A stretch of DNA of 64,000 nucleotides from assembly GCA_964648205.1 (NCBI GenBank), contig CAZYNT010000003.1:5357-69356 (forward strand). The letters run 5' to 3'. Each line of letters opens with the position of its first letter. The first letter of the stretch is position 1. The notes under the pieces are model-generated. The model did not search any database. It was not told where the DNA came from and was given only the letters and a program-made list of their open reading frames with translations. Made by a program: the position numbers and the translations under genes. Source of the DNA: an uncultured Gammaproteobacteria bacterium (lineage in GTDB: Bacteria; Patescibacteriota; Patescibacteriia; Patescibacteriales; UBA12465). Positions 1 to 64,000 of this stretch are shown here, piece by piece.

Positions 1-52
1 CAATACCCGCCTCAAGCCGACGCGGGAGCATTTAGATTATTTAAGAAAATTT

Positions 53-1642
53 TTGCGGCATAATAAAAAATTATTTTTAGCCGCCGTTTCTTTGTTGTTT
101 ATTCAAGGATTGGCGGAGATCGGCTTGATTGTGGTGAGCCATCAGTATTTAAAGGCTGATGCTAAATTTTCTGTTTTGGTAAATAGCCGGAATCTTTTCC
201 TGCTAATTGCGGTTGGAGCGCTATTGTATTTATTGTCATCTTTTATTGCCGTTAAATCGGAGCGGACGCTGATTATTAAATTGATTAATGAATTGCGCTT
301 AAAATGGTTTAAGTTGTCTTTGTTCCAGTCAGCCAAAGAGAGGAATTTGGAGGCCAAAGGCGCGTTACTGGCAAAAATTTCTTATCACTTGTCTTTACTT
401 TCCACAGGCTTGGGGAATAGCCTGGCCGGAGCTGTCCGCTGGTTTATTTTGATATTAATTCTTGTCTTTTTGAATTTTATTTTCGGCTGGAAATTTCTTT
501 GGTTGTCTATTAGCGCCGTGGCCGGCAGCTTGGCGGTTGCTGTGGGCGCTTTTTATATTTCCAGGAATTATGTCACCAGAGAGACGACCTTTTTTTCTCG
601 GATTATTAAATTAGTGGATTTTACCTTGTCGGATTGGCAGTTTACTAAATATTTCGGGCGCGAGAGAGAAACTCTGGCCGACTTCAATGAATTAGTGGAT
701 TTTGATTCTTATTTCCGCGTGCGGCGCGATCTTTGGCTGCGTTTTTCTGGCAGTTTGGTTTTTGTGATTTTGATATTGTTAAGCTGGTTGGTTAGCCTGT
801 TTAATGAACCGCTTTTGGCGTTTTTCGCAACCGGCGCCGATAGCCGCTTTATCTTGATAATATTTTTGATTTATCTTTCCCGCCTAATGTACGAAGGTTT
901 GCGGGTCGGCCTTTATTCCGTGCCTTTCGCCCTGGGTTTGATTTTATCTGTCCCGGAGAAGAGCGCCGGCAAGATTTCCCGCCGCCTGGAACCGCCCTTT
1001 CAGGAGATAGTTTTCCAATTAGTTAAAGCCAAGTTATTCAAGCGGGCGGCCTATCAGAATAACCTTAATTTTTGTTTTCATCGCGGCGGCCGCTATTTGG
1101 TGAGCGCCGCGCCCCGGCGCGGCAAAAGCATCTTGGCGCGTCTTTTTGTCGGTTTGGGGCAATATGCGCGCCGCGCCTGGATAATCAAAGCGGACAAGAA
1201 AAGATTTTTTTATAATGATTTTTTCGCCGCCTATTCTGGTTTTTATAATATTGACCCCGGGTTTGCCAGCAGTCGGACGATACTTGAGGTCGCCTTGGGC
1301 AAAGAAAAAACCAGGATCAAGGAAGAAGAATTTATCCGGCTGTCCGCGCTAGTTAATAATCACGAAGAACTGCGGGATATATTTTTTGAGAGGAACGATT
1401 GGCGGCTGCGAGCCGATAGATTTGCGAATAATGCTAAGAACGTCTTATTGCTTCAAGTTCTTTACTGCTTAACAAGAAAACCGTTTTTAATTACGGTTGA
1501 TAATTTTTGGCTGGATCGCGGCGATACGGAGATTGACGCTCTTTTATGTCTTTTGGCGAAGGAACTGCCCGATAGCATTATAGTTTTCTTCGCCGGCGCG
1601 AAACGCGACTTGCTGCCCTATGATAAGTCATATGAAATTTAA
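53..1642 (+). CDS. ABC exporter-type protein: N-terminal multi-TM domain fused to a degenerate nucleotide-binding domain
   Basis: Track ORF with a TTG start at 53. The N-terminal half is hydrophobic and laid out like an ABC exporter. The C-terminal half aligns by eye to an ABC ATPase, but the motifs are eroded: Walker A-like SAAPRRGKS, Walker B-like FLITVDNFW, no LSGGQ, no H-loop His. The frame stays open back to window position 2, so the true start may lie upstream of the window. Confidence 0.6.
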   Translation: MRHNKKLFLAAVSLLFIQGLAEIGLIVVSHQYLKADAKFSVLVNSRNLFLLIAVGALLYLLSSFIAVKSERTLIIKLINELRLKWFKLSLFQSAKERNLEAKGALLAKISYHLSLLSTGLGNSLAGAVRWFILILILVFLNFIFGWKFLWLSISAVAGSLAVAVGAFYISRNYVTRETTFFSRIIKLVDFTLSDWQFTKYFGRERETLADFNELVDFDSYFRVRRDLWLRFSGSLVFVILILLSWLVSLFNEPLLAFFATGADSRFILIIFLIYLSRLMYEGLRVGLYSVPFALGLILSVPEKSAGKISRRLEPPFQEIVFQLVKAKLFKRAAYQNNLNFCFHRGGRYLVSAAPRRGKSILARLFVGLGQYARRAWIIKADKKRFFYNDFFAAYSGFYNIDPGFASSRTILEVALGKEKTRIKEEEFIRLSALVNNHEELRDIFFERNDWRLRADRFANNAKNVLLLQVLYCLTRKPFLITVDNFWLDRGDTEIDALLCLLAKELPDSIIVFFAGAKRDLLPYDKSYEI

Positions 1643-2894
1643 ACATCTGAAATTTAAATATCGTCGTTTATGGCGTTTGGTCTTTTATTCTTTGGCGGTT
1701 TTCGCCGCTATTTTTATTTTAGCCGCTTTAGCCAAAATGGCGTTTTCGCCATTTTCCTCTTTTCTTAAGCCTTCGAGCCAGCCAGGGCGCAGCGCTATAA
1801 GCGGCGAGCCGGTGGCGGCCGATATTTTTTTTAGCAATGAACCGGAGGCGGACGGGGCTTTGGTTACCGGCACCCAATTGCTGCAATTAATAACCAAGGA
1901 AATTGATCAAGCTCAAAAAACAATTGAAATTGCCATGTATTCTTTAAAATCTCCGATAATAAAAGAGGCGATTTATCGCGCCAATCAGCGCGGCGTTAAA
2001 GTTACTTTAATCTTGGATTCCCGCAAAGCGGCCGTTCATGACCAATTTTTTGGCAATTTGCCGTCGGGAATAAAGCGTTTAGATATTGGTTCTGCCGGCC
2101 AGCCAGTCGCTCTCATGCATCACAAATTCGCTCTTATCGATCGGGGGGCAGATAATGAGAGGCTAATTTTCGGGTCCTTTAATTGGACGGAGTTGCAGGC
2201 AGTCTACGACCGCAGTTTTATTTTTATGACCGGTAACCACGAATTAGTGTCAAGCTTCGGCCGAGAATTTGATCGTTTAGCTAAAGGTGAGGGGGGAAGG
2301 AAAAAGCTTAACGATAATAATTATCATCCCTGGGATTTAAACCTGGAAGCGAATTCTTATCATTACGAAGTCTGGTTCGGGCCGGGCTGGGATGATTATA
2401 GTTTCAACAGGCGCATTTTTAGTTTGTTGGCAGCGGCTAAAAGCGATATCAAGATAATGATTTGGAGTTTTACCGACACCTCTTTGGCGGAAGAAATATT
2501 GCGCCGCGCCCGCACCGGAATAAAAATAACCATCTTGGCCGATAATCTTAATTTTTCCGGCTCAAGCTCCGTTTTTCAAATTCTTAACGAGGCTAAGTCG
2601 AAGGAGAATTTAGCTAATTTAGAAATTTTAAACGACGCCCCGCTCGCCCCGCCCACCCGTCTAATTAGTACGTCCACGGAAGAAGAAGGGAAGGAAGAGC
2701 TGGACCCTTTTCTGCACCACCATCTTTTAATAGTGGATAGCAAAGAGGTATTATTTGGTACTAATAATTGGAGCAAGGGCGGATCATATTCCAATGATGA
2801 ATCCGTGATGGTTAGCGATGATCCGGAAATTTTAAGAAAATTTTTGGATTCTTTCTCTTATAATTATCAACTATTGCGGCCGGGTTTAAATTAG
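1620..2894 (+). CDS. Membrane-anchored phospholipase D superfamily protein (two HKD-type modules)
   Basis: N-terminal TM helix (LVFYSLAVFAAIFILAALA). The first motif is canonical HxKxxxxD (HHKFALID...GSFNWT). The second module reads HHHLLIVD...GTNNWS, with Lys replaced by His. An alternative ATG lies at 1632. The gene overlaps the 3' end of the upstream ABC-like gene. Confidence 0.75.
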   Translation: MISHMKFKHLKFKYRRLWRLVFYSLAVFAAIFILAALAKMAFSPFSSFLKPSSQPGRSAISGEPVAADIFFSNEPEADGALVTGTQLLQLITKEIDQAQKTIEIAMYSLKSPIIKEAIYRANQRGVKVTLILDSRKAAVHDQFFGNLPSGIKRLDIGSAGQPVALMHHKFALIDRGADNERLIFGSFNWTELQAVYDRSFIFMTGNHELVSSFGREFDRLAKGEGGRKKLNDNNYHPWDLNLEANSYHYEVWFGPGWDDYSFNRRIFSLLAAAKSDIKIMIWSFTDTSLAEEILRRARTGIKITILADNLNFSGSSSVFQILNEAKSKENLANLEILNDAPLAPPTRLISTSTEEEGKEELDPFLHHHLLIVDSKEVLFGTNNWSKGGSYSNDESVMVSDDPEILRKFLDSFSYNYQLLRPGLN

Positions 2895-2941
2895 GCGGTT
2901 ATAAATAGAAAACGCTTTTCCGGGGAAGAAAAGAGCCTTTT

Positions 2942-2998
2942 GTTAACTATTGACTATGATATTAACATATGATAACATACTATATATAAGTTAACATA
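2942..2998 (+). promoter_or_regulatory. Putative promoter/operator of the HTH-Doc pair
   Basis: TTGACT at 2950-2955, then a 17-bp spacer, then TAACAT at 2973-2978. The heptamer TAACATA occurs three times (2963-2969, 2973-2979, 2992-2998), and a related GTTAACTA sits at 2942-2949. Confidence 0.35.
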
Positions 2999-3015
2999 GT
3001 TAAAAACTATAAAAT

Positions 3016-3288
3016 ATGGCAATAAACAAAGATACAAATAAAAATTATGTTACCGTTAAAGAGCTGGCGGATATTATTGGGATAAGCCGAGTGGCTGTTT
3101 TTCAGAGAATTAAGGCGGGCAAAATAAAAGCCGGTAAAATCGGCCGCAATTATATTATTTATAAAAATGATGTTCCCGAATTTTTTAATCCTGCTTTGAA
3201 TACTCAAGATAAGAGAGAGCTTGAAAGGGGGGTAAAAAAGGTTTTGCAAGATTATGGTGATGCTTTAAAAATGTTGGGCCATGAATAA
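3016..3288 (+). CDS. Excisionase-family helix-turn-helix protein, putative antitoxin of Doc
   Basis: VTVKELADIIGISRVAVFQRIKAGKIKAGKIGRNYII matches the HTH_17/excisionase-type pattern. The gene is 90 aa and overlaps the downstream Doc gene by 8 nt. Confidence 0.7.
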   Translation: MAINKDTNKNYVTVKELADIIGISRVAVFQRIKAGKIKAGKIGRNYIIYKNDVPEFFNPALNTQDKRELERGVKKVLQDYGDALKMLGHE

Positions 3289-3709
3289 TATGATTAAATC
3301 TTTGAATTTAGAAGAAATAAAATATTTAGCCCATAGTTTGGCTGTCAACACGATGAATTGGAACGAGCCCATTCCCGAGTTTGAAACGCGTTATCCAAAT
3401 ATTTTGGAAAGTTGTATCGTGACCCCTTTTCTCAGATTCGAACGAAAAAATTTATACCGCGGCTTAGCCGGTAAAGGAGCCGCTCTCTTTTATTTGTTGA
3501 TTAAAAACCATCCTTTTCAAAACGGCAATAAAAGATTGGCCGTGACCTCGCTTTTGGTTTTTTTGTATAAAAATGATAAATGGCTGGAAGTTAACAGCAG
3601 GGAATTATATAATCTAGCTGTTTGGGTAGCTCAAAGCCCGCCCATAGCGAAGGATCAAATGTTAATCGTCATTGAAAATTTTATTAAGAAGTATTTAGTC
3701 GGCTTTTAA
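3281..3709 (+). CDS. doc: Doc (death-on-curing) family Fic-fold toxin
   Basis: Contains the Doc-type motif HPFQNGNKR (HxFx[DN][AG]NKR). The size of 142 aa is typical, and the gene is translationally coupled to the small upstream HTH gene. Confidence 0.8.
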   Translation: MNNMIKSLNLEEIKYLAHSLAVNTMNWNEPIPEFETRYPNILESCIVTPFLRFERKNLYRGLAGKGAALFYLLIKNHPFQNGNKRLAVTSLLVFLYKNDKWLEVNSRELYNLAVWVAQSPPIAKDQMLIVIENFIKKYLVGF

Positions 3710-3744
3710 AATAAATCCCGACTCATGGTCTCTTTCGGCCCTTA

Positions 3745-3774
3745 TTGACCCCCCATAAAAATAGAAGGTATAAT
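3745..3774 (+). promoter_or_regulatory. Sigma70-like promoter upstream of the flippase arm of the glycan locus
   Basis: TTGACC at 3745-3750, an 18-bp spacer, then TATAAT at 3769-3774. This lies about 75 nt upstream of the ATG at 3848. Confidence 0.45.
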
Positions 3775-3847
3775 TGAGCCATGAGCCAAAAAATCAAGCC
3801 CGGCGCCGTTTAAAGCGTTTGAAGAAAGGCGTTTAGAATTTAATTTC

Positions 3848-5146
3848 ATGTTAGATAAGATTTTTAAATTTATTGAAAGATTTTTTCCTGCCAAATACCG
3901 CTGGATTTTAAATCATGACGGCTTTAAGCGTTACTTCGCTAATACCGGCTGGATGTTTTTCGGGCAGATGTTTTCGCTTCTTATATCGTTTTTCATTGGG
4001 GCCTGGATCGCCAGATACTTGGGTCCGACTAACTATGGCTTGGTAAGTTATGTTGTTGCTTTTGCTGGATTATTTTCTTTTGTCAGCTCTTTAGGGATAG
4101 ACGGAATTTTGAACCGCGAGCTAATTAGCCACCCAGAGAAGAGAGACGAGCTCATGGGGACCGGCTTTGTTCTGAAATTATTTGGCGGCGGCTTAGCTTT
4201 TATCTTTTCATTAATTTCAGCCTTTGTTTTTAATTCCGACCATTTAATGAGAGCTTTACTGGTATTATTCAGCTTGTCTTTTGTTCTCCAGGCGCCATTT
4301 GTCATCAATATTTTTTTCCAATCCCAGGTCAGGGCACGGGAGAACTTTAAAGTACAATTCTTCGGGACCTTGATCTCTTCCTGCTTGAAAGTCATTTTAA
4401 TTCTGGCCGGGGGCGGAGTAATCTGGTTGATTCTAATTTACGCGCTCGACTCTTTATGGCAGGGGATCTTCCTATTTCTTTTTTATAAAAGGGAGAATCT
4501 TAAGATTTCTTCCTGGCGCTTCAAAGTCCGGATTGCCGGCAGGCTCTGGCACGATTCCTGGCCGCTGATGTTATCGTCGGCCGCCGCTTTTATATATTCC
4601 CGAATAGACCAAGTAATGCTCGGCAAAATGATGAATGAGACGGCGGTCGGGCTTTATTCGGCGGGAGTAAAAATAACGGAAGTTTTTAACTTCATTCCCG
4701 GGATTGTTTGCGGCTCGTTATTTCCGGCTATAATAAACGCTAAAAAAACCAGTCAAAAAATATACAATCGGCGTCTGAGCAACCTTTATGGTCTTATGGG
4801 ATTATTAGCTTTTATAATCGCTCTGATTATAACTTTATCAGCCGAGCCGATAATTAATTGGCTGTTCGGCGCGCAATATTTAGAATCGGCTGTCGTTTTA
4901 AAAATTTACATTTGGTCGAGCATGGGACTGTTCATTGGAACCGGAATGACAACATATCTAATCGCAGAGAATAAAAGTAAAATTATCTTTTTTATCCATT
5001 TTTTGGCGATGGCCGTTAATGTCGTCCTGAATTTAATCCTTATTCCGCCCTATGGTATAGTCGGCGCCGCTTGGGCGACGACCATTTCTTATTCCATCTT
5101 ATCTCTATATATATTTTTGCCGAAAAGCAAAAAGAATGCGATATGA
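3848..5146 (+). CDS. MOP-superfamily polysaccharide flippase (Wzx-like)
   Basis: 432 aa with about 12 predicted TM helices. The N-terminus looks like Polysacc_synt (NTGWMFFGQMFSLLISFFIGAWIARYLGPTNYG). Glycosyltransferase genes follow directly. Confidence 0.75.
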   Translation: MLDKIFKFIERFFPAKYRWILNHDGFKRYFANTGWMFFGQMFSLLISFFIGAWIARYLGPTNYGLVSYVVAFAGLFSFVSSLGIDGILNRELISHPEKRDELMGTGFVLKLFGGGLAFIFSLISAFVFNSDHLMRALLVLFSLSFVLQAPFVINIFFQSQVRARENFKVQFFGTLISSCLKVILILAGGGVIWLILIYALDSLWQGIFLFLFYKRENLKISSWRFKVRIAGRLWHDSWPLMLSSAAAFIYSRIDQVMLGKMMNETAVGLYSAGVKITEVFNFIPGIVCGSLFPAIINAKKTSQKIYNRRLSNLYGLMGLLAFIIALIITLSAEPIINWLFGAQYLESAVVLKIYIWSSMGLFIGTGMTTYLIAENKSKIIFFIHFLAMAVNVVLNLILIPPYGIVGAAWATTISYSILSLYIFLPKSKKNAI

Positions 5147-6234
5147 AAATTCTTTTAGTTATAACTAAGGCGGAAATCGGCGGGGCGCAAGCATTTGTTC
5201 TTAACTTGGCGACCGGATTAAAAAAAAGCGGGCATGAAGTTACCGTCGCCTTCGGCGAAGGAGAATACTTATCCCAAGAATTGGAAAATGACAAGATTCC
5301 TTTCCTGCGCTTAAAGAATTTAAAAAGAAGCCGCAACCCATTTAAGATTTTTTCTTTCATTTTTGAGTTGAAAAAAATAATTGATCAAGAAGGCTTCGAA
5401 GTGGTCCATCTCAATAGTACCAATACCTTACCTGGAGTTTTTTCGGCCCGCTTATCTGGAAAAAAGCCAAAAACTGTTTTTACCGTACACGGCTTGTCGG
5501 TTCTAGATAAAAATTATAAAGCTCCCGGTTTAGTCAAGGCTTTATTTAGGAACTATTTTAAATTTTTCTTAAATTTCGCCGATCAAATAGTCTTCGTGAG
5601 CCAATATAATTCAGATGAAATGGCCGGAAAGAAAAAAGTAAAAAATTGTTCGGTCATTTATAACGGCTTAGATATCGAATCTGATGATTTTCTAAGCGCC
5701 GAAGAAGCGAGGCGGGAATTAGGCAAAGTAATCGGCCGGTTTCCTATAGACGGATATTTGCTCGGTTCTATCGGCCGCTTGGCGATTCAAAAAAATTATA
5801 ATTTTTTGATAGATAATTGGCCGGTAATAAAGAAAACAAAACCGGAAGCAAAATTATTAATAATTGGAGATGGACCGGAAAGAAAAAGATACCAGGAAAT
5901 GATTGATAAATTAAATCTAAGCGATGACATTTTTTTGCCGGGCGAATTAAAAAATGCCCGCCGTTTACTGAAGGGGTTTGATTTGTTTGTTTTGCCTTCG
6001 ATTTATGAAGGCCTGTCAATATCTTTGATTGAGGCCGTATTAGCCGGTATTCCGGCTCTAGCCAGCGATGTCGGCGGCAATAGGGAAGTTATTGGGATTA
6101 ATAATTGCTTCAAACTTGATAGCCAAGAAGATTTTTTGTTAAAGTTGGAAAATTATACGGCGGCAGGAATAGATCATTCCGTCTTCAGCGCCGAGTCGAT
6201 GGCTAAAAAATATTTAGAAATTTATGGAATTTAG
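5143..6234 (+). CDS. Glycosyltransferase family 4
   Basis: I place the start at the internal ATG (MKILLVITKAEIGGAQ), which forms an ATGA overlap with the flippase stop. The C-terminus carries the GT4 motif (PSIYEGLSISLIEA...G.P). Confidence 0.8.
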   Translation: MKILLVITKAEIGGAQAFVLNLATGLKKSGHEVTVAFGEGEYLSQELENDKIPFLRLKNLKRSRNPFKIFSFIFELKKIIDQEGFEVVHLNSTNTLPGVFSARLSGKKPKTVFTVHGLSVLDKNYKAPGLVKALFRNYFKFFLNFADQIVFVSQYNSDEMAGKKKVKNCSVIYNGLDIESDDFLSAEEARRELGKVIGRFPIDGYLLGSIGRLAIQKNYNFLIDNWPVIKKTKPEAKLLIIGDGPERKRYQEMIDKLNLSDDIFLPGELKNARRLLKGFDLFVLPSIYEGLSISLIEAVLAGIPALASDVGGNREVIGINNCFKLDSQEDFLLKLENYTAAGIDHSVFSAESMAKKYLEIYGI

Positions 6235-7117
6235 TCTTGTTATCCCAACCTATAATCGGGAAAAGGATTTGGAAAAATGCCTGGAGTCAATTTTCGGGCA
6301 GACTTTGCTGCCGCAGGAAATCATTATTATTAATGATGGAGATAATTTAGATAATTTCATCGGCACTTGGAAAGAAAGATTGTCTTTTAAAAATATCAAG
6401 CTCATTTATTATAAGAAAGACCATGAAATCGAAAGACGGGGCTTAGCGGAATCGAAAAATAAAGCGTTGGAGCTGGTTAATAATAAAATCTTTTTTATTT
6501 TTGATGATGATGTCGTTTTAGAGCCGGACTTTTGCGAATTGGTTATGAAAATTTGGGAAAAAGAAAAAGTTGATCAAAAGCTGATTGGTGTTGGCGGTAT
6601 TATAAAAAATAGGCGGAAACGATCAGCCCCAGAAAAAATTTTCCATAGTTTTTTCGGCATAAGTTCAAGATACGCTTGGGATGTTAATCCGGTCGGATTC
6701 CAGGTTTGGGACGAAGAAATTAAGGAAGCCTCGTTAGGCTATTATGCCCATGGCGGCGTCTGCTCCTATAATTTAGACTTGGCTAGAGAATTAAAATTTT
6801 CGACTTTTTCGGGCGGGCGGACAGCGCTTGAAGATGTTGATTTTTGCTTACGTGCGAAAATAAAAGACTATCATTTTATAATCGAACCGAAGGCTGAATT
6901 GTGCCATTATCCAAGTTTCACTTCAAGAGAGCATATGTTTATGATGGGGTATAAAGAAGGTTATAATCGAAAAGTTATATTTAAATCAATGAATAAAAAA
7001 CCAAGCCTTTCTTTATGGGTTTGGTTTTTCTGGGCTAATTGCGGTTGGATACTTAGGCAGTTTCTGGCCGGTAATTTCCGAAAGGGAGCGGGGATGCTGA
7101 AAGGACTAGCGGCTTAA
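6224..7117 (+). CDS. Glycosyltransferase family 2
   Basis: N-terminus FSLVIPTYNREKDLEKCLESIFGQT...IIIINDG and a DDD acidic motif (FIFDDDV). Confidence 0.75.
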   Translation: MEFSLVIPTYNREKDLEKCLESIFGQTLLPQEIIIINDGDNLDNFIGTWKERLSFKNIKLIYYKKDHEIERRGLAESKNKALELVNNKIFFIFDDDVVLEPDFCELVMKIWEKEKVDQKLIGVGGIIKNRRKRSAPEKIFHSFFGISSRYAWDVNPVGFQVWDEEIKEASLGYYAHGGVCSYNLDLARELKFSTFSGGRTALEDVDFCLRAKIKDYHFIIEPKAELCHYPSFTSREHMFMMGYKEGYNRKVIFKSMNKKPSLSLWVWFFWANCGWILRQFLAGNFRKGAGMLKGLAA

Positions 7118-8001
7118 TTAAAAAGTTTTCGATATTCGTCTATTTTTTTATATTCCTCGGTTGGGCGGAAAGCAGAAATTTGCTTTCTGTTTTTTATTTT
7201 TTTTAGCCCTTCCACTGCTGAATAGATAATTTTTTTGATTATTTCCGGCAAGCGGGAAAGAGCTGAGTTATATTTGTAATGTCTTGTCCAAAAAGCTAAT
7301 AAAAGATCAAGGCCCGCATATTTTCCAGATAGATTTTTATAAAGATTAAGAGCATTCTTGTAGCGCTCGGCCATTATCTGGCTATTTTTCATTCCAGAAA
7401 GAGTATTTTTATCAGAATTCATGATAGTTAGCACTTTATCCATATGGATATCTTCGTCTTTTTTTAAACTTCCTTCGGCCTTGGCAATTTCCAATTTAGC
7501 CGCTATCAGGCCATCTTCAATGCCTAGGTATTTTTTGTTTTCTTCCGGAATTGGAAAAAGAAAATCGGCCGATTCCCGCCTAAAGGTTAAGCAAGAAAAA
7601 TTGCCGCCGTTTATTTTAGTAAAACATTTTTTGTCGGTATTATAAACGATTGCTCGGCAGGTTGAAACTTTCGCGCCGGCGTTTATGGATTTTATCTGTA
7701 ATTCTAACTTTTCCGGCAGCCAGATATCGTCATGCTCTAAAATCGCGATAATATCGCCTTTAGCCAGTTTGATCCCTAAATTTAAAGAAGCGGCCAGCCC
7801 CTTGTTCTCCAGCTGGTTAATCAGTTTGATGCGTTTATTCTGATTAGAAAATTGACTGACGGTTTCCGAGGAATTATCCGGAGAGCCGTCGTTGATAACG
7901 AGAGCTTCCCAATTAGAATAGGTCTGCCTTAATAAGGAGGGAAGAGAGTAATTTTTCAGCGCCGCCGCGCCGTTATAGGTTGGTATTATCACTGAGACCA
8001 T
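7114..8001 (-). CDS. Glycosyltransferase family 2
   Basis: VSVIIPTYNGAAAL...LVINDGSPDNS and ILEHDDIW (DxD-type). Its stop codon overlaps the stop of the convergent gene ending at 7117. Confidence 0.75.
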   Translation of the reverse strand: MVSVIIPTYNGAAALKNYSLPSLLRQTYSNWEALVINDGSPDNSSETVSQFSNQNKRIKLINQLENKGLAASLNLGIKLAKGDIIAILEHDDIWLPEKLELQIKSINAGAKVSTCRAIVYNTDKKCFTKINGGNFSCLTFRRESADFLFPIPEENKKYLGIEDGLIAAKLEIAKAEGSLKKDEDIHMDKVLTIMNSDKNTLSGMKNSQIMAERYKNALNLYKNLSGKYAGLDLLLAFWTRHYKYNSALSRLPEIIKKIIYSAVEGLKKIKNRKQISAFRPTEEYKKIDEYRKLFN

Positions 8002-8005
8002 ATTA

Positions 8006-9499
8006 TTAAACAGTGATTAGGCCTATACCTGCCCAGCCCTGCCCGGGGTCAGCAATAAATTCTTCGGTTTTATAGCCGGCTTTTATTTCCGACCAGAGGC
8101 GGTCGACTTGCGATTCCAAGTCTGTTTGATTGGGCGCGATGTCATGCAGGGCGATTAAGCCGCCGGGATGAACTAAATTTTTATAATTTTCAAAATCCTG
8201 CTTGGCGCCATTATAACTATGATCGCCGTCAATAAACATAAAATCTACCTGGCGGCCGGCAAGAATTTTTCTTACTTGTTCCAGACTTTCCGACTTATGC
8301 GAGTCGGCTTGGATTAATTTTATAGTCTGCTTATCTTGGGAAAAACTCGAAAATAAGCGTTTTTGGCAGGAAAGATAGCCGCCGCCGAATTTTCCAAACG
8401 GGAGATCCAGGCTTATTATCAAGGCATCGGGCGGCGCTATTTTCGTCCAGAAAAATAAAGTCCCGCCGGTCGCCGTGCCGATTTCTAAGATTATTTTTGG
8501 TGCTATTTTTTTGACGGCGGACATTAGACCGATTATCTCTTGCGGAACTTGAGCGGGTTTGATATTGATATTTAAACCGCGCTTATTCGGTCCGTAACGA
8601 AAATCACTTGCTAAACGCCATAATTCTTCCGGGGTTTTGGCTTTTAGTGATTTTTTTCGGAATGATTTTATCGCCGCCCTTATTAGAAGAGGGAAATAAA
8701 ATTTATCTAACAGCGTTTTAGCGGTATTTATCATTCTTCTTTGCGGAAAGAGCTCCATAAATTTTATTTTTTTAGGCGAGTTATTAATTTTTCTCCTAGT
8801 GTAAGCGTTTAATTTAGCAATAAAATAGAGAAGCCGGCCGCGGAATTTTTTGAAGCCGTAACTAGAAACAGATGACGGGTTCATTCGGTAGTAGTATAGC
8901 GTTTTGTCAATAAATAATGGTTCAGTAACCTCTTCTAGCTTATAAAACAAGTCTTTATCTTCTGAACAACGATTAAAAAAATAATCATAGCCACCAACTT
9001 TCATGTAGTCTGTTTTTTTAAATGTAAAAAAATGGCTAATACAATTTTGGATTAGGTTACTTGATCCCAGTGGTATTTGTCGGTTGGTTCCTTTGGAAAT
9101 TTGTCTTAATTTTTTATCACAAATAATCATTTGTGAATATATTAGGCCACTATTATTTATATTGTATTGCCAAAGCATTGTTTCAACCGCCTCTCTGTCT
9201 AAAACATCATCGCTGTCTATAATCCCAATAATTTCGCTACTCGAATTTTCTATGGCTTTCCTTCGCGAATAGACAATACCCAAATGTTTATTATTTACGA
9301 TGAGCTTAATTTTATTGTTGTCTAGATATTTTTTAATAATATTTAACGAGTCGTCGCTTGAAGCATCGTCTACAATTATTAATTCCCAATTATTATTAGT
9401 TTGTTTTAGGACAGATTCAATCGCTTCCGCTATATATTCAGAGCGATTTAAATTAATCATGATTAATGAAATTGAATTATTTATCATAGTCTTATCCAA
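8006..9499 (-). CDS. Bifunctional GT2 glycosyltransferase / class I SAM-dependent (CmcI/Methyltransf_24-like) methyltransferase fusion
   Basis: The N-terminal part is GT2-like (SLIMINLNRSEYIAEAIESVLKQT...IIVDDASSDDS...IIDSDD). The C-terminal part is methyltransferase-like (ILEIGTATGGTLFFW...FMFIDGDHSYNGAKQDFENY...GGLIALHD). Confidence 0.7.
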   Translation of the reverse strand: MDKTMINNSISLIMINLNRSEYIAEAIESVLKQTNNNWELIIVDDASSDDSLNIIKKYLDNNKIKLIVNNKHLGIVYSRRKAIENSSSEIIGIIDSDDVLDREAVETMLWQYNINNSGLIYSQMIICDKKLRQISKGTNRQIPLGSSNLIQNCISHFFTFKKTDYMKVGGYDYFFNRCSEDKDLFYKLEEVTEPLFIDKTLYYYRMNPSSVSSYGFKKFRGRLLYFIAKLNAYTRRKINNSPKKIKFMELFPQRRMINTAKTLLDKFYFPLLIRAAIKSFRKKSLKAKTPEELWRLASDFRYGPNKRGLNINIKPAQVPQEIIGLMSAVKKIAPKIILEIGTATGGTLFFWTKIAPPDALIISLDLPFGKFGGGYLSCQKRLFSSFSQDKQTIKLIQADSHKSESLEQVRKILAGRQVDFMFIDGDHSYNGAKQDFENYKNLVHPGGLIALHDIAPNQTDLESQVDRLWSEIKAGYKTEEFIADPGQGWAGIGLITV

Positions 9500-10374
9500 T
9501 TATCAGGTATTATGGTATTTGTATCTATTTTGGGATTATTTAGCCATTTTTTGGGAGCAATAACTATTTTTTCCAGGGATGGATTTAACCAAGCGCCCCA
9601 CCACGAGAAAGTGCTATTAGCGATTATGTGATGTTTGCATTTACTCATTAATATTAAATCCTCATAATTTTTTAATCCCGAAATAAAAACTGTTTCCGGC
9701 CCTAAATTTAAATTATCTTTGCACCAGCCGATATCATCAGAGAAAATAAAAAAAATAGGATTTGGCAGCTTGTCTTTTAAAAATTTCGTCGCCCGTAAAT
9801 AATAGGCGACGTCGCATGTGCCGTGGTATTGGTTTATGTTTTTGTTATTAATATAGTCGCCCCGTCTAATATGGACAGAGACCGACGTGTTTTTATCAAT
9901 TTTTTCCACTAATTCTTGGGGGAGCCGATCGCTATATTCTTTTTTCAGCTTAAAATCATTACGAATAATATCGGAAATTTCGGAAAAATATTTTTCATTA
10001 TTAAAGTAACCCAGATAAGAAAAATTATCGCTATTTTTAACCAATGTAGGATCAAAACAAAACTCCGTTTGTTCTTTTATGACAGGGAGGTGAGATTTTT
10101 TAATTTTTTTTGTTTTATTGTCTAATTCAAAATATTTTAAATTATACTGGCGTTTGTTTTGTCCGATTTCCTTAATTTTTTTTGCGACACTTTCCTTTGC
10201 AAAAATGGCAATTATAATTTTAATAATATTTTTGCAAAGATATTTAAAATTATTTTTTTTATATAAAAAAGTTTCAAGGTTTAGCTCAAAGCCGTACTTT
10301 GTGGATATATTTTTTCCAAAAGCATATTGGAACATTTGATTCCCGAGTCCGCCCATTAGCTTGACCGTTATCAT
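9484..10374 (-). CDS. GT11 family alpha-1,2-fucosyltransferase-like glycosyltransferase
   Basis: I place the start at MITVKLMGGLGNQMFQYAFGK. GT11 motifs are present: HIRRGDY, FIFSDD and IANSTFSWWGAWLN. Confidence 0.75.
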   Translation of the reverse strand: MITVKLMGGLGNQMFQYAFGKNISTKYGFELNLETFLYKKNNFKYLCKNIIKIIIAIFAKESVAKKIKEIGQNKRQYNLKYFELDNKTKKIKKSHLPVIKEQTEFCFDPTLVKNSDNFSYLGYFNNEKYFSEISDIIRNDFKLKKEYSDRLPQELVEKIDKNTSVSVHIRRGDYINNKNINQYHGTCDVAYYLRATKFLKDKLPNPIFFIFSDDIGWCKDNLNLGPETVFISGLKNYEDLILMSKCKHHIIANSTFSWWGAWLNPSLEKIVIAPKKWLNNPKIDTNTIIPDNWIRL

Positions 10375-10375
10375 A

Positions 10376-11104
10376 TTATTTTTTTGTAAACCAAAAACAA
10401 CCGCAACCATAGTTTTCTTCTCTGACTAGGGATGGGTCGGCATTTATTATGATTTTTTTATTTTTTTCCGAAATTAAGGTGAATTCTTTAAGTTCAAGAT
10501 CGGTAAAATATGAAAGTATCTGTTCATAAGAATAAATTCGATGGGAATTGAACATAATACGCGGGCGTCCAATCGGCACAACAAATAGGAGATTGCCACC
10601 CTTGGCCAGAACCCTTTTTAATTCATTAATTGCCCTTAAATCACCTTGGGGATCTATCTTGTCCCCATAACGACCGAGGCCGATATGTTCTATAGTGTGC
10701 ATGCAAGACAGAGAAGCGATGCTTTCACTAGAAAAATGTAAATTATTTAAATCAGCTTTTCGGCTGATAAAATTATCCAAGATTATATTAGCCGGCCGAT
10801 AATCATAAAATTCTGTCGGAACGAAAGCCGATATTAATGTAGAAAAATGAAGCGTTGATGATATATCCACATGTTTTTCCGGCTTAGTTCCAGATATTAT
10901 TCTAGCCGCCCAGGCGGGATGATAAATGTAGTGAAGATCAAAATCAGTTTCGCTCGTCTTGTCATCCAAGCGAGGCCTCAGATTTTTAATTTTTATTTTA
11001 AAACGCCCATCATTATTCTTGGTAAATTTTTTAAGATCACTCATTAAAAAGAGGGCTTGAAATATGCTTAATAACGTTTTAAAAATTTTTTTAATTTTTG
11101 TCAT
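10376..11104 (-). CDS. Class I SAM-dependent methyltransferase-like protein (DUF268-like)
   Basis: SCMHTIEHIGLGRYGD...LKRVLAKGGNLLFVVPIG resembles the post-motif II/III region of small glycan methyltransferases. The gene sits inside the glycan locus. Confidence 0.5.
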   Translation of the reverse strand: MTKIKKIFKTLLSIFQALFLMSDLKKFTKNNDGRFKIKIKNLRPRLDDKTSETDFDLHYIYHPAWAARIISGTKPEKHVDISSTLHFSTLISAFVPTEFYDYRPANIILDNFISRKADLNNLHFSSESIASLSCMHTIEHIGLGRYGDKIDPQGDLRAINELKRVLAKGGNLLFVVPIGRPRIMFNSHRIYSYEQILSYFTDLELKEFTLISEKNKKIIINADPSLVREENYGCGCFWFTKK

Positions 11105-11161
11105 CGCAATAGATATTATTGAATATATATTTTTTATACCATTAAATTTACTAATTCATTT

Positions 11162-11932
11162 TTAAGTAATTTTTATTAATATTCTAAAATATCCAATTAA
11201 ATATTTTTTGATTAGTAGTAACTTTGCGTAGATTGGTTGATGAAATTTTTTATATATTTTAAGCATTTCTCTAAGACCATCAAATATACCCTTTAATGAT
11301 TGAGAGTTAGCTTTATCTTCAAGACGGTAAGAGCCGATAATTTGGTTATAATAATAGAGTTTTGGATTTTCTTTTAGAGCCTTCATCCAAAATTCAATAT
11401 CCCCGGCTACTCGGTATTCAAGGTCGAATCCGCCAGTTTTTAAATAAAGCTCTTTTTTAAAAAATACCCCTGGTTGGGCTGGCACTCCGCCTGAATTTTT
11501 AATTAAAGCTTTTTTAAAAGAAATATCAGATGGTGGCTTATATACGCCTTGGAGATTTTCACGGCTATCGATCAAATTAATATTCCCATAAACAACATCG
11601 ATATCATTATTTTTTTTGAATATTTCCGCTACCTCATTTATTATTCCGGCTTGAAAATAGTTATCAGCGTCTAACCAAGAAAAAATTTCCCCATGAGCCA
11701 TTGCGAATCCTTTATTCATAGCGTCTGTGATCCCCTTATCTTTTTCGGAAATCCAAATTAGATTATAACTTTTCTCATATTTTTTTAGCAGCTCTACTGT
11801 TCCATCTTTAGAGCCGCCGTCTATAACTATATGTTCGATAAAATTACCTTGGTTTTTGACGCTCAAAATACATTCTTCAAGTGTATTAATACTATTAAAA
11901 GCCGGTGTAATTATAGAAATTATTTTTTGCAT
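11162..11932 (-). CDS. Glycosyltransferase family 2
   Basis: ISIITPAFNSINTLEECILSVKNQ...HIVIDGGSKDGT...WLDADN. Confidence 0.8.
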   Translation of the reverse strand: MQKIISIITPAFNSINTLEECILSVKNQGNFIEHIVIDGGSKDGTVELLKKYEKSYNLIWISEKDKGITDAMNKGFAMAHGEIFSWLDADNYFQAGIINEVAEIFKKNNDIDVVYGNINLIDSRENLQGVYKPPSDISFKKALIKNSGGVPAQPGVFFKKELYLKTGGFDLEYRVAGDIEFWMKALKENPKLYYYNQIIGSYRLEDKANSQSLKGIFDGLREMLKIYKKFHQPIYAKLLLIKKYLIGYFRILIKIT

Positions 11933-12624
11933 TAACTTTGTTTATTATTTTTTATACACACCAAATGATAGGCAATGGCGGGATTATTCCAAACCATTTT
12001 TTGCGTGATGTTTGAAATAATATCCCCGATAAATGCCGGTTTTATTTTTGGCTCCCATTCCTGTCCTCTGAGAAATTTTAAACCCGATAATCCATTACAC
12101 TTAAAGCCTAATTTTTTCATTTCTTTTTGCGTCCAGCCAGATTTATGTATTTGATTTTGGTTATCATCATAAATCCTTTGCTTGATAAAACCATTCGGTG
12201 TAATAATAATTATTTTATTAGCAATCTTTTCTAGTTTTGGTAGAAAATTTTTAAAGTCTGTTTTTTCAAGATGTTCAATAACGTCTATTAGAAGGACGCA
12301 ATCAAAAGAGTTGGGCTGAAAATTTATTTTGAAGATGTCCGTATTTATGTATTCAGAATGAATTTTGTTTTTTTCTAAGTTTTTAAGTATATATGGTTCA
12401 AAAATATCTACGCCAACCGAATAGAAAATTAAAGGAGGTTCTTTTTTTAAATATCTTAACGGTGAATTTGGTCCACATCCAAGATCTAATACTGATTTAC
12501 AATCTTTAAGTTCTTTTCTGAGAATCGATTCAATAATTTCCCCTGTTGTGGGAAATATTTTTTTAAAACCTATTCTGTATATATAGTTTATTAATTTTTT
12601 CATAAAAAATTGTAAATGCGCCAA
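11932..12624 (-). CDS. Class I SAM-dependent methyltransferase
   Basis: Motif I is VLDLGCGPNSPL and the post-I acidic region is LLIDVIEHL. The stop is adjacent to the start of the downstream GT2 gene. Confidence 0.7.
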   Translation of the reverse strand: MAHLQFFMKKLINYIYRIGFKKIFPTTGEIIESILRKELKDCKSVLDLGCGPNSPLRYLKKEPPLIFYSVGVDIFEPYILKNLEKNKIHSEYINTDIFKINFQPNSFDCVLLIDVIEHLEKTDFKNFLPKLEKIANKIIIITPNGFIKQRIYDDNQNQIHKSGWTQKEMKKLGFKCNGLSGLKFLRGQEWEPKIKPAFIGDIISNITQKMVWNNPAIAYHLVCIKNNKQS

Positions 12625-12627
12625 TAG

Positions 12628-14436
12628 CTACTTGTAATTTTTTTGAGATTTTTTTACTTCTTCGGAAATCCACGCGTAGGTTGCAGATAGGCCTTGCTTT
12701 AGGGGCAAGCTGGGAGCCCAATTAAGTTTTTCTTTTATTAATTTGTTGTCTGAGTTTCTCCCCCGAACCCCTAACGGTCCGTCGATATGTTTTATATCTA
12801 ATTTTTTATTAGCAATTTCCATCGCCATATGAGCTAGCCCATTAATAGTGACCATTTCCTCAGATCCTATATTAACTGGTCCGTTGAAATTAGAATCCAT
12901 TAATTTTCTTATCCCGTCCAAGCATTCATCTATATATAAGAACGATCGAGTTTGCTCACCGTCTCCCCATATTTCGATTGTCCCTCCGTCTGACGTCTCG
13001 GCAACCTTACGGCAAATAGCTGCCGGAGCCTTTTCTTTACCGTTGCACCACGAGCCCTCTGGCCCAAAAATATTATGGAACCTTGCGATGCGGACGTTTA
13101 GCTCGTAATTTCTCATAAAAGAAAAATACAATCTTTCGCTAAAAAGTTTTTCCCAACCATATTCACTATCCGGCGAGGCGGGGTACGCCGAGTCTTCGGA
13201 ACACTTTGGATTTTCTGGATCCAACTGATTATAAAGAGGGTAAATACAGGCAGAAGAAGAATAAAATATTTTTTTAATTTTAGCTTTACAACCGTAGTAA
13301 GCGATATTTAAATTAATTGTGGCCGAGTTGTGCATTACGTCAGCATCGTGGTTGCCGCTAAATATATATCCCGCTCCTCCCATGTCGGCGGCAAGCTGGT
13401 ATACTTCATCGAACGCTCTGTCTAGGATTCTTTCGCATACCAGGGGATCTCTCAGATCGGCAAGTATAAAATCATCCGCCTCGCTTGTGCTAAATTCCGG
13501 TTTTTTTAAATCGACTCCACGTACCCAAAATCCTTCTTTTTTTAATCGTTTGACTAAGTGGCTGCCGATAAATCCTCCCGCGCCACAAACTAATGCTGTT
13601 TTTTGTGAGTTTTCCATAAGATTAATAATTTTTTTTATTCCATCATTGAGGCTTGTTTTAGGCTGCCAAAATGAAAGTATATATTTATTTGGTTCATTTT
13701 TTTTATTTTTTTGGACGTCATCTGATATATTACTGGTTTCTATTACCGATCCCGGAAAATTTTCGGCGATTATTTTTGCTACGTCTAATATAGAATTCCA
13801 TTGAAAATTAGTAATATGAAGCTCTTCGTTTCTTGGTATCTGTTCATATCGTCTTGATAACTCAAGCAGACATTCACAGCAATCATCCGCGTAGAGAAAT
13901 TGTCTTTCCTCTGCGCCATCAGTCATTAAAATAATTTTTTTATTTTTTTTTGCTTTTATTATTAAATCAGTAATAACGTGAGATTTTTCCATATTTCTTT
14001 CCAGCCCGTATACATTCCAAAATTTAACAACAATTCCGTTTAAAGATTTAGTATAAGCCTCTCCGAGCGCCTTGAGTCTACCATAATTAGAGTAAGACAT
14101 GTTAGACATTTGGCTCGATGCGAAGATGAACGGTTTATTATATTTTTTTAAAACTTCAAAGGTATTATTGATTATCTTTGTGTTGTTAGAGATAAATTCA
14201 TTGGAATCCTGATAAGTTTTAAGATATCTAGATCCGCCCACATCAAAAGCTAAAAAGAATACAAAGTCGGCCTCTTTAATCGTTTTATCAAGAAGGCTAT
14301 TGTTGTAAATTCTTAAATCTTGAGAAGCATCGTCGACAATATCAAATTCGATTACTTCGTCGTTGTGACTATTTTTTATAATTTTAGTTAAAGTAGAACC
14401 TATTTGTCCCGCCGAACCTAGTACTAAATATTTCAT
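12628..14436 (-). CDS. Tandem short-chain dehydrogenase fusion: N-terminal RmlD/4-reductase-like domain + C-terminal GDP-mannose 3,5-epimerase-like domain
   Basis: There are two Rossmann motifs (VLGSAGQIGS near residue 5; CGAGGFIGSHL near residue 292). The N-terminal half has YGRLKALGE (YxxxK). The C-terminal half closely resembles plant and bacterial GME from memory (AADMGGAGYI, SSACIYP, RFHNIFGP, KEKAPAAICRK, RSFLYIDEC, GVRGRNSDN). Confidence 0.75.
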   Translation of the reverse strand: MKYLVLGSAGQIGSTLTKIIKNSHNDEVIEFDIVDDASQDLRIYNNSLLDKTIKEADFVFFLAFDVGGSRYLKTYQDSNEFISNNTKIINNTFEVLKKYNKPFIFASSQMSNMSYSNYGRLKALGEAYTKSLNGIVVKFWNVYGLERNMEKSHVITDLIIKAKKNKKIILMTDGAEERQFLYADDCCECLLELSRRYEQIPRNEELHITNFQWNSILDVAKIIAENFPGSVIETSNISDDVQKNKKNEPNKYILSFWQPKTSLNDGIKKIINLMENSQKTALVCGAGGFIGSHLVKRLKKEGFWVRGVDLKKPEFSTSEADDFILADLRDPLVCERILDRAFDEVYQLAADMGGAGYIFSGNHDADVMHNSATINLNIAYYGCKAKIKKIFYSSSACIYPLYNQLDPENPKCSEDSAYPASPDSEYGWEKLFSERLYFSFMRNYELNVRIARFHNIFGPEGSWCNGKEKAPAAICRKVAETSDGGTIEIWGDGEQTRSFLYIDECLDGIRKLMDSNFNGPVNIGSEEMVTINGLAHMAMEIANKKLDIKHIDGPLGVRGRNSDNKLIKEKLNWAPSLPLKQGLSATYAWISEEVKKSQKNYK

Positions 14437-14500
14437 AAAATTAACTCATTTGCAAATTTTTAAAAAATTATTTTTATGTTAGCAATTTATTTTTATTTTT

Positions 14501-15826
14501 TTATCTCCCCCCCCGGCTTACCATTGTCGCTATGGTCTTTAGGGTGATCGCGAAATCCAGGTAAACGGAGCGATGTTTCAGATAATATAAATCGTATTGG
14601 AGCTTTTCCAGACTATCTTCTGGCGACGGGGAATGGTAGTGCCCGGAAACCTGGTCCCAGCCTGTAATGCCCGGTTTTATCAAAAGCCGGGTTTTATAAA
14701 AGGGAATTTTATGCTCAAGTTCGGCGACTATTTCCGGCCTTTCTGGACGGGGGCCGATAAAGCTCATATCTCCTTTGATGATATTTAAAACCTGCGGAAT
14801 TTCATCAAGGCGGGTCTTGCGCATGAACGATCCGAAGCGGGTAATGCGCTTATCGCCCTCCAGCGTCGGCGCGCCGTCGTTGTTAGCAACGCGCATGGTG
14901 CGGAATTTAATCATCTTAAATATCTTTTCGTTGCGCCCGTAACGAGCTTGGGTGAAAAAGACCGGGCCGCGGCTTTCAATTTTAATGAGCAGGGCGATGA
15001 GCGGCCAGAAAATAAAAGAAACAATCAGGATAATAAGAGCACCCAAGAAATCGGCCAAGCGCTTTAAAAAATTAAAATAATTTCTTTCCCCTACTTTTAA
15101 ATTATCCAAGAACCAGCTCGGCCCGATAGCTTCTACCGGCACCTTGCCCGTCAAAAGTTCATAAAAAGCGGGATAGTCGAAAAAGATAATCTGGTATTTG
15201 AGGCAGCTGAATAAAGCTTCGCGCATTTTTTCGCTTTGCCCGAAGTCGTCGGCGACGACGATGACTCGGATATTTTTTTCCTGGATGCTTTCAACTAGGC
15301 TGTCCATTTCGCTTGGTTCCTTAAATATTAAAGCGGTCTCATAGCCGGAACCCGGGTTATTTTTAAGTTCGGTGATTAAAATTTCCGTGCGCTGATTGAG
15401 GCCGATAATTGCCAGATTACTTTTCGGGATAATTGAGCGCACGAGCGCTTGGTAGAGGCCGCGCCACAGGAAGAAAAGGAGAATAAAAACAATAATGAAA
15501 ATCGCTAAATTAGTTTTCGGAGCGATCGTCGACTGCACGTTCAGATAGAAATAGATGACGGAGAACAGACTGCTTGCGGCCGCCGCGCTGATGGTCTGCC
15601 GGAAGAATTTCCGGCCGCGCGAGTGGAGATTAAGATTATATAAATCGTTGATATAAAAAATGATGAGCCAGATGAAGAAGATAACCAAAAAATGCGGCCA
15701 GTGGCCGCGGAAGTTGTCCAGCCAGGTGTCTTTTTGGTAGCGGATGACCAGAGTCAAAAAGAGGGCCAGATTTAAAAATAAAAAATCACCCAAGAGCAGA
15801 ATTATTTTTTTAAGGCGGGTCAGCAT
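14501..15826 (-). CDS. Polyprenyl-phosphate sugar phosphotransferase (WbaP/bacterial sugar transferase family), priming enzyme
   Basis: N-terminal TM helices and a C-terminal bacterial sugar transferase domain (RYGRNEKIFKMIKFRTM...DEIPQVLNIIKGDMSFIGPRPERP...KPGITGWDQV). Confidence 0.8.
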   Translation of the reverse strand: MLTRLKKIILLLGDFLFLNLALFLTLVIRYQKDTWLDNFRGHWPHFLVIFFIWLIIFYINDLYNLNLHSRGRKFFRQTISAAAASSLFSVIYFYLNVQSTIAPKTNLAIFIIVFILLFFLWRGLYQALVRSIIPKSNLAIIGLNQRTEILITELKNNPGSGYETALIFKEPSEMDSLVESIQEKNIRVIVVADDFGQSEKMREALFSCLKYQIIFFDYPAFYELLTGKVPVEAIGPSWFLDNLKVGERNYFNFLKRLADFLGALIILIVSFIFWPLIALLIKIESRGPVFFTQARYGRNEKIFKMIKFRTMRVANNDGAPTLEGDKRITRFGSFMRKTRLDEIPQVLNIIKGDMSFIGPRPERPEIVAELEHKIPFYKTRLLIKPGITGWDQVSGHYHSPSPEDSLEKLQYDLYYLKHRSVYLDFAITLKTIATMVSRGGR

Positions 15827-15873
15827 ATTTTCTAATATTATATACCTAATATAGCAATATGAGCCTAAAAAAT

Positions 15874-15905
15874 CAATAAAAAAGGCCTCCGAAAAGGGAA
15901 GCCTG
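15874..15905 (-). terminator. Rho-independent terminator after the pyrophosphatase gene
   Basis: Read on the minus strand the sequence is AGGCTTCC-CTTTTC-GGAGGCCT followed by TTTTTATT. The stem is 8 bp with one G-U pair. Confidence 0.5.
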
Positions 15906-15933
15906 ATTTTGCTGTTTTTATGCGGTGAATACC

Positions 15934-18396
<2,463 letters not shown>

Positions 18397-18645
18397 TTTT
18401 AAACAATTTGGTTAAACGTAGGTTAAATATATATTTAATTATTGATAAAGAACTGGTGAAGAATAAATTTTAGGCAAAAATTAAAAATTTGTCAAAAATA
18501 AGCCTTGTTAAAGTCGTATTTTTATGTTTTTAAAGCCTTATATTTTTTATTAAGTATGATATAATATGATTATCTCCTAAGTAAGAGGGGTTCAAATTAT
18601 CTTTGCTCTTATTTTTAGGAATTAATTATTCTAAGATTTACCAAA

Positions 18646-21279
18646 ATGTCTAAACTAAATTTACGCATCTTTTTCATGTCCGCTCTCTTTTTTATCCTGC
18701 CATTTTTTACCCAAGCGGCCGTTTGCGATGACAAGACGATTGTAGATATCATCGCCCGCGATCCAGACGGCTCTTTCATCGCCAAAGCGAGCGTTGATCT
18801 CTATGTACAGACAGTCGATGTTGACGGCAATAAAAAACCCGGGGCTAGAGTGGCCGGCGGAGTGACCGATTCTGTTTTAGGCAAAGCCACTCTGACTTTT
18901 AAAAATTCCGCAACCCTGTCCGCCTCGTATGCTTTAAGGATACGCACCATCGGCAAAGACTCGGCCAGTTTCTGGTATTACGATAATGTTTTAGGCTGCG
19001 GCGAAACTTCTTCGATAACGGAAACTTTAAGCGGCATTCTCGTTTCCTTACATGGCGCCGACGGCAGTATTTTAACTAATACAAAATTCAATATTTATAC
19101 GCAGCTCTATGATCCGGACGGCAGCCTGCTGCTCGTTAAGAATGAACTTTTAAGCGGTTTTAATTCCGGCGCCTCCGGGCAAGTCAGGGTTTATGTACCG
19201 CAGGGAAGCGTCCGCAGCATAAGCGGGAAATTGAAGGATTTTTATGTCTTGGAAGTAATCCATTCCGGCATCAAATCTTATAAGTATGGCATTCAAGTGG
19301 CAGACGGCGCGATGACGAACATTGATTATTCTCTAAGTACTCTGCGCGTCCGTTTGAAATACGCTTCCGGCTCTTCGGCGAGCGGCGTGCAGATGGAAGT
19401 TTATACGCAGAAAGTTGATGATAGTAACCAAAATCAGATAGACAAAAAAGTTGGCAGCTTTACTATCGCCTCCAATGGCTATGGTTCCATGGAAATATCC
19501 CCGGGCACGTATGCTCTAAGAGTTAAAGTGCTTAACGTTTATCAATATTTTTGGGATATCGACGTCTTTGAGGGTGGAACTACGGAACGGCTTTTGGACC
19601 TTAAAGGTAGCGCCGCTTCCACCACTTCGCCGACGGCTTGCTCCAACGCTTCCAAAATAAACGTTTCATTGCGCGATATAGCCGGCCATAAGGCCGCCGG
19701 CTTGAAATTTGAAATTTATGAGCAGACGACCGATAGTGCCGGCCTGCCGCTGCCGGGCGCAAAAATGGCCGCGGGCACGGTCAATAGCGTCGGGCAGGCG
19801 ACCGTCAGCTTCAAGCCGGATTCAAGCAAGAATTATGCTCTAAAAGTCTGGGATAAAAAAGCGGATTTGGGAGAATTTTGGTATTTCGATGTTTTGAAGT
19901 TTGTTTGCGGATATGACCGTAATTTGACGAAAAGCCTGCCCGCTTTCAAGATAGTGCTGCGCGATTCCCAGGGAAAGCTGAAATTCAATTATAATTTTTC
20001 TTTGTACGCCCAGCGCTACGACATGGACGGCAATCCGACTTTCAGCGCGGCCGATCTTATTGCTAATTTGAAAACCGGCTCCGACGGAAAAGCCCTGGTC
20101 TACGTTTCGCCTTATAATGTCTATCGTAATAACCAGACCGGATATTATGCGATTTCCACCAAGGACTCTAGCGGCAATGTCAAAAATTTCTATAATATCA
20201 AGATTACCGAGGATCAGGATTATACCTATGAGCCTTCTTTCAGCGGGCTAAGCGGAGAATTCCGCAACGCGCAAGAAAAACTTTTAGGAAACAAGACTTT
20301 GAATCTGTATGAACAAAAAGCCATCGACGGTTATTTTAATTTGGGAAAAAAACTCCTGACTGTTAAAACTGACGCGAACGGCCAATTCAGATTCGAATAT
20401 CCTTCCGGCACCTATGCGATTTCTACGCCCGATGATTTAGGGCGAACCAATATTTTTTGGAATATCGTTATCGGCTCTGCCAGCAGCGCAAAGAAATTAA
20501 CCACGAGCTTAACCAGCTTTTATTTTAATAATTCATCCGACAAACCCGCTAGCAACATCACTCTGCAGCTCTATAGCTTGACCGGCCAAGGAGGGACGTA
20601 TTATCGCGGCGATATGATTAAGGCTATAAAATTAACCAACAACCGCGCTTCCTTGTCTTTGGCCGCCGGCGCTTATCTGATTTCTTATACCGGGTCCAAC
20701 AATCGCATATTCGGACAGGCTTTTTACGCAAAAAACGGCTCTAAATTTAATGTCGAGATTTCCTTAAACCCCAAATATCTGATTTCTGATAAAACTTCCT
20801 TTTCTCTGGCCGGCGCGGATTTTAATGCGGTGACTTCGGATTCCGTCGGTTCTTCGGATTTAGACTCAAACTCGAATTCCAATCCTGGCTCAAGTCCAAG
20901 CACCGGGAGCTTATCTTCCCGCTTGAAAGGCCGGATTTTATTGCAGGTTCAAGACAAAGGGCAAGCTTGGTATTTGAACCCGGCCGACGGTAAAAGATAT
21001 AGTCTGGGGCGCCCCGAAGACGCTTTCAATGTGATGCGCCAATTAGCTTTAGGGGTGTCTAATAGCAGTTTTTTCAATATTGAAAAAAATCCGAGCGCTT
21101 GGAAAAATTTAGCCGGCCGCATACTTCTAAAGGTTGAAGACAACGGCCGCGCTTATTATTTCGATCCGACCAATTTACAATTATATTATCTTGGCCGCCC
21201 GGCGGACGCGTTTACGGTTATGCGCGGCCGCGGCTTGGGAATAACCAATACTGATTTAAGTGAGATTGCGGCTAATTAA
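18646..21279 (+). CDS. Large secreted repeat protein (beta-sandwich-like modules + duplicated C-terminal 48-aa module)
   Basis: Signal peptide (MSKLNLRIFFMSALFFILPFFTQA). About 7 internally similar modules follow the pattern (V/I)xLxDxxG...F.IY.Q..D..G...G.A...F....YAL.V. Then comes a Ser/Asp/Asn linker and two copies of GRILL.V.D.G.A.Y..P......YLGRP.DAF.VMR...LG..N. Confidence 0.6.
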   Translation: MSKLNLRIFFMSALFFILPFFTQAAVCDDKTIVDIIARDPDGSFIAKASVDLYVQTVDVDGNKKPGARVAGGVTDSVLGKATLTFKNSATLSASYALRIRTIGKDSASFWYYDNVLGCGETSSITETLSGILVSLHGADGSILTNTKFNIYTQLYDPDGSLLLVKNELLSGFNSGASGQVRVYVPQGSVRSISGKLKDFYVLEVIHSGIKSYKYGIQVADGAMTNIDYSLSTLRVRLKYASGSSASGVQMEVYTQKVDDSNQNQIDKKVGSFTIASNGYGSMEISPGTYALRVKVLNVYQYFWDIDVFEGGTTERLLDLKGSAASTTSPTACSNASKINVSLRDIAGHKAAGLKFEIYEQTTDSAGLPLPGAKMAAGTVNSVGQATVSFKPDSSKNYALKVWDKKADLGEFWYFDVLKFVCGYDRNLTKSLPAFKIVLRDSQGKLKFNYNFSLYAQRYDMDGNPTFSAADLIANLKTGSDGKALVYVSPYNVYRNNQTGYYAISTKDSSGNVKNFYNIKITEDQDYTYEPSFSGLSGEFRNAQEKLLGNKTLNLYEQKAIDGYFNLGKKLLTVKTDANGQFRFEYPSGTYAISTPDDLGRTNIFWNIVIGSASSAKKLTTSLTSFYFNNSSDKPASNITLQLYSLTGQGGTYYRGDMIKAIKLTNNRASLSLAAGAYLISYTGSNNRIFGQAFYAKNGSKFNVEISLNPKYLISDKTSFSLAGADFNAVTSDSVGSSDLDSNSNSNPGSSPSTGSLSSRLKGRILLQVQDKGQAWYLNPADGKRYSLGRPEDAFNVMRQLALGVSNSSFFNIEKNPSAWKNLAGRILLKVEDNGRAYYFDPTNLQLYYLGRPADAFTVMRGRGLGITNTDLSEIAAN

Positions 21280-21291
21280 AAGTTGGTTTAT

Positions 21292-22284
21292 ATGGCGAAG
21301 GAAGCTGTGCAGAAAAAAGAATACAGTTGGCCCTCAATCGGCAACGAGAAAGCGATAGAATTTTTAAATCGCAGCTTGGCGAGCGATAAAATAGCGCAGA
21401 CTTATATCTTTATTGGTCCGGAGGAATTAGGGAAGTCAACTATCGCCCTCGCCTTCGCCCGCAATCTTCAAGGGGATACCGAAGGCTTTAATAGTGATCT
21501 TTTTATTTTAAATCCGGAAGCGGGCAAAAAAAGCATCGGCATCGAGCAGGTCAGAGAATTCATAAAAATGCTTAATTTGAGCTCTTTCCTGAATTCTTAT
21601 AAAATAGGATTAATCAAAGAAGCCGATCTTTTAAGCGAGGAGGCGAAAAGCGCTCTACTTAAAACTCTTGAGGAGCCGAAAGATAAAGTAGTTATAATCT
21701 TATTGGTCACTAATGAAGAAAGCTTGCCGGCGACCATTCTGTCTCGGGCGCAGAAGCTCTATTTTTATCCTGTGCCGGCCGCGACGATTTATGATTATCT
21801 AATCGCTAATTACGGCGCTAGCCGTTCGCTTGCCAAAGATCTGGCGAATTTGGCGCTCGGGCGCCCTTTGAAAGCTATTAGGTATTTGGAAAATCCGGAA
21901 GTTTATAAAACCTATTTGGAAGAAGCGGAGAAGTTTTTGGATCTGTTTAATTTGAACGTAAACGCGCGCCTAAAAATCCTCGACTCTCTTTTTAGCGATC
22001 GAACCTATAGCCGCCAAGCAACCGAAGGTGCGCTGAACCTTATACTGATGGCCGAAGGCTTGCTGCGCGATCTGCTTTTGCTTAATTTAGATCAAAGAGA
22101 CCGTTTGCAGCATTTGTTATTAATTAATGCTCTTGAAAAAAGCCTGGCCAGCTTATACGGCGACAGCGAAGCAAAAACAATAGCGATTTTGACGCGCCTA
22201 AAGCTTATCGCCACCGCCAAGGAATATCTGGAAGCCAATGTCAACCCCAGATTAGTGCTCGAACAATTGGTTATCCATTTATAA
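21292..22284 (+). CDS. holB: DNA polymerase III delta-prime subunit
   Basis: AAA+ clamp-loader pattern: QTYIFIGPEELGKSTIALAFA, IKEADLLSEEAKSALLKTLEEP, SRAQKLYF. I prefer the ATG at 21292 over the TTG at 21283. Confidence 0.8.
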   Translation: MAKEAVQKKEYSWPSIGNEKAIEFLNRSLASDKIAQTYIFIGPEELGKSTIALAFARNLQGDTEGFNSDLFILNPEAGKKSIGIEQVREFIKMLNLSSFLNSYKIGLIKEADLLSEEAKSALLKTLEEPKDKVVIILLVTNEESLPATILSRAQKLYFYPVPAATIYDYLIANYGASRSLAKDLANLALGRPLKAIRYLENPEVYKTYLEEAEKFLDLFNLNVNARLKILDSLFSDRTYSRQATEGALNLILMAEGLLRDLLLLNLDQRDRLQHLLLINALEKSLASLYGDSEAKTIAILTRLKLIATAKEYLEANVNPRLVLEQLVIHL

Positions 22285-22295
22285 TTAATAAAAAT

Positions 22296-23405
22296 ATGGG
22301 AAAAAAATCTTTTAAATTAATTTTAGCGCTTATCAGCTTAGTTTTTATTACCTCCGCTTGTTCGATTTCTACAACCTCGACCAATAACCAGAGCGTCGAC
22401 AGCAGCTTGTTCGTCACCGGAGACAGAGGGGATACTTGGCGTTCTATGACAGCCGTCCCCAGCACGACCGGCCGGGCGGGGAGCATCGCCGGTTTAAACG
22501 TCAAAGTTATGACGATGGACCCTCAGGACAGCCAGGCCGTTTATCTAGCCAGTTACGACAGCGGCTTGTATTATACTTATAATGTTACCGAAGGCTGGAA
22601 CGAAGTAAAAACCTTGCCTAAAGCGACCGTCAATGATATTAAAGTCGATCCGAAAAATAAATGTATCTTATATGCGGCGATAGCGAATCGCGTTTACCGC
22701 TCAAGCGACTGCGCGCGCACCTGGACTCAGATTTATTTTGACAATAACGTCGGCGTGGCCGTGAATACGGTCGCCGTTGATCAGTATAATCCGATTAATA
22801 TCTATATCGGCACTAGCCGCGGGGAAATTATTAAGAGCATTGATAGCGGCAGCTCCTGGCGGACCATACAGCGCCTGCAAGAAGGCATTAACCGTCTTAT
22901 TATTTCACCGTTGGACAGCCGTTTAATATTTGTCGCGACCGCGAAAAACAATATTTTCAGCTTCAATTCTAACTCAAATACTAATCCTGCCAACCCCGCG
23001 GATTTAGAGGCTAATTTTGTCGTAGAAAATTGGCTGGATTTGAATGAACTTTTGCGCGATTATAATTTAGGAGTGAGTTTTAAAGATATTGTTGTCAACG
23101 CGAAAGACGGCAAGATGTTCATCGCGACCGAGAAGGTTATCCTGCGCTCTAGCGACAACGGCTATACTTGGGAGAATATAAAATTAATTCAGCCGGAAAA
23201 GGATGCGATTATTAATGCGATTGCTGTTAATCCCCAGAATTCAAATGAAATTTATTACGTGACTAATACTACTTTTTTCCGCTCGAGCGATGCCGGGATA
23301 ACCTGGACGACCAAAAAATTGCCGACCAAGCGTTCCGGCCGGGTGCTCTTGATTGATTTCAAGAATCCAAACGTAATATATTTAGGGACTAAGGAGCTTA
23401 AATAA
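22296..23405 (+). CDS. Lipoprotein with BNR/Asp-box repeats (beta-propeller)
   Basis: Lipobox-like LVFITSAC. Five SxDxGxTW-type Asp boxes are present: TGDRGDTW, SSDCARTW, SIDSGSSW, SSDNGYTW, SSDAGITW. Confidence 0.65.
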   Translation: MGKKSFKLILALISLVFITSACSISTTSTNNQSVDSSLFVTGDRGDTWRSMTAVPSTTGRAGSIAGLNVKVMTMDPQDSQAVYLASYDSGLYYTYNVTEGWNEVKTLPKATVNDIKVDPKNKCILYAAIANRVYRSSDCARTWTQIYFDNNVGVAVNTVAVDQYNPINIYIGTSRGEIIKSIDSGSSWRTIQRLQEGINRLIISPLDSRLIFVATAKNNIFSFNSNSNTNPANPADLEANFVVENWLDLNELLRDYNLGVSFKDIVVNAKDGKMFIATEKVILRSSDNGYTWENIKLIQPEKDAIINAIAVNPQNSNEIYYVTNTTFFRSSDAGITWTTKKLPTKRSGRVLLIDFKNPNVIYLGTKELK

Positions 23406-23419
23406 TCTATTTTAAATAT

Positions 23420-23974
23420 ATGAACCAATTTTTACAAAGCAAACAAGGAGAATTTGTTAGCGCCCTCGATTTCTTTAAGAAAGAAATAGGCACTTTACGC
23501 ACCGGCCGCGCTAATCCGGCAGTTTTGGACAATATTTCCGTCGAAGCCTACGGCGTTATGAATCCTTTAAATGCCGTCGGCAATATTGCCGTTTCCGATG
23601 CGCGCAGCATCATTATCGTCCCTTGGGACAAAACTGTTTCCAAAGCCATTGAAAAAGCGATTATCGATGCTGGACTAGGAATGGGAGTTACGAACGAAGG
23701 CGACAGGATCCGTTTGACCGTGCCGGCTTTAACTGAAGAAAATCGCAAGGTGCTGGTCAAGACTTTAAATGAGAAGATGGAAAAAACCCGCGTTATTCTG
23801 CGGCAAGCCCGGGATAGCGTCAAGAATTCAATCGAAAAAGCTTTTGCCGATAAAGAATTCAGCGAAGATGATAAATTCAGGTTTATGAAAGAGCTCGACG
23901 AATTTTCCGCCAAGAAAAACGAAGAGCTGAAAGTTATCCGCGATCATAAGGAAGCGGACATAATGGAAATTTAA
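23420..23974 (+). CDS. frr: Ribosome recycling factor
   Basis: 184 aa. LRTGRANPAVLDNISVEAYG...PLNAVGNIAVSDARSIIIVPWDK is typical of RRF. Confidence 0.92.
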   Translation: MNQFLQSKQGEFVSALDFFKKEIGTLRTGRANPAVLDNISVEAYGVMNPLNAVGNIAVSDARSIIIVPWDKTVSKAIEKAIIDAGLGMGVTNEGDRIRLTVPALTEENRKVLVKTLNEKMEKTRVILRQARDSVKNSIEKAFADKEFSEDDKFRFMKELDEFSAKKNEELKVIRDHKEADIMEI

Positions 23975-23983
23975 TAATAATTT

Positions 23984-25144
23984 ATGTTGCTCACGATTGT
24001 AATTTTTGTTTTAGTTTTATCAATTTTAGTTTTTGCCCATGAGCTCGGCCATTTTTTTACCGCCCGCCGCTTCGGCGTCAAAGCGGAAGAGTTCGGCTTC
24101 GGCTTTCCGCCGCGGGGAATAGGCGTCTATAAAAGCCAGAGCGGAAAATGGCGCTTCGTTTATGGAAATAAATCAGTGGAAAGCCTGGAAGCAAGCGAGA
24201 ATGAAAACCTGCGCCCCGCCGCCAAATCAACGGTCTATTCTCTTAATTGGCTGCCTTTGGGCGGATTTGTAAAAATAAAAGGAGAAAACGGGGAAGGTGA
24301 AAACGAAAAAGACAGCTTTGCTTATAAAAAAATCTGGCAGCGCATTATAATTTTAGCCGCGGGCGTAACGATGAATGTCGTTTTAGCTTGGGCTCTATTC
24401 TCGGTCGGTTATATGATCGGCTTGCCGCAATCAACCGATACTGTCGGCAAGAATGCGGTTGTTTCCGAACCGCAAGTGATGATTGCCACCGTTTTGCCCG
24501 ATTCGCCGGCTTCGGCCGCCGGTTTGAAAGAGGGCGACGCGGTTTTGCGTATTAATGATCAAGTGGTCGGTTCGGACAAAGCGCTCCAAGACGCCGTCGC
24601 CCAAAGCGATGGCCAAGCCGCTACCTTATTGATAAAAAGGGAAGGAGCTGAAAAAACCCTGACAGTTACGCCGATCTCTAAAGGCGGCGGCCGGGCGACG
24701 ATGGGAGTCGCGATTTTTTCGGCCGGATTAGTTCATTATCCCTTTTTCTCCGCTTTGATCGAGGGGGCGAAAACTACCGGCTGGATGATTAAGGAAATTT
24801 TTTCGGCGCTGGGCAATTTAATAGGAAATCTTTTTCAAGGCCATCAAGTCGGCGATCAATTCGCCGGTCCCATAGGCATCGCCAACATCACCGGGCAAGC
24901 CGCCCGCCTCGGATTGTCTTATCTCCTGCAGTTTATAGCGTTATTATCTTTGAATTTGGCGATTATCAATATATTGCCCCTGCCCGCGCTCGACGGCGGC
25001 CGAATTCTTTTCCTGCTGATTGAAAAAATAAAAGGCAAGCCCGTGAAAAGAGAAGTTGAGGCCGTAATCCACAATATCGGCTTTATCCTTCTTATCGTCT
25101 TAATTATCTTTATCACCTATCGCGACATTATTAAGTTATTTTAA
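23984..25144 (+). CDS. rseP: RIP (site-2) zinc metalloprotease RseP/YaeL family
   Basis: HELGHFFTARRFG zinc motif in TM1, a central PDZ-like region, and C-terminal LNLAIINILPLPALDGG. Confidence 0.85.
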   Translation: MLLTIVIFVLVLSILVFAHELGHFFTARRFGVKAEEFGFGFPPRGIGVYKSQSGKWRFVYGNKSVESLEASENENLRPAAKSTVYSLNWLPLGGFVKIKGENGEGENEKDSFAYKKIWQRIIILAAGVTMNVVLAWALFSVGYMIGLPQSTDTVGKNAVVSEPQVMIATVLPDSPASAAGLKEGDAVLRINDQVVGSDKALQDAVAQSDGQAATLLIKREGAEKTLTVTPISKGGGRATMGVAIFSAGLVHYPFFSALIEGAKTTGWMIKEIFSALGNLIGNLFQGHQVGDQFAGPIGIANITGQAARLGLSYLLQFIALLSLNLAIINILPLPALDGGRILFLLIEKIKGKPVKREVEAVIHNIGFILLIVLIIFITYRDIIKLF

Positions 25145-25152
25145 TAAATCAT

Positions 25153-25476
25153 ATGAATATCAAAATCAAATCGACGCGCCTAGAATTAACTCCCGCTATC
25201 CGCGATTATTTTCAAAGTAAGATGGATATGGTCGAGAAACACTTGGGAGAAATAAAAATAGTTAATTGCGACGTGGAAATTGAAAAGGCGATCGGCGGCC
25301 AGCATAAAGGCGAAATTTTCCGCGCTGAGGTTAATCTGCAGGTGCCGGGAAAGCTGCTGCGGGTTGAAAAAACAGAATCCGATTTATATAAAGCGATTGA
25401 TAAGGTAAAGGATCATTTAGAACTCGTGATTAGAAAGCACAAGGAAAAAATAATAGACTTGAAAAGAGGGAAGTAA
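25153..25476 (+). CDS. hpf: Ribosome hibernation promoting factor / RaiA family (short form)
   Basis: 107 aa. IKSTRLELTPAIRDYFQSKM...AEVNLQVPGKLLRVEKTESDLYKAIDKVKDHLE matches sigma-54 modulation protein/S30EA family proteins. Confidence 0.85.
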   Translation: MNIKIKSTRLELTPAIRDYFQSKMDMVEKHLGEIKIVNCDVEIEKAIGGQHKGEIFRAEVNLQVPGKLLRVEKTESDLYKAIDKVKDHLELVIRKHKEKIIDLKRGK

Positions 25477-25504
25477 AAAATAGGGAAGCTAGAAAAATAT
25501 TTTT

Positions 25505-25533
25505 AAAAAACCTCCTGGTTAGGAGGTTTTTGT
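25505..25533 (+). terminator. Rho-independent terminator after hpf
   Basis: AAAAAACCTCCT-GGTT-AGGAGGTTTTT, a perfect stem followed by a T-run. Confidence 0.7.
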
Positions 25534-25560
25534 ATTATTTTAATATTTAAAATAATTATT

Positions 25561-25607
25561 ATAATTTGTCAATATTTATTTTATCCAGAGAACGTATTAT
25601 ACTAATG
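25561..25607 (+). promoter_or_regulatory. Promoter-like bipartite motif upstream of secA (copy 1 of a shared 47-nt motif)
   Basis: TTTGTCAATATTTATTTTA...TATTATACT. By hand alignment, 36 of 47 positions are identical to 37546-37592. Confidence 0.35.
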
Positions 25608-25663
25608 TTAGACAGAAAAACCGTTTAATTTCGGTTTCTTTTTGACTATTATTAAACAAAATT

Positions 25664-28402
25664 ATGAATATTTTTAAACTGTTCGGCGACGCTAATGAAA
25701 AAATCGTAAAAGCGATGCGGCCGACGATTGATAAAATCGCGAGCTTTGAGCCGGAATTTCAGAAATTAAGCGCCGAAGAATTAAAAAACAAGACGAATCT
25801 TTACAAAGAACGCCTGGCCAAAGGCGAAACCCTTGATGATCTTTTGCCCGAAGCCTATGCCACCATGCGCGAGGCCGCGAAACGGATTTTAAATCAGCGC
25901 CATTTTGATGTGCAGCTTATCGGCGGCATAGTTTTGCATCGTGGCCAGATTGCTGAAATGAAAACCGGCGAAGGAAAAACTTTGGTCGCGACCTTGCCGC
26001 TTTATTTGAACGCTCTTGAAGGCAAAGGGGCTCATCTTATTACCGTTAATGATTATTTGGCGCGTTTGGGCGCCGGCTGGATGGCGCCCGTTTTTTATGC
26101 GCTCGGCTTGACGACCGGCGTTATAGTCCACGAGAATGCTTTCGTCTATGATCCTGAGTATAATGACGATTCCCAATACGACGAACGCTTGAAACACTTT
26201 AAGCGGATTCCGCGCCGCGAAGCTTATTATTGCGATATTACCTATGGAACGAATAATGAATTCGGTTTCGATTATCTGCGCGACAATATGGTCTATACGC
26301 TTGATCAGACCGTGCAGCGCCCGCTTAACTACGCCATCGTCGATGAAATCGATTCGATTTTGATCGACGAAGCGCGCACCCCTCTGATTATTTCCGCGCC
26401 GGCCGAAGAATCAACCGACAAATATTTTAAATTTGCGCAGCTGGTAGAGCGCTTGGAAGAAAAAGACGATTATAATATTGATGAAAAGATGCGCGCCTCA
26501 ACCTTGACTGAGGGCGGCATCGCCAAGGTTGAAAAAATGCTGGGTTTGGGCAATATTTATGTCGAAGGCGGAGTCAAAGAGGTCCATCATTTGGAACAAG
26601 CCCTTAAAGCGCGCGTCTTGTTCAAGCGCGACAAGGATTATGTCGTCAAAGACGGCGAAATTATCATTGTTGATGAGTTCACCGGGCGTTTAATGCCGGG
26701 CCGCCGCTATAGCGAAGGCCTGCATCAGGCGATTGAGGCTAAAGAGGGCGTAAAAGTCCAGAAAGAATCGCAGACCATGGCCACGATTACTTTTCAAAAT
26801 TTATTCCGGCTTTATAAAAAATTATCCGGTATGACCGGAACTGCCGCGACCGAAGCGGAGGAATTCCATAAAATCTATAAACTAGAAACAATCGTCATCC
26901 CGACTAATAAGCCGAATGTCCGCCGCGACTTGAACGATTTGATTTATCGCACGGAAATGGATAAATTCAACGCCGTTATCCGCGATGTTAAAGAGAGGAA
27001 TAAAAAAGGGCAGCCGGTTTTAATCGGTACGATTTCTATCGAGAAAAATGAAATTTTTACCGCTCTGATGGAGCGCGAAGGCCTGCGCCCGCAAATGCTC
27101 AACGCGAAGAACCACCAGAAAGAAGCTGAAGTTATCGCGCAGGCCGGGCGCAAAGGAGCGATTACGCTGGCGACCAATATGGCCGGCCGCGGCGTCGATA
27201 TTATTCTAGGCGGCAATCCGCCGCTGGAAAGCGAGCAGGCTGAAGTCAGGGCTTTAGGAGGGTTGCATGTAATAGGCACCGAACGCCACGAATCGCGCCG
27301 CATCGATAATCAGTTAAGAGGCCGCGCCGGCCGCCAAGGCGATCCGGGCTCATCCCAATTTTATGTCTCAACCGATGATGATCTGATGCGTATTTTCGGG
27401 GGCGATCGCATGAAGGGATTGATGAAGACTTTAAATGTCCCAGCCGATATGCCGATTGAGAACAAGATGATTTCCAAATCAATCGAATCCGCGCAGAAGA
27501 AGGTTGAAGGAAATAATTTTGATATCCGGAAACATCTGGTCGAATATGATGATGTTATTAATAAGCACCGCACGGCTATATATAATCGCCGCCGGGAAAT
27601 TTTGGAAATCGCCGAAAATATCAAAAGCGAAGCAAGCCGAGGAGAGAACGGGGAAATAATTGAAGCGAAAACTTTAACAGCTATCGTCAGCGAGATGATT
27701 CAAGACGAAATTACCGCAGTTGTCAGCTTCCATACGGCGAGCGAAGATAAGAATGAATGGAATTTTAAAGAAATATCGGAAACCATGCGCACGATTTGGA
27801 ACACTTCGTCTGAATTGCCGGCTAAATTAGAAAAAATCATCAAGAGTGATAAGAATAAGGACGGCCTCAGGGAAGAAATGAAAGAATATTTGATTAAAGA
27901 AGCGGCCGATGTTTATAACTCTTTGGCTGGAAAGTTCAAGGCGGCTAATGTTGATTTTAAAGAAGTCGAAAAAGGAATTTTAATTCGGGCTATTGATGAA
28001 AATTGGGTTGAGCACTTGGAAACCGTCGATTATCTGCGCCGCGGCATCGGTTTGCGCGGCTACGGCCAGCGCGATCCGCTGGTTGAATATAAAAAAGAAG
28101 CCTGGCGCATGTATCAGGAATTGAACGCCTTGATAAATAAAAATGTTGTTTATTCTATCTATAAAACTGCGGACGCTCTCGCCTTGGCGAATACGCCAGA
28201 GATAAGATTATTTGCCGATCAAGGGGCGACCAATTTAGAATTTACCGGCGCCGCCAAAGAAATGCACCGCCAAGCTGAAGAGCGCAATACGATAGATCTG
28301 GTGCATGAAAAAATAAAGGACGAAAGCGGCCAGAAAGTCGGCCGCAATGATCCGTGCCCCTGCGGCAGCGGCAAGAAGTATAAGCAGTGCCACGGGAAAT
28401 AA
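25664..28402 (+). CDS. secA: Preprotein translocase ATPase SecA
   Basis: 912 aa. Motifs: MKTGEGKTLVATLP, DEIDSILIDEARTPLIIS, MAGRGVDI. The C-terminal zinc finger is CPCGSGKKYKQCHG. Confidence 0.95.
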   Translation: MNIFKLFGDANEKIVKAMRPTIDKIASFEPEFQKLSAEELKNKTNLYKERLAKGETLDDLLPEAYATMREAAKRILNQRHFDVQLIGGIVLHRGQIAEMKTGEGKTLVATLPLYLNALEGKGAHLITVNDYLARLGAGWMAPVFYALGLTTGVIVHENAFVYDPEYNDDSQYDERLKHFKRIPRREAYYCDITYGTNNEFGFDYLRDNMVYTLDQTVQRPLNYAIVDEIDSILIDEARTPLIISAPAEESTDKYFKFAQLVERLEEKDDYNIDEKMRASTLTEGGIAKVEKMLGLGNIYVEGGVKEVHHLEQALKARVLFKRDKDYVVKDGEIIIVDEFTGRLMPGRRYSEGLHQAIEAKEGVKVQKESQTMATITFQNLFRLYKKLSGMTGTAATEAEEFHKIYKLETIVIPTNKPNVRRDLNDLIYRTEMDKFNAVIRDVKERNKKGQPVLIGTISIEKNEIFTALMEREGLRPQMLNAKNHQKEAEVIAQAGRKGAITLATNMAGRGVDIILGGNPPLESEQAEVRALGGLHVIGTERHESRRIDNQLRGRAGRQGDPGSSQFYVSTDDDLMRIFGGDRMKGLMKTLNVPADMPIENKMISKSIESAQKKVEGNNFDIRKHLVEYDDVINKHRTAIYNRRREILEIAENIKSEASRGENGEIIEAKTLTAIVSEMIQDEITAVVSFHTASEDKNEWNFKEISETMRTIWNTSSELPAKLEKIIKSDKNKDGLREEMKEYLIKEAADVYNSLAGKFKAANVDFKEVEKGILIRAIDENWVEHLETVDYLRRGIGLRGYGQRDPLVEYKKEAWRMYQELNALINKNVVYSIYKTADALALANTPEIRLFADQGATNLEFTGAAKEMHRQAEERNTIDLVHEKIKDESGQKVGRNDPCPCGSGKKYKQCHGK

Positions 28403-28433
28403 AAAATAATAAATACTCTGGACAGTCAAGTTA

Positions 28434-28469
28434 ATCTTTTTGCGCGTATCTTGCGCGTATCTTGCGCGA
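28434..28469 (+). repeat. Three tandem ~11-bp direct repeats (ATCTTGCGCGT) in the fic promoter
   Basis: TTGCGCG occurs at 28440-28446, 28451-28457 and 28462-28468, a period of 11 bp. Confidence 0.8.
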
Positions 28470-28490
28470 TTGTTGAAATAGGCGTATAAT
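28462..28490 (+). promoter_or_regulatory. Sigma70-like promoter of fic, predicted leaderless
   Basis: TTGCGC at 28462-28467, a 17-bp spacer, then TATAAT at 28485-28490. The ATG at 28497 is 7 nt after the -10 element and no SD-like sequence precedes it. Confidence 0.45.
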
Positions 28491-28496
28491 ATAAAT

Positions 28497-29552
28497 ATGT
28501 TTAATCCACAATACATACTTAATAACAAAATACTCAAGAATCTTACGGATATTGCCGAAGCTAAGGCTGTAATTGAAAGAGCCAGGCTTCTTCCGGCGCA
28601 AGAACTGCACTTAAAACGTCAGGCGATAGTTAGAATGTCTCACAGCTCCACGGCGATTGAAGGCAATATTTTGAATATTCGCCAAGTTGAAGCACTTGAG
28701 GCCGGAAAAAAAATAGAAGCCCCAGCCCGCGATATTTATGAGGTAAAAAATTATCTAGCGGTTTTAAAATACATCAATAAAGTGGTAGAGGAGAAAAAAG
28801 AAATTGACGAAAAAGTACTTTTAAAAATTCATGCTATCGTAACTAATAAGACTTTGCCAGATATTAAATCGGGGCGCTACCGCCAAGAACCGGTCTATAT
28901 CGCGCAAAGACAGTTAGGTCTTCCTGACAGGATTATTTATACCGCGCCAAAAGCCGGACTTGTTCCGACGCTTTGCGCGGATCTTATGCAATGGATTAAA
29001 AAAAGTGAAGCTGGGGAGATTAACCCGGTTATTATAGCTGGCGAAGCTCATCTGGAACTAGCCGCTATTCATCCCTTTGTCGATGGTAACGGCCGAACCG
29101 CTCGAGCGCTAGCTACCCTAATCCTTTATAAGTGCGGCTATGATTTTCGACACCTCTTCGCGCTTGAAGATTATTATAACAAAGATTTGCTGAGTTATTA
29201 TCGATCAATAGATACCGGTGAAAATTACGAAAAGAGAAAAACGGATAGCACAATCTGGCTTGAATATTTCGTTGCCGGATTTCGCGAAGAGATTATGAAT
29301 GTGAAAGTTCAAGTGACATCATTGGCTGTTAGGAAAATAGGTAAATCCGTTGAGAAGCAGATATATTTGACGCCTAGGCAACAGCAGATTTTGGATTTTA
29401 TTGATCAGTTGAGGAAAGTGACGACTAAGGATGTCATGGATATTCTCCGGTGCCCCAAGAGAACAGCCCAGCTGGAGCTCCAAAAACTTAAGAAAATAGG
29501 GATTATTAAATCAGCCGCGAAAGGCAAAGCAACTTATTATAAGCTGAAATAA
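28497..29552 (+). CDS. fic: Fic-family AMPylase (class II, intramolecular inhibitory helix) with C-terminal winged-helix domain
   Basis: The Fic motif HPFVDGNGRTAR is canonical. The inhibitory motif STAIEG ([ST]xxxE[GN]) lies N-terminal to it. The C-terminal segment LTPRQQQILDFIDQLRKVTTKDVMDILRCPKRTAQLELQKLKKIGII looks like a wHTH. Confidence 0.85.
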   Translation: MFNPQYILNNKILKNLTDIAEAKAVIERARLLPAQELHLKRQAIVRMSHSSTAIEGNILNIRQVEALEAGKKIEAPARDIYEVKNYLAVLKYINKVVEEKKEIDEKVLLKIHAIVTNKTLPDIKSGRYRQEPVYIAQRQLGLPDRIIYTAPKAGLVPTLCADLMQWIKKSEAGEINPVIIAGEAHLELAAIHPFVDGNGRTARALATLILYKCGYDFRHLFALEDYYNKDLLSYYRSIDTGENYEKRKTDSTIWLEYFVAGFREEIMNVKVQVTSLAVRKIGKSVEKQIYLTPRQQQILDFIDQLRKVTTKDVMDILRCPKRTAQLELQKLKKIGIIKSAAKGKATYYKLK

Positions 29553-29591
29553 TTTTTAATTACGATTATTGTTAGCAAATAAAAAGGATTT

Positions 29592-30752
29592 ATGGACAAA
29601 AAATACCCTCAAAAAATTACTAATAACGAACAGATAGAATTTGCTGTTAACGAATTCGGTCTTTACGCGATTAGCATTACAGCCAGCTGTGAAAAGAACA
29701 ATGATTTGAGAATCGAGATTGATGAGAAACAGTTCAGAGAAATCCCGGCCTCTGAAAATATTCAAACATATAATATCCCTCCAGCCTGGAATGGCGCCAC
29801 ACTCAAGGGCCTGAAGAAGACCGTAGTTTTTCTGTTGAAGTTAAACAAAGGAAAGCACACACTTAAATTTTTCCCCAAATCCGAAGCTTCATTGGAAGAT
29901 TTTAATTACAAAATTATTTCTAATTACCGAAAAATAGATTTCAATTTTGAAGAGCGGGCTCAAGATGGCGACGGGCGACCCTGGATTACCTTTTCGTTGG
30001 TAGACTTATCTTTAATTTCGATTATAGCTGAATCAAGTGTTTCTTGGCATTGGTTTGACGGTGATGATGTTAAGCTTATAATTGACAACCGCACGGAAGA
30101 AAACTCCTTGTCCAAGCGGTGGAAGTACTGGGTCTGGCACGCTATTCCTATACAGATTTTTTCCGGCTCCAAAAGAAAACAGAGAACCTTTTTAAAGAAT
30201 TTGCCTTTAGGTACTCATTATATCGAATTTTGGGCGGATAAAACTCCAACTTTGCATCAAGTTAGCCTTGATCTCGGTGATTTTGAATTAAAACGAACGC
30301 CCACTAGAGATGATCCTAAATGGACGGGAGATTTTATAGATGACACGGACACAATACTGCTGGCGAGATTGATTTTGGGTGAAATGGAAGGTCGGCCAAG
30401 AGCAGCTAAATTGGGCGCCGGTTTTACGGTTATTAATCGATTGGAGAAATCTAAAGCTAATTGGGGGCGGTCGATTCAGGAAATAATTCTTAAAGAGAAC
30501 CAGTATGACGCTTTTCACAATGAAAAGACCAGAAACAAAGTTAGAGATCCTCTCGGCTATGTTGATAAATCAGAATGGGAAGAATCTTATGCCGTCGCCG
30601 TGGCAGTATTAGAGGGAACAGAAAAGGATCCGACAGCGGGGGCAACCCATTTTTATTCTACCAATACCGACACGAGGTTTCCTCGGTGGGCTAACAAGGA
30701 GACTTTTAGAGTCAAAATAAACGTTACCTACTTCTATGAACTTGAGAGTTAA
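29592..30752 (+). CDS. Signal-less protein: duplicated N-terminal beta-sandwich-like module + C-terminal SleB/CwlJ-type cell-wall hydrolase domain
   Basis: The C-terminus (LLARLILGEMEGRPRAAKLGAGFTVINRL...ENQYDAFHN...GATHFYS) resembles the Hydrolase_2 (SleB) pattern A..vyaEarGE...V..NR...QF......A..F. There is no N-terminal signal peptide. Two N-terminal segments look related (...KGKHTLKFFP... and ...LGTHYIEFWA...). Confidence 0.6.
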   Translation: MDKKYPQKITNNEQIEFAVNEFGLYAISITASCEKNNDLRIEIDEKQFREIPASENIQTYNIPPAWNGATLKGLKKTVVFLLKLNKGKHTLKFFPKSEASLEDFNYKIISNYRKIDFNFEERAQDGDGRPWITFSLVDLSLISIIAESSVSWHWFDGDDVKLIIDNRTEENSLSKRWKYWVWHAIPIQIFSGSKRKQRTFLKNLPLGTHYIEFWADKTPTLHQVSLDLGDFELKRTPTRDDPKWTGDFIDDTDTILLARLILGEMEGRPRAAKLGAGFTVINRLEKSKANWGRSIQEIILKENQYDAFHNEKTRNKVRDPLGYVDKSEWEESYAVAVAVLEGTEKDPTAGATHFYSTNTDTRFPRWANKETFRVKINVTYFYELES

Positions 30753-31440
30753 ATTTCCACCATTTTTAAAGAGCCTCTTATTGCCAACTTTTTTGACAAG
30801 TTGCTTTTGGCTATTGATTCTTATTATCTTATTTTCTTATCTAGATAAGGGAAAAGAGACAAATGAAAACTCTTATTTTAATAACGGCCCCACGCAAAAT
30901 AATTATGAGGCTCTGGATAGAAAGAATACTTACGAAGAGTTATCTCCAAACGGAAATAGAAAAGTGATTAGATATAAACTGAATTATCATTCGGAATTAT
31001 TCTCAGAAAATTATACGACCTATCTAAACAACAATGTTATTCTGGCGGTGGTGGAAAAAAATGGCGATACCGAGCGAGAGAATTTTTTATTCGTTGGAGA
31101 AGAGAGAACCGGCGACCCTCATTGGCTGGGGAATAAATATCTATTTTTTAAGGCTTATTGCGGCACATCATGCCAGGGGTTGGTTTTGTTGGATACTGAA
31201 AATAATCAAGTCTGGAAAGGGGCGCTTGGTTATTTTTCCGGGAAAGACGAGAAACCAAGAACCAGTTTTAGCGGTTGGTTCGATCAGGACTTTAGATTTG
31301 AGGATTCAGTTAGTCAGATTCATGCCGCTATTATTGACAATAAGCCGTATTTAATTTTTGATATGGAAAACGGGCAAGGAGTAGAGAGCGGGCAAAAAAG
31401 ATTTCTTTTCACGGGCAATAAGCTTATTCTAGAATCTTAA
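30736..31440 (+). CDS. Hypothetical N-terminally membrane-anchored protein
   Basis: Contains a TM helix (LLLPTFLTSCFWLLILIILFSYL) and no motif I recognise. It overlaps the upstream hydrolase gene by 17 nt. Confidence 0.4.
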   Translation: MNLRVKFPPFLKSLLLPTFLTSCFWLLILIILFSYLDKGKETNENSYFNNGPTQNNYEALDRKNTYEELSPNGNRKVIRYKLNYHSELFSENYTTYLNNNVILAVVEKNGDTERENFLFVGEERTGDPHWLGNKYLFFKAYCGTSCQGLVLLDTENNQVWKGALGYFSGKDEKPRTSFSGWFDQDFRFEDSVSQIHAAIIDNKPYLIFDMENGQGVESGQKRFLFTGNKLILES

Positions 31441-31459
31441 AAAATGGGAAATAAAAAAA

Positions 31460-31540
31460 CCACTAGACATCGGCCATTATTATCAGTCGTTATAATTACG
31501 ACTTTGGACCGTTAAAGTTACGGCCGGCGCATGTCTGTGG
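31460..31540 (+). repeat. 81-nt nested inverted-repeat element (possible structured RNA)
   Basis: The outer stem pairs CCAC(T)AGACAT at 31460-31470 with ATGTCTGTGG at 31531-31540. A middle stem pairs CGGCC at 31471-31475 with GGCCG at 31522-31526. The inner hairpin pairs AGTCGT at 31485-31490 with ACGACT at 31498-31503 around a TATAATT loop. Confidence 0.35.
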
Positions 31541-31595
31541 TAATCAAACTTTATTATATTGTTATAGTAATGTCAATAAATAAAACAGCGAAAGC

Positions 31596-32435
31596 ATGAT
31601 AGAGAGAAAAAACAAAAAACAAATCACTCTTTTTTCCGGGCAAGAAATTCGGCGTTTTTGGGATGATAAAGAAGAAAAATGGTATTTTTCGGTGGTGGAT
31701 ATTATAATGGCTTTAACTGATAGTGAGGATCCTAATGACTATTGGTATAAAATGAAAATTCGTGTAAAAAGTGAAGATGGTTTTCAGTTGTCGACAATTT
31801 GTCGACAACTGAAATTTTTAGCTAAAGATGGCAAGAATTATTTATCCGATGCCGCCGATACCGAAAGCATTTTTCGTATTATCCAATCAATTCCTTCGCC
31901 GAAAGCTGAACCCTTTAAGCTCTGGCTGGCTCGGGTCGGATACGAACGGGTTGAAGAAACCGAAGACCCAGAAAAAGCGATTCGAAGAGCTCTCGCAACT
32001 TATTTGAAAAAAGGTTATTCTAAAGATTGGGTTGATTTGCGTTTAAAGAGTATTGAAATTAGAAAAGATTTGACAAACGAGTGGGAAGAGCGTGGCGTTA
32101 AGGAAAAGAATCAGTTTGCTATTTTAACCGACGATATAACTTTTGCCTGGGCAGGATTAAAGACGAAGGATTATAAAAAAATAAAAGATTTAAAAAAAGA
32201 AAGTTTGCGGGATAATATGACCAACTTAGAGTTGGTTCTAAATATGCTCGCTGAGGCATCGACCACTGAGATTTCTAAAAAAGAATTACCAAATACGTTC
32301 GATAAAAATAGACAAGTAGCTAAAAGGGGCGGCGGCGTGGCCGGAGTAGCCAGACAAGAGCTAGAAAAGCAAACTGGACACGCGGTTGTTTCTCGGCGGA
32401 ATTTTTTATCAAATAAAAAACATTTATCGAGATAA
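31596..32435 (+). CDS. Bro-N domain / DinD-like (DNA-damage-inducible protein D-like) protein
   Basis: The N-terminus (LFSGQEIRRFWDDKEEKWYFSVVDIIMALTDS...) has a Bro-N-type pattern. The overall length and the helical C-terminal half resemble E. coli DinD as I recall it. Confidence 0.6.
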   Translation: MIERKNKKQITLFSGQEIRRFWDDKEEKWYFSVVDIIMALTDSEDPNDYWYKMKIRVKSEDGFQLSTICRQLKFLAKDGKNYLSDAADTESIFRIIQSIPSPKAEPFKLWLARVGYERVEETEDPEKAIRRALATYLKKGYSKDWVDLRLKSIEIRKDLTNEWEERGVKEKNQFAILTDDITFAWAGLKTKDYKKIKDLKKESLRDNMTNLELVLNMLAEASTTEISKKELPNTFDKNRQVAKRGGGVAGVARQELEKQTGHAVVSRRNFLSNKKHLSR

Positions 32436-32436
32436 T

Positions 32437-32694
32437 ATGGAATTAATTGAAGAAAGGCTAGGAAAAATTGAGGAAAGGAATAAGCGAGTGGAGAATGATA
32501 AAGCTTGGGAAACCAGCTGGGCCCGGCGGCTGCTCATCGCTTTGTTTACCTACTTTGCTATTAGCATTTATTTAGCCGCAATTAATGTTTCACGCCCCTG
32601 GGTAAATGGAATTGTCCCGACTTTAGGATTTATGATTTCAACTCTCACTATGCCATTTTTTAAGAAATTATGGATTAATGCCCGAAGAAAATAA
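32437..32694 (+). CDS. Small two-TM membrane protein with N-terminal coiled-coil segment
   Basis: I place the start at ATG 32437 (MELIEERLGKIEERNKRVEND...), 1 nt after the upstream stop. There are two hydrophobic helices (LLIALFTYFAISIYLAAI and IVPTLGFMISTLTMPFF). Confidence 0.45.
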   Translation: MELIEERLGKIEERNKRVENDKAWETSWARRLLIALFTYFAISIYLAAINVSRPWVNGIVPTLGFMISTLTMPFFKKLWINARRK

Positions 32695-32706
32695 TATAAT
32701 TGTTTT

Positions 32707-33048
32707 ATGCCCGATAAAATTTTAAAAATTAACTCCAAGGACAGATACATTATCGACGCGATTATAAGCGGCGAGAAAAAAATCGAGACCCGGGCGGCAA
32801 CGCCGAAATACCGAGAAATAAAGATGGGGGAAAAAATAATTTTAGTTTGTGGTTCGAAGAAAATAAAAAAAGAAGTAATTAAAGTTGAACTTTTCAAGAC
32901 TATCGGCGCTTTGCTTAAAAAATATAAGCCGGAAGAAATAAATCCGAAAACCCATTCCGCTCAAGAAGCGCGGGCTATGTGGTATAGCTTTCCCGGTTAT
33001 AAGGAAAAAATAAAGGAATTTGGTTTAGTGGCCTGGCATTTAAAATAA
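32707..33048 (+). CDS. ASCH domain protein
   Basis: 113 aa. IIDAIISGEKKIETRA and the C-terminal FPGYKEKIKEFGLVAWHL resemble the ASCH/YqfB-type beta-barrel pattern. Confidence 0.55.
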   Translation: MPDKILKINSKDRYIIDAIISGEKKIETRAATPKYREIKMGEKIILVCGSKKIKKEVIKVELFKTIGALLKKYKPEEINPKTHSAQEARAMWYSFPGYKEKIKEFGLVAWHLK

Positions 33049-33063
33049 ATTATTATAAAATAT

Positions 33064-33456
33064 ATGAAATCAATCGTCCTCTGCGGGAGTAACCGCTTTG
33101 CGCCGGAAATGAGAGAATTTGCTCAGAAGCTGAAAGCTTTGGGCGTGGTGGTCTTTGAGCCGCATTTATATCGGGCTTCGGGCGGGGTTTGGGCGGATAT
33201 TAAGGATTTTGACAAAAAATTCGTCGCTCTCGGTTTAACGCACGACCACTTTTATAAAATGAGAATGGCCGATGCGGTTTATGTTTATAATAAAGATGGC
33301 TATTCCGGCGTCAGCGTAAGTATGGAAATCGGCTACGCGGCCGCTTTAAATAAACCGATTTATGCTTTTTCGGAAAATGATGAGGAAATTTGCCGCTGCG
33401 TTTTATTTAGCGCCATTGTTAAAACACCGGAAGATTTGATCAATTATTTAAAATAA
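33064..33456 (+). CDS. Nucleoside 2-deoxyribosyltransferase / DNPH1 (Rcl)-like superfamily protein
   Basis: 130 aa. N-terminal IVLCGSNRF (compare the YFCGS/YFAGP start of this fold) and SMEIGYAAALNKPIYAF (compare E.G.A.a.gKP). The assignment is by eye only. Confidence 0.4.
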   Translation: MKSIVLCGSNRFAPEMREFAQKLKALGVVVFEPHLYRASGGVWADIKDFDKKFVALGLTHDHFYKMRMADAVYVYNKDGYSGVSVSMEIGYAAALNKPIYAFSENDEEICRCVLFSAIVKTPEDLINYLK

Positions 33457-33464
33457 ATAATAAT

Positions 33465-33824
33465 ATGGCCAAGAATAAATTTCCCGACAATCAATTAAAT
33501 CTTCTGAATGATTTCGACGCGGCTGAAAATACTGAACATAAAACAGGACAGCTCCAAGAGGAGGAGTCGGTGGTTGATAGAGCTATTAGAGGGATATATG
33601 AAAAAATAGAAGCCGCCAGAGAAAGGCGGAAAAGAGAGGATGAGAAAAAATGGGCAGAAATGAATTTAGAAAAAATTAGATCAGAAATTGGAGCGGAACA
33701 GCCGGCTGCTGCGGCCGAAGAAGATGCGAAAACGCCAAGCGATGATTACGTAGAACCGTTTACTCCAGCTGAAGAATATTACGGCCGCTGGAATCAATTT
33801 CGCAAGCACAAAAATAAAAAATAA
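33465..33824 (+). CDS. Hypothetical highly charged, low-complexity protein
   Basis: 119 aa, rich in E, K, R and A (ARERRKREDEKKWAEMNLEKIR). I recognise no motif. The gene is tightly packed between the NDT-like gene and ileS. Confidence 0.35.
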   Translation: MAKNKFPDNQLNLLNDFDAAENTEHKTGQLQEEESVVDRAIRGIYEKIEAARERRKREDEKKWAEMNLEKIRSEIGAEQPAAAAEEDAKTPSDDYVEPFTPAEEYYGRWNQFRKHKNKK

Positions 33825-33835
33825 ATAACTAAAAT

Positions 33836-36800
33836 ATGCCAGACAATCAAGCTAATAATAAAAAAGAAGCGCCGGTGAATGCTTTCGTCGCGATGGAGGA
33901 AGCGGTTTTAAATTTTTGGGATGAAGCCAAGATTTTTGAGAAATCCCTTAAGGGTGATGCGCCCCGCGGCCATTTTATTTTTTTCGAAGGGCCGCCGACC
34001 GCTAACGGTATGCCCGGTATCCATCATGTTTTAGCCCGCGCCTTTAAAGACGTAATGCCCCGGTACAAAACCATGAATGGTTTTCGGGTCGAACGCAAAG
34101 CCGGCTGGGATACGCACGGCTTACCCGTCGAATTACAGGTGGAAAAACAATTAGGAATTTCTGGCAAACCTGATATTGAAAAATATGGCATTAAAGAATT
34201 TAATCAAAAATGCCAGGAAAGCGTCTGGGTTTACTTAGATGAATGGCAGAAGCTGACGCGCCGCATCGCTTTTTGGGTCGATATGGAACACCCTTATATA
34301 ACTTATGATAATTCTTATATCGAATCTCTGTGGTGGATATTAAAAGAGATTGATAAGAAAGGCTTGGTGTATAAAGGACATAAAGTAGTTCCGCATTGTC
34401 CGCGTTGCGGTACCGCCCTTTCCAGCCATGAAGTAGCTCAAGGTTATAAATTAACCAAGGATAATTCAGTTTATCTGAAATTTAAAGTGACAACGGGGAA
34501 TGCGCTTGTAAATCCGGGTGATTTTATTCTCGCTTGGACGACGACTCCTTGGACTTTGCCGGGGAACGTCGCTTTAGCGGTCGGCCGTGATATTGATTAT
34601 GTAAAGGTTACAACATTAAACGTTGATAAAAGAGCTAAAGATGGCTCTATAGAATATGAAAATTTAATACTTGCTAAAGATGTTTTTGAGAGACTGGACA
34701 AACTAGACGATAAAAATCCTCTTAAATTAGCCTTTAACTTAGTTTATATTCATGACAAGAAAGAAGGAGAGGCCACTATTAAGGGTTCAATAGTAAAAAA
34801 AGAATTTAAAGGCTCGGAATTGATCGGTTTAGAATATGAACCCTTGTTCGATATTGCCTCGATAAAAGCCGAGGCCGCCACGAAGAATAAAAAGGCCTAT
34901 CGCGTCGTGCCGGCTGATTTTGTTACGACCTCCGACGGTACCGGCGTCGTCCATACCGCGGTCATGTACGGGGAAGACGATTATAACTTAGGGGAAGTGG
35001 TCGGATTGCCGAAAGTCCACACCGTCGATGAGGCCGGTCATTTTACCGGCGATTTATCAGCCTATGGCTTAAACGGCAAGTTCGTAAAGAGCGCCGCGAC
35101 TGAAACTATTATTTTAGATTACTTAAAAGCGCAAGGGATCTTGTTCAAAGAAGAAGTTTACGAACATGATTATCCTTTTTGCTGGCGCTGCGATACCCCC
35201 TTATTATATTATGCGAAGAACTCCTGGTTCATTGAGGTAACAAAAGTTAAGGAAGAATTAATTGCAAATAATCAGAATATAAATTGGGTGCCGGATCATA
35301 TTAAAGCCGGGCGTTTCGGCGAATGGCTTAATAATGTTAAAGACTGGGCGATTTCGCGCGAGCGCTATTGGGGTACGCCGCTTCCGATTTGGGAATGCGA
35401 AAAATGTAATAAGCATCGCGTTATCGGCAGCCTCGAGGAACTGTCTGAATTGAGCGGCCGAAAAACGACTTTAAAATCAGACATTCATCGTCCGGAAATT
35501 GATGCTTATGAAATAACTTGCGCTCTTTGCGGCGAAAAAATGAAGCGCGTCAAAGAAGTTTTTGATTGTTGGTTTGATTCCGGCGCCATGCCTTATGCGC
35601 AAAACCACTATCCTTTTGAAAAAGCGGAATTGATAGATAAGAAGGAGCAGTTTCCCGCCGACTTCATCTGCGAGGCAATTGACCAGACGCGCGGCTGGTT
35701 CTATACCTTGCTTGCGGTTTCAACCTTACTCGGTAAAGGTAATCCGTATAAAAATGTAATCTGCTTGGGTCTTATCAATGATAAATTCGGCAAGAAGATG
35801 TCGAAATCAAAAGGAAATATCATCAGCCCTTGGGAAGTAATTTCTCTTTACGGAGTCGATGCCGTGCGCCAGCATATGTATACTCTTAACCAGCCGGGCG
35901 AAGGGAAGCGCTATGATTTAGATGATGTGAAAGATGTTTTCCGCAAGAATATCATGCTTTTATGGAATGTATATAAATTTTACGAGATGTATGCTGTTCC
36001 GGAGAGCGCCAAGATTGAGAAGCCGGAATCAAAAAATGTTCTAGATGTTTGGATTCTGGCGAAACTGAATGAAATAATCAAAACAATCAGCGCGGAATTA
36101 GACGTTTTTCATGTCTACGAAGCCGCCCGCCAAATTCCGGAATTTATCGACGAGCTTTCGACTTGGTATCTGCGCCGCTCGCGTGATCGCTTTAAATCAG
36201 ACGATGAAGCCGACAAGAAGAATGCGCTTGGAACGACCCGCTATGTTTTAAGCGAACTGGCGAAATTAATGGCGCCCTTCATGCCGTTTATAGCGGAAAG
36301 TTTATGGCAGAGGGTAAGCGGCAACGATTTTAAGGATAATAATAAATCCGTCCATCTGGAGAAATGGCCGACGGCCGATGAGACGGACAATAGCCATCTG
36401 CTCACTGATATGAATATAACCCGCCGCATCGTTGAGCTCGGCCTGGCGAAGCGCGACGAGGCGGGAATCAAAATCCGCCAGATGCTTGGGAAAATTACGA
36501 TTAAGATTAAAAATGAAATTACCCTTGAATATATTGATTTGATTAAAGATGAATTGAATTTGGCGGCGGTTGAATTTGCGGAAACGGATGATGATAAGAT
36601 TGAAGTGGAATTAGATTTGGTGATTACGCCGGAATTGAAAGAAGAAGGATTGAAGAGGGAACTGATTAGATTTATTAACATGCTGCGCAAAGAAGCGAAT
36701 CTGAGTTTGCGCGATGAGACGAGCGTCTATCTGGCCGGCGCCGGCGCGGAATTAAAATTGGCTTTGGCTAAAAAGAAGGCTGATATCATGAAAGATACTT

Positions 36801-36901
36801 TGAGCACCGATTTAAATTTTGTTGAAGCCTTGCCTGAAGTGCTGGTCAAAAAAGAAATAAAAATTGATGAAATAAAATTAATGCTCGGCTTAAAGAAGTA
36901 G
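33836..36901 (+). CDS. ileS: Isoleucyl-tRNA synthetase, type 2 (eukaryote/archaeal-like)
   Basis: EGPPTANGMPGIHHVLARAFKD (HIGH region), GWDTHGLPVE and KMSKSKGN. The 1021-aa length and PPTANG-type HIGH context are characteristic of type-2 IleRS. Confidence 0.95.
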   Translation: MPDNQANNKKEAPVNAFVAMEEAVLNFWDEAKIFEKSLKGDAPRGHFIFFEGPPTANGMPGIHHVLARAFKDVMPRYKTMNGFRVERKAGWDTHGLPVELQVEKQLGISGKPDIEKYGIKEFNQKCQESVWVYLDEWQKLTRRIAFWVDMEHPYITYDNSYIESLWWILKEIDKKGLVYKGHKVVPHCPRCGTALSSHEVAQGYKLTKDNSVYLKFKVTTGNALVNPGDFILAWTTTPWTLPGNVALAVGRDIDYVKVTTLNVDKRAKDGSIEYENLILAKDVFERLDKLDDKNPLKLAFNLVYIHDKKEGEATIKGSIVKKEFKGSELIGLEYEPLFDIASIKAEAATKNKKAYRVVPADFVTTSDGTGVVHTAVMYGEDDYNLGEVVGLPKVHTVDEAGHFTGDLSAYGLNGKFVKSAATETIILDYLKAQGILFKEEVYEHDYPFCWRCDTPLLYYAKNSWFIEVTKVKEELIANNQNINWVPDHIKAGRFGEWLNNVKDWAISRERYWGTPLPIWECEKCNKHRVIGSLEELSELSGRKTTLKSDIHRPEIDAYEITCALCGEKMKRVKEVFDCWFDSGAMPYAQNHYPFEKAELIDKKEQFPADFICEAIDQTRGWFYTLLAVSTLLGKGNPYKNVICLGLINDKFGKKMSKSKGNIISPWEVISLYGVDAVRQHMYTLNQPGEGKRYDLDDVKDVFRKNIMLLWNVYKFYEMYAVPESAKIEKPESKNVLDVWILAKLNEIIKTISAELDVFHVYEAARQIPEFIDELSTWYLRRSRDRFKSDDEADKKNALGTTRYVLSELAKLMAPFMPFIAESLWQRVSGNDFKDNNKSVHLEKWPTADETDNSHLLTDMNITRRIVELGLAKRDEAGIKIRQMLGKITIKIKNEITLEYIDLIKDELNLAAVEFAETDDDKIEVELDLVITPELKEEGLKRELIRFINMLRKEANLSLRDETSVYLAGAGAELKLALAKKKADIMKDTLSTDLNFVEALPEVLVKKEIKIDEIKLMLGLKK

Positions 36902-36943
36902 GAGAAAGAAAATTAGAACAGGGAAGAAATATTTTTTGGATGA

Positions 36944-36987
36944 AAAAAAGCCCCGTTGCACGATGTTCTGTGCTTCGGGGCTTTTGT
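36944..36987. terminator. Bidirectional hairpin terminator between convergent ileS and the gene at 37005-37454
   Basis: AAAGCCCCG at 36947-36955 pairs with CGGGGCTTT at 36976-36984, and the loop has inner GCAC/GTGC pairing. An A-run lies upstream and a T-run downstream. Confidence 0.6.
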
Positions 36988-37004
36988 AAGCGGTCTGAGG
37001 AGGT

Positions 37005-37454
37005 TTATCTGTGTTTTTTTGCCTCGTACAGTTTTATTTTCAGTATTGCGATAACAATAATGCCAATTATCGACACGATCCAGAAAAGGAACCGCCAGGT
37101 ATCGGCGTTCCTCCTCGTCTGATAAAGATCGGTAGAGGTAGTTTCCAGTTTGGCCTCAACTTCCTTTTTTTCCCGTTCCAGCACGAAAGCCTCAGTTGAA
37201 AATAAGAGGTTTTTATTATTAGCGAAGAGTGGCCAAGCATCTACAGGAATGCCGATTGATGCCAGTGTGGAAACGTCGGCATTGGTGCAGGTACTGCTGG
37301 AAATCTCAGATTCTCCGTTGTCGTAAGTGCTCTGGATATAGATTGTTAAAGTTTGACAATTTTTTACGACTACGGTTCCAGTTATGGAAGCGGAGACGTT
37401 TGTGACTGAGAAAATAGCTGCCAGCATGATCAGGATAATCATGATTTTTTTCAT
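37005..37454 (-). CDS. Small secreted, C-terminally membrane-anchored hypothetical protein
   Basis: Signal peptide MKKIMIILIMLAAIFSVTNVSA and a C-terminal TM helix (FLFWIVSIIGIIVIAIL) followed by a basic tail. Confidence 0.45.
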   Translation of the reverse strand: MKKIMIILIMLAAIFSVTNVSASITGTVVVKNCQTLTIYIQSTYDNGESEISSSTCTNADVSTLASIGIPVDAWPLFANNKNLLFSTEAFVLEREKKEVEAKLETTSTDLYQTRRNADTWRFLFWIVSIIGIIVIAILKIKLYEAKKHR

Positions 37455-37545
37455 AGTGAATTTGGTTTTTGTATTGGGTGAATACTAATTTTAAAAGAAC
37501 GGCAAGCGTTCCATATTTTTAACCAAAAAGTATAGAATATTTTAT

Positions 37546-37592
37546 ATATTTTGTCAATATTTCTTTTAACTTTAAAATATATTATAATAATT
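37546..37592 (+). promoter_or_regulatory. Promoter-like bipartite motif upstream of the U32-family gene (copy 2)
   Basis: TTTGTCAATATTTCTTTTA...TATTATAAT. TATAAT at 37583-37588 lies 28 nt upstream of the ATG at 37617. Confidence 0.35.
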
Positions 37593-37616
37593 ATAGAAAA
37601 AATTTGGCTAATATAT

Positions 37617-38873
37617 ATGAAAAAATTAGAATTACTGGCTCCGGCTGGAAATGAGCAAAAAATGAAAACCGCCTTTGCCTATGGCGCGGATGCGGTTTAT
37701 CTGGGTATTCCTGATTTTTCTCTGCGCGTCCGCATCAATGACTTTGATTTAGCCGGCATTAAAGAAGTGGTTAAATACGCGCATGCCAAAAAGAAAAAAG
37801 TTTATGTGACCGTTAATATTTTTGCGCATAATAAACATTTTAAAAAACTTCCGGCCTATTTAAAAATTTTAAAAGCGATTAAGGTCGATGCTTTGATTGT
37901 TTCTGATCCGGGGATTATTAATTTAATTAAAAAAGTTTGGCCGCAAGCGGAAATCCATTTATCAACCCAGGCGAATTGCACTAATTTGGAGGCCGTTAAG
38001 TTCTGGGCGAAGCAGGGACTGAAAAGAATAATCCTTGGCCGTGAAGTAACCCTAAAAGAAATAAAGGAAATCCATAAGGCGGTTCCTAAAATGGAATTAG
38101 AATATTTTGTGCACGGCGCGATGTGCATGGCTTATTCCGGCCGCTGCTTCTTGTCGAAATTAATCCTGGACCGCAGCGGCAATTTGGGCGATTGCGCTCA
38201 GCCTTGCCGCTGGGAATACGACGTAACTCTTAAAACCGGCAACCATGACGAAGAATTGGAGCTGGTCGAAGAGCGCCACGGCGCCTATCTTTTGAACTCA
38301 AAAGATTTATGTTTGATTAAATATTTGAAGGAACTCGCGGCCGCCGGCGTTACGAGCTTTAAAATAGAGGGCCGGGCGAAAAGCGTCTACTATCAAGCCA
38401 CAGTCTGCGGCATTTACCGCACGGCGCTTGATTTGGTTGATAAAAAAATCGCGGGGGCAAAGTTAAAAAACGAATTAAACCCCTTATTCAAAGAACTTGA
38501 AACTAAATTAGTCCATCGCGGCTACACGACCGGTTTTTTGCTGGGAACCAAAGCCGACCAAAATATTACCAACTCCCATAATAAGAGCGCCTGGGAATTT
38601 TGCGGCCAGGTCTTAAAGAGCGAAAAGACGCCGAACGGAAAAATCGCCGTTTATTTCCGGGTCCACAATACAATCAAACTCGGCGATACAATCGAGATTA
38701 TTCGGCCGAATTATGATATAATAAAATTGGAATTAGCCAGTCTTTTGGAAGCGAAAACCGACACCGAACTTAAAGAAGCTCATGGCGGCGGCGGAGCGCA
38801 AACCGCCCGGCTCGAATTAGATTATAAATTCGGCCTGATTCCGGCTCTAACGGTCATTAGAAGAAAAAATTAA
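37617..38873 (+). CDS. Peptidase U32 family protein (RlhA/TrhP-type RNA hydroxylation factor family)
   Basis: I place the start at MKKLELLAPAGN. Typical U32 segments are present: GADAVYLG, EYFVHGAMCMAYSGRCFLS, and the conserved Cys cluster CAQPCRW. Confidence 0.8.
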   Translation: MKKLELLAPAGNEQKMKTAFAYGADAVYLGIPDFSLRVRINDFDLAGIKEVVKYAHAKKKKVYVTVNIFAHNKHFKKLPAYLKILKAIKVDALIVSDPGIINLIKKVWPQAEIHLSTQANCTNLEAVKFWAKQGLKRIILGREVTLKEIKEIHKAVPKMELEYFVHGAMCMAYSGRCFLSKLILDRSGNLGDCAQPCRWEYDVTLKTGNHDEELELVEERHGAYLLNSKDLCLIKYLKELAAAGVTSFKIEGRAKSVYYQATVCGIYRTALDLVDKKIAGAKLKNELNPLFKELETKLVHRGYTTGFLLGTKADQNITNSHNKSAWEFCGQVLKSEKTPNGKIAVYFRVHNTIKLGDTIEIIRPNYDIIKLELASLLEAKTDTELKEAHGGGGAQTARLELDYKFGLIPALTVIRRKN

Positions 38874-38878
38874 AAAAT

Positions 38879-39460
38879 ATGATTTCTTATCTACGCGGTC
38901 GCATTATCAATAAATCTTTAAACTTTGCGATTTTAGAAGTGTCGGGCGTCGGCTACCAAATTTATGCCGGCGAAAATTTTTTAAATGAACTGAAAATCGG
39001 AGCGGAAGTTGAAATCTATACTCATCATCAAGTCCGGGAAGAAGCGAGCGATCTTTACGGCTTTAAAATCATGGAAGATTTAGAACTGTTTACTTTACTT
39101 CTAACGGTTTCCGGAGTTGGGCCAAAATCAGCTTTAGGCGTTATTTCTATTGCCAGTGCAAATGATATTAAAGAAGCGATTATTCGGGGCGACGCCAATC
39201 TTTTAACTAAAGTTTCTGGCATTGGCAAAAAAACCGCCGAACGGGTCGTCCTTGAACTTAAAACTAAGGTTTTGCGCTCGGGTGGCGTGGCAACAACAAT
39301 TAATTCTTCCAGTCTGATGGGCAGCGACGAAATCGACGCTTTAATGTCTCTAGGATATACCCTAAGCGATGCGCGCTCGGCCTTGAATTCGATTGATCCG
39401 GCGCTCACAGATAGCGGCGAACGCGTGAAAGCGGCGCTCAAAAAAATGGCTAAAAATTAG
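38879..39460 (+). CDS. ruvA: Holliday junction branch migration complex subunit RuvA
   Basis: MISYLRGRI...VGYQI...LYGF...LFTLLLTVSGVGPKSALGVIS...KVSGIGKKTAERVVLELK. Confidence 0.9.
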   Translation: MISYLRGRIINKSLNFAILEVSGVGYQIYAGENFLNELKIGAEVEIYTHHQVREEASDLYGFKIMEDLELFTLLLTVSGVGPKSALGVISIASANDIKEAIIRGDANLLTKVSGIGKKTAERVVLELKTKVLRSGGVATTINSSSLMGSDEIDALMSLGYTLSDARSALNSIDPALTDSGERVKAALKKMAKN

Positions 39461-39544
39461 CTCGCCTTACTGGGCGAAGCAAGCTTTACAAGCCCCTAAT
39501 TTTTCGTTAGTATAAAGATAAATTTACTTCTAATCAAATCGTTT

Positions 39545-40771
39545 ATGCGTCAATCGCAACTTTTTACCAGAACAGTCAAAGAACTGCCCAAAGATGAAAC
39601 GAGTTATAATGCCCAAGCCCTGATTAGGGCTGGTTTTATTGATAAGGTTGGCGCAGGTATTTATACTTTTTTACCTTTAGGTTTGCGCGTATTATATAAG
39701 ATAATGAACATTATCCGAGAAGAGATTAATGCGGCTCACGGCCAGGAGGTTTTGATGCCGGCTTTAACGCCGAAAGAATCCTGGGTGGCGACTGGCCGTT
39801 ATGAGAATTTTGATGCTTTGTTTAAATTAAGCGGATCTGACAAGAAAGAATATGCGCTTGGCGCGACTCACGAAGAAATCGTTACCCCTTTGGGCGGAAA
39901 ATTTATTTTTTCCTATCGCGAATTACCATTAGCCATTTATCAAATCCAGACTAAATTTAGGAATGAAAAGAGAGCTAAAGCCGGCCTTATCCGGGGGCGG
40001 GAATTTTCTATGAAAGATTTATATTCTTTCCACGTCAATCAAGCCGATTTGGACCGCTACTACGAAGAGGTGAAAGCCGCTTATGACAAAATTTATAAAC
40101 GTTTAGGTTTGGGCGACTACACTTATTTGACCTACGCTTCGGGCGGAACTTTTTCCAAGTATTCCCATGAGTTCCAGACCATAACTGAGGCGGGCGAAGA
40201 TAATATTTTTGTTTGCGAGAAATGTAAAGCCGCGGTTAATCAGGAAATAATTGCCGAACAGCCGAATTGTCCGTTATGCGGCAATAAAAAATTAATAGAG
40301 AAGAAAGGAATTGAAGTGGGGAATATCTTCAAGCTCGGCACAAAATATTCCGCGCCTTTCGGCGTAAAGTATAAAGATCAGACCGGGAAAGAAGAGCTTG
40401 CGGTCATGGGTTGTTATGGCATCGGCCCGAGCCGCGTCATGGGCACGATCGTTGAATTATTCCACGACGAGAAGGGAATGATTTGGCCGGAAAGCGTGGC
40501 GCCGTTCAAGGTTCATCTTTTATCGCTCGGCGAGGATGAGGCCGCTAGAAAAATTTATGATGATTTGGCGAAAGAGGGGATTGAAGTCCTTTTTGACGAT
40601 CGCGACTTGCAGGCAGGTGAAAAATTTGCTGATGCGGATTTAATCGGCTGCCCCTATCGTTTGATAGTGAGCAAGAAAACTTTATCTACAGGCAGCGTTG
40701 AGCTAAAAAGCCGAACGCAAGCTGTTGGCGATTTAGTAAAAATTGAAGACTTAAGTGCGAAATTAAAATAG
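39545..40771 (+). CDS. proS: Prolyl-tRNA synthetase, minimal bacterial-type lacking the INS editing domain
   Basis: Class II motifs are present (FRNEKRAKAGLIRGREFSMKDLYSFH; GIEVGNIFKLGTKYS; GCYGIGPSR). At 408 aa it is well short of the ~570 aa I recall for E. coli-type ProRS. A CxxC...CxxC segment occupies the INS position. Confidence 0.9.
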   Translation: MRQSQLFTRTVKELPKDETSYNAQALIRAGFIDKVGAGIYTFLPLGLRVLYKIMNIIREEINAAHGQEVLMPALTPKESWVATGRYENFDALFKLSGSDKKEYALGATHEEIVTPLGGKFIFSYRELPLAIYQIQTKFRNEKRAKAGLIRGREFSMKDLYSFHVNQADLDRYYEEVKAAYDKIYKRLGLGDYTYLTYASGGTFSKYSHEFQTITEAGEDNIFVCEKCKAAVNQEIIAEQPNCPLCGNKKLIEKKGIEVGNIFKLGTKYSAPFGVKYKDQTGKEELAVMGCYGIGPSRVMGTIVELFHDEKGMIWPESVAPFKVHLLSLGEDEAARKIYDDLAKEGIEVLFDDRDLQAGEKFADADLIGCPYRLIVSKKTLSTGSVELKSRTQAVGDLVKIEDLSAKLK

Positions 40772-40787
40772 TTTAAAGATTTAAAAT

Positions 40788-41828
40788 ATGTTCAATAAAC
40801 TTATCGGCCGCTTTAGCCATGATTTAGGAATCGATTTAGGCACTAGGAATACCTTGGTTTATGTTACCGATAAAGGGGTGGTTGTGAACGAGCCGAGCGT
40901 TGTCGCTATTAATAAGCGCACCAATGAAATTTTGGAAGTGGGCGAAGCCGCTAAAAAGATGGTTGGTAAAACTCCGGGGCACATTGAAGCGATTAAACCA
41001 CTAGTGGATGGAGTGATTTCTGATTTTGAAATCACGGAAAAGATGTTGAAATATTTTATCAATAAAGTCCACAGTGAAAATTTTACCCTTATCCCTCGCC
41101 CCCGCGTCGTCATTGGCATTCCGCTTGATTTGACCGAAGTGGAAAAGAAAGCGGTTGAAGACGCCGCTCGTTCGGCCGGAGCCAGAAAAGTCTATTTGAT
41201 TGAAGAGGCGATGGCGGCGGCGATTGGCGCGCGCCTGCCCGTAACCGAAGCGACCGCGACGATGATTGTCGATATCGGCGGCGGCACGACTGAAATCGCC
41301 GTTGTTTCTTTGGGTGGCGTCGTTACTTGGCGCTCGCTGAAAGCGGCGGGCAATGAATTTGACAATAATATTATTGAATATATCCGCGAGGAATTTAATA
41401 TCTTAATCGGCGAGCAATTGGCGGAAAGCATTAAGATCGGCATTGGTTCAGCCGTCCCGCTTGATGAGCCTAAGGAAATAGAAGTCAGGGGCCGCGATCT
41501 GTTGACCGGTCTGCCGAAGGCGATTATGATTACCGACAAACAAGTTCGCGAAGCGATTAGCCGGACTATTTCCAAGATTATTGAAACCATTAAGACGATT
41601 CTTGAGACCACTCCGCCGGAACTGGTTTCCGATATTTATGAGCGAGGCCTTTATTTATCCGGCGGCGGCGCTTTGCTGCGCGGGCTCGATAAGGCGATTT
41701 CCGCCGCGGCGAAAATTCCGGTTAAAATTGTTGATGATCCGCTGACTTGCGTGGCCCGTGGAACGGGTTTGCTTTTAGGCAATAAAGAACTGCTCGAAAA
41801 AGTCGTATTAGCCAACAACCAAGAATAG
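40788..41828 (+). CDS. mreB: Rod shape-determining actin homolog MreB
   Basis: DLGIDLGTRNTLVY, IVDIGGGTTEIAV, LSGGGALLRGLD. mreC and mreD follow. Confidence 0.92.
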   Translation: MFNKLIGRFSHDLGIDLGTRNTLVYVTDKGVVVNEPSVVAINKRTNEILEVGEAAKKMVGKTPGHIEAIKPLVDGVISDFEITEKMLKYFINKVHSENFTLIPRPRVVIGIPLDLTEVEKKAVEDAARSAGARKVYLIEEAMAAAIGARLPVTEATATMIVDIGGGTTEIAVVSLGGVVTWRSLKAAGNEFDNNIIEYIREEFNILIGEQLAESIKIGIGSAVPLDEPKEIEVRGRDLLTGLPKAIMITDKQVREAISRTISKIIETIKTILETTPPELVSDIYERGLYLSGGGALLRGLDKAISAAAKIPVKIVDDPLTCVARGTGLLLGNKELLEKVVLANNQE

Positions 41829-41854
41829 GCGGCCCTAAATAAGATTTTTTTATC

Positions 41855-42667
41855 ATGAGAAAAATAAAAAAGAACAATCCGATTGTAATTTCACTGGTAG
41901 TTTTCGGGCTACTGGTTTTTTTACATAGCGTCGGAATTTTGCGCCCTTTAGAAAAACTTTTTTTAAGCGCCGTCCGTCCCATAAGCGAGCGCCTTTATGG
42001 CCTAGGCGATTCTTTCAACCGCTCTTATCAAGACAAGGAAACCCAGGATTCTCTCCAGACTAAAGTCGACGAACTGACGAGGGAGGTCGCCCGCCTGACA
42101 GTCGAGAATTCGAAGCAGAAGGAATTAGCCGAAGAGAATAATAAGCTGAGAAGCCAATTGGAATTTTTAAATGATAATAATTTCAAAGCGGTGGCGGCGG
42201 CGGTTATCGCGCGCGAAACTTTAGCCGAGGGGACGGAAGCCAGCCAGGATTTGATTATCAATAAGGGCACTAAAGACGGGATTGCCGCCGGCCAAGGGGT
42301 AGTGTCCGAAGATGGCTTGATTATCGGTAAAATAATCGAAGCTAAAGAAACGAGCGCTAAAATTTGTTTGACGACGAGTCCGGAATGTAAATTGGCGGCC
42401 GCCATTCAGAACCAGACGAAAACGCAGGGGATTACCGACGGCGATTTAGGATTGACCATAAAAATGAATTATATCCCCCAACTAGAAAAGATTGTTGTGG
42501 GAGACACAGTTATCACTTCCGGCTTGGGAGGGAAAATACCCCGCGGCTTGTTGATCGGCAAAGTAATCGAAATTAGGAATGAAAGCAATGAAGTCTGGCA
42601 GGATGCGACTATAGAGCCTTTGGTTAATTTGAATAATTTGACCGTCGTGACAGTTATTATTCCTTAA
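41855..42667 (+). CDS. mreC: Rod shape-determining protein MreC
   Basis: N-terminal TM helix, a coiled coil (LTVENSKQKELAEENNKLRSQLEFL), and a C-terminal beta domain (VVSEDGLIGKI...VITSGLGGKIPRGLLIGKV). Confidence 0.8.
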   Translation: MRKIKKNNPIVISLVVFGLLVFLHSVGILRPLEKLFLSAVRPISERLYGLGDSFNRSYQDKETQDSLQTKVDELTREVARLTVENSKQKELAEENNKLRSQLEFLNDNNFKAVAAAVIARETLAEGTEASQDLIINKGTKDGIAAGQGVVSEDGLIIGKIIEAKETSAKICLTTSPECKLAAAIQNQTKTQGITDGDLGLTIKMNYIPQLEKIVVGDTVITSGLGGKIPRGLLIGKVIEIRNESNEVWQDATIEPLVNLNNLTVVTVIIP

Positions 42668-42671
42668 GCTT

Positions 42672-43214
42672 ATGATAAAGCGCATTTGGCAAATATTCAT
42701 TTTGTTTTTCTCTCTTTCTTTTTTAGCTTGGCTGCAGTTTTCTTTTGTTAGCGCTTTGCCCGATCCCTATCGCCAGCTTAATTTGGTTCTCATCATCCTG
42801 ACATTTATCCTTTTTTTCTTGGATTTTTACACCGCCTTGCTTTCCGCGCTCATGGCCGGATTTTGGCTCGATGTTTTGTCTTTTCATTTTTTCGGGTTTT
42901 ATCTGATTATTTTTTTGAGCACGCTTTTTTTGGCGCAATGGGTGCTGAAAAATTGGCTGACTAACCGCTCTTTCTATACTCTATTGGCGCTGATGGTTGG
43001 TTTGACGATTTTTTATAATTTTCTGGCTGCGGCTATTCTGTCATTGTTCAGCTCTGGCCTTGATACTTTTTTCCTTTTTCAGTCTCATTTTTGGATAACT
43101 TTAGCTTATCAGAGCTTGTGGAGCTTTCTGGCGGCCCTGATTTTATTTAATCTGGCTACCCTGGCTTCGAAAAGAATTAAACCCTTTTTTTTGGAAAAGA
43201 AGACTTTTTTATGA
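42672..43214 (+). CDS. mreD: Putative MreD
   Basis: A 180-aa polytopic membrane protein immediately downstream of mreC. The assignment is mainly positional. Confidence 0.55.
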   Translation: MIKRIWQIFILFFSLSFLAWLQFSFVSALPDPYRQLNLVLIILTFILFFLDFYTALLSALMAGFWLDVLSFHFFGFYLIIFLSTLFLAQWVLKNWLTNRSFYTLLALMVGLTIFYNFLAAAILSLFSSGLDTFFLFQSHFWITLAYQSLWSFLAALILFNLATLASKRIKPFFLEKKTFL

Positions 43215-43240
43215 TAATATTATATTAATAAATTTATTCT

Positions 43241-44221
43241 ATGAAATATGATTTTATAACTATCGGCGGGACAACGCACGATATTTCCTTTTTTACCGAT
43301 CAAGGGATCTTAATCAATAATGGTCAGGATATTTTGCGCCAGAAGCTTTTAGCTTTTGAGTCGGGAGCAAAGATAAAGGTGGATAAATTCCATTATTCTT
43401 TTGGCGGAGGCGCGGCTAATGCGGCCGCCTGTCTTGTGAATTTTTCCTTGAAGGTAGCCTGCTTGGCTCCCGTAGGCGATGATCATAACGGCCGTCTGAT
43501 TATTGAGAATCTTAAAGCCCGTAAGGTCGATACTCATTTGATGAAAATAATAAAAAACGAGGAAAGCGGATCATCGTTCATCCTGATCGAACCGAGCGGA
43601 GAAAGGATTATTTTTGCCCAGCGCGGCGCTAATAACAGATTAGTTATAAGCGCTGAAGATGTTTCCAAACTGAAAAATACCAAGGCAATATATATTGCCT
43701 CTTTATCCGGCAAATGGCTAGAAAATTTAAGGAAAATTTTTTCCGTCGTTACGGAAAAGGGCCCGAATGTTTTTTGGAATCCGGGCATGACCCAGCTTCT
43801 AGGCGGAGTAGAGAAGATAAAGCCGTATTTAGCTAAGACGACTGTTTTGGCTTGTAATAAAGATGAAGCCCTGGGATTGGTTTTAAACTCTCGGGAATAC
43901 AAGAATTCTAATCATGACTTTTTGAATAACACCGAAAATTTGATTAAAATTCTCCACAGCTTCGGCCCGAAATTGGTCGTGATAACCATGGGGAGCGATG
44001 GCGTGATAGTTTACGACGGGAAGAATATTTATCGGCGCGATATCATTAAAGAGAAAAAGCGCGTCGACACAACCGGCGTCGGCGATATTTTTAATTCTTC
44101 TTTCGCCGCTGGCTGGACGCTGTTTAAAAGCGATATCAATAAAACTTTGCAACTTAGCTTGCAGAACGCCGCGACCAAAGTTTCCCATATCGGCGCTCAG
44201 GGTAGATTGATTAAAATTTAA
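43241..44221 (+). CDS. PfkB-family carbohydrate/nucleoside kinase
   Basis: GGGAANAA (N-terminal GG motif) and DTTGVGDIFNSSFAAG (the PfkB signature 2 region). Confidence 0.75.
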   Translation: MKYDFITIGGTTHDISFFTDQGILINNGQDILRQKLLAFESGAKIKVDKFHYSFGGGAANAAACLVNFSLKVACLAPVGDDHNGRLIIENLKARKVDTHLMKIIKNEESGSSFILIEPSGERIIFAQRGANNRLVISAEDVSKLKNTKAIYIASLSGKWLENLRKIFSVVTEKGPNVFWNPGMTQLLGGVEKIKPYLAKTTVLACNKDEALGLVLNSREYKNSNHDFLNNTENLIKILHSFGPKLVVITMGSDGVIVYDGKNIYRRDIIKEKKRVDTTGVGDIFNSSFAAGWTLFKSDINKTLQLSLQNAATKVSHIGAQGRLIKI

Positions 44222-44253
44222 TTTTTATTTTTTAAGTTAATAAAAGATTGACT

Positions 44254-44706
44254 ATGATCCACGGCGTAATAATAAAACCTTTGGTTAAGAATACTGATGC
44301 GCGCGGCTCGCTCACGGAGATTTTTCGCCGCGATGAACTTGATTTTGATCCCCTGATGTCTTATGTCAGCTTGACTAACCCCGGGGTGGTGCGCGGCCCC
44401 CATGAACATAGGGCGCAAAGCGACTGTTTTGTTTTTATCGGTCCGGGCAATTTTCGTTTATATCTTTGGGACCGCCGCGAAAAATCGCCGACTAAAGGCG
44501 AGGCGCTGGAGATTGAGGTGGGAGAAAGTAGCCCGAGCCTAGTGATTGTTCCTCCGGGCGTGGTCCATGGCTATAAATGTATATCCGATGTTCCGGCTCT
44601 CAGCATAAATTTACCGGATAAATTATATAAAGGAGCTAATAAAGCCGAAGAAGTGGATGAAATAAGATGGGAAAAAGATTCTAAGTCCCCGTATAAAATA
44701 AGTTAA
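44254..44706 (+). CDS. RmlC-like cupin (dTDP-4-dehydrorhamnose 3,5-epimerase-related)
   Basis: DARGSLTEIFR...VRGPHEH...VIVPPGVVHGY is the RmlC/cupin pattern. It is short at 150 aa. I prefer the ATG at 44254 to the TTG at 44248. Confidence 0.6.
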   Translation: MIHGVIIKPLVKNTDARGSLTEIFRRDELDFDPLMSYVSLTNPGVVRGPHEHRAQSDCFVFIGPGNFRLYLWDRREKSPTKGEALEIEVGESSPSLVIVPPGVVHGYKCISDVPALSINLPDKLYKGANKAEEVDEIRWEKDSKSPYKIS

Positions 44707-44715
44707 CAGATATAT

Positions 44716-45111
44716 ATGTGTATCTTTTGCCAAATAGTTAAGCATGAGATTCCTTGTCACCAGGTCTATGAAGATGATAAGGTTTTGACCTTTTTAGATA
44801 TAAAACCGGTTAATCCCGGGCATATTTTAGTTTTGCCCAAAAAACATTATCAGAATATCGATGATATTACGGAAGAAGATTTTATCGCCGTCATGCTGGT
44901 CGTTAAGAAGATGGGAAAATTACTGAAAGAAAAACTAGGTGTCGCTGGTTATAACGTAGTAGAAAACAATGATCCCGTGTCCGGCCAAAATATTCCGCAT
45001 TTGCATTTTCACGTTATTCCGCGCCATGTGGGCGACGGCCATGTCCAGTGGCCGCAATCAGAATATGCGCCGGGGCAAGTAGAGAGTATAGTTAAGAAAT
45101 TAAACTCTTAG
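44716..45111 (+). CDS. HIT (histidine triad) family protein, Hint branch
   Basis: CIFCQIV...DIKPVNPGHILVLPKKH...HLHFHVIPR. Confidence 0.85.
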   Translation: MCIFCQIVKHEIPCHQVYEDDKVLTFLDIKPVNPGHILVLPKKHYQNIDDITEEDFIAVMLVVKKMGKLLKEKLGVAGYNVVENNDPVSGQNIPHLHFHVIPRHVGDGHVQWPQSEYAPGQVESIVKKLNS

Positions 45112-45114
45112 CCT

Positions 45115-45489
45115 ATGGCCGTAATTACTGCTGGTTTAAAAAAATTAATCGAAGATAATGTCTTAGCTCTGGCTACTACTGGCAAAGGGAAGCGGCCCCA
45201 CGTGATTGCGGTGGCTTATTGTAAAGTGTTCGGCGATAAGATTATTATCAGCAATTCCCATATTAAAGAATCAATAAAAAATTTAGATGCTAATAATAAC
45301 GTTTCTATTTCGGTTTGGCATAAGGATTGGGAAAAGGTTTGTATCGGCTTTGAATTAACTGGAAAAGCGAAAAATATTAAAAGCGGAAAATGGTTTGAAT
45401 TTGTAAAAAATATGCCAGAAAATAAAGGTTATAACATCAAAAGTGCGATTGTCGTTAATATTTTGAAAGCGAAAAAATTACAAAGTTAA
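45115..45489 (+). CDS. Pyridoxamine 5'-phosphate oxidase-like FMN-binding split-barrel protein
   Basis: 124 aa. The pattern NVLALATTGKGKRPHVIAVAY resembles PNPOx-like proteins. Evidence is weak and by eye only. Confidence 0.45.
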   Translation: MAVITAGLKKLIEDNVLALATTGKGKRPHVIAVAYCKVFGDKIIISNSHIKESIKNLDANNNVSISVWHKDWEKVCIGFELTGKAKNIKSGKWFEFVKNMPENKGYNIKSAIVVNILKAKKLQS

Positions 45490-45493
45490 TATT

Positions 45494-46459
45494 ATGAAAC
45501 TACTTGTTACCGGCGGCGCCGGCTTTATCGGTTCTAATTTTATCCACTACTGGCTCAAAAATTATCCGGAGGATGAGATTGTTAATCTGGATGTTTTGAC
45601 CTACGCTGGCAATTTAGATAATTTACGTGATGTTGAAAATAATCCTCAGTATAAATTTATTCAGGGCGATATTTGCGATGCTGATTTAGTGAATAAGATT
45701 GTTGTGGGAATTGATTTGATTGTCCATTTTGCGGCCGAGAGCCACGTTGACCGTTCGATTAAAAATAGCGCTGATTTCATTAAAACCAATGTCGAGGGAA
45801 CGCGCATTCTTCTTGAAGCCGCCAAAAATAATGGCAATATCCGCTTTCATCATATTTCGACCGACGAAGTTTTCGGCTCGCTTGCTTTGGACGCGCCTAA
45901 GTTTAACGAAAAAACCCCATACGATCCGCGTTCTCCCTATAGCGCTTCGAAGGCCGCTTCCGACCATTTAGTGCGCGCTTATTTCCATATCCATAAGCTG
46001 CCGATAACTATTTCTAATTGTTCAAATAATTACGGCCCCTATCAATATCCGGAAAAACTCATTCCTTTATTCATCACGAATTTAATCGAAGGGAAGAAAG
46101 TCCCGGTTTATGGCAACGGTAAAAATATCCGCGATTGGATTCATGTCGACGACCATAATCGCGGCCTCGATTTTATTATTAAAAAAGGCAGAATCGGCGA
46201 AACTTATTGCTTGGGCGGTAATAGTGAAAAGGGAAATTTAGAAATAACCGAGTTGATTCTCAAAGCCATGGGGCAGGGGGAAGAAATGATCGAGTATGTC
46301 CCCGACCGCCTCGGCCACGATTTGCGCTATGCGATTGATTTTTCCAAAGCTAGAACAGAGCTTGGCTGGCAGCCGCAAATAGACTTTACGGCGGGACTGG
46401 AAGAGACAATTAATTGGTATAAAAATAATTCTGCCTGGTGGCAAAAATTGAAAAAATAA
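45494..46459 (+). CDS. rfbB: dTDP-glucose 4,6-dehydratase
   Basis: LVTGGAGFIGSNF, NLDVLTYAGN, HFAAESHVDRSI, STDEVFG, YSASKAASDHLV, NCSNNYGPYQ. Confidence 0.9.
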   Translation: MKLLVTGGAGFIGSNFIHYWLKNYPEDEIVNLDVLTYAGNLDNLRDVENNPQYKFIQGDICDADLVNKIVVGIDLIVHFAAESHVDRSIKNSADFIKTNVEGTRILLEAAKNNGNIRFHHISTDEVFGSLALDAPKFNEKTPYDPRSPYSASKAASDHLVRAYFHIHKLPITISNCSNNYGPYQYPEKLIPLFITNLIEGKKVPVYGNGKNIRDWIHVDDHNRGLDFIIKKGRIGETYCLGGNSEKGNLEITELILKAMGQGEEMIEYVPDRLGHDLRYAIDFSKARTELGWQPQIDFTAGLEETINWYKNNSAWWQKLKK

Positions 46460-46463
46460 ATTT

Positions 46464-46889
46464 ATGGGCAACAAAAAAATCTTTATTATCGAGGATGACG
46501 CTAACATTCTCTACGGTCTAGAAGCACAATTTACGGCCGCTGACCTTGAGGTCGAGGTTAGCGAGGCGGACGAGGAAATTGAAGAATTGATGGCTAAAAT
46601 CAGGGACTTCGACCCCCAATATATTATTTTAGATTTGATTTTGCCGAAAGTCGACGGCTTCGAAGTGATAAAAAGAATTAAAAGCGATGAGGAGCTCGCC
46701 GAGAAAGAGATATTTATCTTTACCGATTTGAGCGACGAGGACAGCCGCAGCCGCTCGCTTGAACTCGGCGCGGATTATTTTTTCTTTAAAGAAGAATTCG
46801 ATACCTTTGAATTCGCCGAGAAGGTAAAAAAGATCGTCGCCAATAAGGATAAAGAGAACGATGAGGACGATCGCGATTACGAAGAGTAA
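46464..46889 (+). CDS. Stand-alone response-regulator receiver domain (CheY-like) with acidic tail
   Basis: The EDD acidic pocket, phospho-acceptor Asp (IILDLILP), conserved Thr (IFIFTD) and Lys (FFFKE) are all present. There is no output domain. Confidence 0.75.
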   Translation: MGNKKIFIIEDDANILYGLEAQFTAADLEVEVSEADEEIEELMAKIRDFDPQYIILDLILPKVDGFEVIKRIKSDEELAEKEIFIFTDLSDEDSRSRSLELGADYFFFKEEFDTFEFAEKVKKIVANKDKENDEDDRDYEE

Positions 46890-46899
46890 AGTCGATAAT

Positions 46900-46928
46900 T
46901 TGACTAAAACATCAAAAAATACTAAGAT
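46900..46928 (+). promoter_or_regulatory. Sigma70-like promoter of the second mreB
   Basis: TTGACT at 46900-46905, a 17-bp spacer, then TAAGAT at 46923-46928. It lies 21 nt upstream of the ATG at 46950. Confidence 0.4.
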
Positions 46929-46949
46929 GAATTAGTTAGAATTTTTATT

Positions 46950-47957
46950 ATGTTTATCAAAAGAATCGGGATTGATCTCGGTACAACCTATACTCTTGTC
47001 CATTTGCCGAAACGCGGGATTGTTATTAATGAACCCAGCGTCGTCGCTGTTTCTATAGCCGATAAAAAAATTTTAGCGGTTGGCAACGAGGCTAAGGACA
47101 TGATCGGCCGCACGCCCGATACTATTTTGGCCGTTCGTCCCTTGAAGGATGGCGTAATCGCCGACTATAAAGCGACTGAAGCGATGATTCGCTACTTTAT
47201 CAATAAAACTTTGGGTGGAATCCGCTTGTTCCGTCCGGAAGTCATGGTGGCTGTGCCGGCCGGCATTTCTTCGACGGAACGCCGCGCTGTTATCGAAGCG
47301 ACGATAGCCGCCGGCGCCAAAGCCGCTTATATCATCAAAGAACCGGTCGCCGCGGCGATCGGCGCCGATATTCCGATTGGTTCCGCGACCGGCCATATGA
47401 TTGTTGATGTCGGCGGCGGCACGGCGGAAATGGCGGTTATTTCTCTGGGCGGCATCGTTGCCTCAACTTCCGTCCGCGTGGGCGGCAATAAATTCGACGC
47501 GGCCATCCTTGAATATATCCGTAAAAAATATAATTTGGCAATCGGCGAAAGGACGGCGGAAGAAATAAAAATAAATATCGGTTCGGCTCTTTATATGGAA
47601 GACAAATTGCATATGGAAATAAGAGGGCGCGATATTGTCACCGGCTTGCCGCGCAGCATCACCGTCTCAAGCGATGATGTGACGGAAGCTATTCAAAACG
47701 AACTTGAAGCGATTATTTCGGCGGCCAAGAAAGTCTTGCAGAAAACTCCGCCCGAATTAGCGGCCGATATTATGGATAAAGGGATAGTTCTAACCGGCGG
47801 GAGCTCGCTTTTGCGCAACATAGACCAGCTAATCTCCCGGACGACCGGTGTACCGGCTTATGTCGCCGACGACGCAATGCTCTGCGTCGCCAAGGGGACA
47901 GGCATTGCTTTAGATAACCTGGATTCATATAAACGCAGTATTTTAGCGACTAAGTAA
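46950..47957 (+). CDS. mreB: Second MreB/Mbl-type actin homolog
   Basis: [37 protein letters not shown]. By eye it is about half identical to the copy at 40788-41828. Confidence 0.9.
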
Positions 47958-47992
47958 TTAAATTCCCGGGCAACCCCCTGGAATTTATTTTT

Positions 47993-49216
47993 ATGATTAT
48001 CGGCATTGATGCCTCGCGCGCCAATAGAGAACGCAAAACCGGTACGGAATGGTACTCATTTTATCTTATTCAAAATTTAGCTGTTATCGACAAGATTAAT
48101 ACCTATTGGCTGTATTTGGATAATCCGCCGATTGCTGAACTTAAGGCGGCGATCAGAAATAATCATAATTTTCATTTTAAGTATTTAAATTGGCCCCTAT
48201 ATTCTTTTTGGACTCTGGGCCGTCTTTCGCTGGAAATGCTCTGGCGCCGGCCGGATGTTCTCTTTGTGCCCGCCCATACTTTGCCTCTTTTCAGCCCGCG
48301 GAAAACAATCAATACTATCCATGATATTGCTTTCGTGCGCGAACAGAATCTTTATTTTTCCGAAAGAGCAAAAACTAAGATAGTTGGTTCGCGCCGCTTG
48401 ATTAATTTCGCGGTCAAGTTGGCGACTCTTGGAAAATACCGTTCCAACTCAGTCGATTATCTTTATTGGTCGACCGCTTTTGCTCTCCATCACGCTAAAA
48501 AAATCATTACCGTTTCAGAATTTACGAAACAGGAAATTCTCAGCTTATATCCAAAAACAAAGAAGCAAAAAATTTCCGTCGTCCATAATGGCTATGATAA
48601 TGAAATTTTCCGCCCCCTTAATGATCCCCTTAATGATCTTGAGAAAACTTCCGCTATTTTAGAAAAATATGGTATCACGAAGCCGTTTTTTCTTTATGTC
48701 GGGCGCCTGGAAAAGAAAAAAAACACTCCGGCGCTTATTGAAGCTCTGTCTCTGGTACGCGAGAATAATCCGGAAATCAAGGAGAAACTGGTTTTAATCG
48801 GCAACGCCAGTTTTGGTTTTGACGAAGTAAAATATGTCATCGAGGAATTCAATCTAAATAATGATGTTTATATGCCCGGCTGGGTCAGCGAAGATGACTT
48901 GCCTTATATTTATAACGCCGCGAGCGCTTTTGTTTTTCCGACTAAGCATGAAGGATTCGGTATTCCGATTCTGGAATCTTTGGCCTGCGGCTTGCCGACA
49001 ATCGCTTCCGACTTGCCGGTTTTGCGGGAAATTGCCGGAGAAGCCGTTCTGTATTTTAATCAAAATGATAAGCATGATATTGCTAGGGCCATGGCCAGGA
49101 TTATAAAAGATGAAAATTTGCGCCGGACTCTTATAAATAAAGGAATCGAACAAAGCCATAAATTCAGCTGGCGCCAATGCGCCGAAAAAACACTAAAAGA
49201 GATTGAAAGCCTCTAG
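47993..49216 (+). CDS. Glycosyltransferase family 4
   Basis: FLYVGRLEKKKN...FVFPTKHEGFGIPILESLACGLP is the GT4 EX7E region. Confidence 0.8.
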   Translation: MIIGIDASRANRERKTGTEWYSFYLIQNLAVIDKINTYWLYLDNPPIAELKAAIRNNHNFHFKYLNWPLYSFWTLGRLSLEMLWRRPDVLFVPAHTLPLFSPRKTINTIHDIAFVREQNLYFSERAKTKIVGSRRLINFAVKLATLGKYRSNSVDYLYWSTAFALHHAKKIITVSEFTKQEILSLYPKTKKQKISVVHNGYDNEIFRPLNDPLNDLEKTSAILEKYGITKPFFLYVGRLEKKKNTPALIEALSLVRENNPEIKEKLVLIGNASFGFDEVKYVIEEFNLNNDVYMPGWVSEDDLPYIYNAASAFVFPTKHEGFGIPILESLACGLPTIASDLPVLREIAGEAVLYFNQNDKHDIARAMARIIKDENLRRTLINKGIEQSHKFSWRQCAEKTLKEIESL

Positions 49217-49275
49217 AAAAGCTAGAAAAGGCGATTGTAAAAAAAACAGAAGATATGTTATCATAAGGATGCTAT

Positions 49276-51303
49276 ATGAAGAAATTAATAACATCTTTTT
49301 TTATACTTTTTTTCGTCTTCGCCGAGCCTGTTTTGGCTAGCATTACGCCTAATGATCCTTATTACAAGAATCAATGGTATCTGGCCAAAATCCGCGCCGA
49401 TGGCGCTTGGGAAAAGATTTCAGAAAGTCCGGATATGGTTATTGCCGTTATTGATTCCGGCGTTGACATAAAACACCCTGATTTACAGGATAATATTTGG
49501 CGCAATGGGAAAGAAATCGCGGCTAATAATAAGGACGATGATAAGAACGGTTTTATTGACGACGTAAACGGTTGGGATTTTGTCTCCAATGGTTCTGATC
49601 CTTCCCCTAAATTTTTTAGCGGTTGGACCGAGGCCGGCGTCAGCCACGGGACAATGGTCGCCGGGATTATTGCCGCTCGCGGCAATAATAACCGCGGCGT
49701 GACCGGAGTTACTTGGCGTACGAAAATTATGCCTTTGCGCGTCTTGAATGATAAAGGAGAAGGGAAAATCAGCGACGTTATCCGCGCCATTGATTATGCG
49801 ACTCGCAACGGCGCCAATATAATCAATTTAAGTTTTGTTAATTTTAATTATAGCGAAGCGATGCAGGGAGCGATTAAGCGCGCCCACAGCGCCGGTGTTA
49901 TGGTCGTGGCCGCGGCCGGAAACGAACAAGCGGCCGGGGAAGGTTATAACATTGACAAGACTCAGATTTATCCGGCCTGCTACGACGGGCAATTGGGTGA
50001 AAATATGGTGATTGGCGTCGTAGCGACCGATGCTCTTGATCAGAAAGCGCGTTTTTCCAGCTATGGCTTCCATTGCGTCGATATCGCCGCCCCGGGAATC
50101 AGTTTTTTTAACACAGTCACCCCCGGTAGCGATGTAAATGATCAGAATAAATACTATGATGGTTTTTGGTCCGGAACTTCAATGGCCACCCCGCTTGTCT
50201 CCGCTTCTTTGGCACTGATTTCTCAGGCCAACCCCGAGCTGAGCCGCCGGGAAATTGTTAATATTTTATTCGCCTCGACTGATAATATCAGCCGCTTGAA
50301 TCCAAACTACTTGGGGCAATTAGGCAACGGCCGCTTAAATTTAGACAAGGCGATTGAAATGGCCAAGTCCCATTTATATAGCCGCTTGGGTCGCTTGCTC
50401 CTTATTCCGGCAACGGGGCAAAAGGAAACTAAGCTGACCGCCGCCAACGGAGATTTGGTAGCGAAAATTTCTTGGAGCGAAAAGTTCGGCTCTAGTGCCA
50501 GCCTGGCAACCGGCGATATAAACGGCGACGATGTTGACGAAATAATTGTCGGCGCCGCCCCGGGCTCGGAGCCTCTGGTTATGATTTTCAACAACAAGGG
50601 AAAACTTCTAAAAAAGTTTTTGGCTTATGAAAAGAATTTCCGCGGGGGCGTTAATTTGGCGGTCGCTAAACTTGATAATAACGATCAGGCGGAAATAGTT
50701 ACCGTGCCGGCTTCGCGCGGCGCCGGCCAGGTGCGCATCTTTAATGAAAGCGGAAAATTACAGAAACAGTTTTTCGTGACGCAAAATAATTTAGCCGGCG
50801 GTTTAAACATCGCTATCGGCGACCTTGAAGGAAATGGAGAAAATAAAATTGTTATTTCTTCGGGCAGCGGCCAGGAGCCGCAAGTCAGAATTTTCAAACG
50901 AGACGGGAAGCTGATTGGCGCCTTTTTAGCTTATGAAAAGAATTTTCGCGGGGGCGTTAAAGTGGCCGTCGCCAACGTTAACGGTCGCAAAGACCGTAAT
51001 AAAGCAGAAATCATTCTTGTTCCCGGAAAAGGCCGGGAGCCGCAGGTAAAAATATTTGATAATTACGGCAAGCTCCAAACGCAATTTTTAGCTTATAATA
51101 AAAATTGGCAGGGGGGAATTAATTTGGCGGTCGGCGATTTGAATAATGACGGTTTGGGCGAAATTGCTTTAGGCGCGAATGCTGGCGCTACGCCGCATGT
51201 CCGTATTTTTAATAACGCCGGAGTGCTTTTGGAATCATTTTATGCCTGGGAGCAGGACTTTAATGGCGGCGTTAATCTTGATATAATAAAGATGAATAAT
51301 TAA
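49276..51303 (+). CDS. Secreted subtilisin-like (S8) serine protease fused to C-terminal FG-GAP/VCBS-like repeats
   Basis: Signal peptide. The catalytic triad contexts are VIDSGVD, HGTMVAGII and GTSMATPLVS. The C-terminus has about five repeats of ~55 aa (GD.N.D...EI......G..P.V.IF...GKL...F.AYEKNFRGGV). Confidence 0.85.
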   Translation: MKKLITSFFILFFVFAEPVLASITPNDPYYKNQWYLAKIRADGAWEKISESPDMVIAVIDSGVDIKHPDLQDNIWRNGKEIAANNKDDDKNGFIDDVNGWDFVSNGSDPSPKFFSGWTEAGVSHGTMVAGIIAARGNNNRGVTGVTWRTKIMPLRVLNDKGEGKISDVIRAIDYATRNGANIINLSFVNFNYSEAMQGAIKRAHSAGVMVVAAAGNEQAAGEGYNIDKTQIYPACYDGQLGENMVIGVVATDALDQKARFSSYGFHCVDIAAPGISFFNTVTPGSDVNDQNKYYDGFWSGTSMATPLVSASLALISQANPELSRREIVNILFASTDNISRLNPNYLGQLGNGRLNLDKAIEMAKSHLYSRLGRLLLIPATGQKETKLTAANGDLVAKISWSEKFGSSASLATGDINGDDVDEIIVGAAPGSEPLVMIFNNKGKLLKKFLAYEKNFRGGVNLAVAKLDNNDQAEIVTVPASRGAGQVRIFNESGKLQKQFFVTQNNLAGGLNIAIGDLEGNGENKIVISSGSGQEPQVRIFKRDGKLIGAFLAYEKNFRGGVKVAVANVNGRKDRNKAEIILVPGKGREPQVKIFDNYGKLQTQFLAYNKNWQGGINLAVGDLNNDGLGEIALGANAGATPHVRIFNNAGVLLESFYAWEQDFNGGVNLDIIKMNN

Positions 51304-51327
51304 TCCGCCGTTAGGCGGGATAAACAT

Positions 51328-52347
51328 ATGCCTAAACAAGTTATTTTCGATAAAAAAAATGTTTTGGTCGCCGGCGGCGCCGGTTTTATCGGTTCTCATC
51401 TTTGCGATGAACTGGTTAAAACTTGCAAAGTCATCTGCGTGGATAATTTTATTTCCGGGAGCGAGCGCAACATCGACCATTTGCTGGCTAATCCTGATTT
51501 CGTGTTTATCAACCACGATATAAGCAAGCCGCTTGATTTAGACGGCCAGGCTGACTTGAAAAAGTTCAAAGTCGAATTTCAGGGAATCCAAGAGATTTAT
51601 AATTTGGCCTGTCCCATGTCGCCGCGCCGTTTTTTGACAAATCGCCTGGCAAATTTATTGGCTAATTCTTATGCCGTTAAAAATTTATTGGATTTAACTG
51701 TTAAATATAACGCTAAATTTTTGCAGTTTTCTTCTTCGGTCGTTTACGGCCCGCGCAGCCTGGATAATCCGGAGCAGAAAGTGTCAGAAAATGATTTGGG
51801 GCGGGTGGATCATCTTTCGGAGAGGAGTTCTTATGATGAAGGCAAACGCTTCGCCGAAACGATGGTTGTAAATTACCGCGCTTTATATAATATCGACGCC
51901 AAGATAATCCGTCTTTTTAGAATTTACGGCCCGCGCATGGAGCAGAACGACGATCAAATGATCCCTGATTTTATCAATAACGCTTTGGAGAACAAAGAAA
52001 TTGTTATTCCGGGAGATGAAACGTTTTCTTCATCTTTCTGCTATATCGACGATGCTCTTGATGCGGTTGCTAAAATTATGGCGACCGATGTCGCCGGTCC
52101 GCTCAATATCGGTTCTGATGTTAATATCAAGCTGACAACCCTGGTCGATATGATCAAAGCTGAAACCAATTCGGAGTCTGTCGTCAGGCATGAGGCCAGC
52201 CCCCTATTTATTTCGGAATTAGTTTTGCCGGATATACGCCAGGCAAAAAATAATTTAAATTGGATGCCGGTCGTGACTCTTACCAACGGATTAAAAAAAA
52301 CAATCTTCGACATCCAGGCGAACAAGAGATTACATGGATTAAAATAA
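51328..52347 (+). CDS. UDP-glucuronate decarboxylase-like (UXS-type) extended SDR
   Basis: VAGGAGFIGSHLCDEL, VDNFISGSERNIDHL, YDEGKRFAETM. Confidence 0.7.
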   Translation: MPKQVIFDKKNVLVAGGAGFIGSHLCDELVKTCKVICVDNFISGSERNIDHLLANPDFVFINHDISKPLDLDGQADLKKFKVEFQGIQEIYNLACPMSPRRFLTNRLANLLANSYAVKNLLDLTVKYNAKFLQFSSSVVYGPRSLDNPEQKVSENDLGRVDHLSERSSYDEGKRFAETMVVNYRALYNIDAKIIRLFRIYGPRMEQNDDQMIPDFINNALENKEIVIPGDETFSSSFCYIDDALDAVAKIMATDVAGPLNIGSDVNIKLTTLVDMIKAETNSESVVRHEASPLFISELVLPDIRQAKNNLNWMPVVTLTNGLKKTIFDIQANKRLHGLK

Positions 52348-52370
52348 CCTTTTTCTATTATTTATTTTTT

Positions 52371-52396
52371 AAAAAAGCCAACTTTGTTGGCTTTTA
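52371..52396. terminator. Bidirectional hairpin terminator between convergent genes
   Basis: AAAAAAGCCAAC-TTT-GTTGGCTTTT. The stem is flanked by an A-run and a T-run. Confidence 0.6.
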
Positions 52397-52448
52397 TGTT
52401 AGATATTAAATTTTTTAGCGGATCGCCCTATCTCTATTGTAAATAAAC

Positions 52449-53528
52449 TCAGTTTATACCAAGAATTTTATTCTTTAAATCTTCCAAATCCCCCGGCCTA
52501 AACAGCTTATCATAATCATTAACAGTTTCCGGAATGCCGCCGATGTTAGCGGCCAGGACTTTTAAGCCGGTAGCATGAGCCTCATAAATCGTCATCGGCG
52601 AATTTTCATAGCATAAAGAGGGGACAATCAAAAAGTCGTTTTCCGCCATAATTTCTTTTACCTGATCGCTGGACAGTCTTCCCCGGAATTCAATTTGCTT
52701 GCTCTCTCCGGCCATATTTCGAGCAGCGCTTAGAAGGGAGCCGTCGCCGATAACAGTTAATTTAATATCAGGCCTTATTTTCAGGGCGCTTTGGAAAGAT
52801 TTTAAAAGAAACATAATTCCTTTATGTTCTTCAATTTGGCCGACAAAAAGGAAATTTTTTGCCGCTTGATTGCGATTTATAGCCGCCGCGCTTTTAAGCG
52901 TTGTCAGATTTTTAATTTCGGTTTGAGAATCCTTAAAGAAACCGCGCTGGCGATGCTGCTCAAGTAGCCAGAAGGAGGGTGAAATAACTTTAGCCGGCGA
53001 ACCTAGAAAATCACGGGTAAAGAGTTGATAAATTCTAGCGCTTAAGCCATCGATGACGCTTTCTTTTCCCAGCATCATCAGTCCCGTGGGATAAAGCAAT
53101 TGGATGTCGTGCAAATAATGCTCATGGCGGATTTTGAGCTTTTTAATCACTAAGGGTAGAAGAAAGCCCAGCCCCATGAGATTATGAGTAATAACCAATT
53201 CCGGTTTTTCTTTTATTAGAATTTTTTTAATCGCCGCCGCCTTGCGCCAGGAAAAAATATTGGCGAAGTGCCAGAAAACTTTTATATATGAAGGCAGCTT
53301 GGCCAGATTATAATAATAAGAAGGGAAGTAATATATCCGCAATTCCTCATTAAATTTTTCATTGTCGGACGCTTTTTCTTTGCGCGCGGGCTGAGGCTTC
53401 GGTTTGGTCGTAATCAGAAAAACATCATGGCCCTGCGCTTTTAAATCGGCGGCCATTTGCCTGACAACTGTTTCCGCGCCGCCGCGGTTATACGGACAAT
53501 AAAGATTGTTCGCGAGAGCGATTTTCAT
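52449..53528 (-). CDS. Glycosyltransferase family 4
   Basis: MKIALANNLYCPYNRGGAE...LFVGQIEEHKG...IVPSLCYENSPMTIYEAHATGL. Confidence 0.8.
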   Translation of the reverse strand: MKIALANNLYCPYNRGGAETVVRQMAADLKAQGHDVFLITTKPKPQPARKEKASDNEKFNEELRIYYFPSYYYNLAKLPSYIKVFWHFANIFSWRKAAAIKKILIKEKPELVITHNLMGLGFLLPLVIKKLKIRHEHYLHDIQLLYPTGLMMLGKESVIDGLSARIYQLFTRDFLGSPAKVISPSFWLLEQHRQRGFFKDSQTEIKNLTTLKSAAAINRNQAAKNFLFVGQIEEHKGIMFLLKSFQSALKIRPDIKLTVIGDGSLLSAARNMAGESKQIEFRGRLSSDQVKEIMAENDFLIVPSLCYENSPMTIYEAHATGLKVLAANIGGIPETVNDYDKLFRPGDLEDLKNKILGIN

Positions 53529-53540
53529 TTTAATTAAATA

Positions 53541-54668
53541 TTAATTAAATAAAATTTCTAAACAACTTTTCATTTTATTTTTATCGTATTTGGTCTTAGC
53601 TAAGCGCCTGGCAGATAGCGCCATGATGCGCCTCATTTCTTCGTTGTTGAAAATAAATTCTAATTTGTTCTTTAAGTCTATTTTATCGCCCGGCTCAATT
53701 AACAGACCCTGCTCATGATCGCTAAATACTCGGCGAACGCCGGGCAAATTTGAGGCAATGACCGGAACGCCGCAAGCCAGCGCTTCGATTAAAACTAGCC
53801 CGAAAGCCTCATTGCTATTGATCGAGGGAAGGATGAATAAGTCGGCATTTTGAAAAGCGCGAACCAGTTCTGTATCGCTCAACTTGCCAGTGAATTCGAT
53901 TTGTTTTCTTATATTTAAACGGTCGCTCAAATTTTCGTAATACGGGCGCAAATCGCCTTCGCCGACAATCTTCAGACGCCAATTGCGGTGCGTGACGATA
54001 ACCAGGGAATTCAGCAGGACACCAACTCCTTTGAAGTAGTGGGCTTGATCCAGCCCGCCGACGAACAATAAATTTAAACGGTCGCGTTTAATAAATTTAT
54101 CATTGACATAATGGACTATCTCTTGGGCGCGGGCGATAATTTTATTATCCAGCGGGCGATTCAATAATTTCGGTTGGAATTTTTCTAAATCGATTCCAAA
54201 GGGAATTTCCCGGAATTTACTCTTGTGGGCTTCGTAATAATTTTTGATTTGGCTGGATTTAATATAATCTAAACTGGCCGTGACGATAGTTTCTGCTTGG
54301 TTAAGCAGGGAGCGGCGGACAAGGCGGCTTGGCAAGCTTAAAAACCGAGCCAGCGGGCTGAGACCGCGCACATCCATATGATAGTGGATTATTAATTTAG
54401 GCCGCCGGAAAAATAGTTTGAAGAACCAGACGACTTCTGCGGTTCCGAAAAAAGGGTAATGGAGATAAATATAATCAAATTTGTTCAAGCGCCAGAAGAG
54501 CTGCGGCAAAAAAGCGCCATGGCCCAAGCGCAGCCATGGTTTAAGGGTCGAAGGAGTAAAAGTCGTTATCTCGTGTTTGCCTTCGAGCAATTTATTTATT
54601 TCGTAGGCGCTGTTGCCGATGCCGCCGGCATAAGGCGGGAAGGCGCAGACAATCGAGGCGATTTTCAT
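53541..54668 (-). CDS. Glycosyltransferase family 4
   Basis: LLFVGGLDQAHYFKG...ILPSINSNEAFGLVLIEALACGVPVIAS. Confidence 0.8.
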   Translation of the reverse strand: MKIASIVCAFPPYAGGIGNSAYEINKLLEGKHEITTFTPSTLKPWLRLGHGAFLPQLFWRLNKFDYIYLHYPFFGTAEVVWFFKLFFRRPKLIIHYHMDVRGLSPLARFLSLPSRLVRRSLLNQAETIVTASLDYIKSSQIKNYYEAHKSKFREIPFGIDLEKFQPKLLNRPLDNKIIARAQEIVHYVNDKFIKRDRLNLLFVGGLDQAHYFKGVGVLLNSLVIVTHRNWRLKIVGEGDLRPYYENLSDRLNIRKQIEFTGKLSDTELVRAFQNADLFILPSINSNEAFGLVLIEALACGVPVIASNLPGVRRVFSDHEQGLLIEPGDKIDLKNKLEFIFNNEEMRRIMALSARRLAKTKYDKNKMKSCLEILFN

Positions 54669-54683
54669 AGTTAAATAGAGGCG

Positions 54684-55004
54684 CTATTTTTTTAAAGTCA
54701 GAGCCTGGTTAAGGGTGCTGATATTTTTTTCCATCTTGGCGATTATAAGTCGCATCCGGAAAACTTGGTAAATCAAAGCGAGAACCGCTAGATAAACTAA
54801 GATGTTAATCGCCGATCCGGAAAAACCTAGCCAAGCCACAAGCAGGTCGATTTGTTTTATAAATATGACCGCACCAAGAGCGAACAGCCAGAAAATCAGC
54901 CAGAGAAGGAATTCGTTCCCGTTAATTTGTTTTTTCTTCCTTTGCCCGAAGAGGCGGAGAAGGAAGAAAGCGATAATGATTAAAGCGAGAATTTGTTGGA
55001 GCAT
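54684..55004 (-). CDS. DUF2304-like small membrane protein
   Basis: 106 aa with three TM helices. It lies immediately downstream of a GT2 gene (1-nt gap), which is the arrangement I recall as typical for DUF2304. Confidence 0.55.
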   Translation of the reverse strand: MLQQILALIIIAFFLLRLFGQRKKKQINGNEFLLWLIFWLFALGAVIFIKQIDLLVAWLGFSGSAINILVYLAVLALIYQVFRMRLIIAKMEKNISTLNQALTLKK

Positions 55005-55005
55005 A

Positions 55006-55668
55006 TTAATTGATTAATTTTTGGATTATTATATCTTTGATTATTTGGAAGCCGCCGCTCAGTTTCTGGCCGTAGTGATGGTAAATAACCGTGATAGGAA
55101 CTTCAACTACGCGGTTTTTGTTCTTGAATAGTTTATAAATAATTTCGCTGCAGTGAGCCTTGCCGTCATTTTCGATTTTTAAATCCAAGGCGCTTTGGCG
55201 GCTTAAAGCGCGGAAGCCGCTCTGGGGGTCGCTTAAACGGATATTGAAGAATAAGAGGTTTACAAAACGGGCAAGCGGCATGATGACATATTCTTTAGCC
55301 TTCGGGAGATTCGATTTTTTGGTCAGGAAGCGGGAGCCCAATACGGCGTCAGCCTTATTTTCAAGGATAGGCTTTATCATTTCCGGTATATCGTTTGCCT
55401 GAAATTGGTCGTCGGCGTCAAAATGAATAATAATATCGGCGCCTCTGTCTAAAGCGAGCTGCGTGCCGGTGCGCAAAGCCGCTCCTTGGTCGCGGTTGAT
55501 AATATGGCGGACGGCGATAGCGCCGGCAAGCTTAGCGGCGCGGAAAGTATTATCCTTCGAACCGTCGTCGATTACTATGATTTCATCAACAAAAGGACGG
55601 ACATTATTTATGACTTTTGTAATATTTTTCTCTTCGTTATAAGCGGGGATAACACAGGTTATTTTCAT
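55006..55668 (-). CDS. GT2 polyprenol-phosphate glycosyltransferase (Dpm1/GtrB-like)
   Basis: KITCVIPAYNEEKNI...IVIDDGSKDNT...HFDADDQ. The 220-aa length is typical of the soluble-type enzyme. Confidence 0.8.
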   Translation of the reverse strand: MKITCVIPAYNEEKNITKVINNVRPFVDEIIVIDDGSKDNTFRAAKLAGAIAVRHIINRDQGAALRTGTQLALDRGADIIIHFDADDQFQANDIPEMIKPILENKADAVLGSRFLTKKSNLPKAKEYVIMPLARFVNLLFFNIRLSDPQSGFRALSRQSALDLKIENDGKAHCSEIIYKLFKNKNRVVEVPITVIYHHYGQKLSGGFQIIKDIIIQKLIN

Positions 55669-56672
55669 ACTCTTTCATCTTTCAAGAGGCCGTCTTTTAT
55701 TTTTTTCTGTTTGTCAAAACTGAGCGGCTCGTAGCCTTCTTTGAGCGCCAGGCGGCCTAATTTTTCCCAAAATTTTTCTGCGGCTGTTTCTAATTTAGTT
55801 CCAAGAAGGTGTTTTTTAATATTTGGCGTTAATTCCAAAACCTCGAAAAGTCCGATTGCTTGGCGCTTCTTGGTCCGCTTTAAATCAACAATCCGCTGGT
55901 TAATGATCAGTTTAAGGCTGTCAAGCTTTAATTTCAAGGGCATTTTCATTTTTAGATAACCGGCCAAGATTTCCCAGACCGAGTCGGCGGTTATAGTGCT
56001 TAGGACGAGCCGGCCAGTAGCGGCCGCAGCCGTAGCATCTCTAAGATCGTCTTCAGTTTTTATTTCCGTGATAATGATATCAGAATCAAGTTGCAGGATT
56101 TTGGCCCAATTATTCTTGGTGGCCGGCAGATTATTTATGCCCTCTAAAGGATACTCTAATTTCGACCCTAAAAAATAAAGGCTGCGATCGGGCGTATTTA
56201 TTTTTTGCAGCAGGGAATAGAGCGTGGTGCTTTTGCCTTGGCCATGGGGCGAGCTCAGCAAGATAAGCCCGGAATTTTTATGCAAAGCCGCTTTTATTGT
56301 CTTAAGATGATTTCTCTGCAAACCTAGCTGCTCCAAGCGCAAAAGCCGGTTATTTTTCGGCAGAATATTGATTATTATTTTTTCGCCGCTTCGCGCCGGC
56401 AGAATCGTCAAGTAAAAGGTCAGGCGGCAATTGCTGTCTTCAATTTTGCAATATTTTTTCATGGTTAACTCGTCGGGAGCGATAGAAAGAAGCTGCCGGA
56501 GTGCTAGACCCAGGTTTTTTTCTAGTTTTTTAGGAAGGCCGAAAGAGCGCTCTTCGCCGCCGGGGAAACGGTATCTCAAGGCAACTTTTTGAGGCGCGCT
56601 CTCGATGACTAAGCCATGGGCGCCTTCGCTCAAGGCATAATTAAAAATATGGGAAATGATTTTTTTGCTCAT
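55665..56672 (-). CDS. GspE/PilB-family secretion-ATPase-like protein, short and His-box-degenerate
   Basis: Walker A is SSPHGQGKSTTLYSLL. The Walker B region is DSDIIITEIKTEDD (canonical DPDVIMVGEIRD). The His box reads TGRLVLSTITADS (canonical TGHLVLSTLHTN). It is 335 aa with no tetracysteine motif, and it overlaps the GT2 start by 4 nt. Confidence 0.7.
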   Translation of the reverse strand: MSKKIISHIFNYALSEGAHGLVIESAPQKVALRYRFPGGEERSFGLPKKLEKNLGLALRQLLSIAPDELTMKKYCKIEDSNCRLTFYLTILPARSGEKIIINILPKNNRLLRLEQLGLQRNHLKTIKAALHKNSGLILLSSPHGQGKSTTLYSLLQKINTPDRSLYFLGSKLEYPLEGINNLPATKNNWAKILQLDSDIIITEIKTEDDLRDATAAAATGRLVLSTITADSVWEILAGYLKMKMPLKLKLDSLKLIINQRIVDLKRTKKRQAIGLFEVLELTPNIKKHLLGTKLETAAEKFWEKLGRLALKEGYEPLSFDKQKKIKDGLLKDERV

Positions 56673-56754
56673 AATACTATTATTATACCTTATTTTGTAT
56701 TATTTTAAAATGTGTTAAAATGATTATATTAACCCGCATTTTTGCGGGATTTAA

Positions 56755-57186
56755 GTGTTATTTCAAGACTATATGGCTTATTCTAATTTTTATGCCCGTT
56801 TCCGCACCGCGCTTGATAAAATAAAGCTGTCTTTTAATGTTATTTTTCATTTTCGTCCTGCCCTTGTTTATTCAGCTTTTATTGCCGCTTGGCAAATAGT
56901 CGCCTGGTTCCAGGTTTGGTTCATTCATCGCAAATTAAGCGGCAATATCCTGGTTTTACATTATAACGTTGATTTCGGTATCGATTTGGTGGGCAATCCG
57001 GCGCTCATCTTTCTTTATCCCCTCCTCGGCTTGGGCGTTTTTTTGCTTAATCTGATTATTTTGGCGGTTTTCTATAAAGATAAGAATTTTAAAATTTTGA
57101 CTCATTTTCTTTTGGGCGCCGCCGCTCTATTCGGCTTATTTTTAAGCATCGCGCTTTTAGCGGTTTATCTAATTAATTTTCGTTAA
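56755..57186 (+). CDS. Hypothetical polytopic membrane protein preceding mraY
   Basis: GTG start at 56755, with an alternative ATG at 56773. It has 3-4 hydrophobic helices and no motif I recognise. Confidence 0.4.
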   Translation: MLFQDYMAYSNFYARFRTALDKIKLSFNVIFHFRPALVYSAFIAAWQIVAWFQVWFIHRKLSGNILVLHYNVDFGIDLVGNPALIFLYPLLGLGVFLLNLIILAVFYKDKNFKILTHFLLGAAALFGLFLSIALLAVYLINFR

Positions 57187-57192
57187 GTCATT

Positions 57193-58242
57193 ATGTTGGA
57201 ATTTTATCTGGTTAAAGTTTTGTTTTTCGCCACCCTCGCTTTTATCTTTGCTGCTTTGGCGACTCCGCTTCTGACCCACTATCTTTATAAATATAAATTA
57301 GGTAAAAAAATAAGAAATAACGGCGCGACGCCGATTTTTAGCGAACTCCACGCCCATAAGGCGGGGACGCCGACAATGGGCGGTATTTTGATTTGGGGCA
57401 CGGTTTTATGCTTGATTTTATTGTTTTCCGCTTTTTTCCAATTTTTGCCCGGGGCGATTTTTGAGCACTTGAATTTTCTCTCGCGGGCGGAAACGCTTCT
57501 ACCCCTGGGAGCTCTTATCATTACGGCGCTTATCGGTTTATTTGATGATTGGCTGGATGTCCGAGGCAAGGGAGTGCTCGGCGGCGGCGGTTTAAAATTG
57601 CGCCATCGCATTCTAATTTATACTTTAATTGCGATCGTTCTCGCTCTTTGGTTTTATTTTAAATTAGATTGGACGGTCTTCCATGTTCCTTTTTTGGGTA
57701 ATTTTGAAATCGGCGCCTGGTATATTCCAATTTTTATTTTCGTAATCGTAGCCACCTCCTTTTCAGTCAATGAAACGGACGGTCTGGACGGTCTGGCCGG
57801 CGGCACGCTGCTAATTTCCTTTATGGCCTATGGCGTTATTGCTTTCGCCCTCGGCCGCTATGATTTGGCAACTTTCTGCGGGGCGATTTCCGGAGCTCTC
57901 TCCGCTTTCCTTTGGTTTAATATTCCGCCCGCCCGGTTTTATATGGGAGATACGGGGGCGATGAGCTTGGGCGTTACTTTGGGCGTAATCGCCATGCTTA
58001 CCAATAGCGCCTTATTATTGCTTTTAATCGGCATTATCTTTATGGTAGAGTCCCTGTCGGTTATCATTCAAGTTCTATCCAAGCGATTCCGCGGCAAAAA
58101 GGTTTTTATCTCTTCGCCCATTCATCATCATTTACAAGCTATCGGCTGGCCCGAGGCGAAAGTGGTTATGCGCTTCTGGGTTATCGGGGGAATCGGGACG
58201 GTTATCGCCTTGATGGTTTTTTTATTGGATCAAAAATTTTAA
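57193..58242 (+). CDS. mraY: Phospho-N-acetylmuramoyl-pentapeptide transferase
   Basis: GTPTMGG, DDWLDV, NETDGLDGLAGG, FYMGDTGAMSLG, PIHHHL. Confidence 0.92.
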   Translation: MLEFYLVKVLFFATLAFIFAALATPLLTHYLYKYKLGKKIRNNGATPIFSELHAHKAGTPTMGGILIWGTVLCLILLFSAFFQFLPGAIFEHLNFLSRAETLLPLGALIITALIGLFDDWLDVRGKGVLGGGGLKLRHRILIYTLIAIVLALWFYFKLDWTVFHVPFLGNFEIGAWYIPIFIFVIVATSFSVNETDGLDGLAGGTLLISFMAYGVIAFALGRYDLATFCGAISGALSAFLWFNIPPARFYMGDTGAMSLGVTLGVIAMLTNSALLLLLIGIIFMVESLSVIIQVLSKRFRGKKVFISSPIHHHLQAIGWPEAKVVMRFWVIGGIGTVIALMVFLLDQKF

Positions 58243-58257
58243 GCGTAAAAAATAAGT

Positions 58258-59412
58258 ATGGCCTTCAGTCGTCTGCGAAAAAAAATATTCGCCCCGCGCT
58301 CTAATTCTCATGAACCGGACAAAAGCTTGATAACCGCCATGTTTATTCTTGTTGTTTTCGGTTTGGTTATGCTCTTTAGTGCTTCTTCGGTCGTTTCTTA
58401 TTCGCGCTATGCCAATACTTACCATTATTTTATCCGCCAGTTTGTCTGGGTTCTGCTTTCTCTCGGCGTTTTTTGGGTAGCCTCGCGTATCGATTATCGG
58501 ATTTTAAAAAAATTCGCCGTTTTCTTTTTGTTCGCCTCGATTATTTTATTGTTATTGGTTTTTGTTCCCGGAATCAGAGCCGAATACGGGACGGCGCGCA
58601 GCTGGATCAATATTTTTGGCTATTCCTTCCAGCCTTCGGAATTGGTGAAGCTATCCTTTTTGATTTATCTGGCTACTTGGCTTGAAGCCAAAAAGGGGGA
58701 ATTAAACAGTTTTTCTAGCGGTATTTTGCCTTTTTTGGCGATTTTAGGAGTTATCAGTTTACTAATGCTTGCCCAGCCCGATCTCGGTACTCTATTTATA
58801 ATTGCTTTCACCGCCATGGTTGTTTTTTTTGCCGGCGGCGGCAAGGTAACCCATATTTTTTTAGCGGTTCTTTTAGCCGGCTTGGTTTTGTTTGTCATGT
58901 TGAGCCTGAAAACTTCTTATCAGTCCGATCGCTTTAAATGTTTGAAGGACCCCAGCTATAGCGCGCAGGATAAATGCTATCAGATTAACCAGTCTTTGAT
59001 CGCGGTCGGTTCCGGCGGCTGGTTTGGGCGCGGCTTGGGGGAAAGCCGTCAGAAATTTATGTATCTGCCTGAAGTTTGGGGCGATTCGATTTTCCCGGTC
59101 ATCGCCGAGGAGATAGGCTTTGTCTTCAGCGCTCTTTTAATACTGCTTTATTTGTTTATATTTTATCGCGGCCTGATAATCGCCCGGAACGCTCCTGACA
59201 TGTACGGCAGTTCGCTTGCCGTCGGAATCGTAGTTTGGCTGGCGGTGCAGACATTTTTGAATATCGGGGGGATGATCAATTTAATCCCGATGACGGGCGT
59301 GCCGCTGCCTTTTATTTCGGCCGGCGGATCAGCTATACTCGCCAACTTGATTGCGATGGGAATATTGGTTAATATCAGCAAGCAGACAAAGCAAGCGCGC
59401 CATCATTTTTAG
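58258..59412 (+). CDS. ftsW: SEDS-family peptidoglycan polymerase FtsW/RodA
   Basis: FQPSELVKL, QPDLGT, PEVWGDSIFPVIAEEIGF, PMTGVPLPFISAGGSA. The ftsW assignment follows from the position between mraY and murG. Confidence 0.85.
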   Translation: MAFSRLRKKIFAPRSNSHEPDKSLITAMFILVVFGLVMLFSASSVVSYSRYANTYHYFIRQFVWVLLSLGVFWVASRIDYRILKKFAVFFLFASIILLLLVFVPGIRAEYGTARSWINIFGYSFQPSELVKLSFLIYLATWLEAKKGELNSFSSGILPFLAILGVISLLMLAQPDLGTLFIIAFTAMVVFFAGGGKVTHIFLAVLLAGLVLFVMLSLKTSYQSDRFKCLKDPSYSAQDKCYQINQSLIAVGSGGWFGRGLGESRQKFMYLPEVWGDSIFPVIAEEIGFVFSALLILLYLFIFYRGLIIARNAPDMYGSSLAVGIVVWLAVQTFLNIGGMINLIPMTGVPLPFISAGGSAILANLIAMGILVNISKQTKQARHHF

Positions 59413-59415
59413 ATT

Positions 59416-60510
59416 ATGGAAAAAACAAATCATCAAACAATATTATTTAGTGGCGGCGGTACCGGAGGATCAGTAACGCCGCTTTTGGCCGTCGCTACGG
59501 AGCTTATCTTAGATCGCCCCGATTTGAATTTAGTTTTTGTTGGTGCAAGTTCCGGGCCGGAAAGAGAATTAATCGCTAATTTTAAAGATAAGCCGATTAA
59601 GTTTCTCGAAATTCCGGGCGGCAAATGGCGCCGTTATTTTTCTATTTATAATTTTTTAGATGTCTTTAAAATTATAGCCGCCTTTTTTAAATCATTGGGG
59701 ATCTTGCGCAGAGAAAGGCCGAATTTAGTTATCAGCGCCGGCAGTTTTGTGAGCGTCCCGCTCATTTTGGCCGCGGCCTGCCGCCGCATCCCTATTTTGA
59801 TTCATCAGCAAGACATACGTCCCGGGCTGGCCAATAAATTAATGGCGCCGTTTGCGCGCGTGATTACAGTTACGTTTGAAAAATCATTGATTGATTATGG
59901 CTCGCGGGCCGTTTTAACCGGCAATCCCTTAAAGGACGTTTCCGCCTATAAAGCCAATACCATAGAAACGCGGCGCCAGTATGGTTTTAAAATCGAAATG
60001 CCTTTAGTTTTGGTAATCGGCGGCGGCACGGGAGCCAGCGCGCTCAATTCTTTAATTATTAAATCTTTGCCTGATTTATTGCCGGTTTGCCAAATCGTCC
60101 ATCTGACGGGATACGGCAAAAAAACAGCGGCCGACATTAAAAATGATAATTATCAGTCTTTTGAATTTTTAGATCAGAATGAAGTTTTGCGCCTCATGGC
60201 CGCCGCCGACTTGGTCGTTTCACGTTGCGGCCTCGGCGTTTTAACGGAGCTTTCGGCTCTGGGCAAAGCGGCAATCTTGATTCCCATGCCGCATTCCCAT
60301 CAAGAAGATAATGCCGGCTTTTTCAAGGATCGCGCCGCCGCCGTTGTTTTAGATCAAGACAACTTGAGCGCCGATTCGCTTTCGTCGGAGATAAAGAAAA
60401 TTATTTCCGATGCTAAATTAAGGGGCGGTTTGAGCCAAAATATTATTAAAGTCATGAAACCATTGGCGGCGCAGAATATCGCCGCTATTATTTGGGAGAT
60501 TATAAAATAA
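59416..60510 (+). CDS. murG: UDP-N-acetylglucosamine--lipid I GlcNAc transferase
   Basis: FSGGGTGGSVTPLLAV...HQQD...VIGGGTGASALN...SRCGLGVLTELSALGKAAILIP. Confidence 0.9.
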   Translation: MEKTNHQTILFSGGGTGGSVTPLLAVATELILDRPDLNLVFVGASSGPERELIANFKDKPIKFLEIPGGKWRRYFSIYNFLDVFKIIAAFFKSLGILRRERPNLVISAGSFVSVPLILAAACRRIPILIHQQDIRPGLANKLMAPFARVITVTFEKSLIDYGSRAVLTGNPLKDVSAYKANTIETRRQYGFKIEMPLVLVIGGGTGASALNSLIIKSLPDLLPVCQIVHLTGYGKKTAADIKNDNYQSFEFLDQNEVLRLMAAADLVVSRCGLGVLTELSALGKAAILIPMPHSHQEDNAGFFKDRAAAVVLDQDNLSADSLSSEIKKIISDAKLRGGLSQNIIKVMKPLAAQNIAAIIWEIIK

Positions 60511-60511
60511 A

Positions 60512-61930
60512 ATGAAAAAACGAACTCGCCAGAAAAATATTTATTTAATCGGGATTAAGGGCGTCGGCATGACGATGCTCGCTCAATTTTTGGCCGAAAA
60601 AGGCAATAGAATAAGCGGCTCTGATATCAAAGATACCTTCATGACCGATCGCGTTTTAAAAAAGGAAAAAATAAAGATTTTCAGCCCCTTCGCCCCGGAA
60701 AATATTCCCGAAAAAATTGATTTAATAATCCACTCTTCCGCCTTTACCGCCGAAAATAATGCGGAAATGGCTTTTCTTAGAGACAACCCCGAACGTTTTA
60801 AAAAAATAAGGATTTTATCTTATGCTGAAGCGCTCGGTGAAGTTTTTAATGGTTATTGCGGAATTGCCGTCTGCGGCAGCCACGGCAAGACAACCACTTC
60901 CGCCTGGTTGGGCTATGTCTTGGAAAAATCCGGCAAATCGCCGAACGTTTTGGTCGGCTCCCGCGTGCCGCAATTAAAAGGGAGCAGCCTTTTGGGCAAG
61001 TCTAAATACTTCGTGGCCGAAGTCGATGAGTATCAGAATAAATTGCAGTATTTTAGGCCGCAGGGCGTTATTTTAAATAATATTGAATTTGATCATCCCG
61101 ATTTTTTTAAAGACCAAGCCGCTTACACTAAGGTCTTTGCGGACTTTGTTAAAAAAATTCCGCCAACCGGCTGGCTCGTCGTTAGTAATCGCGATGCCGA
61201 AATCAGAAAAATTAAAAAATATTGTGCGGCGCCAGTTATAACTTATGATATCGCGCCGCTTGGTAAGACAGTCGAAACGGTTAATTATCTCGCTCACAAT
61301 CTGCAATTAAAAAATGGTTATCAGGTTTTTTCGGTTAATGATTGGGGCGAATTTAAGATTAGCTTATGGGGAGAGCACAATATCTATAACGCGCTGGCTG
61401 TTATCGCTTCCGCCCGCGCCCTAAAAGTTTCTATTCCTGATATAAAGAAACATTTAGCCGGATTTAAAGGGACGGAGCGCCGCGCGCAATTATTAGGCAA
61501 GTATAAAGGTGCTCTGATTATTGATGATTACGCGCATCATCCCACGGAAATCAAAACGACTCTTAATGGTTTGCGCGCGCGCTATTCTCAGAAAAAAATA
61601 ATTACAGTTTTCCATCCCCATACCTATACGCGAACAAAAGCCTTGTTTAAAGATTTTATAACTAGTTTCGCCGCCACCGATGAATTAATCGTGTTAGATA
61701 TCTATGGTTCGGCGCGTGAGAAGCAGGGCGGAGTTTCGAGCCGGCAGCTCGCTCAAGAAATTATTAAATATAATAAATCTCAGCAGATTTCTCAATCCGT
61801 CAAATATATCGCGACCATTCCTCAAGCGGCTAGCTATCTAAGTGGCCGGTTAAAAGAAAATAACCTTCTTTTGCTAATGGGAGCCGGTGACGTCTTTAGA
61901 ATCGGAGAGGCTCTGCTTTTTTGTTTTTAA
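60512..61930 (+). CDS. murC: UDP-N-acetylmuramate--L-alanine ligase
   Basis: IGIKGVGMTMLAQFL, AVCGSHGKTTTSAWL, NIEFDHPDFF, DDYAHHPTEI. Confidence 0.9.
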   Translation: MKKRTRQKNIYLIGIKGVGMTMLAQFLAEKGNRISGSDIKDTFMTDRVLKKEKIKIFSPFAPENIPEKIDLIIHSSAFTAENNAEMAFLRDNPERFKKIRILSYAEALGEVFNGYCGIAVCGSHGKTTTSAWLGYVLEKSGKSPNVLVGSRVPQLKGSSLLGKSKYFVAEVDEYQNKLQYFRPQGVILNNIEFDHPDFFKDQAAYTKVFADFVKKIPPTGWLVVSNRDAEIRKIKKYCAAPVITYDIAPLGKTVETVNYLAHNLQLKNGYQVFSVNDWGEFKISLWGEHNIYNALAVIASARALKVSIPDIKKHLAGFKGTERRAQLLGKYKGALIIDDYAHHPTEIKTTLNGLRARYSQKKIITVFHPHTYTRTKALFKDFITSFAATDELIVLDIYGSAREKQGGVSSRQLAQEIIKYNKSQQISQSVKYIATIPQAASYLSGRLKENNLLLLMGAGDVFRIGEALLFCF

Positions 61931-61934
61931 GAAT

Positions 61935-63731
61935 ATGAAGTTAATAGAAGCTAAAACTGAAAATAAAGAAAAAGAAGTGATTTCTTGGGGACGCTTTTGG
62001 GCCGAACTCTGGCAGCTGCTCAGGCCGTTTAGGAAATTATTTTCAATCATCACCGCCTTTGTTGTCGTGTTGGCGGTTTTAGATTTGTTTTCTCCTTACA
62101 TTTTAAAGCTCTTAATAGATAATTTAAGCAGCTTTGACGCCGCTAATATTCTATTTCTCGTCCAGCTGATCGTCTTATATCTCGCTACCAGCCAAGTCCA
62201 CTCCGTGCTCGATTATTTTGCCGATCGCCGCATTTTGAAATTATTGGTGGAAATCGAATATCATTTAGGCATCAAGGCGCAGGCTAAATTAGTCTCGCTC
62301 GACTTAGGGTATCATGAAAGGGAAAACACCGGCGCCAAGATCGTCAAAATCGAACGGGGAATAGATAAAATATCGCAATTTCTCAATAATATTTTCTGGG
62401 AGGTCGGGCCGACAATCATCCAATTACTTTTTACTCTCGTTGCTTTATTTTGGACGGATTGGCGCATCGGCTTGTCATTTTTATTCTTCGCCCCCCTTTA
62501 TTTAATCGTCACCTACTTCGCGAATAAGCGTATGTATCCGATTCGCAAAGAGATTTATCGCGACTACGAAATTGCTTCCGGAAAAATGGGCCAGGCGATT
62601 ATTAATATCAACGCCGTTCAATCTTTCGTGCAGGAAAAACGAGAAATCAAAGAATTCGATAAGATTAAGGAGCATGTCCGCGATAATGAAAACAAGCAAT
62701 ACGGCTGGATGATGAAGGTCGGGCTGGGCCGCAATACTATTATTGATTTAGGCCGCGCCGTCGTCTTGTTTTTGGGAGTTTACTTCGTTTATCGCGGCAT
62801 CTTAAGCGTCGGTACTTTAATCTTTGCTTTTACGCTCAGCGAGAAAGCCTATATCTCCCTTTACCGCCTGTCGCGTTTCTATGATCGGATGGAAGAGGGG
62901 CGCGAAGGAGTTAATCGTCTGCTTAAGTTATTCAACAGCGAGACCGCCATTATTAATAAAAAGAACGGGTATAAGCCGAAAAATATTCAAGGCGAAATTA
63001 AATTTTCCGGAGTATCTTTTTACTATGGCGATAATAAACAACCGGCAGTTAGCAATTTGAATTTTAAAATTAATTCCGGTTGCGTGACTGCGCTCGTCGG
63101 ACCTTCAGGCGGAGGCAAGACCACTCTAGCGCGCCTGATTTATCGCCATTACGACCCTCAAGAGGGCCAAGTGCTTTTAGACGACAGGGATTTGCGCGAT
63201 TATGATTTGAATAGTTTCCGCAAATTCTTGGCCATTGTTCCTCAAGAGGTGGAAATTTTTGATTTAAGCGTCCGGGAAAACATCGCCTATGCTAAGCCGG
63301 AAGCCAGTTTTAAAGAAATCCAGGCGGCGGCGCGCATTGCCAACGCCGAAGAGTTCATCGAGAGATTGGACAAGGGCTACAATACTATGGTTGGCGAGCG
63401 CGGTATAAAATTATCGGGCGGACAAAGGCAGCGGATCGGCATCGCGCGCGCCATTCTCGCTAATCCGCGGATTCTTATTTTCGATGAAGCAACTTCCAAT
63501 CTTGATAGCCAAAGCGAGGTTCTGATTCAAGACGCGATGGAAAAAATCAGCAAGAATCGAACGATGATTATTATTGCCCATCGCCTGAGCACCATTAAAA
63601 AAGCCGATAAGATTATCGTGCTTGAGAATGGCCAAGTGGCCGAAGAGGGAAGCCACAGCGAGCTCGCCCAAGTCAACGGCGGCTTGTATTCCAAGCTTTT
63701 GAATCTGCAAAAAATAGGTGACGTAGAGTAA
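61935..63731 (+). CDS. ABC exporter, fused TMD-NBD (MsbA/Type IV exporter-like), catalytically canonical
   Basis: I place the start at MKLIEAKTEN. Walker A is GPSGGGKTT, the signature is LSGGQRQR, Walker B is ILIFDEATS and the H-loop is IIAHRL. Confidence 0.88.
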   Translation: MKLIEAKTENKEKEVISWGRFWAELWQLLRPFRKLFSIITAFVVVLAVLDLFSPYILKLLIDNLSSFDAANILFLVQLIVLYLATSQVHSVLDYFADRRILKLLVEIEYHLGIKAQAKLVSLDLGYHERENTGAKIVKIERGIDKISQFLNNIFWEVGPTIIQLLFTLVALFWTDWRIGLSFLFFAPLYLIVTYFANKRMYPIRKEIYRDYEIASGKMGQAIININAVQSFVQEKREIKEFDKIKEHVRDNENKQYGWMMKVGLGRNTIIDLGRAVVLFLGVYFVYRGILSVGTLIFAFTLSEKAYISLYRLSRFYDRMEEGREGVNRLLKLFNSETAIINKKNGYKPKNIQGEIKFSGVSFYYGDNKQPAVSNLNFKINSGCVTALVGPSGGGKTTLARLIYRHYDPQEGQVLLDDRDLRDYDLNSFRKFLAIVPQEVEIFDLSVRENIAYAKPEASFKEIQAAARIANAEEFIERLDKGYNTMVGERGIKLSGGQRQRIGIARAILANPRILIFDEATSNLDSQSEVLIQDAMEKISKNRTMIIIAHRLSTIKKADKIIVLENGQVAEEGSHSELAQVNGGLYSKLLNLQKIGDVE

Positions 63732-63788
63732 TCAGTAGAGTAATCATTCGGATTTTACTAATCTCTTTATTTTTACTATAATTAAATC

Positions 63789-64000
63789 ATGTTGAAGATA
63801 GAAAAAAACATTGATTTAGCCCAGTATACAACGCTTAAAATCGGCCAACCAGCCGAATTTTTTGCCGTTATTAGAAGCTTAGAAGAGCTGAGAGAGGCGA
63901 TTTCTTGGGCGAAGGAAAATAAAGAAAAAATTTATATTCTCGGCGGCGGTTCCAATTTGCTTATCACCCAAAGAATTAAAGGCTTGGTTTTAAAGAATGA
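63789..64000 (+). CDS. murB: UDP-N-acetylenolpyruvoylglucosamine reductase, 5' part (truncated by the window end)
   Basis: My own translation from ATG 63789 gives MLKIEKNIDLAQYTTLKIGQPAEFFAVIRSLEELREAISWAKENKEKIYILGGGSNLLI. This has the typical MurB N-terminus (YTT.KIGG.A and ILGGGSNLL). The frame is open to the window end and the ORF is absent from the supplied track. Confidence 0.8.
   Translation, partial: MLKIEKNIDLAQYTTLKIGQPAEFFAVIRSLEELREAISWAKENKEKIYILGGGSNLLITQRIKGLVLKN

Follow-up and report, generated by a model that had tools for sequence, protein, structure and literature searches.

An SDR fused to GDP-mannose 3,5-epimerase in a gammaproteobacterial glycan cluster belongs to a widespread family that points to an undescribed step of L-sugar biosynthesis

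The window, that is the stretch of 64,000 nucleotides from an uncultured gammaproteobacterium analyzed here, contains a glycan cluster in which a 602-aa ORF (12628-14436, minus strand) joins an N-terminal short SDR to a C-terminal GME (GDP-mannose 3,5-epimerase). Directly upstream lies the gene for an initiating polyprenyl-phosphate glycosyl-phosphotransferase (Bac_transf; 14501-15826, minus strand; TIGR03025, 348 bits) and directly downstream that for a class I SAM methyltransferase (11932-12624, minus strand). The order of fusion and methyltransferase is the same in loci L008 and L081. Also on the minus strand are encoded a GT2 glycosyltransferase (11162-11932), a methyltransferase-like DUF268 protein (10376-11104), a GT11-family glycosyltransferase (α-1,2-fucosyltransferase family; 9484-10410) that forms a conserved pair with DUF268 in related loci, a GT2 fused to a CmcI/rhamnosyl-O-methyltransferase-type domain (8006-9499) and a further GT2 (7114-8001). 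The plus strand carries genes for a GT2 (6224-7117), a GT4 (5071-6234) and a Wzx-type flippase (3848-5146), which marks the end of the cluster. The GT11 enzyme reported in an earlier note on this DNA is confirmed by Pfam PF01531 (134.6 bits, cut-off 23.9) and by the motifs HIRRGDY, SDD and NSTFSWW at aa 180, 224 and 265. Gene callers pick a later ATG for this protein (290 aa, window coordinates 9484-10356). The same note saw neither gmd nor fcl in the window, and rightly so: the best tblastn matches reach 24-29% identity and correspond to RfbB or to the GME half itself. Neither an NTP-transferase nor a recognizable RmlD was found in the 64 kb; RfbB and a small RmlC-like cupin are encoded at 44-46 kb, 30 kb away and outside the cluster.

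The fusion is rare, whereas the pair of separate GME and SDR genes is widespread. Both genes usually occur stand-alone and none of 70 species genomes contains the fusion, which could suggest that a stop codon between two neighboring genes was lost through an assembly or sequencing artefact. The chance of this is negligible and we regard the artefact as refuted: the identical protein is found on five contigs from different sequencing runs with gene order kept, and a second, 94% identical fusion (P0001) is present on an independent JGI contig. In both, the junction (...MENS-QKTALVCGAGG...) is in frame and the sequence differences flanking it are synonymous. The two-SDR fusion is thus real, as the earlier note had it, and just as that note did not recognize it as a described enzyme, we found no description of it in the literature; the gene pair, too, is apparently undescribed as far as could be found. 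In plant RHM UDP-rhamnose synthases a dehydratase SDR and an epimerase/reductase SDR are fused for consecutive nucleotide-sugar steps. The ORF studied here resembles RHM, whose domains act successively on one nucleotide sugar, in its two tandem extended-SDR domains, but differs in the families involved, in the nucleotide (GDP instead of UDP), in the chemistry and in that its second activity is only a candidate.

The C-terminal half (aa 278-602; 12628-13605, minus strand) matches Arabidopsis GME (PDB 2C59) over its full-length fold with 328 bits (E 4.6e-97) and 50.8% identity in 311 aligned columns, with UXS as the next-best family at 92 bits, and is 73-80% identical to abundant stand-alone bacterial GMEs of ~331 aa. 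GMEs are characterized by a Cys acid, a Lys base that is His in GMER, and a Cys-acidifying Arg that is Lys in GMER (PMC8787198). The NAD+ glycine motif GAGGFIGSH is found at position 285 and Tyr426-x3-Lys430 belongs to the Ser/Tyr/Lys triad; SSAC397IYP and GKEK469APAA align with the Arabidopsis motifs, making Cys397 the catalytic acid (C145 in Arabidopsis) and Lys469 the base (K217), and GVRGRNSDN at 556, identical to Arabidopsis, holds the Arg that acidifies the Cys. The closeness to GME noticed earlier is hence that of a true homologue with every catalytic fingerprint, and by homology this half is a GDP-mannose 3,5-epimerase (EC 5.1.3.18). A setting in a bacterial surface-glycan cluster, as found here, has been proposed for MfGM35E from Methylacidiphilum (PMC6678494). 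In contrast to both the plant and the Methylacidiphilum enzyme, a second SDR domain is fused to the N-terminus, and unlike in known GMEs the physiological product may undergo further processing.

The N-terminal half (aa 1-277; 13606-14436, minus strand) is a complete extended-SDR-like domain (AF2 pLDDT 91) and belongs to an uncharacterized GDP-sugar-type family of compact, strongly conserved stand-alone SDRs of ~280 aa (169 representative clusters). It contains the previously quoted motifs GSAGQIGS (aa 7) and YGRLK (aa 118), the latter within Ser108...Tyr118-x3-Lys122, together with Asp32, AFDVGGSRY, Lys151, His153 and KFWNVYG. Mean column identity among 30 diverse members is 67%, and G7-x2-G10-x2-G13, D32, S108, Y118, K122, Lys151 and His153 are invariant. 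Asp32 closes β-2 as in GME, and with this NAD-type Rossmann motif a redox-neutral enzyme fits better than an NADPH reductase. Ser108 and Tyr118 are ten residues apart as compared to about 24-31 in characterized NDP-sugar SDRs, a segment ~14-20 residues shorter than in any of these; the active site is thus a different one, and a different substrate is conceivable. The family lies near GME (profile-profile E 4.7e-17), GMER (3.1e-15) and archaeal GDP-sugar 4-epimerases. Lys151 aligns with the base Lys of GME and His153 with the base His of GMER, while the profile alignment shows the Cys acid of both to be absent from the family, with Gln/Met in its place or the position deleted. No characterized enzyme shows more than weak similarity (52 bits at best, 16-22% identity), and the fold neighbors are mostly GDP-sugar SDRs (TM up to 0.85), Foldseek not discriminating among families.

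The best PDB profile matches of the family are promiscuous GDP-sugar 4-epimerases (GDP-Gal4E), namely 3AW9 from Pyrobaculum (52 bits), 3ICP (47) and PhGal4E_1 (8RDG, 43; also 8RDH), with Archaeoglobus 3EHE lower (29); the margin over UXS, Pal, GME and GFS (40-46 bits) is only ~10 bits. The subgroup formed by 3AW9, 3ICP, 8RDG and 3EHE consists of NAD+-dependent SDRs acting on GDP-L-Fuc and GDP-L-Gal, with P80, R83, N174 and H182 as key sugar/phosphate contacts (PMC12171764), and these are the very sugars implied by the gene neighbors of the N-terminal half. It shares with them the NAD+-type Rossmann motif and the Ser/Tyr/Lys triad and has N141 and H153 in motifs equivalent to those of N174 and H182; R70 is one column off and P80 is not conserved. 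It differs by its low identity (~20%), by being ~30 residues shorter, by the loss of ~14 residues between catalytic Ser and Tyr (normally ~24 aa) relative to 3AW9 and by a GME/GMER-type A-x-D-V-G-G motif, and membership in the subgroup is not established on such sequence comparisons. GMER (Fcl/WcaG), which is GDP-sugar-specific as proposed here for the N-terminal half, is the enzyme whose fold superimposes best (TM 0.81-0.85), and its 'SHVI' motif with the catalytic His is conserved (H153). Identity with GMER was nevertheless rejected: the Cys acid is missing, Asp replaces the NADPH-type Arg after β-2, the loop is shortened, and NF047922 reaches 134 bits, mainly from the C-terminal half, against a cut-off of 500. 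The family furthermore co-occurs with bona fide Fcl in phages and is thus no replacement for it.

Gene neighborhoods were surveyed in 70 species-representative genomes, up to 10 kb from the family's genes. In 35 of them this radius includes a true GME, which in 15 is a direct neighbor (at most 210 bp away), with either gene coming first; at four additional loci there is no GME but Fcl, accompanied by Gmd or not. Neither GME nor Fcl is found within 10 kb at ~44% of the genome loci. In a closed phage collection all 17 cyanophage records with the family, complete or partial genomes, have either GME (12) or Fcl immediately upstream (5), and no conserved pairing with RmlB/RmlC or with Gmd alone emerged in genomes or phages. 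Two single-virus genomes have ORFs for GME and SDR that share 7 nt. Members of the family are elsewhere fused independently to two types of GT2, to a GHMP kinase and to a CmcI-type sugar O-methyltransferase, and in ~11 loci a GT2-like gene follows 2-36 bp downstream. These patterns indicate a functional link of the family with GME or Fcl, and the fusions and the GT2-like genes that follow suggest that it makes a donor for transferases.

With a true GME half, a GT11 enzyme in the cluster and neither gmd nor fcl in the window, an L-galacto-type sugar is plausible in the glycan, and to this extent the proposal of the earlier note stands. Its labeling of the N-terminal half as an RmlD-type 4-reductase does not, and since this half belongs to a family of its own that is paired with GME or Fcl, the sugar finally transferred may be a derivative made by it and not L-galactose itself. 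We give an even chance to the reading that the ORF is a bifunctional nucleotide-sugar enzyme, created by fusion of two genes that are normally neighbors, in which GME is combined with an SDR tailoring a GDP-L-hexose for an O-methylated glycan. The C-terminal half, with tightly bound NAD+, would convert GDP-D-mannose into GDP-β-L-galactose, with GDP-L-gulose as by-product, and the N-terminal half would turn the GDP-L-galacto-hexose into a tailored GDP-L-hexose; in relatives with Gmd/Fcl in place of GME its substrate would be GDP-L-fucose. The chemistry would most likely be an NAD+-dependent, redox-neutral epimerization through a 4-keto intermediate. Epimerization at C4, with which the gene context is consistent, is the leading though unproven candidate and would yield GDP-L-glucose or, where Fcl is the partner, GDP-6-deoxy-L-glucose; epimerization at C3, C5 or C2 is a possible alternative. 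GT11 and/or GT2 enzymes would then build the product into a Wzx-flipped, O-methylated heteropolysaccharide, whose synthesis the adjacent phosphoglycosyl transferase would initiate. Against this proposal stand the loci lacking both GME and Fcl, the SAR11 loci, in which the SDR is accompanied by Gmd and Fcl as well as by a divergent GME-like gene, the weak likeness of the N-terminal half to characterized enzymes, and its short Ser-to-Tyr segment.

A simpler product would be GDP-L-galactose itself, formed by the GME half and transferred by GT11, with the N-terminal half acting as an RmlD/Rmd-like NAD(P)H 4-reductase on a 4-keto-6-deoxy substrate supplied from elsewhere, for instance by the RfbB and RmlC-like genes or by an unseen Gmd. 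We consider this unlikely, even though the N-terminal half, like RmlD, is an extended SDR of only ~280-300 aa and carries the motif GxxGQ[IV]G, matches Pfam RmlD_sub_bind weakly (32.5 bits) and an NCBIfam WbcJ/CapF-type reductase with 41.8 bits over aa 1-192, folds like the GDP-4-keto-sugar reductases GFS, Rmd, MlghC and Cj1428, and sits in a window with RfbB and the cupin but no RmlD. The rmlD equivalog (TIGR01214) reaches 23.5 bits and fails its cut-off of 224 by 200 bits, and the conserved neighbors are GDP-sugar enzymes (GME, Fcl) and glycosyltransferases instead of rmlA/B/C, so that RmlD itself is rejected. GME and Fcl each complete their own pathway and release products other than keto-sugars, which also argues against an epimerase-reductase working on a 4-keto-6-deoxy intermediate, as the earlier note had alternatively suggested. 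Asp32 resembles that of NAD+-retaining epimerases, the RfbB and RmlC-like genes are remote, and a fusion of such a reductase to GME would lack pathway logic.

GME and Gmd both use GDP-mannose, and the either/or pattern of their co-occurrence would also fit an SDR that acts on GDP-D-mannose or upstream of it, be it in a parallel branch as a GDP-mannose 2- or 4-epimerase yielding GDP-glucose or GDP-talose, or in supply, converting GDP-glucose into GDP-mannose. Related GDP-Gal4E enzymes accept GDP-Glc as well (PMC12171764), and small NTP-transferases occur at ~10 of the 70 loci. This, too, appears improbable: in phage P-SSM2 (Gmd-Fcl-SDR-GT) the SDR follows Fcl and not Gmd, and its position before glycosyltransferases, or its fusion to them, is what would be expected of the final reaction in making the donor; the GME or Fcl kept in every phage genome with the SDR would be dispensable for a parallel branch, and fusions usually join consecutive steps. 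Far less probable still is a non-catalytic or regulatory partner that heterodimerizes with GME or Fcl and, with no chemistry of its own, shifts the product ratio or hands the product to a transferase. The shortened active-site loop would agree with such a role, extended SDRs dimerize so that two domains fused in tandem might imitate a heterodimer, and the transferase fusions could reflect scaffolding, but the invariant glycine motif, Asp32, Ser/Tyr/Lys, Lys151 and His153 are typical of an active enzyme.

The occurrence of this widespread, uncharacterized SDR family, in bacteria as in ocean cyanophages, beside enzymes making GDP-L-galactose or GDP-L-fucose points to an undescribed step of L-sugar biosynthesis. 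The further-reaching idea that the family represents an unrecognized tailoring enzyme, converting these GDP-L-hexoses into a nucleotide sugar without known natural pathway, such as GDP-L-glucose or GDP-6-deoxy-L-glucose, is put forward tentatively, as a serious possibility and not as the expected outcome. If it holds, a new donor-sugar pathway would be common to Patescibacteria, SAR11, Prochlorococcus, Verrucomicrobiota and T4-like cyanophages, and the phage SDR would be an auxiliary metabolic gene that remodels host surface glycans.

The 602-aa protein encoded on the minus strand at 12628-14436 contains two stretches assigned to the Epimerase family (PF01370) by Pfam, and the motifs previously quoted for it, GSAGQIGS at residue 7 and YGRLK at residue 118, are both found where they were said to lie. 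The identical fusion protein occurs on five contigs from different sequencing runs with the gene order kept, and a second fusion (P0001) of 599 aa and 94% identity stems from an independent JGI contig. In both, the reading frame runs unbroken through the junction codons (...M-E-N-S-Q-K-T-A-L-V-C-G...), and the sequence on either side differs by synonymous changes; together with the five contigs, this rules out a sequencing artefact. The fusion is real, and its junction looks as if a stand-alone short SDR ran at its C-terminus straight into about residue 5 of a stand-alone GME (GDP-mannose 3,5-epimerase), the N-terminal consensus of which reads MxxxxxQKTALVCGAGG. It is also rare: P0001 is the one full-length match among thousands of homologues, and a fused ORF is absent from all 70 species-representative genomes carrying the N-terminal family. 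Its architecture is a new variation on those known from nucleotide-sugar SDRs. MAFFT block alignments of the two halves always stacked these paralogous parts onto each other, and the full-length AF2 model folded the C-terminal half poorly (pLDDT 30-45) because its alignment consisted of two sequences only.

The C-terminal half (aa 278-602) matches the structures of Arabidopsis GME with 328 bits (E 4.6e-97), as compared to 92 bits for UDP-xylose synthase as the next family, and is 50.8% identical to the Arabidopsis enzyme over 311 columns. GME is set apart from GalE and GDP-fucose synthase by a Cys acid, a Lys base, which is His in GDP-L-fucose synthase (GMER), as well as an Arg serving to acidify the Cys (reviewed in PMC8787198). 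The C-half carries all three residues (SSAC397IYP, GKEK469APAA and GVRGRNSDN), and stand-alone GMEs of about 331 aa with 73-80% identity to it are abundant, many of them in Patescibacteria MAGs. On the basis of these residues, the structure match and the abundant stand-alone relatives it is filed as a predicted GME, as had been proposed from its sequence in the earlier note. GME is also found in other fusions, either with GT2 or with acyltransferase_3 preceding it (P0042, P0049 of 640 aa and P0114 of 712 aa). At locus L004 a GME-GT2 fusion (11459-13381) lies 600 bp from a stand-alone relative of the N-terminal half, with a NUDIX gene in between.

The N-terminal half (aa 1-277) had been described as an RmlD-type reductase. 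This assignment does not hold, as it scores 23.5 bits with the rmlD equivalog model, the cut-off of which is 224; instead, it belongs to an uncharacterised family of its own. The members are compact, highly conserved stand-alone proteins of 270-290 aa, with 60-70% identity among the top matches, and an exhaustive search of 1.84 billion representatives yielded 169 clusters at E <= 1e-30. For both halves of the fusion the closest homologues come from Patescibacteria MAGs. An alignment of 30 members has a mean column identity of 67%, with an invariant glycine motif (G7-x2-G10-Q-x-G13), F31-D32 at the end of beta-2, D40-L-R, AFDVGGSRY, S107-S108-Q-M, Y118-G-x2-K122, KFWNVYG-x-E and K151-x-H153-V-I. 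The spacing from Ser to Tyr amounts to 10 residues, versus 31 in the C-half, and corresponds to a deletion of about 14-20 residues in the loop that normally covers the sugar. Because of this shortened loop the N-half fits no characterised family.

A profile search of the PDB returned no close solved structure for the N-half. The best match is 3AW9 (52 bits), followed by 3ICP (47 bits), 6BWL (Pal, 46 bits), 8RDG and UXS (43 bits each) and GFS and GME (40 bits). 3AW9, 8RDG/8RDH and 3EHE belong to 'GDP-Gal4E', a recently described subgroup from archaea (PMC12171764). The AF2 model of the N-half is confident (pLDDT 91), and its Foldseek neighbours are mainly GDP-sugar SDRs, namely GFS (TM up to 0.85), Cj1427, GME, Rmd and GDP-heptose reductases; all are 16-22% identical with indistinguishable E-values, and the comparison with the PDB does not separate GFS, GME, Cj1427 and Gal4E. 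In profile-profile comparisons the family matches GME with E 4.7e-17 and Fcl/GMER with 3.1e-15. Lys151 aligns with the base Lys of GME and His153 with the base His of GMER, whereas the Cys acid is replaced (Gln109/Met110) or deleted, and membership in GMER was rejected on this ground. The literature searched holds no description of an SDR that partners GME or Fcl.

The fusion gene resides in a compact glycan cluster at about 3.8-15.8 kb. On the minus strand, transcription order starts with an initiating phosphoglycosyl transferase (TIGR03025, 348 bits), followed by the fusion, a class I methyltransferase, a GT2, a DUF268 protein, a GT11 (PF01531, 134.6 bits, confirming the earlier annotation), a GT2 fused to a CmcI-type O-methyltransferase and, in eighth and last position, a further GT2; GT2, GT4 and a Wzx flippase are encoded on the plus strand. 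Neither gmd nor fcl is present in the 64-kb window, as originally noted, and an NTP-transferase was not found within it either; gmd, fcl and manC may lie elsewhere in the genome. Scans for tRNAs and Rfam families found none in the window. At the centre of the cluster (10001-12000) GC content drops to 31-35%, as against 41-49% in the flanking housekeeping regions, consistent with a glycan island that is exchanged horizontally.

Scanning one genome for each GTDB species gave 70 loci with the N-half family, from Patescibacteria, Verrucomicrobiota, Pelagibacteraceae, Prochlorococcus, Chlamydiales, Omnitrophota, Bifidobacterium and others. True GME, defined by at least 40% identity to the C-half, is located no more than 10 kb from the SDR in half of them (35/70) and within about 210 bp in 15. 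Among these close pairs the SDR precedes GME in L021, L022, L031 and L033 and follows it in L018, L023, L030, L049 and L072, while the remaining ones are divergent or convergent. Four further loci contain Fcl, with or without Gmd, and no GME; at L070, Fcl is directly upstream of the SDR. Such proximity appears far above chance, given that the gene has one copy at most in genomes of 1-5 Mb. GT11 is encoded at 14 of the 70 loci and adjoins the SDR in phage S-H68, and DUF268 and GT11 form a recurrent pair. Fusions of the SDR itself comprise SDR plus GT2 (P0245, with the same GT2 type 2-36 bp after the SDR in about 11 genomes), SDR preceded by a second GT2 type (P0308) or by an unknown 290-aa domain (P0307), SDR plus GHMP kinase (P0333) and SDR plus CmcI-type O-methyltransferase (P0357).

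In an annotated phage collection the family occurs, with about 50% identity, in 17 records, every one of them from a cyanophage or a marine single-virus genome. Twelve of these also encode true GME, which is adjacent to the SDR in S-SSM7, S-SSM6a, S-SCSM2R and Sf-FS3 and overlaps it by 7 nt in AG-341-P01 and AG-345-O18. In the other five (P-SSM2 three times, P-SSM5 and AG-345-E02) Fcl lies immediately upstream of the SDR, a few bases away, the operon of P-SSM2 reading Gmd-Fcl-SDR-GT2-GT2. The SDR is present in only 12 of 37 GME-bearing and 5 of 76 Fcl-bearing phage records and is therefore an optional addition. ORF123 of S-SCSM1, annotated as 'GME', was considered as a further SDR and rejected; it is a true GME in a phage without the SDR. 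Just upstream of a block of 2OG-oxygenase, GME, small methyltransferase-like gene and SDR in S-SCSM2R (L084), a 'wcaG' ncRNA motif is annotated in the phage record at 2609-2706, and this RNA may regulate the sugar operon in cis.

The N-half thus belongs to an uncharacterised, widely distributed family of partners of GME and Fcl, and this gene partnership is conserved. For its substrate, reaction and acceptor pathway we infer the following steps. The products of GME and Gmd/Fcl have in common a GDP-beta-L-galacto-configured sugar, L-fucose being 6-deoxy-L-galactose. The most economical reading is that the SDR would tailor GDP-L-Gal or GDP-L-Fuc as the last step before the sugar is transferred, since in phages it always accompanies GME or Fcl, since Fcl rather than Gmd precedes it, since transferases are fused to it or follow it, and since in the window it is fused to GME itself. 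A Rossmann motif of the NAD type, with Asp32 as in GME, and an intact triad point to redox-neutral chemistry that would proceed via a 4-keto intermediate. The leading candidate is C4 epimerisation, as the top-scoring characterised relatives are GDP-L-Fuc/GDP-L-Gal 4-epimerases; judged by these relatives, the product would be GDP-L-glucose in the case of the fusion and GDP-6-deoxy-L-glucose where Fcl is the partner. Lys151 and His153, invariant and located at the base positions of GME and GMER, leave room for epimerisation at C3 or C5.

Other functions fit less well. The N-half could reduce, in the manner of RmlD or Rmd, a keto-sugar supplied from elsewhere, it could use GDP-mannose in parallel to or upstream of GME, for which it speaks that GDP-mannose is the substrate common to GME and Gmd, or it could be a non-catalytic partner; each of these is a poorer match to operon order, phage tally or residue conservation than a tailoring step after GME or Fcl. 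Of the original interpretation of the fusion, three points stand: the GME half, the presence of GT11 and a window devoid of gmd and fcl. Its reading of the N-half as an RmlD-type reductase does not. Homologues of the N-half are absent from the plasmid collection, and the gene pair from an 'Enterobacteriaceae' MAG is unmatched in complete E. coli genomes, so that no O-antigen or other glycan of known structure is at hand to name the sugar.

The fusion serves as a 'Rosetta stone' that ties GME to an abundant, strongly conserved, uncharacterised SDR, which is also located downstream of Fcl in auxiliary gene blocks of cyanophages. Its value is that of a pointer to a probably undescribed step in GDP-L-hexose tailoring. 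If the SDR acts on GDP-L-Gal or GDP-L-Fuc, a nucleotide sugar and a biosynthetic step would be added, both of them new, part of the 'nucleotide-sugar epimerase' gene sets of marine phages and of the glycan islands of SAR11 and Prochlorococcus would be accounted for, and a new biocatalyst for rare L-sugars would be available. The label 'fucosyltransferase' on GT11 and GT10 genes in such loci may then misname the sugar transferred.

Four SAR11 loci (L050, L051, L059 and L069) combine Gmd, Fcl, the SDR and a divergent GME-like gene in one island. The latter is about 42% identical to the C-half and may differ in specificity; an unannotated 287-aa gene (cluster c7, no Pfam match) lies directly upstream of the SDR. 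A recurrent block of NAD synthase and UDP-glucose/GDP-mannose-type dehydrogenase adjoins SDR and GME in a gammaproteobacterial MAG (L007/L019), where a NUDIX nucleotide-sugar hydrolase is added, and in the cyanophages S-SSM7 (L083) and S-SCSM2R; the block may point to a branch towards uronic acid, or to a supply of NAD for these NAD-dependent enzymes.

In the window, the glycan cluster is flanked by an H+-pyrophosphatase (15934-18396), just past which lies an ORF of 877 aa (18646-21279, plus strand) that lacks Pfam matches and has an N-terminus resembling a signal peptide. A small Fic/HTH gene pair at about 2900-3850, between a PLD-like gene and the flippase and called as genes at L081, a locus with the same gene order, as well as a second Fic-domain protein (28497-29552, plus strand) and a Bro-N domain protein (31596-32435, plus strand) are possible mobile or toxin-antitoxin-like elements bordering the island. 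Further downstream, a short (152-aa) RmlC-like cupin (44248-44706, plus strand; Pfam dTDP_sugar_isom, 45 bits) is encoded near a clear dTDP-glucose 4,6-dehydratase, RfbB (45494-46459, plus strand; TIGR01181, 480 bits). In the subset of window ORFs scanned, neither RmlA nor canonical RmlD was recognised, and the pathway looks like a rhamnose-type one that is incomplete, at least locally. A second sugar locus (51328-52347 on the plus strand, with 52449-54668 and 55006-55668 on the minus strand) contains a 339-aa extended SDR that is 28% identical to the GME half and has no more than weak NCBIfam matches; its neighbours are two GT4 genes and, with 150 bits to NF058614, a PpgS-like polyprenyl-phosphate glycosyltransferase.

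Follow-up and report, generated by a model that had tools for sequence, protein, structure and literature searches.

A leaderless SleB-type lysin forms a conserved gene pair with a predicted membrane-anchored partner in Patescibacteria

Introduction

SleB-type domains are lytic transglycosylases, and in the sleB-ypeB gene order the gene for the enzyme comes first and that for its anchored partner next. The glutamate of the SleB YGE motif is the catalytic residue. Among holins, which are very diverse in sequence, holin T of phage T4 has a short cytoplasmic N-terminal tail, a single transmembrane (TM) helix and a large periplasmic domain with cysteines. A large part of bacterial diversity belongs to Patescibacteria, and no role has been assigned to most of the conserved proteins specific to their lineage, among them the family described here. 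M4Lys, an endolysin of Salmonella phage BSPM4 with a lytic domain and then a TM domain at its C-terminus, needs the TM domain, but neither holin nor Sec, to reach the cell wall, by a mechanism that is not known (PMC7143992), and ORF39 of the Hafnia phage Enc34 likewise lyses cells independently of holin and Sec through its C-terminal TM domain, by a route that is not known (PMC8943055). A review (PMC11665869) notes the proposal that lytic transglycosylases of Patescibacteria open host envelopes, and describes Patescibacteria as thought to rely on building blocks from their hosts.

Here, we analyse a pair of overlapping genes, ORF1 and ORF2, in a 64,000-nucleotide stretch of DNA (the window) from an ultrasmall Patescibacteria (CPR) bacterium, for which an earlier reading of the letters (the sequence-only reading) had proposed a leaderless wall hydrolase coupled to a membrane-anchored protein and possibly aimed at a host cell wall. 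Literature searches on SleB, wall hydrolases and lytic transglycosylases in Patescibacteria/CPR turned up no account of this family. We infer the episymbiont lifestyle named in that reading solely from the fact that the homologues belong to Patescibacteria.

Results

ORF1 carries a SleB-type domain and no export signal

The first gene of the pair has the following features.

29584–29588, + strand: ribosome-binding site AAGGA of ORF1, read from the sequence
29592–30752, + strand: ORF1, a listed open reading frame of 386 aa with two beta-sandwich modules, then a SleB-type lytic transglycosylase domain
29592–29963, + strand: N-module 1 (aa 1–124), a beta-sandwich with motifs DLRIEID, AWNG and GKHTLKF (AF2 strands 7–122)
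29964–30311, + strand: N-module 2 (aa 125–240), a beta-sandwich with the best-conserved motifs of the family, DGDGRPW, WFDGDDVKLIIDN and HYIEFWADKTP
30339–30749, + strand: Hydrolase_2/SleB-type catalytic domain (aa 250–386), from Pfam, profile, Foldseek and PHROG matches
30381–30383, + strand: codon of Glu264 (GEMEG), the putative catalytic glutamate, from conservation and alignment to SleB

PF07486 (Hydrolase_2) covers aa 269–382 in the C-terminal part of ORF1, through profile positions 3–100 of 100, and scores 43.4 bits (E 5.6e-11), above the gathering cut-off of 27. A search with a profile of the ORF1 family found 4F55 and 4FET, both SleB catalytic domains, at E 1e-8; this family profile was needed, since phmmer with the single ORF1 sequence found no match among PDB sequences. 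An AF2 model of ORF1 (pLDDT 93.9, pTM 0.83) superposes in Foldseek on 4FET_A/4F55 with a TM score (target) of 0.73–0.76 and an rmsd of 3.4–3.9 over 131 columns, and residues G263 and E264, invariant across 72 homologues, align with the YGE(S) motif of SleB 4F55. The same domain matches PHROG endolysin families (E 1e-11) and, by Foldseek, phage SleB-type hydrolases. Judged from the PF07486 score, the invariant glutamate, the SleB profile match and the fold, the lytic domain is probably active. A SleB/CwlJ-type domain had been assigned to the C-terminus in the sequence-only reading, and this assignment is borne out, whereas the accompanying label of muramidase was imprecise for a domain type that consists of lytic transglycosylases.

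ORF1 had also been described as having neither signal peptide nor TM segment, which our data confirm. Its N-terminus is not hydrophobic, and its peak hydrophobic window (KD19 1.62 at aa 132) is a beta-strand region. An in-frame TAA at 29580–29582, three codons 5' of the ORF1 ATG, rules out an upstream start, the AAGGA is well spaced, and gene calls made independently for three further assemblies give identical boundaries for ORF1 and ORF2; the anticipated objection of a missed upstream start supplying a signal peptide was therefore rejected. More than 200 full-length homologues of ORF1 were found, 385–425 aa long and all from Patescibacteria. An N-terminal TM segment or signal is present in 0 of 120 close homologues and 0 of 150 family representatives (the best 150 members), and the leaderless state is thus a property of the ORF1 family.

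The N-terminal part of the model folds into two beta-sandwiches (aa ~7–122 and ~129–227), which in Foldseek match tandem CBM-like and ColG-type collagen-binding domains; module 1 also weakly matches Pfam GH115_C (aa 33–96, E 3.7e-4). Pfam detected no PG_binding_1 domain in ORF1, the N-terminus being taken up by the tandem beta-sandwich. Carbohydrate binding, suggested earlier for these modules, would fit the CBM-like fold matches of the model. That the two modules are duplicates of one another is favoured by the two modelled sandwiches and by hhalign, which gave P 0.007 over 59 columns with equivalent motifs aligned (control P 0.23), but a BLASTP search for internal duplication returned E 1.5. 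The sequence evidence for the proposed duplication is thus marginal, and profile-profile and fold evidence carry it. Residues D158, W180, H209, D216 and P219 of module 2 are invariant. The conserved motifs of the N-module are acidic and Trp-rich and resemble extracellular Ca/glycan-binding modules, with which an exported enzyme would fit better; this counts against the reading of a tethered, cytoplasmic lysin that we develop below.

ORF2 is a predicted single-pass membrane protein with an external beta-rich domain

The second gene is listed below.

30736–31440, + strand: ORF2, a listed open reading frame of 234 aa in the +1 frame relative to ORF1; single-pass membrane partner
30775–30843, + strand: TM helix of ORF2 (aa 14–36; KD19 2.49; AF2 helix 10–38), following a basic N-terminal tail, MNLRVKFPPFLK, that is predicted to be cytoplasmic
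30919–31434, + strand: predicted external all-beta domain (aa 62–233), AF2 pLDDT >90 over most of its length
31096–31125, + strand: conserved loop GEERTGDPHW in the ectodomain
31159–31173, + strand: cysteine pair CGTSC in the ectodomain

The TM helix is joined to the all-beta domain through a disordered linker (aa 39–56). Residues C142, G143, C146, P128 and W130 are invariant, and 40 homologues of ORF2 were found; the sequence of the TM segment is poorly conserved, as expected for a plain anchor. Searches of Pfam and NCBIfam (E <= 1) and of the PDB gave no match to ORF2. For the fold of the ectodomain, the best Foldseek hits were partial beta-propellers with E >= 0.02, none of them significant, and ubiquitin matches that appeared in the profile search and Foldseek were judged spurious. 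Searches of Pfam, PHROG, PDB profiles and Foldseek detected no similarity to any holin, and Foldseek and profile searches none to known lysozyme or lytic transglycosylase inhibitors. An N-terminally anchored partner with an external domain of unmatched fold is what the sequence-only reading had described, in agreement with these results.

The topology was derived from hydropathy and K/R charge bias. Over 32 members of the ORF2 family, the split forms have 129 K/R residues on the N-terminal side of the TM helix and 79 on the C-terminal side (24 proteins versus 5 in the direction of the bias), and forms in which the enzyme and partner are fused have 58 on the enzyme side against 29, with SLT forms reaching 7 against 0. 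This positive-inside bias is predicted to put the enzyme side in the cytoplasm, and ORF2 is predicted to be N-in/C-out with its beta-rich domain outside. The ectodomains are of a typically extracellular type: 13 of 65 long forms have FG-GAP repeats, and a CxxxC motif is conserved.

The two genes form a conserved pair and are often fused

ORF1 ends at 30752 and ORF2 starts at 30736, and the reported overlap is exact.

30736–30752, + strand: 17 nt shared by the ORF1 stop region and the start of ORF2, TATGAACTTGAGAGTTAA

This 17-nt overlap implies translational coupling. ORF calling finds it in seven loci and tblastn adds a further one (L003), and it is explained by the conserved FYEL end of ORF1 running into the conserved MNL start of ORF2; the commonest junction in the family is a 4-nt ATGA overlap (25 loci). 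The +1 frame of ORF2 and the existence of natural fusions had raised the idea of a programmed +1 frameshift that would yield an ORF1-ORF2 fusion; it was set aside, given that the plain ATGA overlap is the commonest and that the 17 nt are otherwise explained.

Among 75 informative loci of the ORF1 family, a TM-anchored gene lies directly downstream in 51, and a TM helix plus ectodomain is fused to the enzyme in 17. Linkage therefore holds in 68 of the 75 by ORF calling and in 71 with tblastn rescue, and the objection that the two genes might never be linked elsewhere fails. In the reciprocal direction, ORF1 is found upstream in 24 of 32 ORF2-seeded loci, and orphan ORF2 genes also occur. The 150 family representatives include 54 long forms with exactly one late TM and 61 short forms without one, and in roughly 45% of representatives enzyme and partner are a single polypeptide connected through the TM helix, in the order lytic domain, TM helix, ectodomain. 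ORF1 and ORF2 are a conserved pair and no local accident, and we read them as probably one functional unit.

Taken at face value, the predicted topology, together with N-modules that look glycan-binding, would place a working enzyme at the inner membrane face, where it would act on imported fragments of wall, for recycling or to scavenge muropeptides from the host, while the ectodomain captures or senses substrate. The dependence of Patescibacteria on host-derived building blocks noted above is in keeping with such a role. Yet one TM helix cannot carry substrate, no transporter is consistently linked to the genes, and the SH3_3 and SLT domains of relatives usually belong to enzymes that act on polymeric wall; we also know of no cytoplasmic lytic transglycosylase, and we consider this explanation very improbable.

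The genes lie among cellular genes, some of them defence-related

Two neighbours flank the pair.

28497–29552, + strand: upstream neighbour, Fic plus winged-helix protein of SoFic defence type (Pfam Fic E 1.1e-17; PADLOC SoFic E 2.4e-50, near full length)
31596–32435, + strand: downstream neighbour, Bro-N protein (Pfam Bro-N E 5.7e-8; PADLOC candidate PDC-S13, E 8.4e-126)

Homologues of the SoFic-type neighbour flank ORF1 relatives in 13 loci. Most neighbours of ORF1 relatives are housekeeping genes; raw counts among 150 immediate neighbours from 48 loci include SoFic (7), PDC-S01 (AAA_14/DUF4143; 7), AbiEi (5), AbiEii (5) and IS200-type transposases (5). In PADLOC-DB 2.0, the two flanking genes match defence families but ORF1 and ORF2 themselves match none at E <= 0.01, and we treat the SoFic and Bro-N genes as context, claiming no membership of the module for them. 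A few loci adjoin pilus ATPase-like genes, named from reading their sequences only. No secretion system or transporter recurs consistently among the neighbours. Over the window, Rfam returned nothing, and promoter and terminator scans were uninformative.

Matches of the lytic domain to PHROG endolysin families and to phage SleB-type hydrolases, along with the PHROG match of the Bro-N neighbour, could indicate a prophage remnant, a lysis cassette of endolysin plus holin that plays no part in the cell. We searched phage collections for the family: the N-module is absent from the 50,697 phage records of INPHARED, and IMG/VR gave one weak match, to the catalytic domain alone, and a prophage origin was rejected on these searches. 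Moreover, the wider flanks hold secA and ileS with no phage structural genes nearby, and the pair, both reading frames intact, sits in dozens of different housekeeping settings in phylum-level lineages, making such a remnant extremely improbable.

Lytic domains are exchanged behind a constant N-module

The N-module family comprises about 300 clusters at 50% identity, restricted to Patescibacteria. In a scan of one genome per species (185,579 species), 135 relatives were retrieved with the motifs of N-module 2 and confirmed; the distribution is patchy and not universal, yet it extends across many Patescibacteria classes. One genome of roughly 1 Mb holds up to five divergent copies.

Behind a constant plan of N-module, TM helix and ectodomain, the catalytic domain is Hydrolase_2, SH3_3 plus SLT, or DUF1402. 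The swapping of unrelated muralytic folds within the same plan argues that wall cleavage is probably the selected activity. Partner type follows the lytic domain, Hydrolase_2 occurring with the CGTxC domain and DUF1402 with a different TM protein, and domain mosaicism is evident in the family. ORF2, with a mean pairwise identity of 0.27, diverges faster than either part of ORF1 (0.40 and 0.43). Rank correlations were much the same in the two comparisons made (0.37 versus 0.37) and do not demonstrate that the catalytic domain and ORF2 travel together independently of the N-module. One family member has a weak Pfam match to the PliI lysozyme inhibitor.

These features bear on a polymorphic peptidoglycan toxin with its immunity protein, in which the N-module would serve trafficking or targeting by an unrecognised export route, the lytic domain would attack competitors or the host, and ORF2 would be an anchored extracytoplasmic immunity protein or inhibitor. 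A leaderless effector whose coupled partner, encoded just downstream, is predicted to face the wall, swappable lytic domains on a constant N-module, a partner that changes with them and diverges faster, mosaicism, several divergent copies per genome and orphan ORF2 genes all fit such a system, as do the PliI match, the location in flexible regions with toxin-antitoxin, defence and transposase genes, and the host-breaching role proposed for patescibacterial lytic transglycosylases (PMC11665869). Against it, the single polypeptide that many relatives form across the TM helix is unlike known pairs and would leave the toxin tethered inside its producer; Pfam found no known trafficking domain in ORF1, a secretion system is not consistently near, and the ectodomain has no detectable similarity to lysozyme or lytic transglycosylase inhibitors. 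The toxin/immunity comparison made in the sequence-only reading is therefore weakened by the fused forms while drawing strength from the polymorphic catalytic domains and orphan ORF2 genes, and on balance we regard it as rather unlikely.

The conservation of the pair across many classes, the existence of paralog families, which are usual for autolysins, and a gene order like that of sleB-ypeB would also suit a housekeeping autolysin. Such an enzyme would be exported non-classically and act on the cell's own wall (in growth, division, or insertion of a pilus or secretion machine), with ORF2 holding or regulating it in the manner of SleB and YpeB; CBM-like and SH3 wall-binding modules, mostly housekeeping neighbours and the few pilus ATPase-like genes point the same way. 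No member has an export signal, though, and in the fused forms the TM helix and charge bias predict that enzyme and ectodomain face different sides of the membrane, where no SleB/YpeB-like contact would be possible. ORF2 also has no PepSY or other YpeB-like domain, and the distribution is patchy. A housekeeping autolysin is, in our estimate, unlikely.

Discussion

The locus presents a paradox, in that a confidently identified wall-cutting enzyme has an architecture that should keep it from the wall. Our tentative preference, held with less than even confidence, is for a cellular, endolysin-like lysin that is kept inside the cell and gains access to the wall through its membrane partner, as a tethered unit specific to Patescibacteria. 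In this model, the ORF1 enzyme would gather on the inner side of the membrane, either docking onto the basic juxtamembrane tail of its partner or forming one chain with it, and would contact peptidoglycan only once the TM partner lets it pass. It would in this be like endolysins that depend on a holin and, to a greater degree, like the phage endolysins that carry a C-terminal TM domain. The outer beta-propeller-like domain of ORF2 would be the regulatory or sensing part, and the outcome would be triggered autolysis, local or complete. Such autolysis could serve abortive infection or altruistic lysis, and a controlled opening of the wall would be equally compatible. The frequent defence and toxin-antitoxin neighbours mean that an abortive-infection or altruistic-lysis role could fit; up to five divergent copies in a genome of roughly 1 Mb would be odd for a suicide module. 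Orphan ORF2 genes, the poorly conserved TM segment, the lack of detected similarity to holins, the absence of PADLOC matches and the mostly housekeeping neighbours also weigh against the model.

Of the functional guesses in the sequence-only reading, the analogy with an endolysin and its export partner fits best. It agrees with the leaderless enzyme, the partner of predicted single-TM N-in/C-out topology and the precedent of phage lysins whose lytic domain precedes a TM domain, whereas the phage setting does not apply, the genes being cellular. Because the ORF1 family is absent from IMG/VR and INPHARED, with the one weak catalytic-domain match aside, the analogy is one of architecture only.

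A bolder proposal is that the outward beta-propeller-like domain is a sensor that gates a stored lytic transglycosylase through the TM helix, in a hitherto unrecognised defence of Patescibacteria by abortive infection or altruistic lysis, or else that the pair constitutes a signal-independent route delivering folded enzyme to the host wall. We think this improbable; sensor-gated lysis, if true, would explain the nesting among SoFic, AbiE, PDC-S01 and PDC-S13 genes.

Solving the paradox could reveal how these cells open their own or a host's wall without a classical export signal, or could add a lysis-based module to defence and antagonism systems. Phage endolysins that end in a TM domain present the same unsolved problem. 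Furthermore, the tandem binding module with its exchangeable lytic domain makes these proteins candidate lysins with unusual wall-binding specificity.

Among known systems, the spore-cortex pair SleB/YpeB of Bacillus shares with our locus the PF07486 catalytic fold with its conserved glutamate and the gene order, with the enzyme first and an N-terminally anchored protein second. It differs in that ORF1 has no signal peptide and carries the tandem beta-sandwich in place of the PG_binding_1 domain of SleB, scoring 27.4 bits on the SleB equivalog TIGR02869, below its cut-off of 236.5. YpeB has PepSY domains, unlike ORF2, and in fused relatives of ORF1 the enzyme and partner domain are predicted to lie on opposite sides of the membrane. 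The Patescibacteria considered here are not, to our knowledge, spore formers.

The type VI effector-immunity pairs Tse3-Tsi3 and Tge-Tgi resemble the locus in having a leaderless lytic effector followed by a cognate protein of the wall compartment (as predicted for ORF2), polymorphic lytic domains, multiple paralogs and orphan partner genes. In the ORF1 family, by contrast, neither a known kind of trafficking domain nor a linked secretion system was detected, effector and partner are often one protein, and the beta-propeller-like ORF2 matches none of the known immunity proteins. Holin-endolysin cassettes likewise place a leaderless muralytic enzyme beside a small membrane protein, and the class III holin T of T4 is similar to ORF2 in its short cytoplasmic N-terminal tail, one TM helix and large outer globular domain with cysteines. 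Here, however, no holin-like sequence or fold was detected for ORF2, although holins are so diverse that one could go unmatched, the enzyme gene comes first, a phage context is missing and lysin-TM fusion is frequent.

M4Lys, Enc34 ORF39 and their counterparts in chi-like phages, in which a leaderless lytic domain precedes a TM domain, correspond to the fused relatives of ORF1. At our locus the TM part is a separate gene, ORF2, and it is fused to the lysin only in relatives (17 loci; 54 of 150 representatives). The catalytic domain of the phage proteins is PHA02564, as against Hydrolase_2, SLT or DUF1402 in the ORF1 family, which is cellular and absent from the phage collections searched. Finally, whereas the phage proteins stop at the TM domain, the ORF1 family adds an ectodomain of 170–280 aa beyond it, and it alone has the 240-aa N-terminal tandem module.

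The gene pair in the window

ORF1, the gene for a leaderless SleB-type wall enzyme, and ORF2, that of its membrane-anchored partner, lie where a sequence-only reading had placed them, with the 17-nt overlap confirmed and ORF2 in the +1 frame relative to ORF1. Three independent public assemblies carry gene calls with the same boundaries for both ORFs.

29580-82: in-frame TAA, three codons 5' of the ORF1 ATG
29584-88: AAGGA, 5' of the ORF1 ATG
29592..30752, + strand: ORF1, 386 aa
ORF1 aa 269-382: Hydrolase_2 (PF07486, SleB/CwlJ type), Pfam E 5.6e-11, 43.4 bits
30736..31440, + strand: ORF2, 234 aa
ORF2 aa 14-36: TM helix, KD19 2.49; model helix 10-38
ORF2 aa 62-233: all-beta domain, predicted structure, pLDDT mostly >90

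ORF1 had also been described as lacking a signal peptide, and the upstream-start check agrees: the in-frame TAA and the AAGGA rule out that a start further upstream, bringing a signal peptide with it, was overlooked.

The proposed C-terminal SleB/CwlJ-type domain scores well above the PF07486 gathering score of 27, and family profile and fold agree. A very confident AlphaFold2 model (pLDDT 93.9, pTM 0.83; 72 homologues as input) contains two beta-sandwiches, at about aa 7-122 and 129-227, then a helical domain (253-382) resembling the SleB catalytic domains 4FET and 4F55 (Foldseek: TM 0.73-0.76, rmsd 3.4-3.9 Å, 131 columns). The ORF1 family profile matches both structures at E 1e-8 and aligns the invariant G263-E264 to the SleB YGE motif, while the strict SleB equivalog model reaches 27 bits, far under its cut-off of 236.5. 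ORF1 is a Hydrolase_2 family member by every testable criterion, and is not SleB proper; its lytic transglycosylase domain is real and probably active.

The N-terminal part of ORF1 (N-module) matches tandem beta-sandwich binding modules (ColG s3a-s3b, CBM35 of Xyn30D) in Foldseek, as well as the GH115 C-terminal domain, BcsB and the SIDT1 ectodomain. Its suggested duplication holds for the fold, common to both halves, and for equivalent motifs (DLRVEID/DVKLIIDN; GxHTLxF/GxHYIEF), but is marginal by sequence (BLASTP E 1.5; hhalign P 0.007 vs 0.23 for a control). The most conserved family motifs, which are acidic, Trp- and His-rich, sit in this N-module.

ORF2 is N-terminally anchored, as had been claimed, with a basic N-tail (MNLRVKFPPFLK) before its single TM helix and, beyond the helix, a disordered linker and an outer all-beta domain in which the loop GEERTGDPHW and a CGTxC pair are invariant. 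No relative was found in Pfam, NCBIfam, PHROG, PADLOC or PDB sequences, and Foldseek returned partial beta-propeller matches only (E at least 0.02).

ORF1 and ORF2 form a conserved, often fused unit

Full-length ORF1 homologues number >200, all in Patescibacteria lineages (Moran-, Pace-, Woese-, Roizman-, Davies-, Magasanik-, Portnoybacteria and others). When a single genome from each of 185,579 species was scanned, 135 relatives were confirmed; titles of 80 of these loci are Patescibacteria or uninformative MAG labels, except one Saganbacteria locus. We called ORFs in 80 of the 135 loci and searched them with purpose-built HMMs, which left 75 informative loci. In 51 of these, a gene on the same strand begins no more than 60 nt from the ORF1 stop and encodes an N-terminal TM helix (split arrangement), with overlaps of 4 nt (ATGA, n=25) or 17 nt (n=7), and 42 of the 51 downstream genes are recognisably ORF2-like. 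In another 17 the enzyme runs on into a TM helix and C-terminal domain (fused arrangement), and three of seven apparent exceptions were rescued by tblastn. In the reverse search, ORF2-specific motifs picked out 32 metagenome loci; ORF1 lies directly upstream in 24 of them, and five or six are genuine ORF2 orphans. Fused Hydrolase_2 forms read ...FYEL/NLKK-x-GGF(I/S)K(I/L)-TM-ectodomain with CGTxC, and the window gene boundary falls exactly at their FYEL motif. ORF1 and ORF2 are thus a conserved unit, often one protein.

As many as five divergent ORF1 copies occur in a single genome. The five in one Roizmanbacteria MAG (L003, L017, L023, L049, L066) share 36-54% identity with window ORF1; ORF calling places a TM-anchored gene directly 3' of four, and at L003 tblastn found an ORF2 homologue downstream. 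ORF2-like orphans without ORF1 upstream occur at metagenome loci L087, L102, L104 and L109/L110; by sequence reading only, the next genes resemble a small toxin-antitoxin pair at L109/L110 and a Bro-N/Fic-like protein at L104.

A constant N-module with exchangeable lytic domains

The N-module alone, used as phmmer query against 1.84 billion representatives (E <= 1e-3), defines a family of 299 clusters. In each of the best 150 of these 299 the module is N-terminal or nearly so, and not one begins with a TM or signal; being leaderless is a property of the family as a whole. The same 150 include 61 short forms (300-470 aa) without TM and 54 forms of at least 470 aa with exactly one late TM. Pfam domains in long forms (n=65) are SLT 37, SH3_3 28, FG-GAP repeats 13 and Hydrolase_2 2; in short forms (n=61), Hydrolase_2 23, SLT 5 and DUF1402 1. 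The layout of the family is thus a tandem N-module that stays constant, then a muralytic domain that can be exchanged, a TM helix and a beta-rich ectodomain that varies; the gene is often split just 5' of the TM. Because unrelated wall-lytic folds swap within it, this pattern argues for wall cleavage as the selected activity. Identities form a mosaic: relative to window ORF1, some loci are 50-59% identical in the N-module and only 30-38% in the catalytic domain, others 30-36% and 47-56%. ORF2 ectodomains diverge fastest (mean pairwise identity 0.27 vs 0.40 and 0.43 for the two parts of ORF1).

One long member has a weak Pfam PliI (periplasmic lysozyme inhibitor) match (E 6.6e-5), which, if in the ectodomain, would favour an inhibitor/immunity role. 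At L069, L070 and L073, DUF1402-type members without their own TM precede a different TM-anchored protein of ~197 aa with an AxVVLGA motif, which may resemble DUF218/YdcF-type envelope proteins. A variant pair at L106 (2169-3687) and L107 keeps Hydrolase_2 and ORF2, with a different N-terminal region of ~130 aa replacing the tandem N-module; at L106 it adjoins a gene resembling, by sequence reading only, a PilB-type pilus ATPase.

Predicted topology

Over 15 residues on either side of the TM, separate ORF2 proteins (n=32) have 129 K/R on the N side and 79 on the C side (24 proteins vs 5); the counts are 58 vs 29 in fused proteins (n=17) and up to 7 vs 0 in SLT forms. The positive-inside rule would place the enzyme side in the cytoplasm and the beta-rich domain outside, a location that FG-GAP repeats and the conserved cysteine pair would fit, the predicted TM helix separating enzyme from ectodomain. 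An autolysin of the housekeeping kind, exported non-classically and assisted by a partner as in SleB-YpeB, is unlikely, contradicted by this opposite-side predicted topology of fused forms. A cytoplasmic role in processing muropeptides is very unlikely.

Genomic context

25664-28402: secA, outer flank
28497-29552: Fic+wHTH protein, immediately upstream of the pair; PADLOC SoFic defence model, E 2.4e-50
31596-32435: Bro-N protein, immediately downstream of the pair; PADLOC candidate PDC-S13, E 8.4e-126; phrog_15286
33836-36901: ileS, outer flank

On the window, secA and ileS bound a small islet of defence type in which the pair lies. The 150 nearest neighbours of ORF1 relatives in 48 other loci include 7 SoFic, 7 PDC-S01 (AAA_14/DUF4143), 5 AbiEi, 5 AbiEii and 5 IS200-type transposases, the remainder being varied housekeeping genes; judged by these raw neighbour counts, the family looks like a resident of flexible islets. 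A toxin/immunity reading, in which a polymorphic toxin degrades the wall and the immunity protein is external, would suit this island context, the variety of lytic domains, the rapid evolution of the partner, the orphan ORF2 genes and the multiple copies; it is rather unlikely, as 'toxin' and 'immunity' are fused in about 45% of members and no trafficking domain or secretion system was found.

In phage data the family is all but missing: the N-module finds no match among 50,697 phage records, and the single weak match in IMG/VR covers just the catalytic domain. A prophage remnant is the least probable origin, highly improbable.

Within the Bro-N coding region lies a perfect 15-bp inverted repeat (window 31782-31814: TTTCAGTTGTCGACA ATT TGTCGACAACTGAAA, then a T-run). 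Rfam over the 64 kb gave no family at gathering score, and no tRNA, rRNA or riboswitch was detected. GC is 0.31-0.36 at 8001-14000, peaks at 0.49 at 16001-18000 and is about 0.43 elsewhere; the 8-14 kb and 16-18 kb stretches could be of foreign origin or special in some other way.

Comparison with known systems

The pair, a leaderless wall lysin with a membrane partner, could be placed in no known lysis cassette, effector/immunity family or PADLOC system, and we found no literature description of its architecture. One review (PMC11665869) mentions, in general terms only, a possible breach of host envelopes by patescibacterial lytic transglycosylases.

The reading we find best supported, though still less likely than not, is an endolysin-like arrangement: the lytic enzyme would be stored at the membrane's inner face, the TM partner would give it access to the wall, and the ectodomain would be the regulatory part. 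Counted against it are the lack of phage association and of holin similarity in ORF2, several copies in one tiny genome, the orphan ORF2 genes and the extracellular look of the N-module. ORF2 alone shares the plan of the T4 holin, which has a single TM, N-in, and a large outer domain. The key experimental precedent for the endolysin-like arrangement comes from the phage endolysins M4Lys and Enc34 ORF39, which join an N-terminal lytic domain to a C-terminal TM domain and lyse in a TM-dependent, holin- and Sec-independent manner by an unknown route (PMC7143992, PMC8943055).

Follow-up and report, generated by a model that had tools for sequence, protein, structure and literature searches.

An ATPase-like protein of PilB ancestry at the head of a glycosyltransferase operon in Falkowbacteria-related CPR bacteria: a probable pseudo-ATPase with a tentative role in envelope glycan synthesis

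In the GacI/GacJ pair of Streptococcus pyogenes and the PpgS/Rv3632 pair of Mycobacterium tuberculosis, a short GT2 glycosyltransferase is encoded just before a small DUF2304 protein; the GT2 enzyme forms a polyprenyl-monophosphate sugar, and its DUF2304 partner, a membrane protein, binds and stimulates it (10.1101/180810; PMC3485146), GacJ being the DUF2304 protein that both binds and stimulates GacI (bioRxiv 10.1101/180810). Both systems contain, or work alongside, a GT-C transferase and a flippase, and their operons are devoid of any ATPase-like gene. As to the assembly ATPases of type IV pili and type II secretion, two arginine fingers and the His-box histidine are among the most conserved residues of the whole PilT-like family, and in PilB the residues R286 and H420 (His box) touch the gamma-phosphate, while R271 pairs with the Mg-binding glutamate of the Asp box (PMC5424180). 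The two fields touch in Myxococcus xanthus, whose PilB influences polysaccharide synthesis independently of ATP hydrolysis and of pilus assembly; an ATPase-deficient variant still regulates exopolysaccharide production (PMC5544727). However, that protein is a genuine active pilus motor that acts via the Dif chemosensory pathway.

Here we analyze a locus in which a comparable influence on polysaccharide synthesis is proposed for a separate, decayed PilB paralogue encoded within a glycan operon. The window (the whole 64-kb stretch of DNA that was analysed) contains five close-packed open reading frames on the minus strand at 52449-56672, whose coordinates and Pfam families agree with the five-gene operon described in the first-pass annotation:

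55665-56672, minus strand: probable pseudo-ATPase with a PilB/GspE core (N2D plus RecA-like CTD), 335 aa, first cistron (Pfam T2SSE)
55006-55668, minus strand: GT2 glycosyltransferase, 220 aa, soluble, candidate polyprenyl-phosphate-sugar synthase of the PpgS/GacI kind (Pfam PF00535)
54684-55004, minus strand: DUF2304 membrane protein, 106 aa, GacJ/Rv3632-like, may activate or anchor the GT2 (PF10066)
53541-54668, minus strand: GT4 glycosyltransferase a, 375 aa (Pfam Glycos_transf_1, 128 bits)
52449-53528, minus strand: GT4 glycosyltransferase b, 359 aa, last gene of the operon (Pfam Glycos_transf_1, 78 bits)

As read in the sequence, the stop codon of the ATPase-like gene and the start codon of the GT2 gene share the 4 nt ATGA (55665-55668), and the following gaps are 1 nt (GT2-DUF2304), 15 nt (DUF2304-GT4a) and 12 nt (GT4a-GT4b); the gene downstream of GT4b is convergent. 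The GT2 protein lacks transmembrane segments, matches Glycos_transf_2 with 87 bits, and has PpgS as its best NCBIfam match over the full length (150.7 bits, below the equivalog cut-off of 370 bits), whereas its neighbor is rich in transmembrane segments and matches DUF2304 with 56.7 bits. By sequence, the pair matches the GacI/GacJ (PpgS/Rv3632) type of polyprenyl-phosphate-sugar synthase, and it is conserved in every related locus that extends far enough, including the sole outgroup locus found (L098), where it lies in an intact dcw cluster without the ATPase-like gene or the GT4 genes. Within the arrangement for which the first-pass annotation knew no described counterpart, the GT2-DUF2304 module is thus a described one. 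The GT-C transferase and flippase of the streptococcal and mycobacterial systems had no counterpart in this operon; scanning of its genes and of other ORFs in the window gave no GT-C family, and a Wzx/MurJ-like protein is encoded at 3848-5146, distant from the operon.

The 335-aa protein matches PF00437 (T2SSE) with 98 bits (E 6e-28, cut-off 24.9), and in sequence comparison with the PDB it matches GspE and PilB best (about 1e-20), ahead of PilT (1e-8 or weaker). Its AlphaFold2 monomer model has a pLDDT of 90.4 and, when compared by Foldseek, gave TM scores of 0.79-0.83 to the PilB/PilF core (E 8e-27), the value of 0.83 being reached with Geobacter metallireducens PilB at about 21% identity. 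Besides the N2D and RecA-like CTD fold, it shares with PilB/GspE the P-loop GxGK[ST], the GEK strand motif, and the general order of helices past the His-box position. We are therefore confident, from sequence comparison and the predicted model, that the protein derives as a paralogue from the core of a type IV pilus/type II secretion assembly ATPase. The N1/MshEN domain is absent, with no match to PF05157 and with residue 4 aligning to residue 205 of the PilB chain, so that the protein begins at N2D. In similar length and in the want of a long N-terminal domain it resembles ComGA, the competence-pilus ATPase of Firmicutes, but ComGA keeps all catalytic boxes and is encoded in the comG pilus operon, neither of which applies here, and the window protein scores only 62 bits with the NCBIfam ComGA model against 128 with that for GspE.

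The protein has about 70 distinct orthologues, all in Candidatus Falkowbacteria and its close relatives. They group as a single well-supported clade, which neighbor joining recovered in 59 of 60 bootstrap replicates with no canonical member within it. The phylogenetic placement called for in the first-pass annotation thus yields a single origin, as judged from the sequences, with CPR PilB proteins as the nearest relatives. In the genomic-context survey, the next gene downstream encoded the GT2 in 57/57 distinct orthologues with downstream sequence; the ATGA overlap of 4 nt was present in 25 of these loci, and in all but 3 of the others the gap was at most 40 nt. The positions of both GT4 genes were likewise conserved wherever the flank sufficed. 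The adjacency is thus not peculiar to one contig. Nevertheless, because all of these loci belong to one lineage and are syntenic over some 20 kb, it constitutes weak evidence of a functional link.

The ancestry of the protein raised the question of whether it still belongs to a pilus. It could be an inactive PilB paralogue that modulates the real motor through mixed hexamers or through competition for PilC/PilM, its place in an envelope operon merely co-regulating pili with wall growth. CPR bacteria, which harbor the closest relatives of the protein, widely possess type IV pili (PMC6744442; PMC12206443), and the N2D-CTD unit through which PilB hexamers pack is predicted to be retained with high model confidence. 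However, the ORFs scanned across the 64-kb window, a few of which have no Pfam match, yielded no family of pilins, PilC/GspF, PilM/N/O, PilT or secretins, and no prepilin signal motif was found there in any frame. This bears out the earlier statement that pilin, platform and secretin genes are lacking nearby, and pilus genes were also missing from the related loci whose neighbors were annotated; a canonical PilB match (L029), in contrast to the members of this clade, lies inside a pilus operon. Whereas PilB and GspE are tethered to their machinery by N1/MshEN, the window protein is without that domain, and its gene heads a glycosyltransferase operon, invariably in front of the GT2 and never beside pilins, PilC/GspF or PilM. 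A role within the pilus system is thus unlikely.

The pseudo-ATPase gene is always located opposite a gene for a 137-aa membrane protein, which is followed by cell-wall genes on the other strand:

56673-56772, no strand: divergent intergenic region, 100 nt, separating the ATPase-like gene from the operon of the 137-aa protein and mraY
56773-57186, plus strand: conserved membrane protein, 137 aa, with motifs LVLHYNVDFGID and YLINFR, first gene before mraY
57193-61930, plus strand: mraY-ftsW-murG-murC, part of the dcw cluster (Pfam), in the same order in all related loci

The 137-aa protein has no Pfam or NCBIfam match and is conserved in 69 metagenome loci. A promoter-like TTTAAA-16-TATAAT at 56709-56682 (minus strand), which ends 9 nt before the ATG, is a match to the consensus only, and such sites are no more frequent here than in shuffled sequence (8 found, 10.1 expected). 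Because of this neighborhood, the partner of the pseudo-ATPase might be sought in the divergent wall machinery (the 137-aa protein, MraY, FtsW, MurG or the second MreB) rather than among the glycosyltransferases, the protein forming a cytoplasmic ring that organizes or gates the synthesis of peptidoglycan precursors. The divergent control region, 44-111 nt long and common to both sides in nearly all loci, would suit this proposal, as would surroundings that are envelope-related throughout (dcw genes, an MsbA-like ABC exporter at 61887-63731, and the second MreB nearby). On the other hand, the 137-aa protein and mraY keep their arrangement unchanged in the outgroup locus although the ATPase is absent, the translational coupling is with the GT2 and with no dcw gene, and the covariation of evolutionary rates with MraY (0.25) is not meaningful; across 38 loci, rate covariation gave no partner signal for the pseudo-ATPase. 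We consider a partnership with the wall machinery unlikely.

Whether the protein might still hydrolyze ATP was evaluated from its alignments to GspE and G. metallireducens PilB, with motif columns counted over 59 distinct orthologues:

56367-56414, minus strand: N2D strand region with the former arginine fingers, R271 replaced by Y87 and R286 by N102 (PilB alignment)
56226-56255, minus strand: Walker A remnant SSPHGQGKST, residues 140-149, Lys147 and Ser/Thr kept, first Gly replaced by Ser
56151-56177, minus strand: Asp-box remnant YFLGSKLEY, residues 166-174, ED pair replaced by GS, E173 kept
55980-56018, minus strand: His-box remnant TGRLVLSTITADS, residues 219-231, H413 replaced by R221 and H420 by T228

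The retention of the Walker A stretch GQGKST and of the Walker B glutamate (E203, in DIIITE), the replacement of both His-box histidines, and the loss of the tetracysteine site were thereby confirmed, the last because the 335-aa protein has no CxxC pair and hence no zinc-binding site. The arginine fingers, the ED pair of the Asp box, and the N1/MshEN domain are further losses that the first-pass annotation had not listed. Across the orthologues, the R286 column never holds an arginine (0/59) and the R271 column does so in 10/59; the first His column is Arg in 57/59, and the second is His in none. Even the retained residues vary in the clade. The Walker A lysine column reads K48/R10/L1, the position of E173 (equivalent to the Mg-binding E357 of PilB) is E or D in 32/59, and a Walker B acid is found in all 59 at the catalytic-Glu or the preceding column, though in the canonical column in 34/59. 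Lysine, Asp-box glutamate and Walker B acid occur together in only 25/59. The tetracysteine site of PilB/GspE persists in deeper-branching orthologues at the same locus (355-400 aa, among them forms of 360 aa), and sublineages have lost it and the C terminus stepwise, the C-terminal third being absent in 9/59, with truncated forms of 290 aa at the same locus.

These counts bear on the suggestion that the protein is an energizer, i.e. an active, unusual ATPase that powers the flipping or export of lipid-linked sugars via DUF2304 or another membrane partner, with Arg221 and nearby lysines standing in for the histidines and arginine fingers. Lys147, Glu173 and Glu203 are indeed present in the window protein, R221 is nearly invariant, and KKYCK is conserved at the former QDGR loop. 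Nevertheless, the fingers and the His-box histidine, conserved throughout the family (for their roles, see PMC5424180), are gone from essentially all members, the Walker A lysine is missing in 11/59 orthologues (Arg or Leu instead) and the Mg-binding glutamate in 27/59, and the C-terminal third is dispensable in 9/59. Such an activity appears decidedly unlikely. Taken together, the lost His box, the recurrent adjacency, and the pilus-free loci support the idea of a secretion-ATPase fold heading a lipid-linked glycan operon; its recruitment to that pathway, as first proposed, stands as far as the fold and its place in the operon are concerned, and is tentative as to any physical or functional partnership.

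The pseudo-ATPase is the fastest-evolving gene of the region (tree length of 14.2, compared with 5.7 for GT2 and 3.2 for MraY), yet its dN/dS values of 0.09-0.21 in four pairs are near those of GT4b and MurG. The loss of different catalytic residues in different sublineages under such constraint fits a pseudoenzyme rather than a pseudogene, and the protein is very probably a selected, PilB-derived pseudo-ATPase. A functionless PilB relic decaying in place, which the fast rate and the stepwise losses might suggest, is very unlikely given the dN/dS values, the unbroken frame in some 70 distinct sequences of 32-100% identity, and the family-specific conserved motifs KYCK, NW, GRL, LPLKLKLD and IGLFE.

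We therefore favor, tentatively and by reason of operon structure, a pseudo-ATPase that works with the glycan operon, and we regard a lineage-specific role in scaffolding or regulating the synthesis of envelope glycans as equally tentative. In this scenario, a paralogue of the assembly ATPase core would have lost, once and in a Falkowbacteria-like CPR lineage, its residues for nucleotide sensing and the parts that couple ATP to inter-subunit movement; the window protein retains the P-loop lysine, the Mg-binding glutamate and the catalytic glutamate, which orthologues drop in varying combinations. Its gene would have become fixed at the promoter-proximal end of an operon, often in translational coupling with the next cistron. 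The core of this operon is a GacI/GacJ-type pair, followed by two GT4 enzymes, and the operon stands back to back with the mraY side. Produced together with the GT2 and no longer a motor, the protein could be an oligomeric scaffold, or a switch that binds nucleotide at most, and it might organize or regulate the synthesis of the lipid-linked sugar and of the glycan built by the GT4 enzymes, perhaps balancing the shared polyprenyl-phosphate carrier between glycan and peptidoglycan synthesis.

Several considerations speak against this role. With all loci in one syntenic lineage, the adjacency is no independent sign of a common function, and the rate covariation across 38 loci pointed to no partner. 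Members of tight obligate complexes usually evolve slower, and the fast rate of the pseudo-ATPase counts against a complex of this kind with the glycan enzymes. Moreover, GT2-DUF2304 pairs work without such a protein in streptococci and mycobacteria, and the pair of the outgroup locus has no ATPase beside it.

Nevertheless, the selection of a decayed pilus-motor ATPase as the head of a cell-wall sugar operon implies that a secretion-motor fold may serve a non-motor job, and this locus may represent the reuse of that fold for a non-motor role in one group of ultrasmall bacteria.

The ATPase-like protein that heads the five-gene operon is by fold and ancestry a member of the PilB/GspE branch of PF00437. 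The coordinates that the first-pass annotation had given to its five minus-strand ORFs agreed exactly with the ORF calls made in the window.

ORFs of the operon
55665-56672, minus strand: ATPase-like ORF, 335 aa; Pfam T2SSE, 98 bits
55006-55668, minus strand: GT2 ORF, 220 aa; Pfam Glycos_transf_2
54684-55004, minus strand: DUF2304 ORF, 106 aa; Pfam DUF2304
53541-54668, minus strand: GT4a ORF, 375 aa; Pfam GT4 family
52449-53528, minus strand: GT4b ORF, 359 aa; Pfam GT4 family

The ATGA at 55665-55668 serves both as the stop of the ATPase-like gene and as the start of the GT2 gene, the remaining intergenic gaps are, in order, 1, 15 and 12 nt, and a convergent gene lies beyond GT4b, so that a five-gene operon is the natural reading. 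A promoter-like match (TTTAAA-16-TATAAT; 56682-56709, minus strand), which is a consensus match only, ends 9 nt ahead of the ATG of the ATPase-like gene, whose start has no Shine-Dalgarno sequence, and the transcript may have no leader or almost none.

When the ATPase-like protein was searched by sequence against solved structures, the hits to GspE and PilB lay at about 1e-20 and those to PilT no better than 1e-8, and membership of either the PilT or the ComGA group was ruled out by the much weaker scores. The alignment to PilB began at query residue 4, equivalent to residue 205 of the PilB chain, which indicates that the protein consists of the N2D and CTD core without the N1/MshEN domain. 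In an AlphaFold model (38 homologues; mean pLDDT 90.4) the predicted structure matched the PilB/PilF core with TM scores of 0.79-0.83 at about 21% identity. The residues conserved family-wide in PilT-like ATPases, i.e. Walker A and B, the catalytic Glu, two arginine fingers, the Asp-box Glu and the His-box His (McCallum et al., PMC5424180), were then mapped onto the protein through its PilB alignment.

State of the motor residues in the ATPase-like protein
K147: Walker A Lys of the P-loop; kept
E173: PilB E357, the Mg-binding Asp-box Glu; kept
E203: catalytic Glu for hydrolysis; kept
Y87: PilB R271, arginine finger; lost
N102: PilB R286, arginine finger; lost
R221: PilB H413, His box; lost
T228: PilB H420, His box; lost
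GS: Asp-box ED pair; lost
Cys4 zinc-binding site: absent

The motifs reported at first pass, with Walker A and the Walker B Glu kept, both His-box histidines replaced and the tetracysteine motif missing, were correct in this alignment, and the list was incomplete, because the arginine fingers, the Asp-box ED pair and the N1 domain have also been lost. The elements for nucleotide sensing and inter-subunit coupling are gone, and a bare P-loop, Mg and Glu core survives in the window's own copy.

A database search returned hundreds of relatives, the best 120 of which are all about 290-360 aa long and down to 42% identical, and the named relatives among the best matches are Candidatus Falkowbacteria or "Patescibacteria group". 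When 1.8 billion cluster representatives were searched with a profile, the family core came first, followed by tandem PilB fusions of about 1000 aa from Candidatus Paceibacterota and then by ordinary PilB; a profile search that used the distant forms as query, through a word-indexed database, added few new members. Two of the fusion proteins (P0156 and P0160, about 980-1000 aa) contain two complete PilB modules in tandem, each with intact Walker A, Asp box, His box and Cys4 site, and read as covalent PilB dimers. A further database protein, P0292, was rejected as a family member, since it is a canonical PilB that is split and belongs to a genuine pilus operon (locus L029) of an unrelated flagellated bacterium. 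In a neighbor-joining tree of 239 core domains, the locus-derived and database family members formed a 110-tip clade with no canonical sequence inside (bootstrap 59/60 on a subsample), whose sister group is three more degenerate sequences; the family has a single origin.

The same locus hosts three architectures of the ATPase-like protein, of 355-400 aa, about 335 aa (the window type) and about 290 aa, the last stopping just past the IG.F motif. The longest form keeps the Cys4 site and has lost the second His-box His, and its first His is replaced by Arg except in locus L095. When residue states were counted over 59 distinct orthologues, the R286 equivalent was Arg in none and the R271 equivalent in 10; the first His-box position was Arg in 57, and the second was never His. 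New, family-specific motifs are conserved in their turn: KYCK at the site of the former QDGR loop, NW, AAxxGRL, LPLKLKLD and IGLFE. In this family the motifs of a hexameric motor are lost step by step in a clean natural series, in which first the zinc site and then the C-terminal helices go and the loss of P-loop and Mg ligands is variable, and the series is useful for studying how pseudoenzymes originate.

Related loci were gathered by individual homologue look-ups, by a genome scan and by a metagenome scan anchored on the 137-aa protein encoded next to the operon, not on the ATPase-like protein (69 loci), and all were annotated with HMMs built from the window genes; the genome scan, with its narrower alignment, gave 14 loci only, all Falkowbacteria-like. 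All loci with enough flank showed murB, ABC exporter, murC, murG, ftsW, mraY and the 137-aa gene divergent from ATPase-like, GT2, DUF2304, GT4 and GT4, with a convergent epimerase, S8 protease, GT4 and MreB beyond the operon, so that the ATPase-like gene invariably occupies the promoter-proximal position in an operon facing mraY. It is followed by GT2 in all 57 cases with downstream sequence (of 72 distinct ATPase-like ORFs), which do not amount to 57 independent events, since the positive loci all come from one lineage with long-range synteny (identity to the window copies 87-99% for MreB and 73-88% for MraY). The 4-nt overlap was found in 25 of the 57, and in all but 3 of the others the gap is at most 40 nt. 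The matches in locus L075 are fragmentary, and in every gene they are scattered among several overlapping frames, as if the contig were of low quality and frameshifted. Several TPA metagenome-assembled genomes with the Falkowbacteria-type locus (L011, L015, L017, L019 and L022) are titled "uncultured Gammaproteobacteria bacterium", probably a taxonomic mislabel.

The sole true exception among the anchored loci was the most divergent of them, the outgroup L098, which has neither the ATPase-like gene nor the GT4s. At 3767-12574 this contig carries mraZ-mraW-(102 aa)-ftsI-murE/F (Mur ligase), followed by a minus-strand DUF2304-GT2 pair that is separated by 55 nt from the 137-aa gene with mraY; such a GacI/GacJ-like pair embedded in an intact dcw cluster of a CPR contig is unusual. 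Because the pair is present there without the ATPase, the link of GT2/DUF2304 to the dcw cluster is older, and the ATPase-like gene would have joined the head of the operon within the Falkowbacteria-like lineage, and the two GT4 genes apparently arrived with it, as far as one outgroup indicates.

The GT2 protein has no membrane segment, and its best NCBIfam match, over the full length at 150.7 bits and under the equivalog cut-off, is PpgS, the mycobacterial polyprenyl-phospho-N-acetylgalactosaminyl synthase. In Streptococcus pyogenes the DUF2304-family protein GacJ and the GT2 GacI build a complex that is stable in detergent, in which GacJ raises the Vmax of GacI several hundred-fold and brings its Km for undecaprenyl phosphate down from 18.7 uM to 1.1 uM (bioRxiv 10.1101/180810), and the mycobacterial homologue Rv3632 likewise stimulates PpgS (bioRxiv 10.1101/180810; PMC3485146). 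By these parallels GT2 plus DUF2304 match a known module, in which a synthase of a lipid-linked monosaccharide donor is paired with its membrane activator, and the operon would be one of GacI/GacJ type. Neither the expected GT-C transferase nor the sugar or acceptor could be identified in the window. Both GT4s gave generic family matches only; the "GT4-conflict" Pfam matches suggested a defence system, a reading that was discarded since they are overlapped by much stronger generic GT4 matches.

The operon is set among cell-envelope genes. Its divergent side carries the 137-aa membrane protein of no known family, mraY, ftsW, murG, murC and an MsbA-like ABC exporter, and the opposite side an epimerase, an S8 protease with FG-GAP repeats, a third GT4, a second MreB and a response regulator, with mreBCD a few kb beyond.

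Other features of the window
8006-15826, minus strand: glycan-gene block (GT2-methyltransferase fusion, GT11 fucosyltransferase-like, DUF268, GT2, methyltransferase, 602-aa double epimerase)
18646-21279, plus strand: 877-aa protein without a Pfam match; its N-terminus has a hydrophobic, signal-like segment
28497-32435, plus strand: cluster of Fic/DOC with HTH domain, cell-wall hydrolase and Bro-N domain protein
40788-43214 and 46950-47957: two MreB paralogues within 7 kb
56773-57186, plus strand: 137-aa protein; no match in Pfam or NCBIfam
61887-63731, plus strand: MsbA/PglK-like ABC exporter, between murC and murB

The 137-aa gene lies directly 5' of mraY in all 69 metagenome loci, the outgroup without an ATPase-like gene included, at a gap of 2-43 nt (mostly below 15 nt); its product, with the invariant motifs LVLHYN[VI]DFG[IV]D and C-terminal YLINFR, may be a CPR-specific MraY partner or divisome component. 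The exporter (best NCBIfam match MsbA, 400 bits, under cut-off) keeps its position in most related loci reaching that far, is absent in locus L099, and is a candidate lipid-linked precursor flippase. One MreB paralogue is grouped with mreC and mreD; the other, 87-99% (mostly 93-97%) identical across the lineage, adjoins a single-domain response regulator and the GT4/S8-protease genes. The glycan block, which is low in GC (31-36% vs about 43%) and adjoins a Bac_transf phosphoglycosyl transferase, resembles a variable surface-glycan cluster that may have been acquired, and the Fic/DOC cluster may be a mobile-element or phage remnant.

With regard to function, we give slightly less than even weight to the reading in which the ATPase-like protein works with the glycan operon. 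It would no longer be a motor and would act as a scaffold, or at most as a nucleotide-binding switch, for the co-translated enzymes, possibly apportioning polyprenyl phosphate between peptidoglycan and glycan. Precedents for this concept are an ATPase-deficient PilB in Myxococcus that still regulates exopolysaccharide production (PMC5544727) and, as recently reported, the activation of a polyprenyl-phosphate-using enzyme through direct contact with a single-domain response regulator (PMC12802240).

Modulation of a real pilus motor by this PilB-derived protein is unlikely: a Pfam scan of ORFs across the 64-kb window gave no match to pilin, PilC/GspF, PilM/N/O, PilT or secretin families, and a search of every frame of the window for a prepilin signal motif found none. 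A partnership with the divergent cell-wall genes is given still lower weight. Evolutionary-rate covariation (38 loci, 9 genes; branch lengths fitted on a fixed NJ tree), used to look for a co-evolving partner, gave correlations of -0.34 to 0.36 throughout, no usable signal, and does not help in choosing among the explanations. That the protein is a still-active, unusual ATPase energising export is improbable. The Walker A Lys position is K in 48, R in 10 and L in 1 of the 59 orthologues, the Mg-binding Glu position is E or D in 32, and Lys, Asp-box Glu and Walker B acid occur together in 25; the single Leu is that of L095, which retains the first His and the Cys4 site, so that decay there followed another route.

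A mere relic is hardly credible, since the gene is clearly constrained and its frame intact, a signature of a pseudoenzyme and not of a pseudogene. Pairwise Nei-Gojobori dN/dS over four pairs of loci was 0.09-0.21 for the ATPase-like gene, 0.05-0.11 for GT2, 0.11-0.21 for GT4b, 0.09-0.12 for MurG and 0.01-0.04 for MraY, i.e. the ATPase-like gene is under purifying selection, and it is also the fastest-evolving gene at the locus (tree length 14.2 vs 3.2 for MraY). The frame is unbroken in about 70 distinct sequences; an apparent truncated 272-aa copy in locus L022 was artefactual, produced by a stretch of masked N. We are highly confident that the protein is a selected, PilB-derived pseudo-ATPase. 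A further reading, more tentative and less probable than not, is that a ring-forming secretion-motor fold, stripped of motor chemistry, was exapted in this CPR lineage as a subunit dedicated to a complex of lipid-linked sugar synthase and glycan assembly that is tied into the dcw locus.

A secretion or pilus ATPase is taken as the mark of a filament or secretion machine. In contrast to a working PilB or GspE, the protein described here is without arginine fingers, His box, zinc site, N1 domain and a pilus or secretion context, and with so many defining features absent it should not be filed as either, despite its database names; the annotation "type II secretory ATPase GspE/PilB" would wrongly imply a pilus or secretion function at this locus. 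Full-text literature searches (DUF2304; Falkowbacteria with PilB; pseudo-ATPase with type IV pilus) found neither a degenerate PilB-like gene joined to GT2/DUF2304 nor a T2SSE-family pseudo-ATPase, and a CPR protein-family survey placed PilB and PilT in one family without comment.

Taken together, the finding is real, conserved and confined to one uncultured lineage, and the function is what we infer. If that function holds, the protein would be, to our knowledge and within the literature searched, the first PilB/GspE-family pseudo-ATPase acting outside filament or secretion machines. As a true partner of a GacI/GacJ-type enzyme, it would represent a new kind of accessory subunit for the wall-polysaccharide side-chain pathway of Gram-positive pathogens. 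It could also be a handle on how scarce polyprenyl phosphate is shared between wall polymers in ultrasmall bacteria, and, for CPR bacteria that have not been cultured, would offer one of the rare clues to how the envelope is made that can be put to the test.
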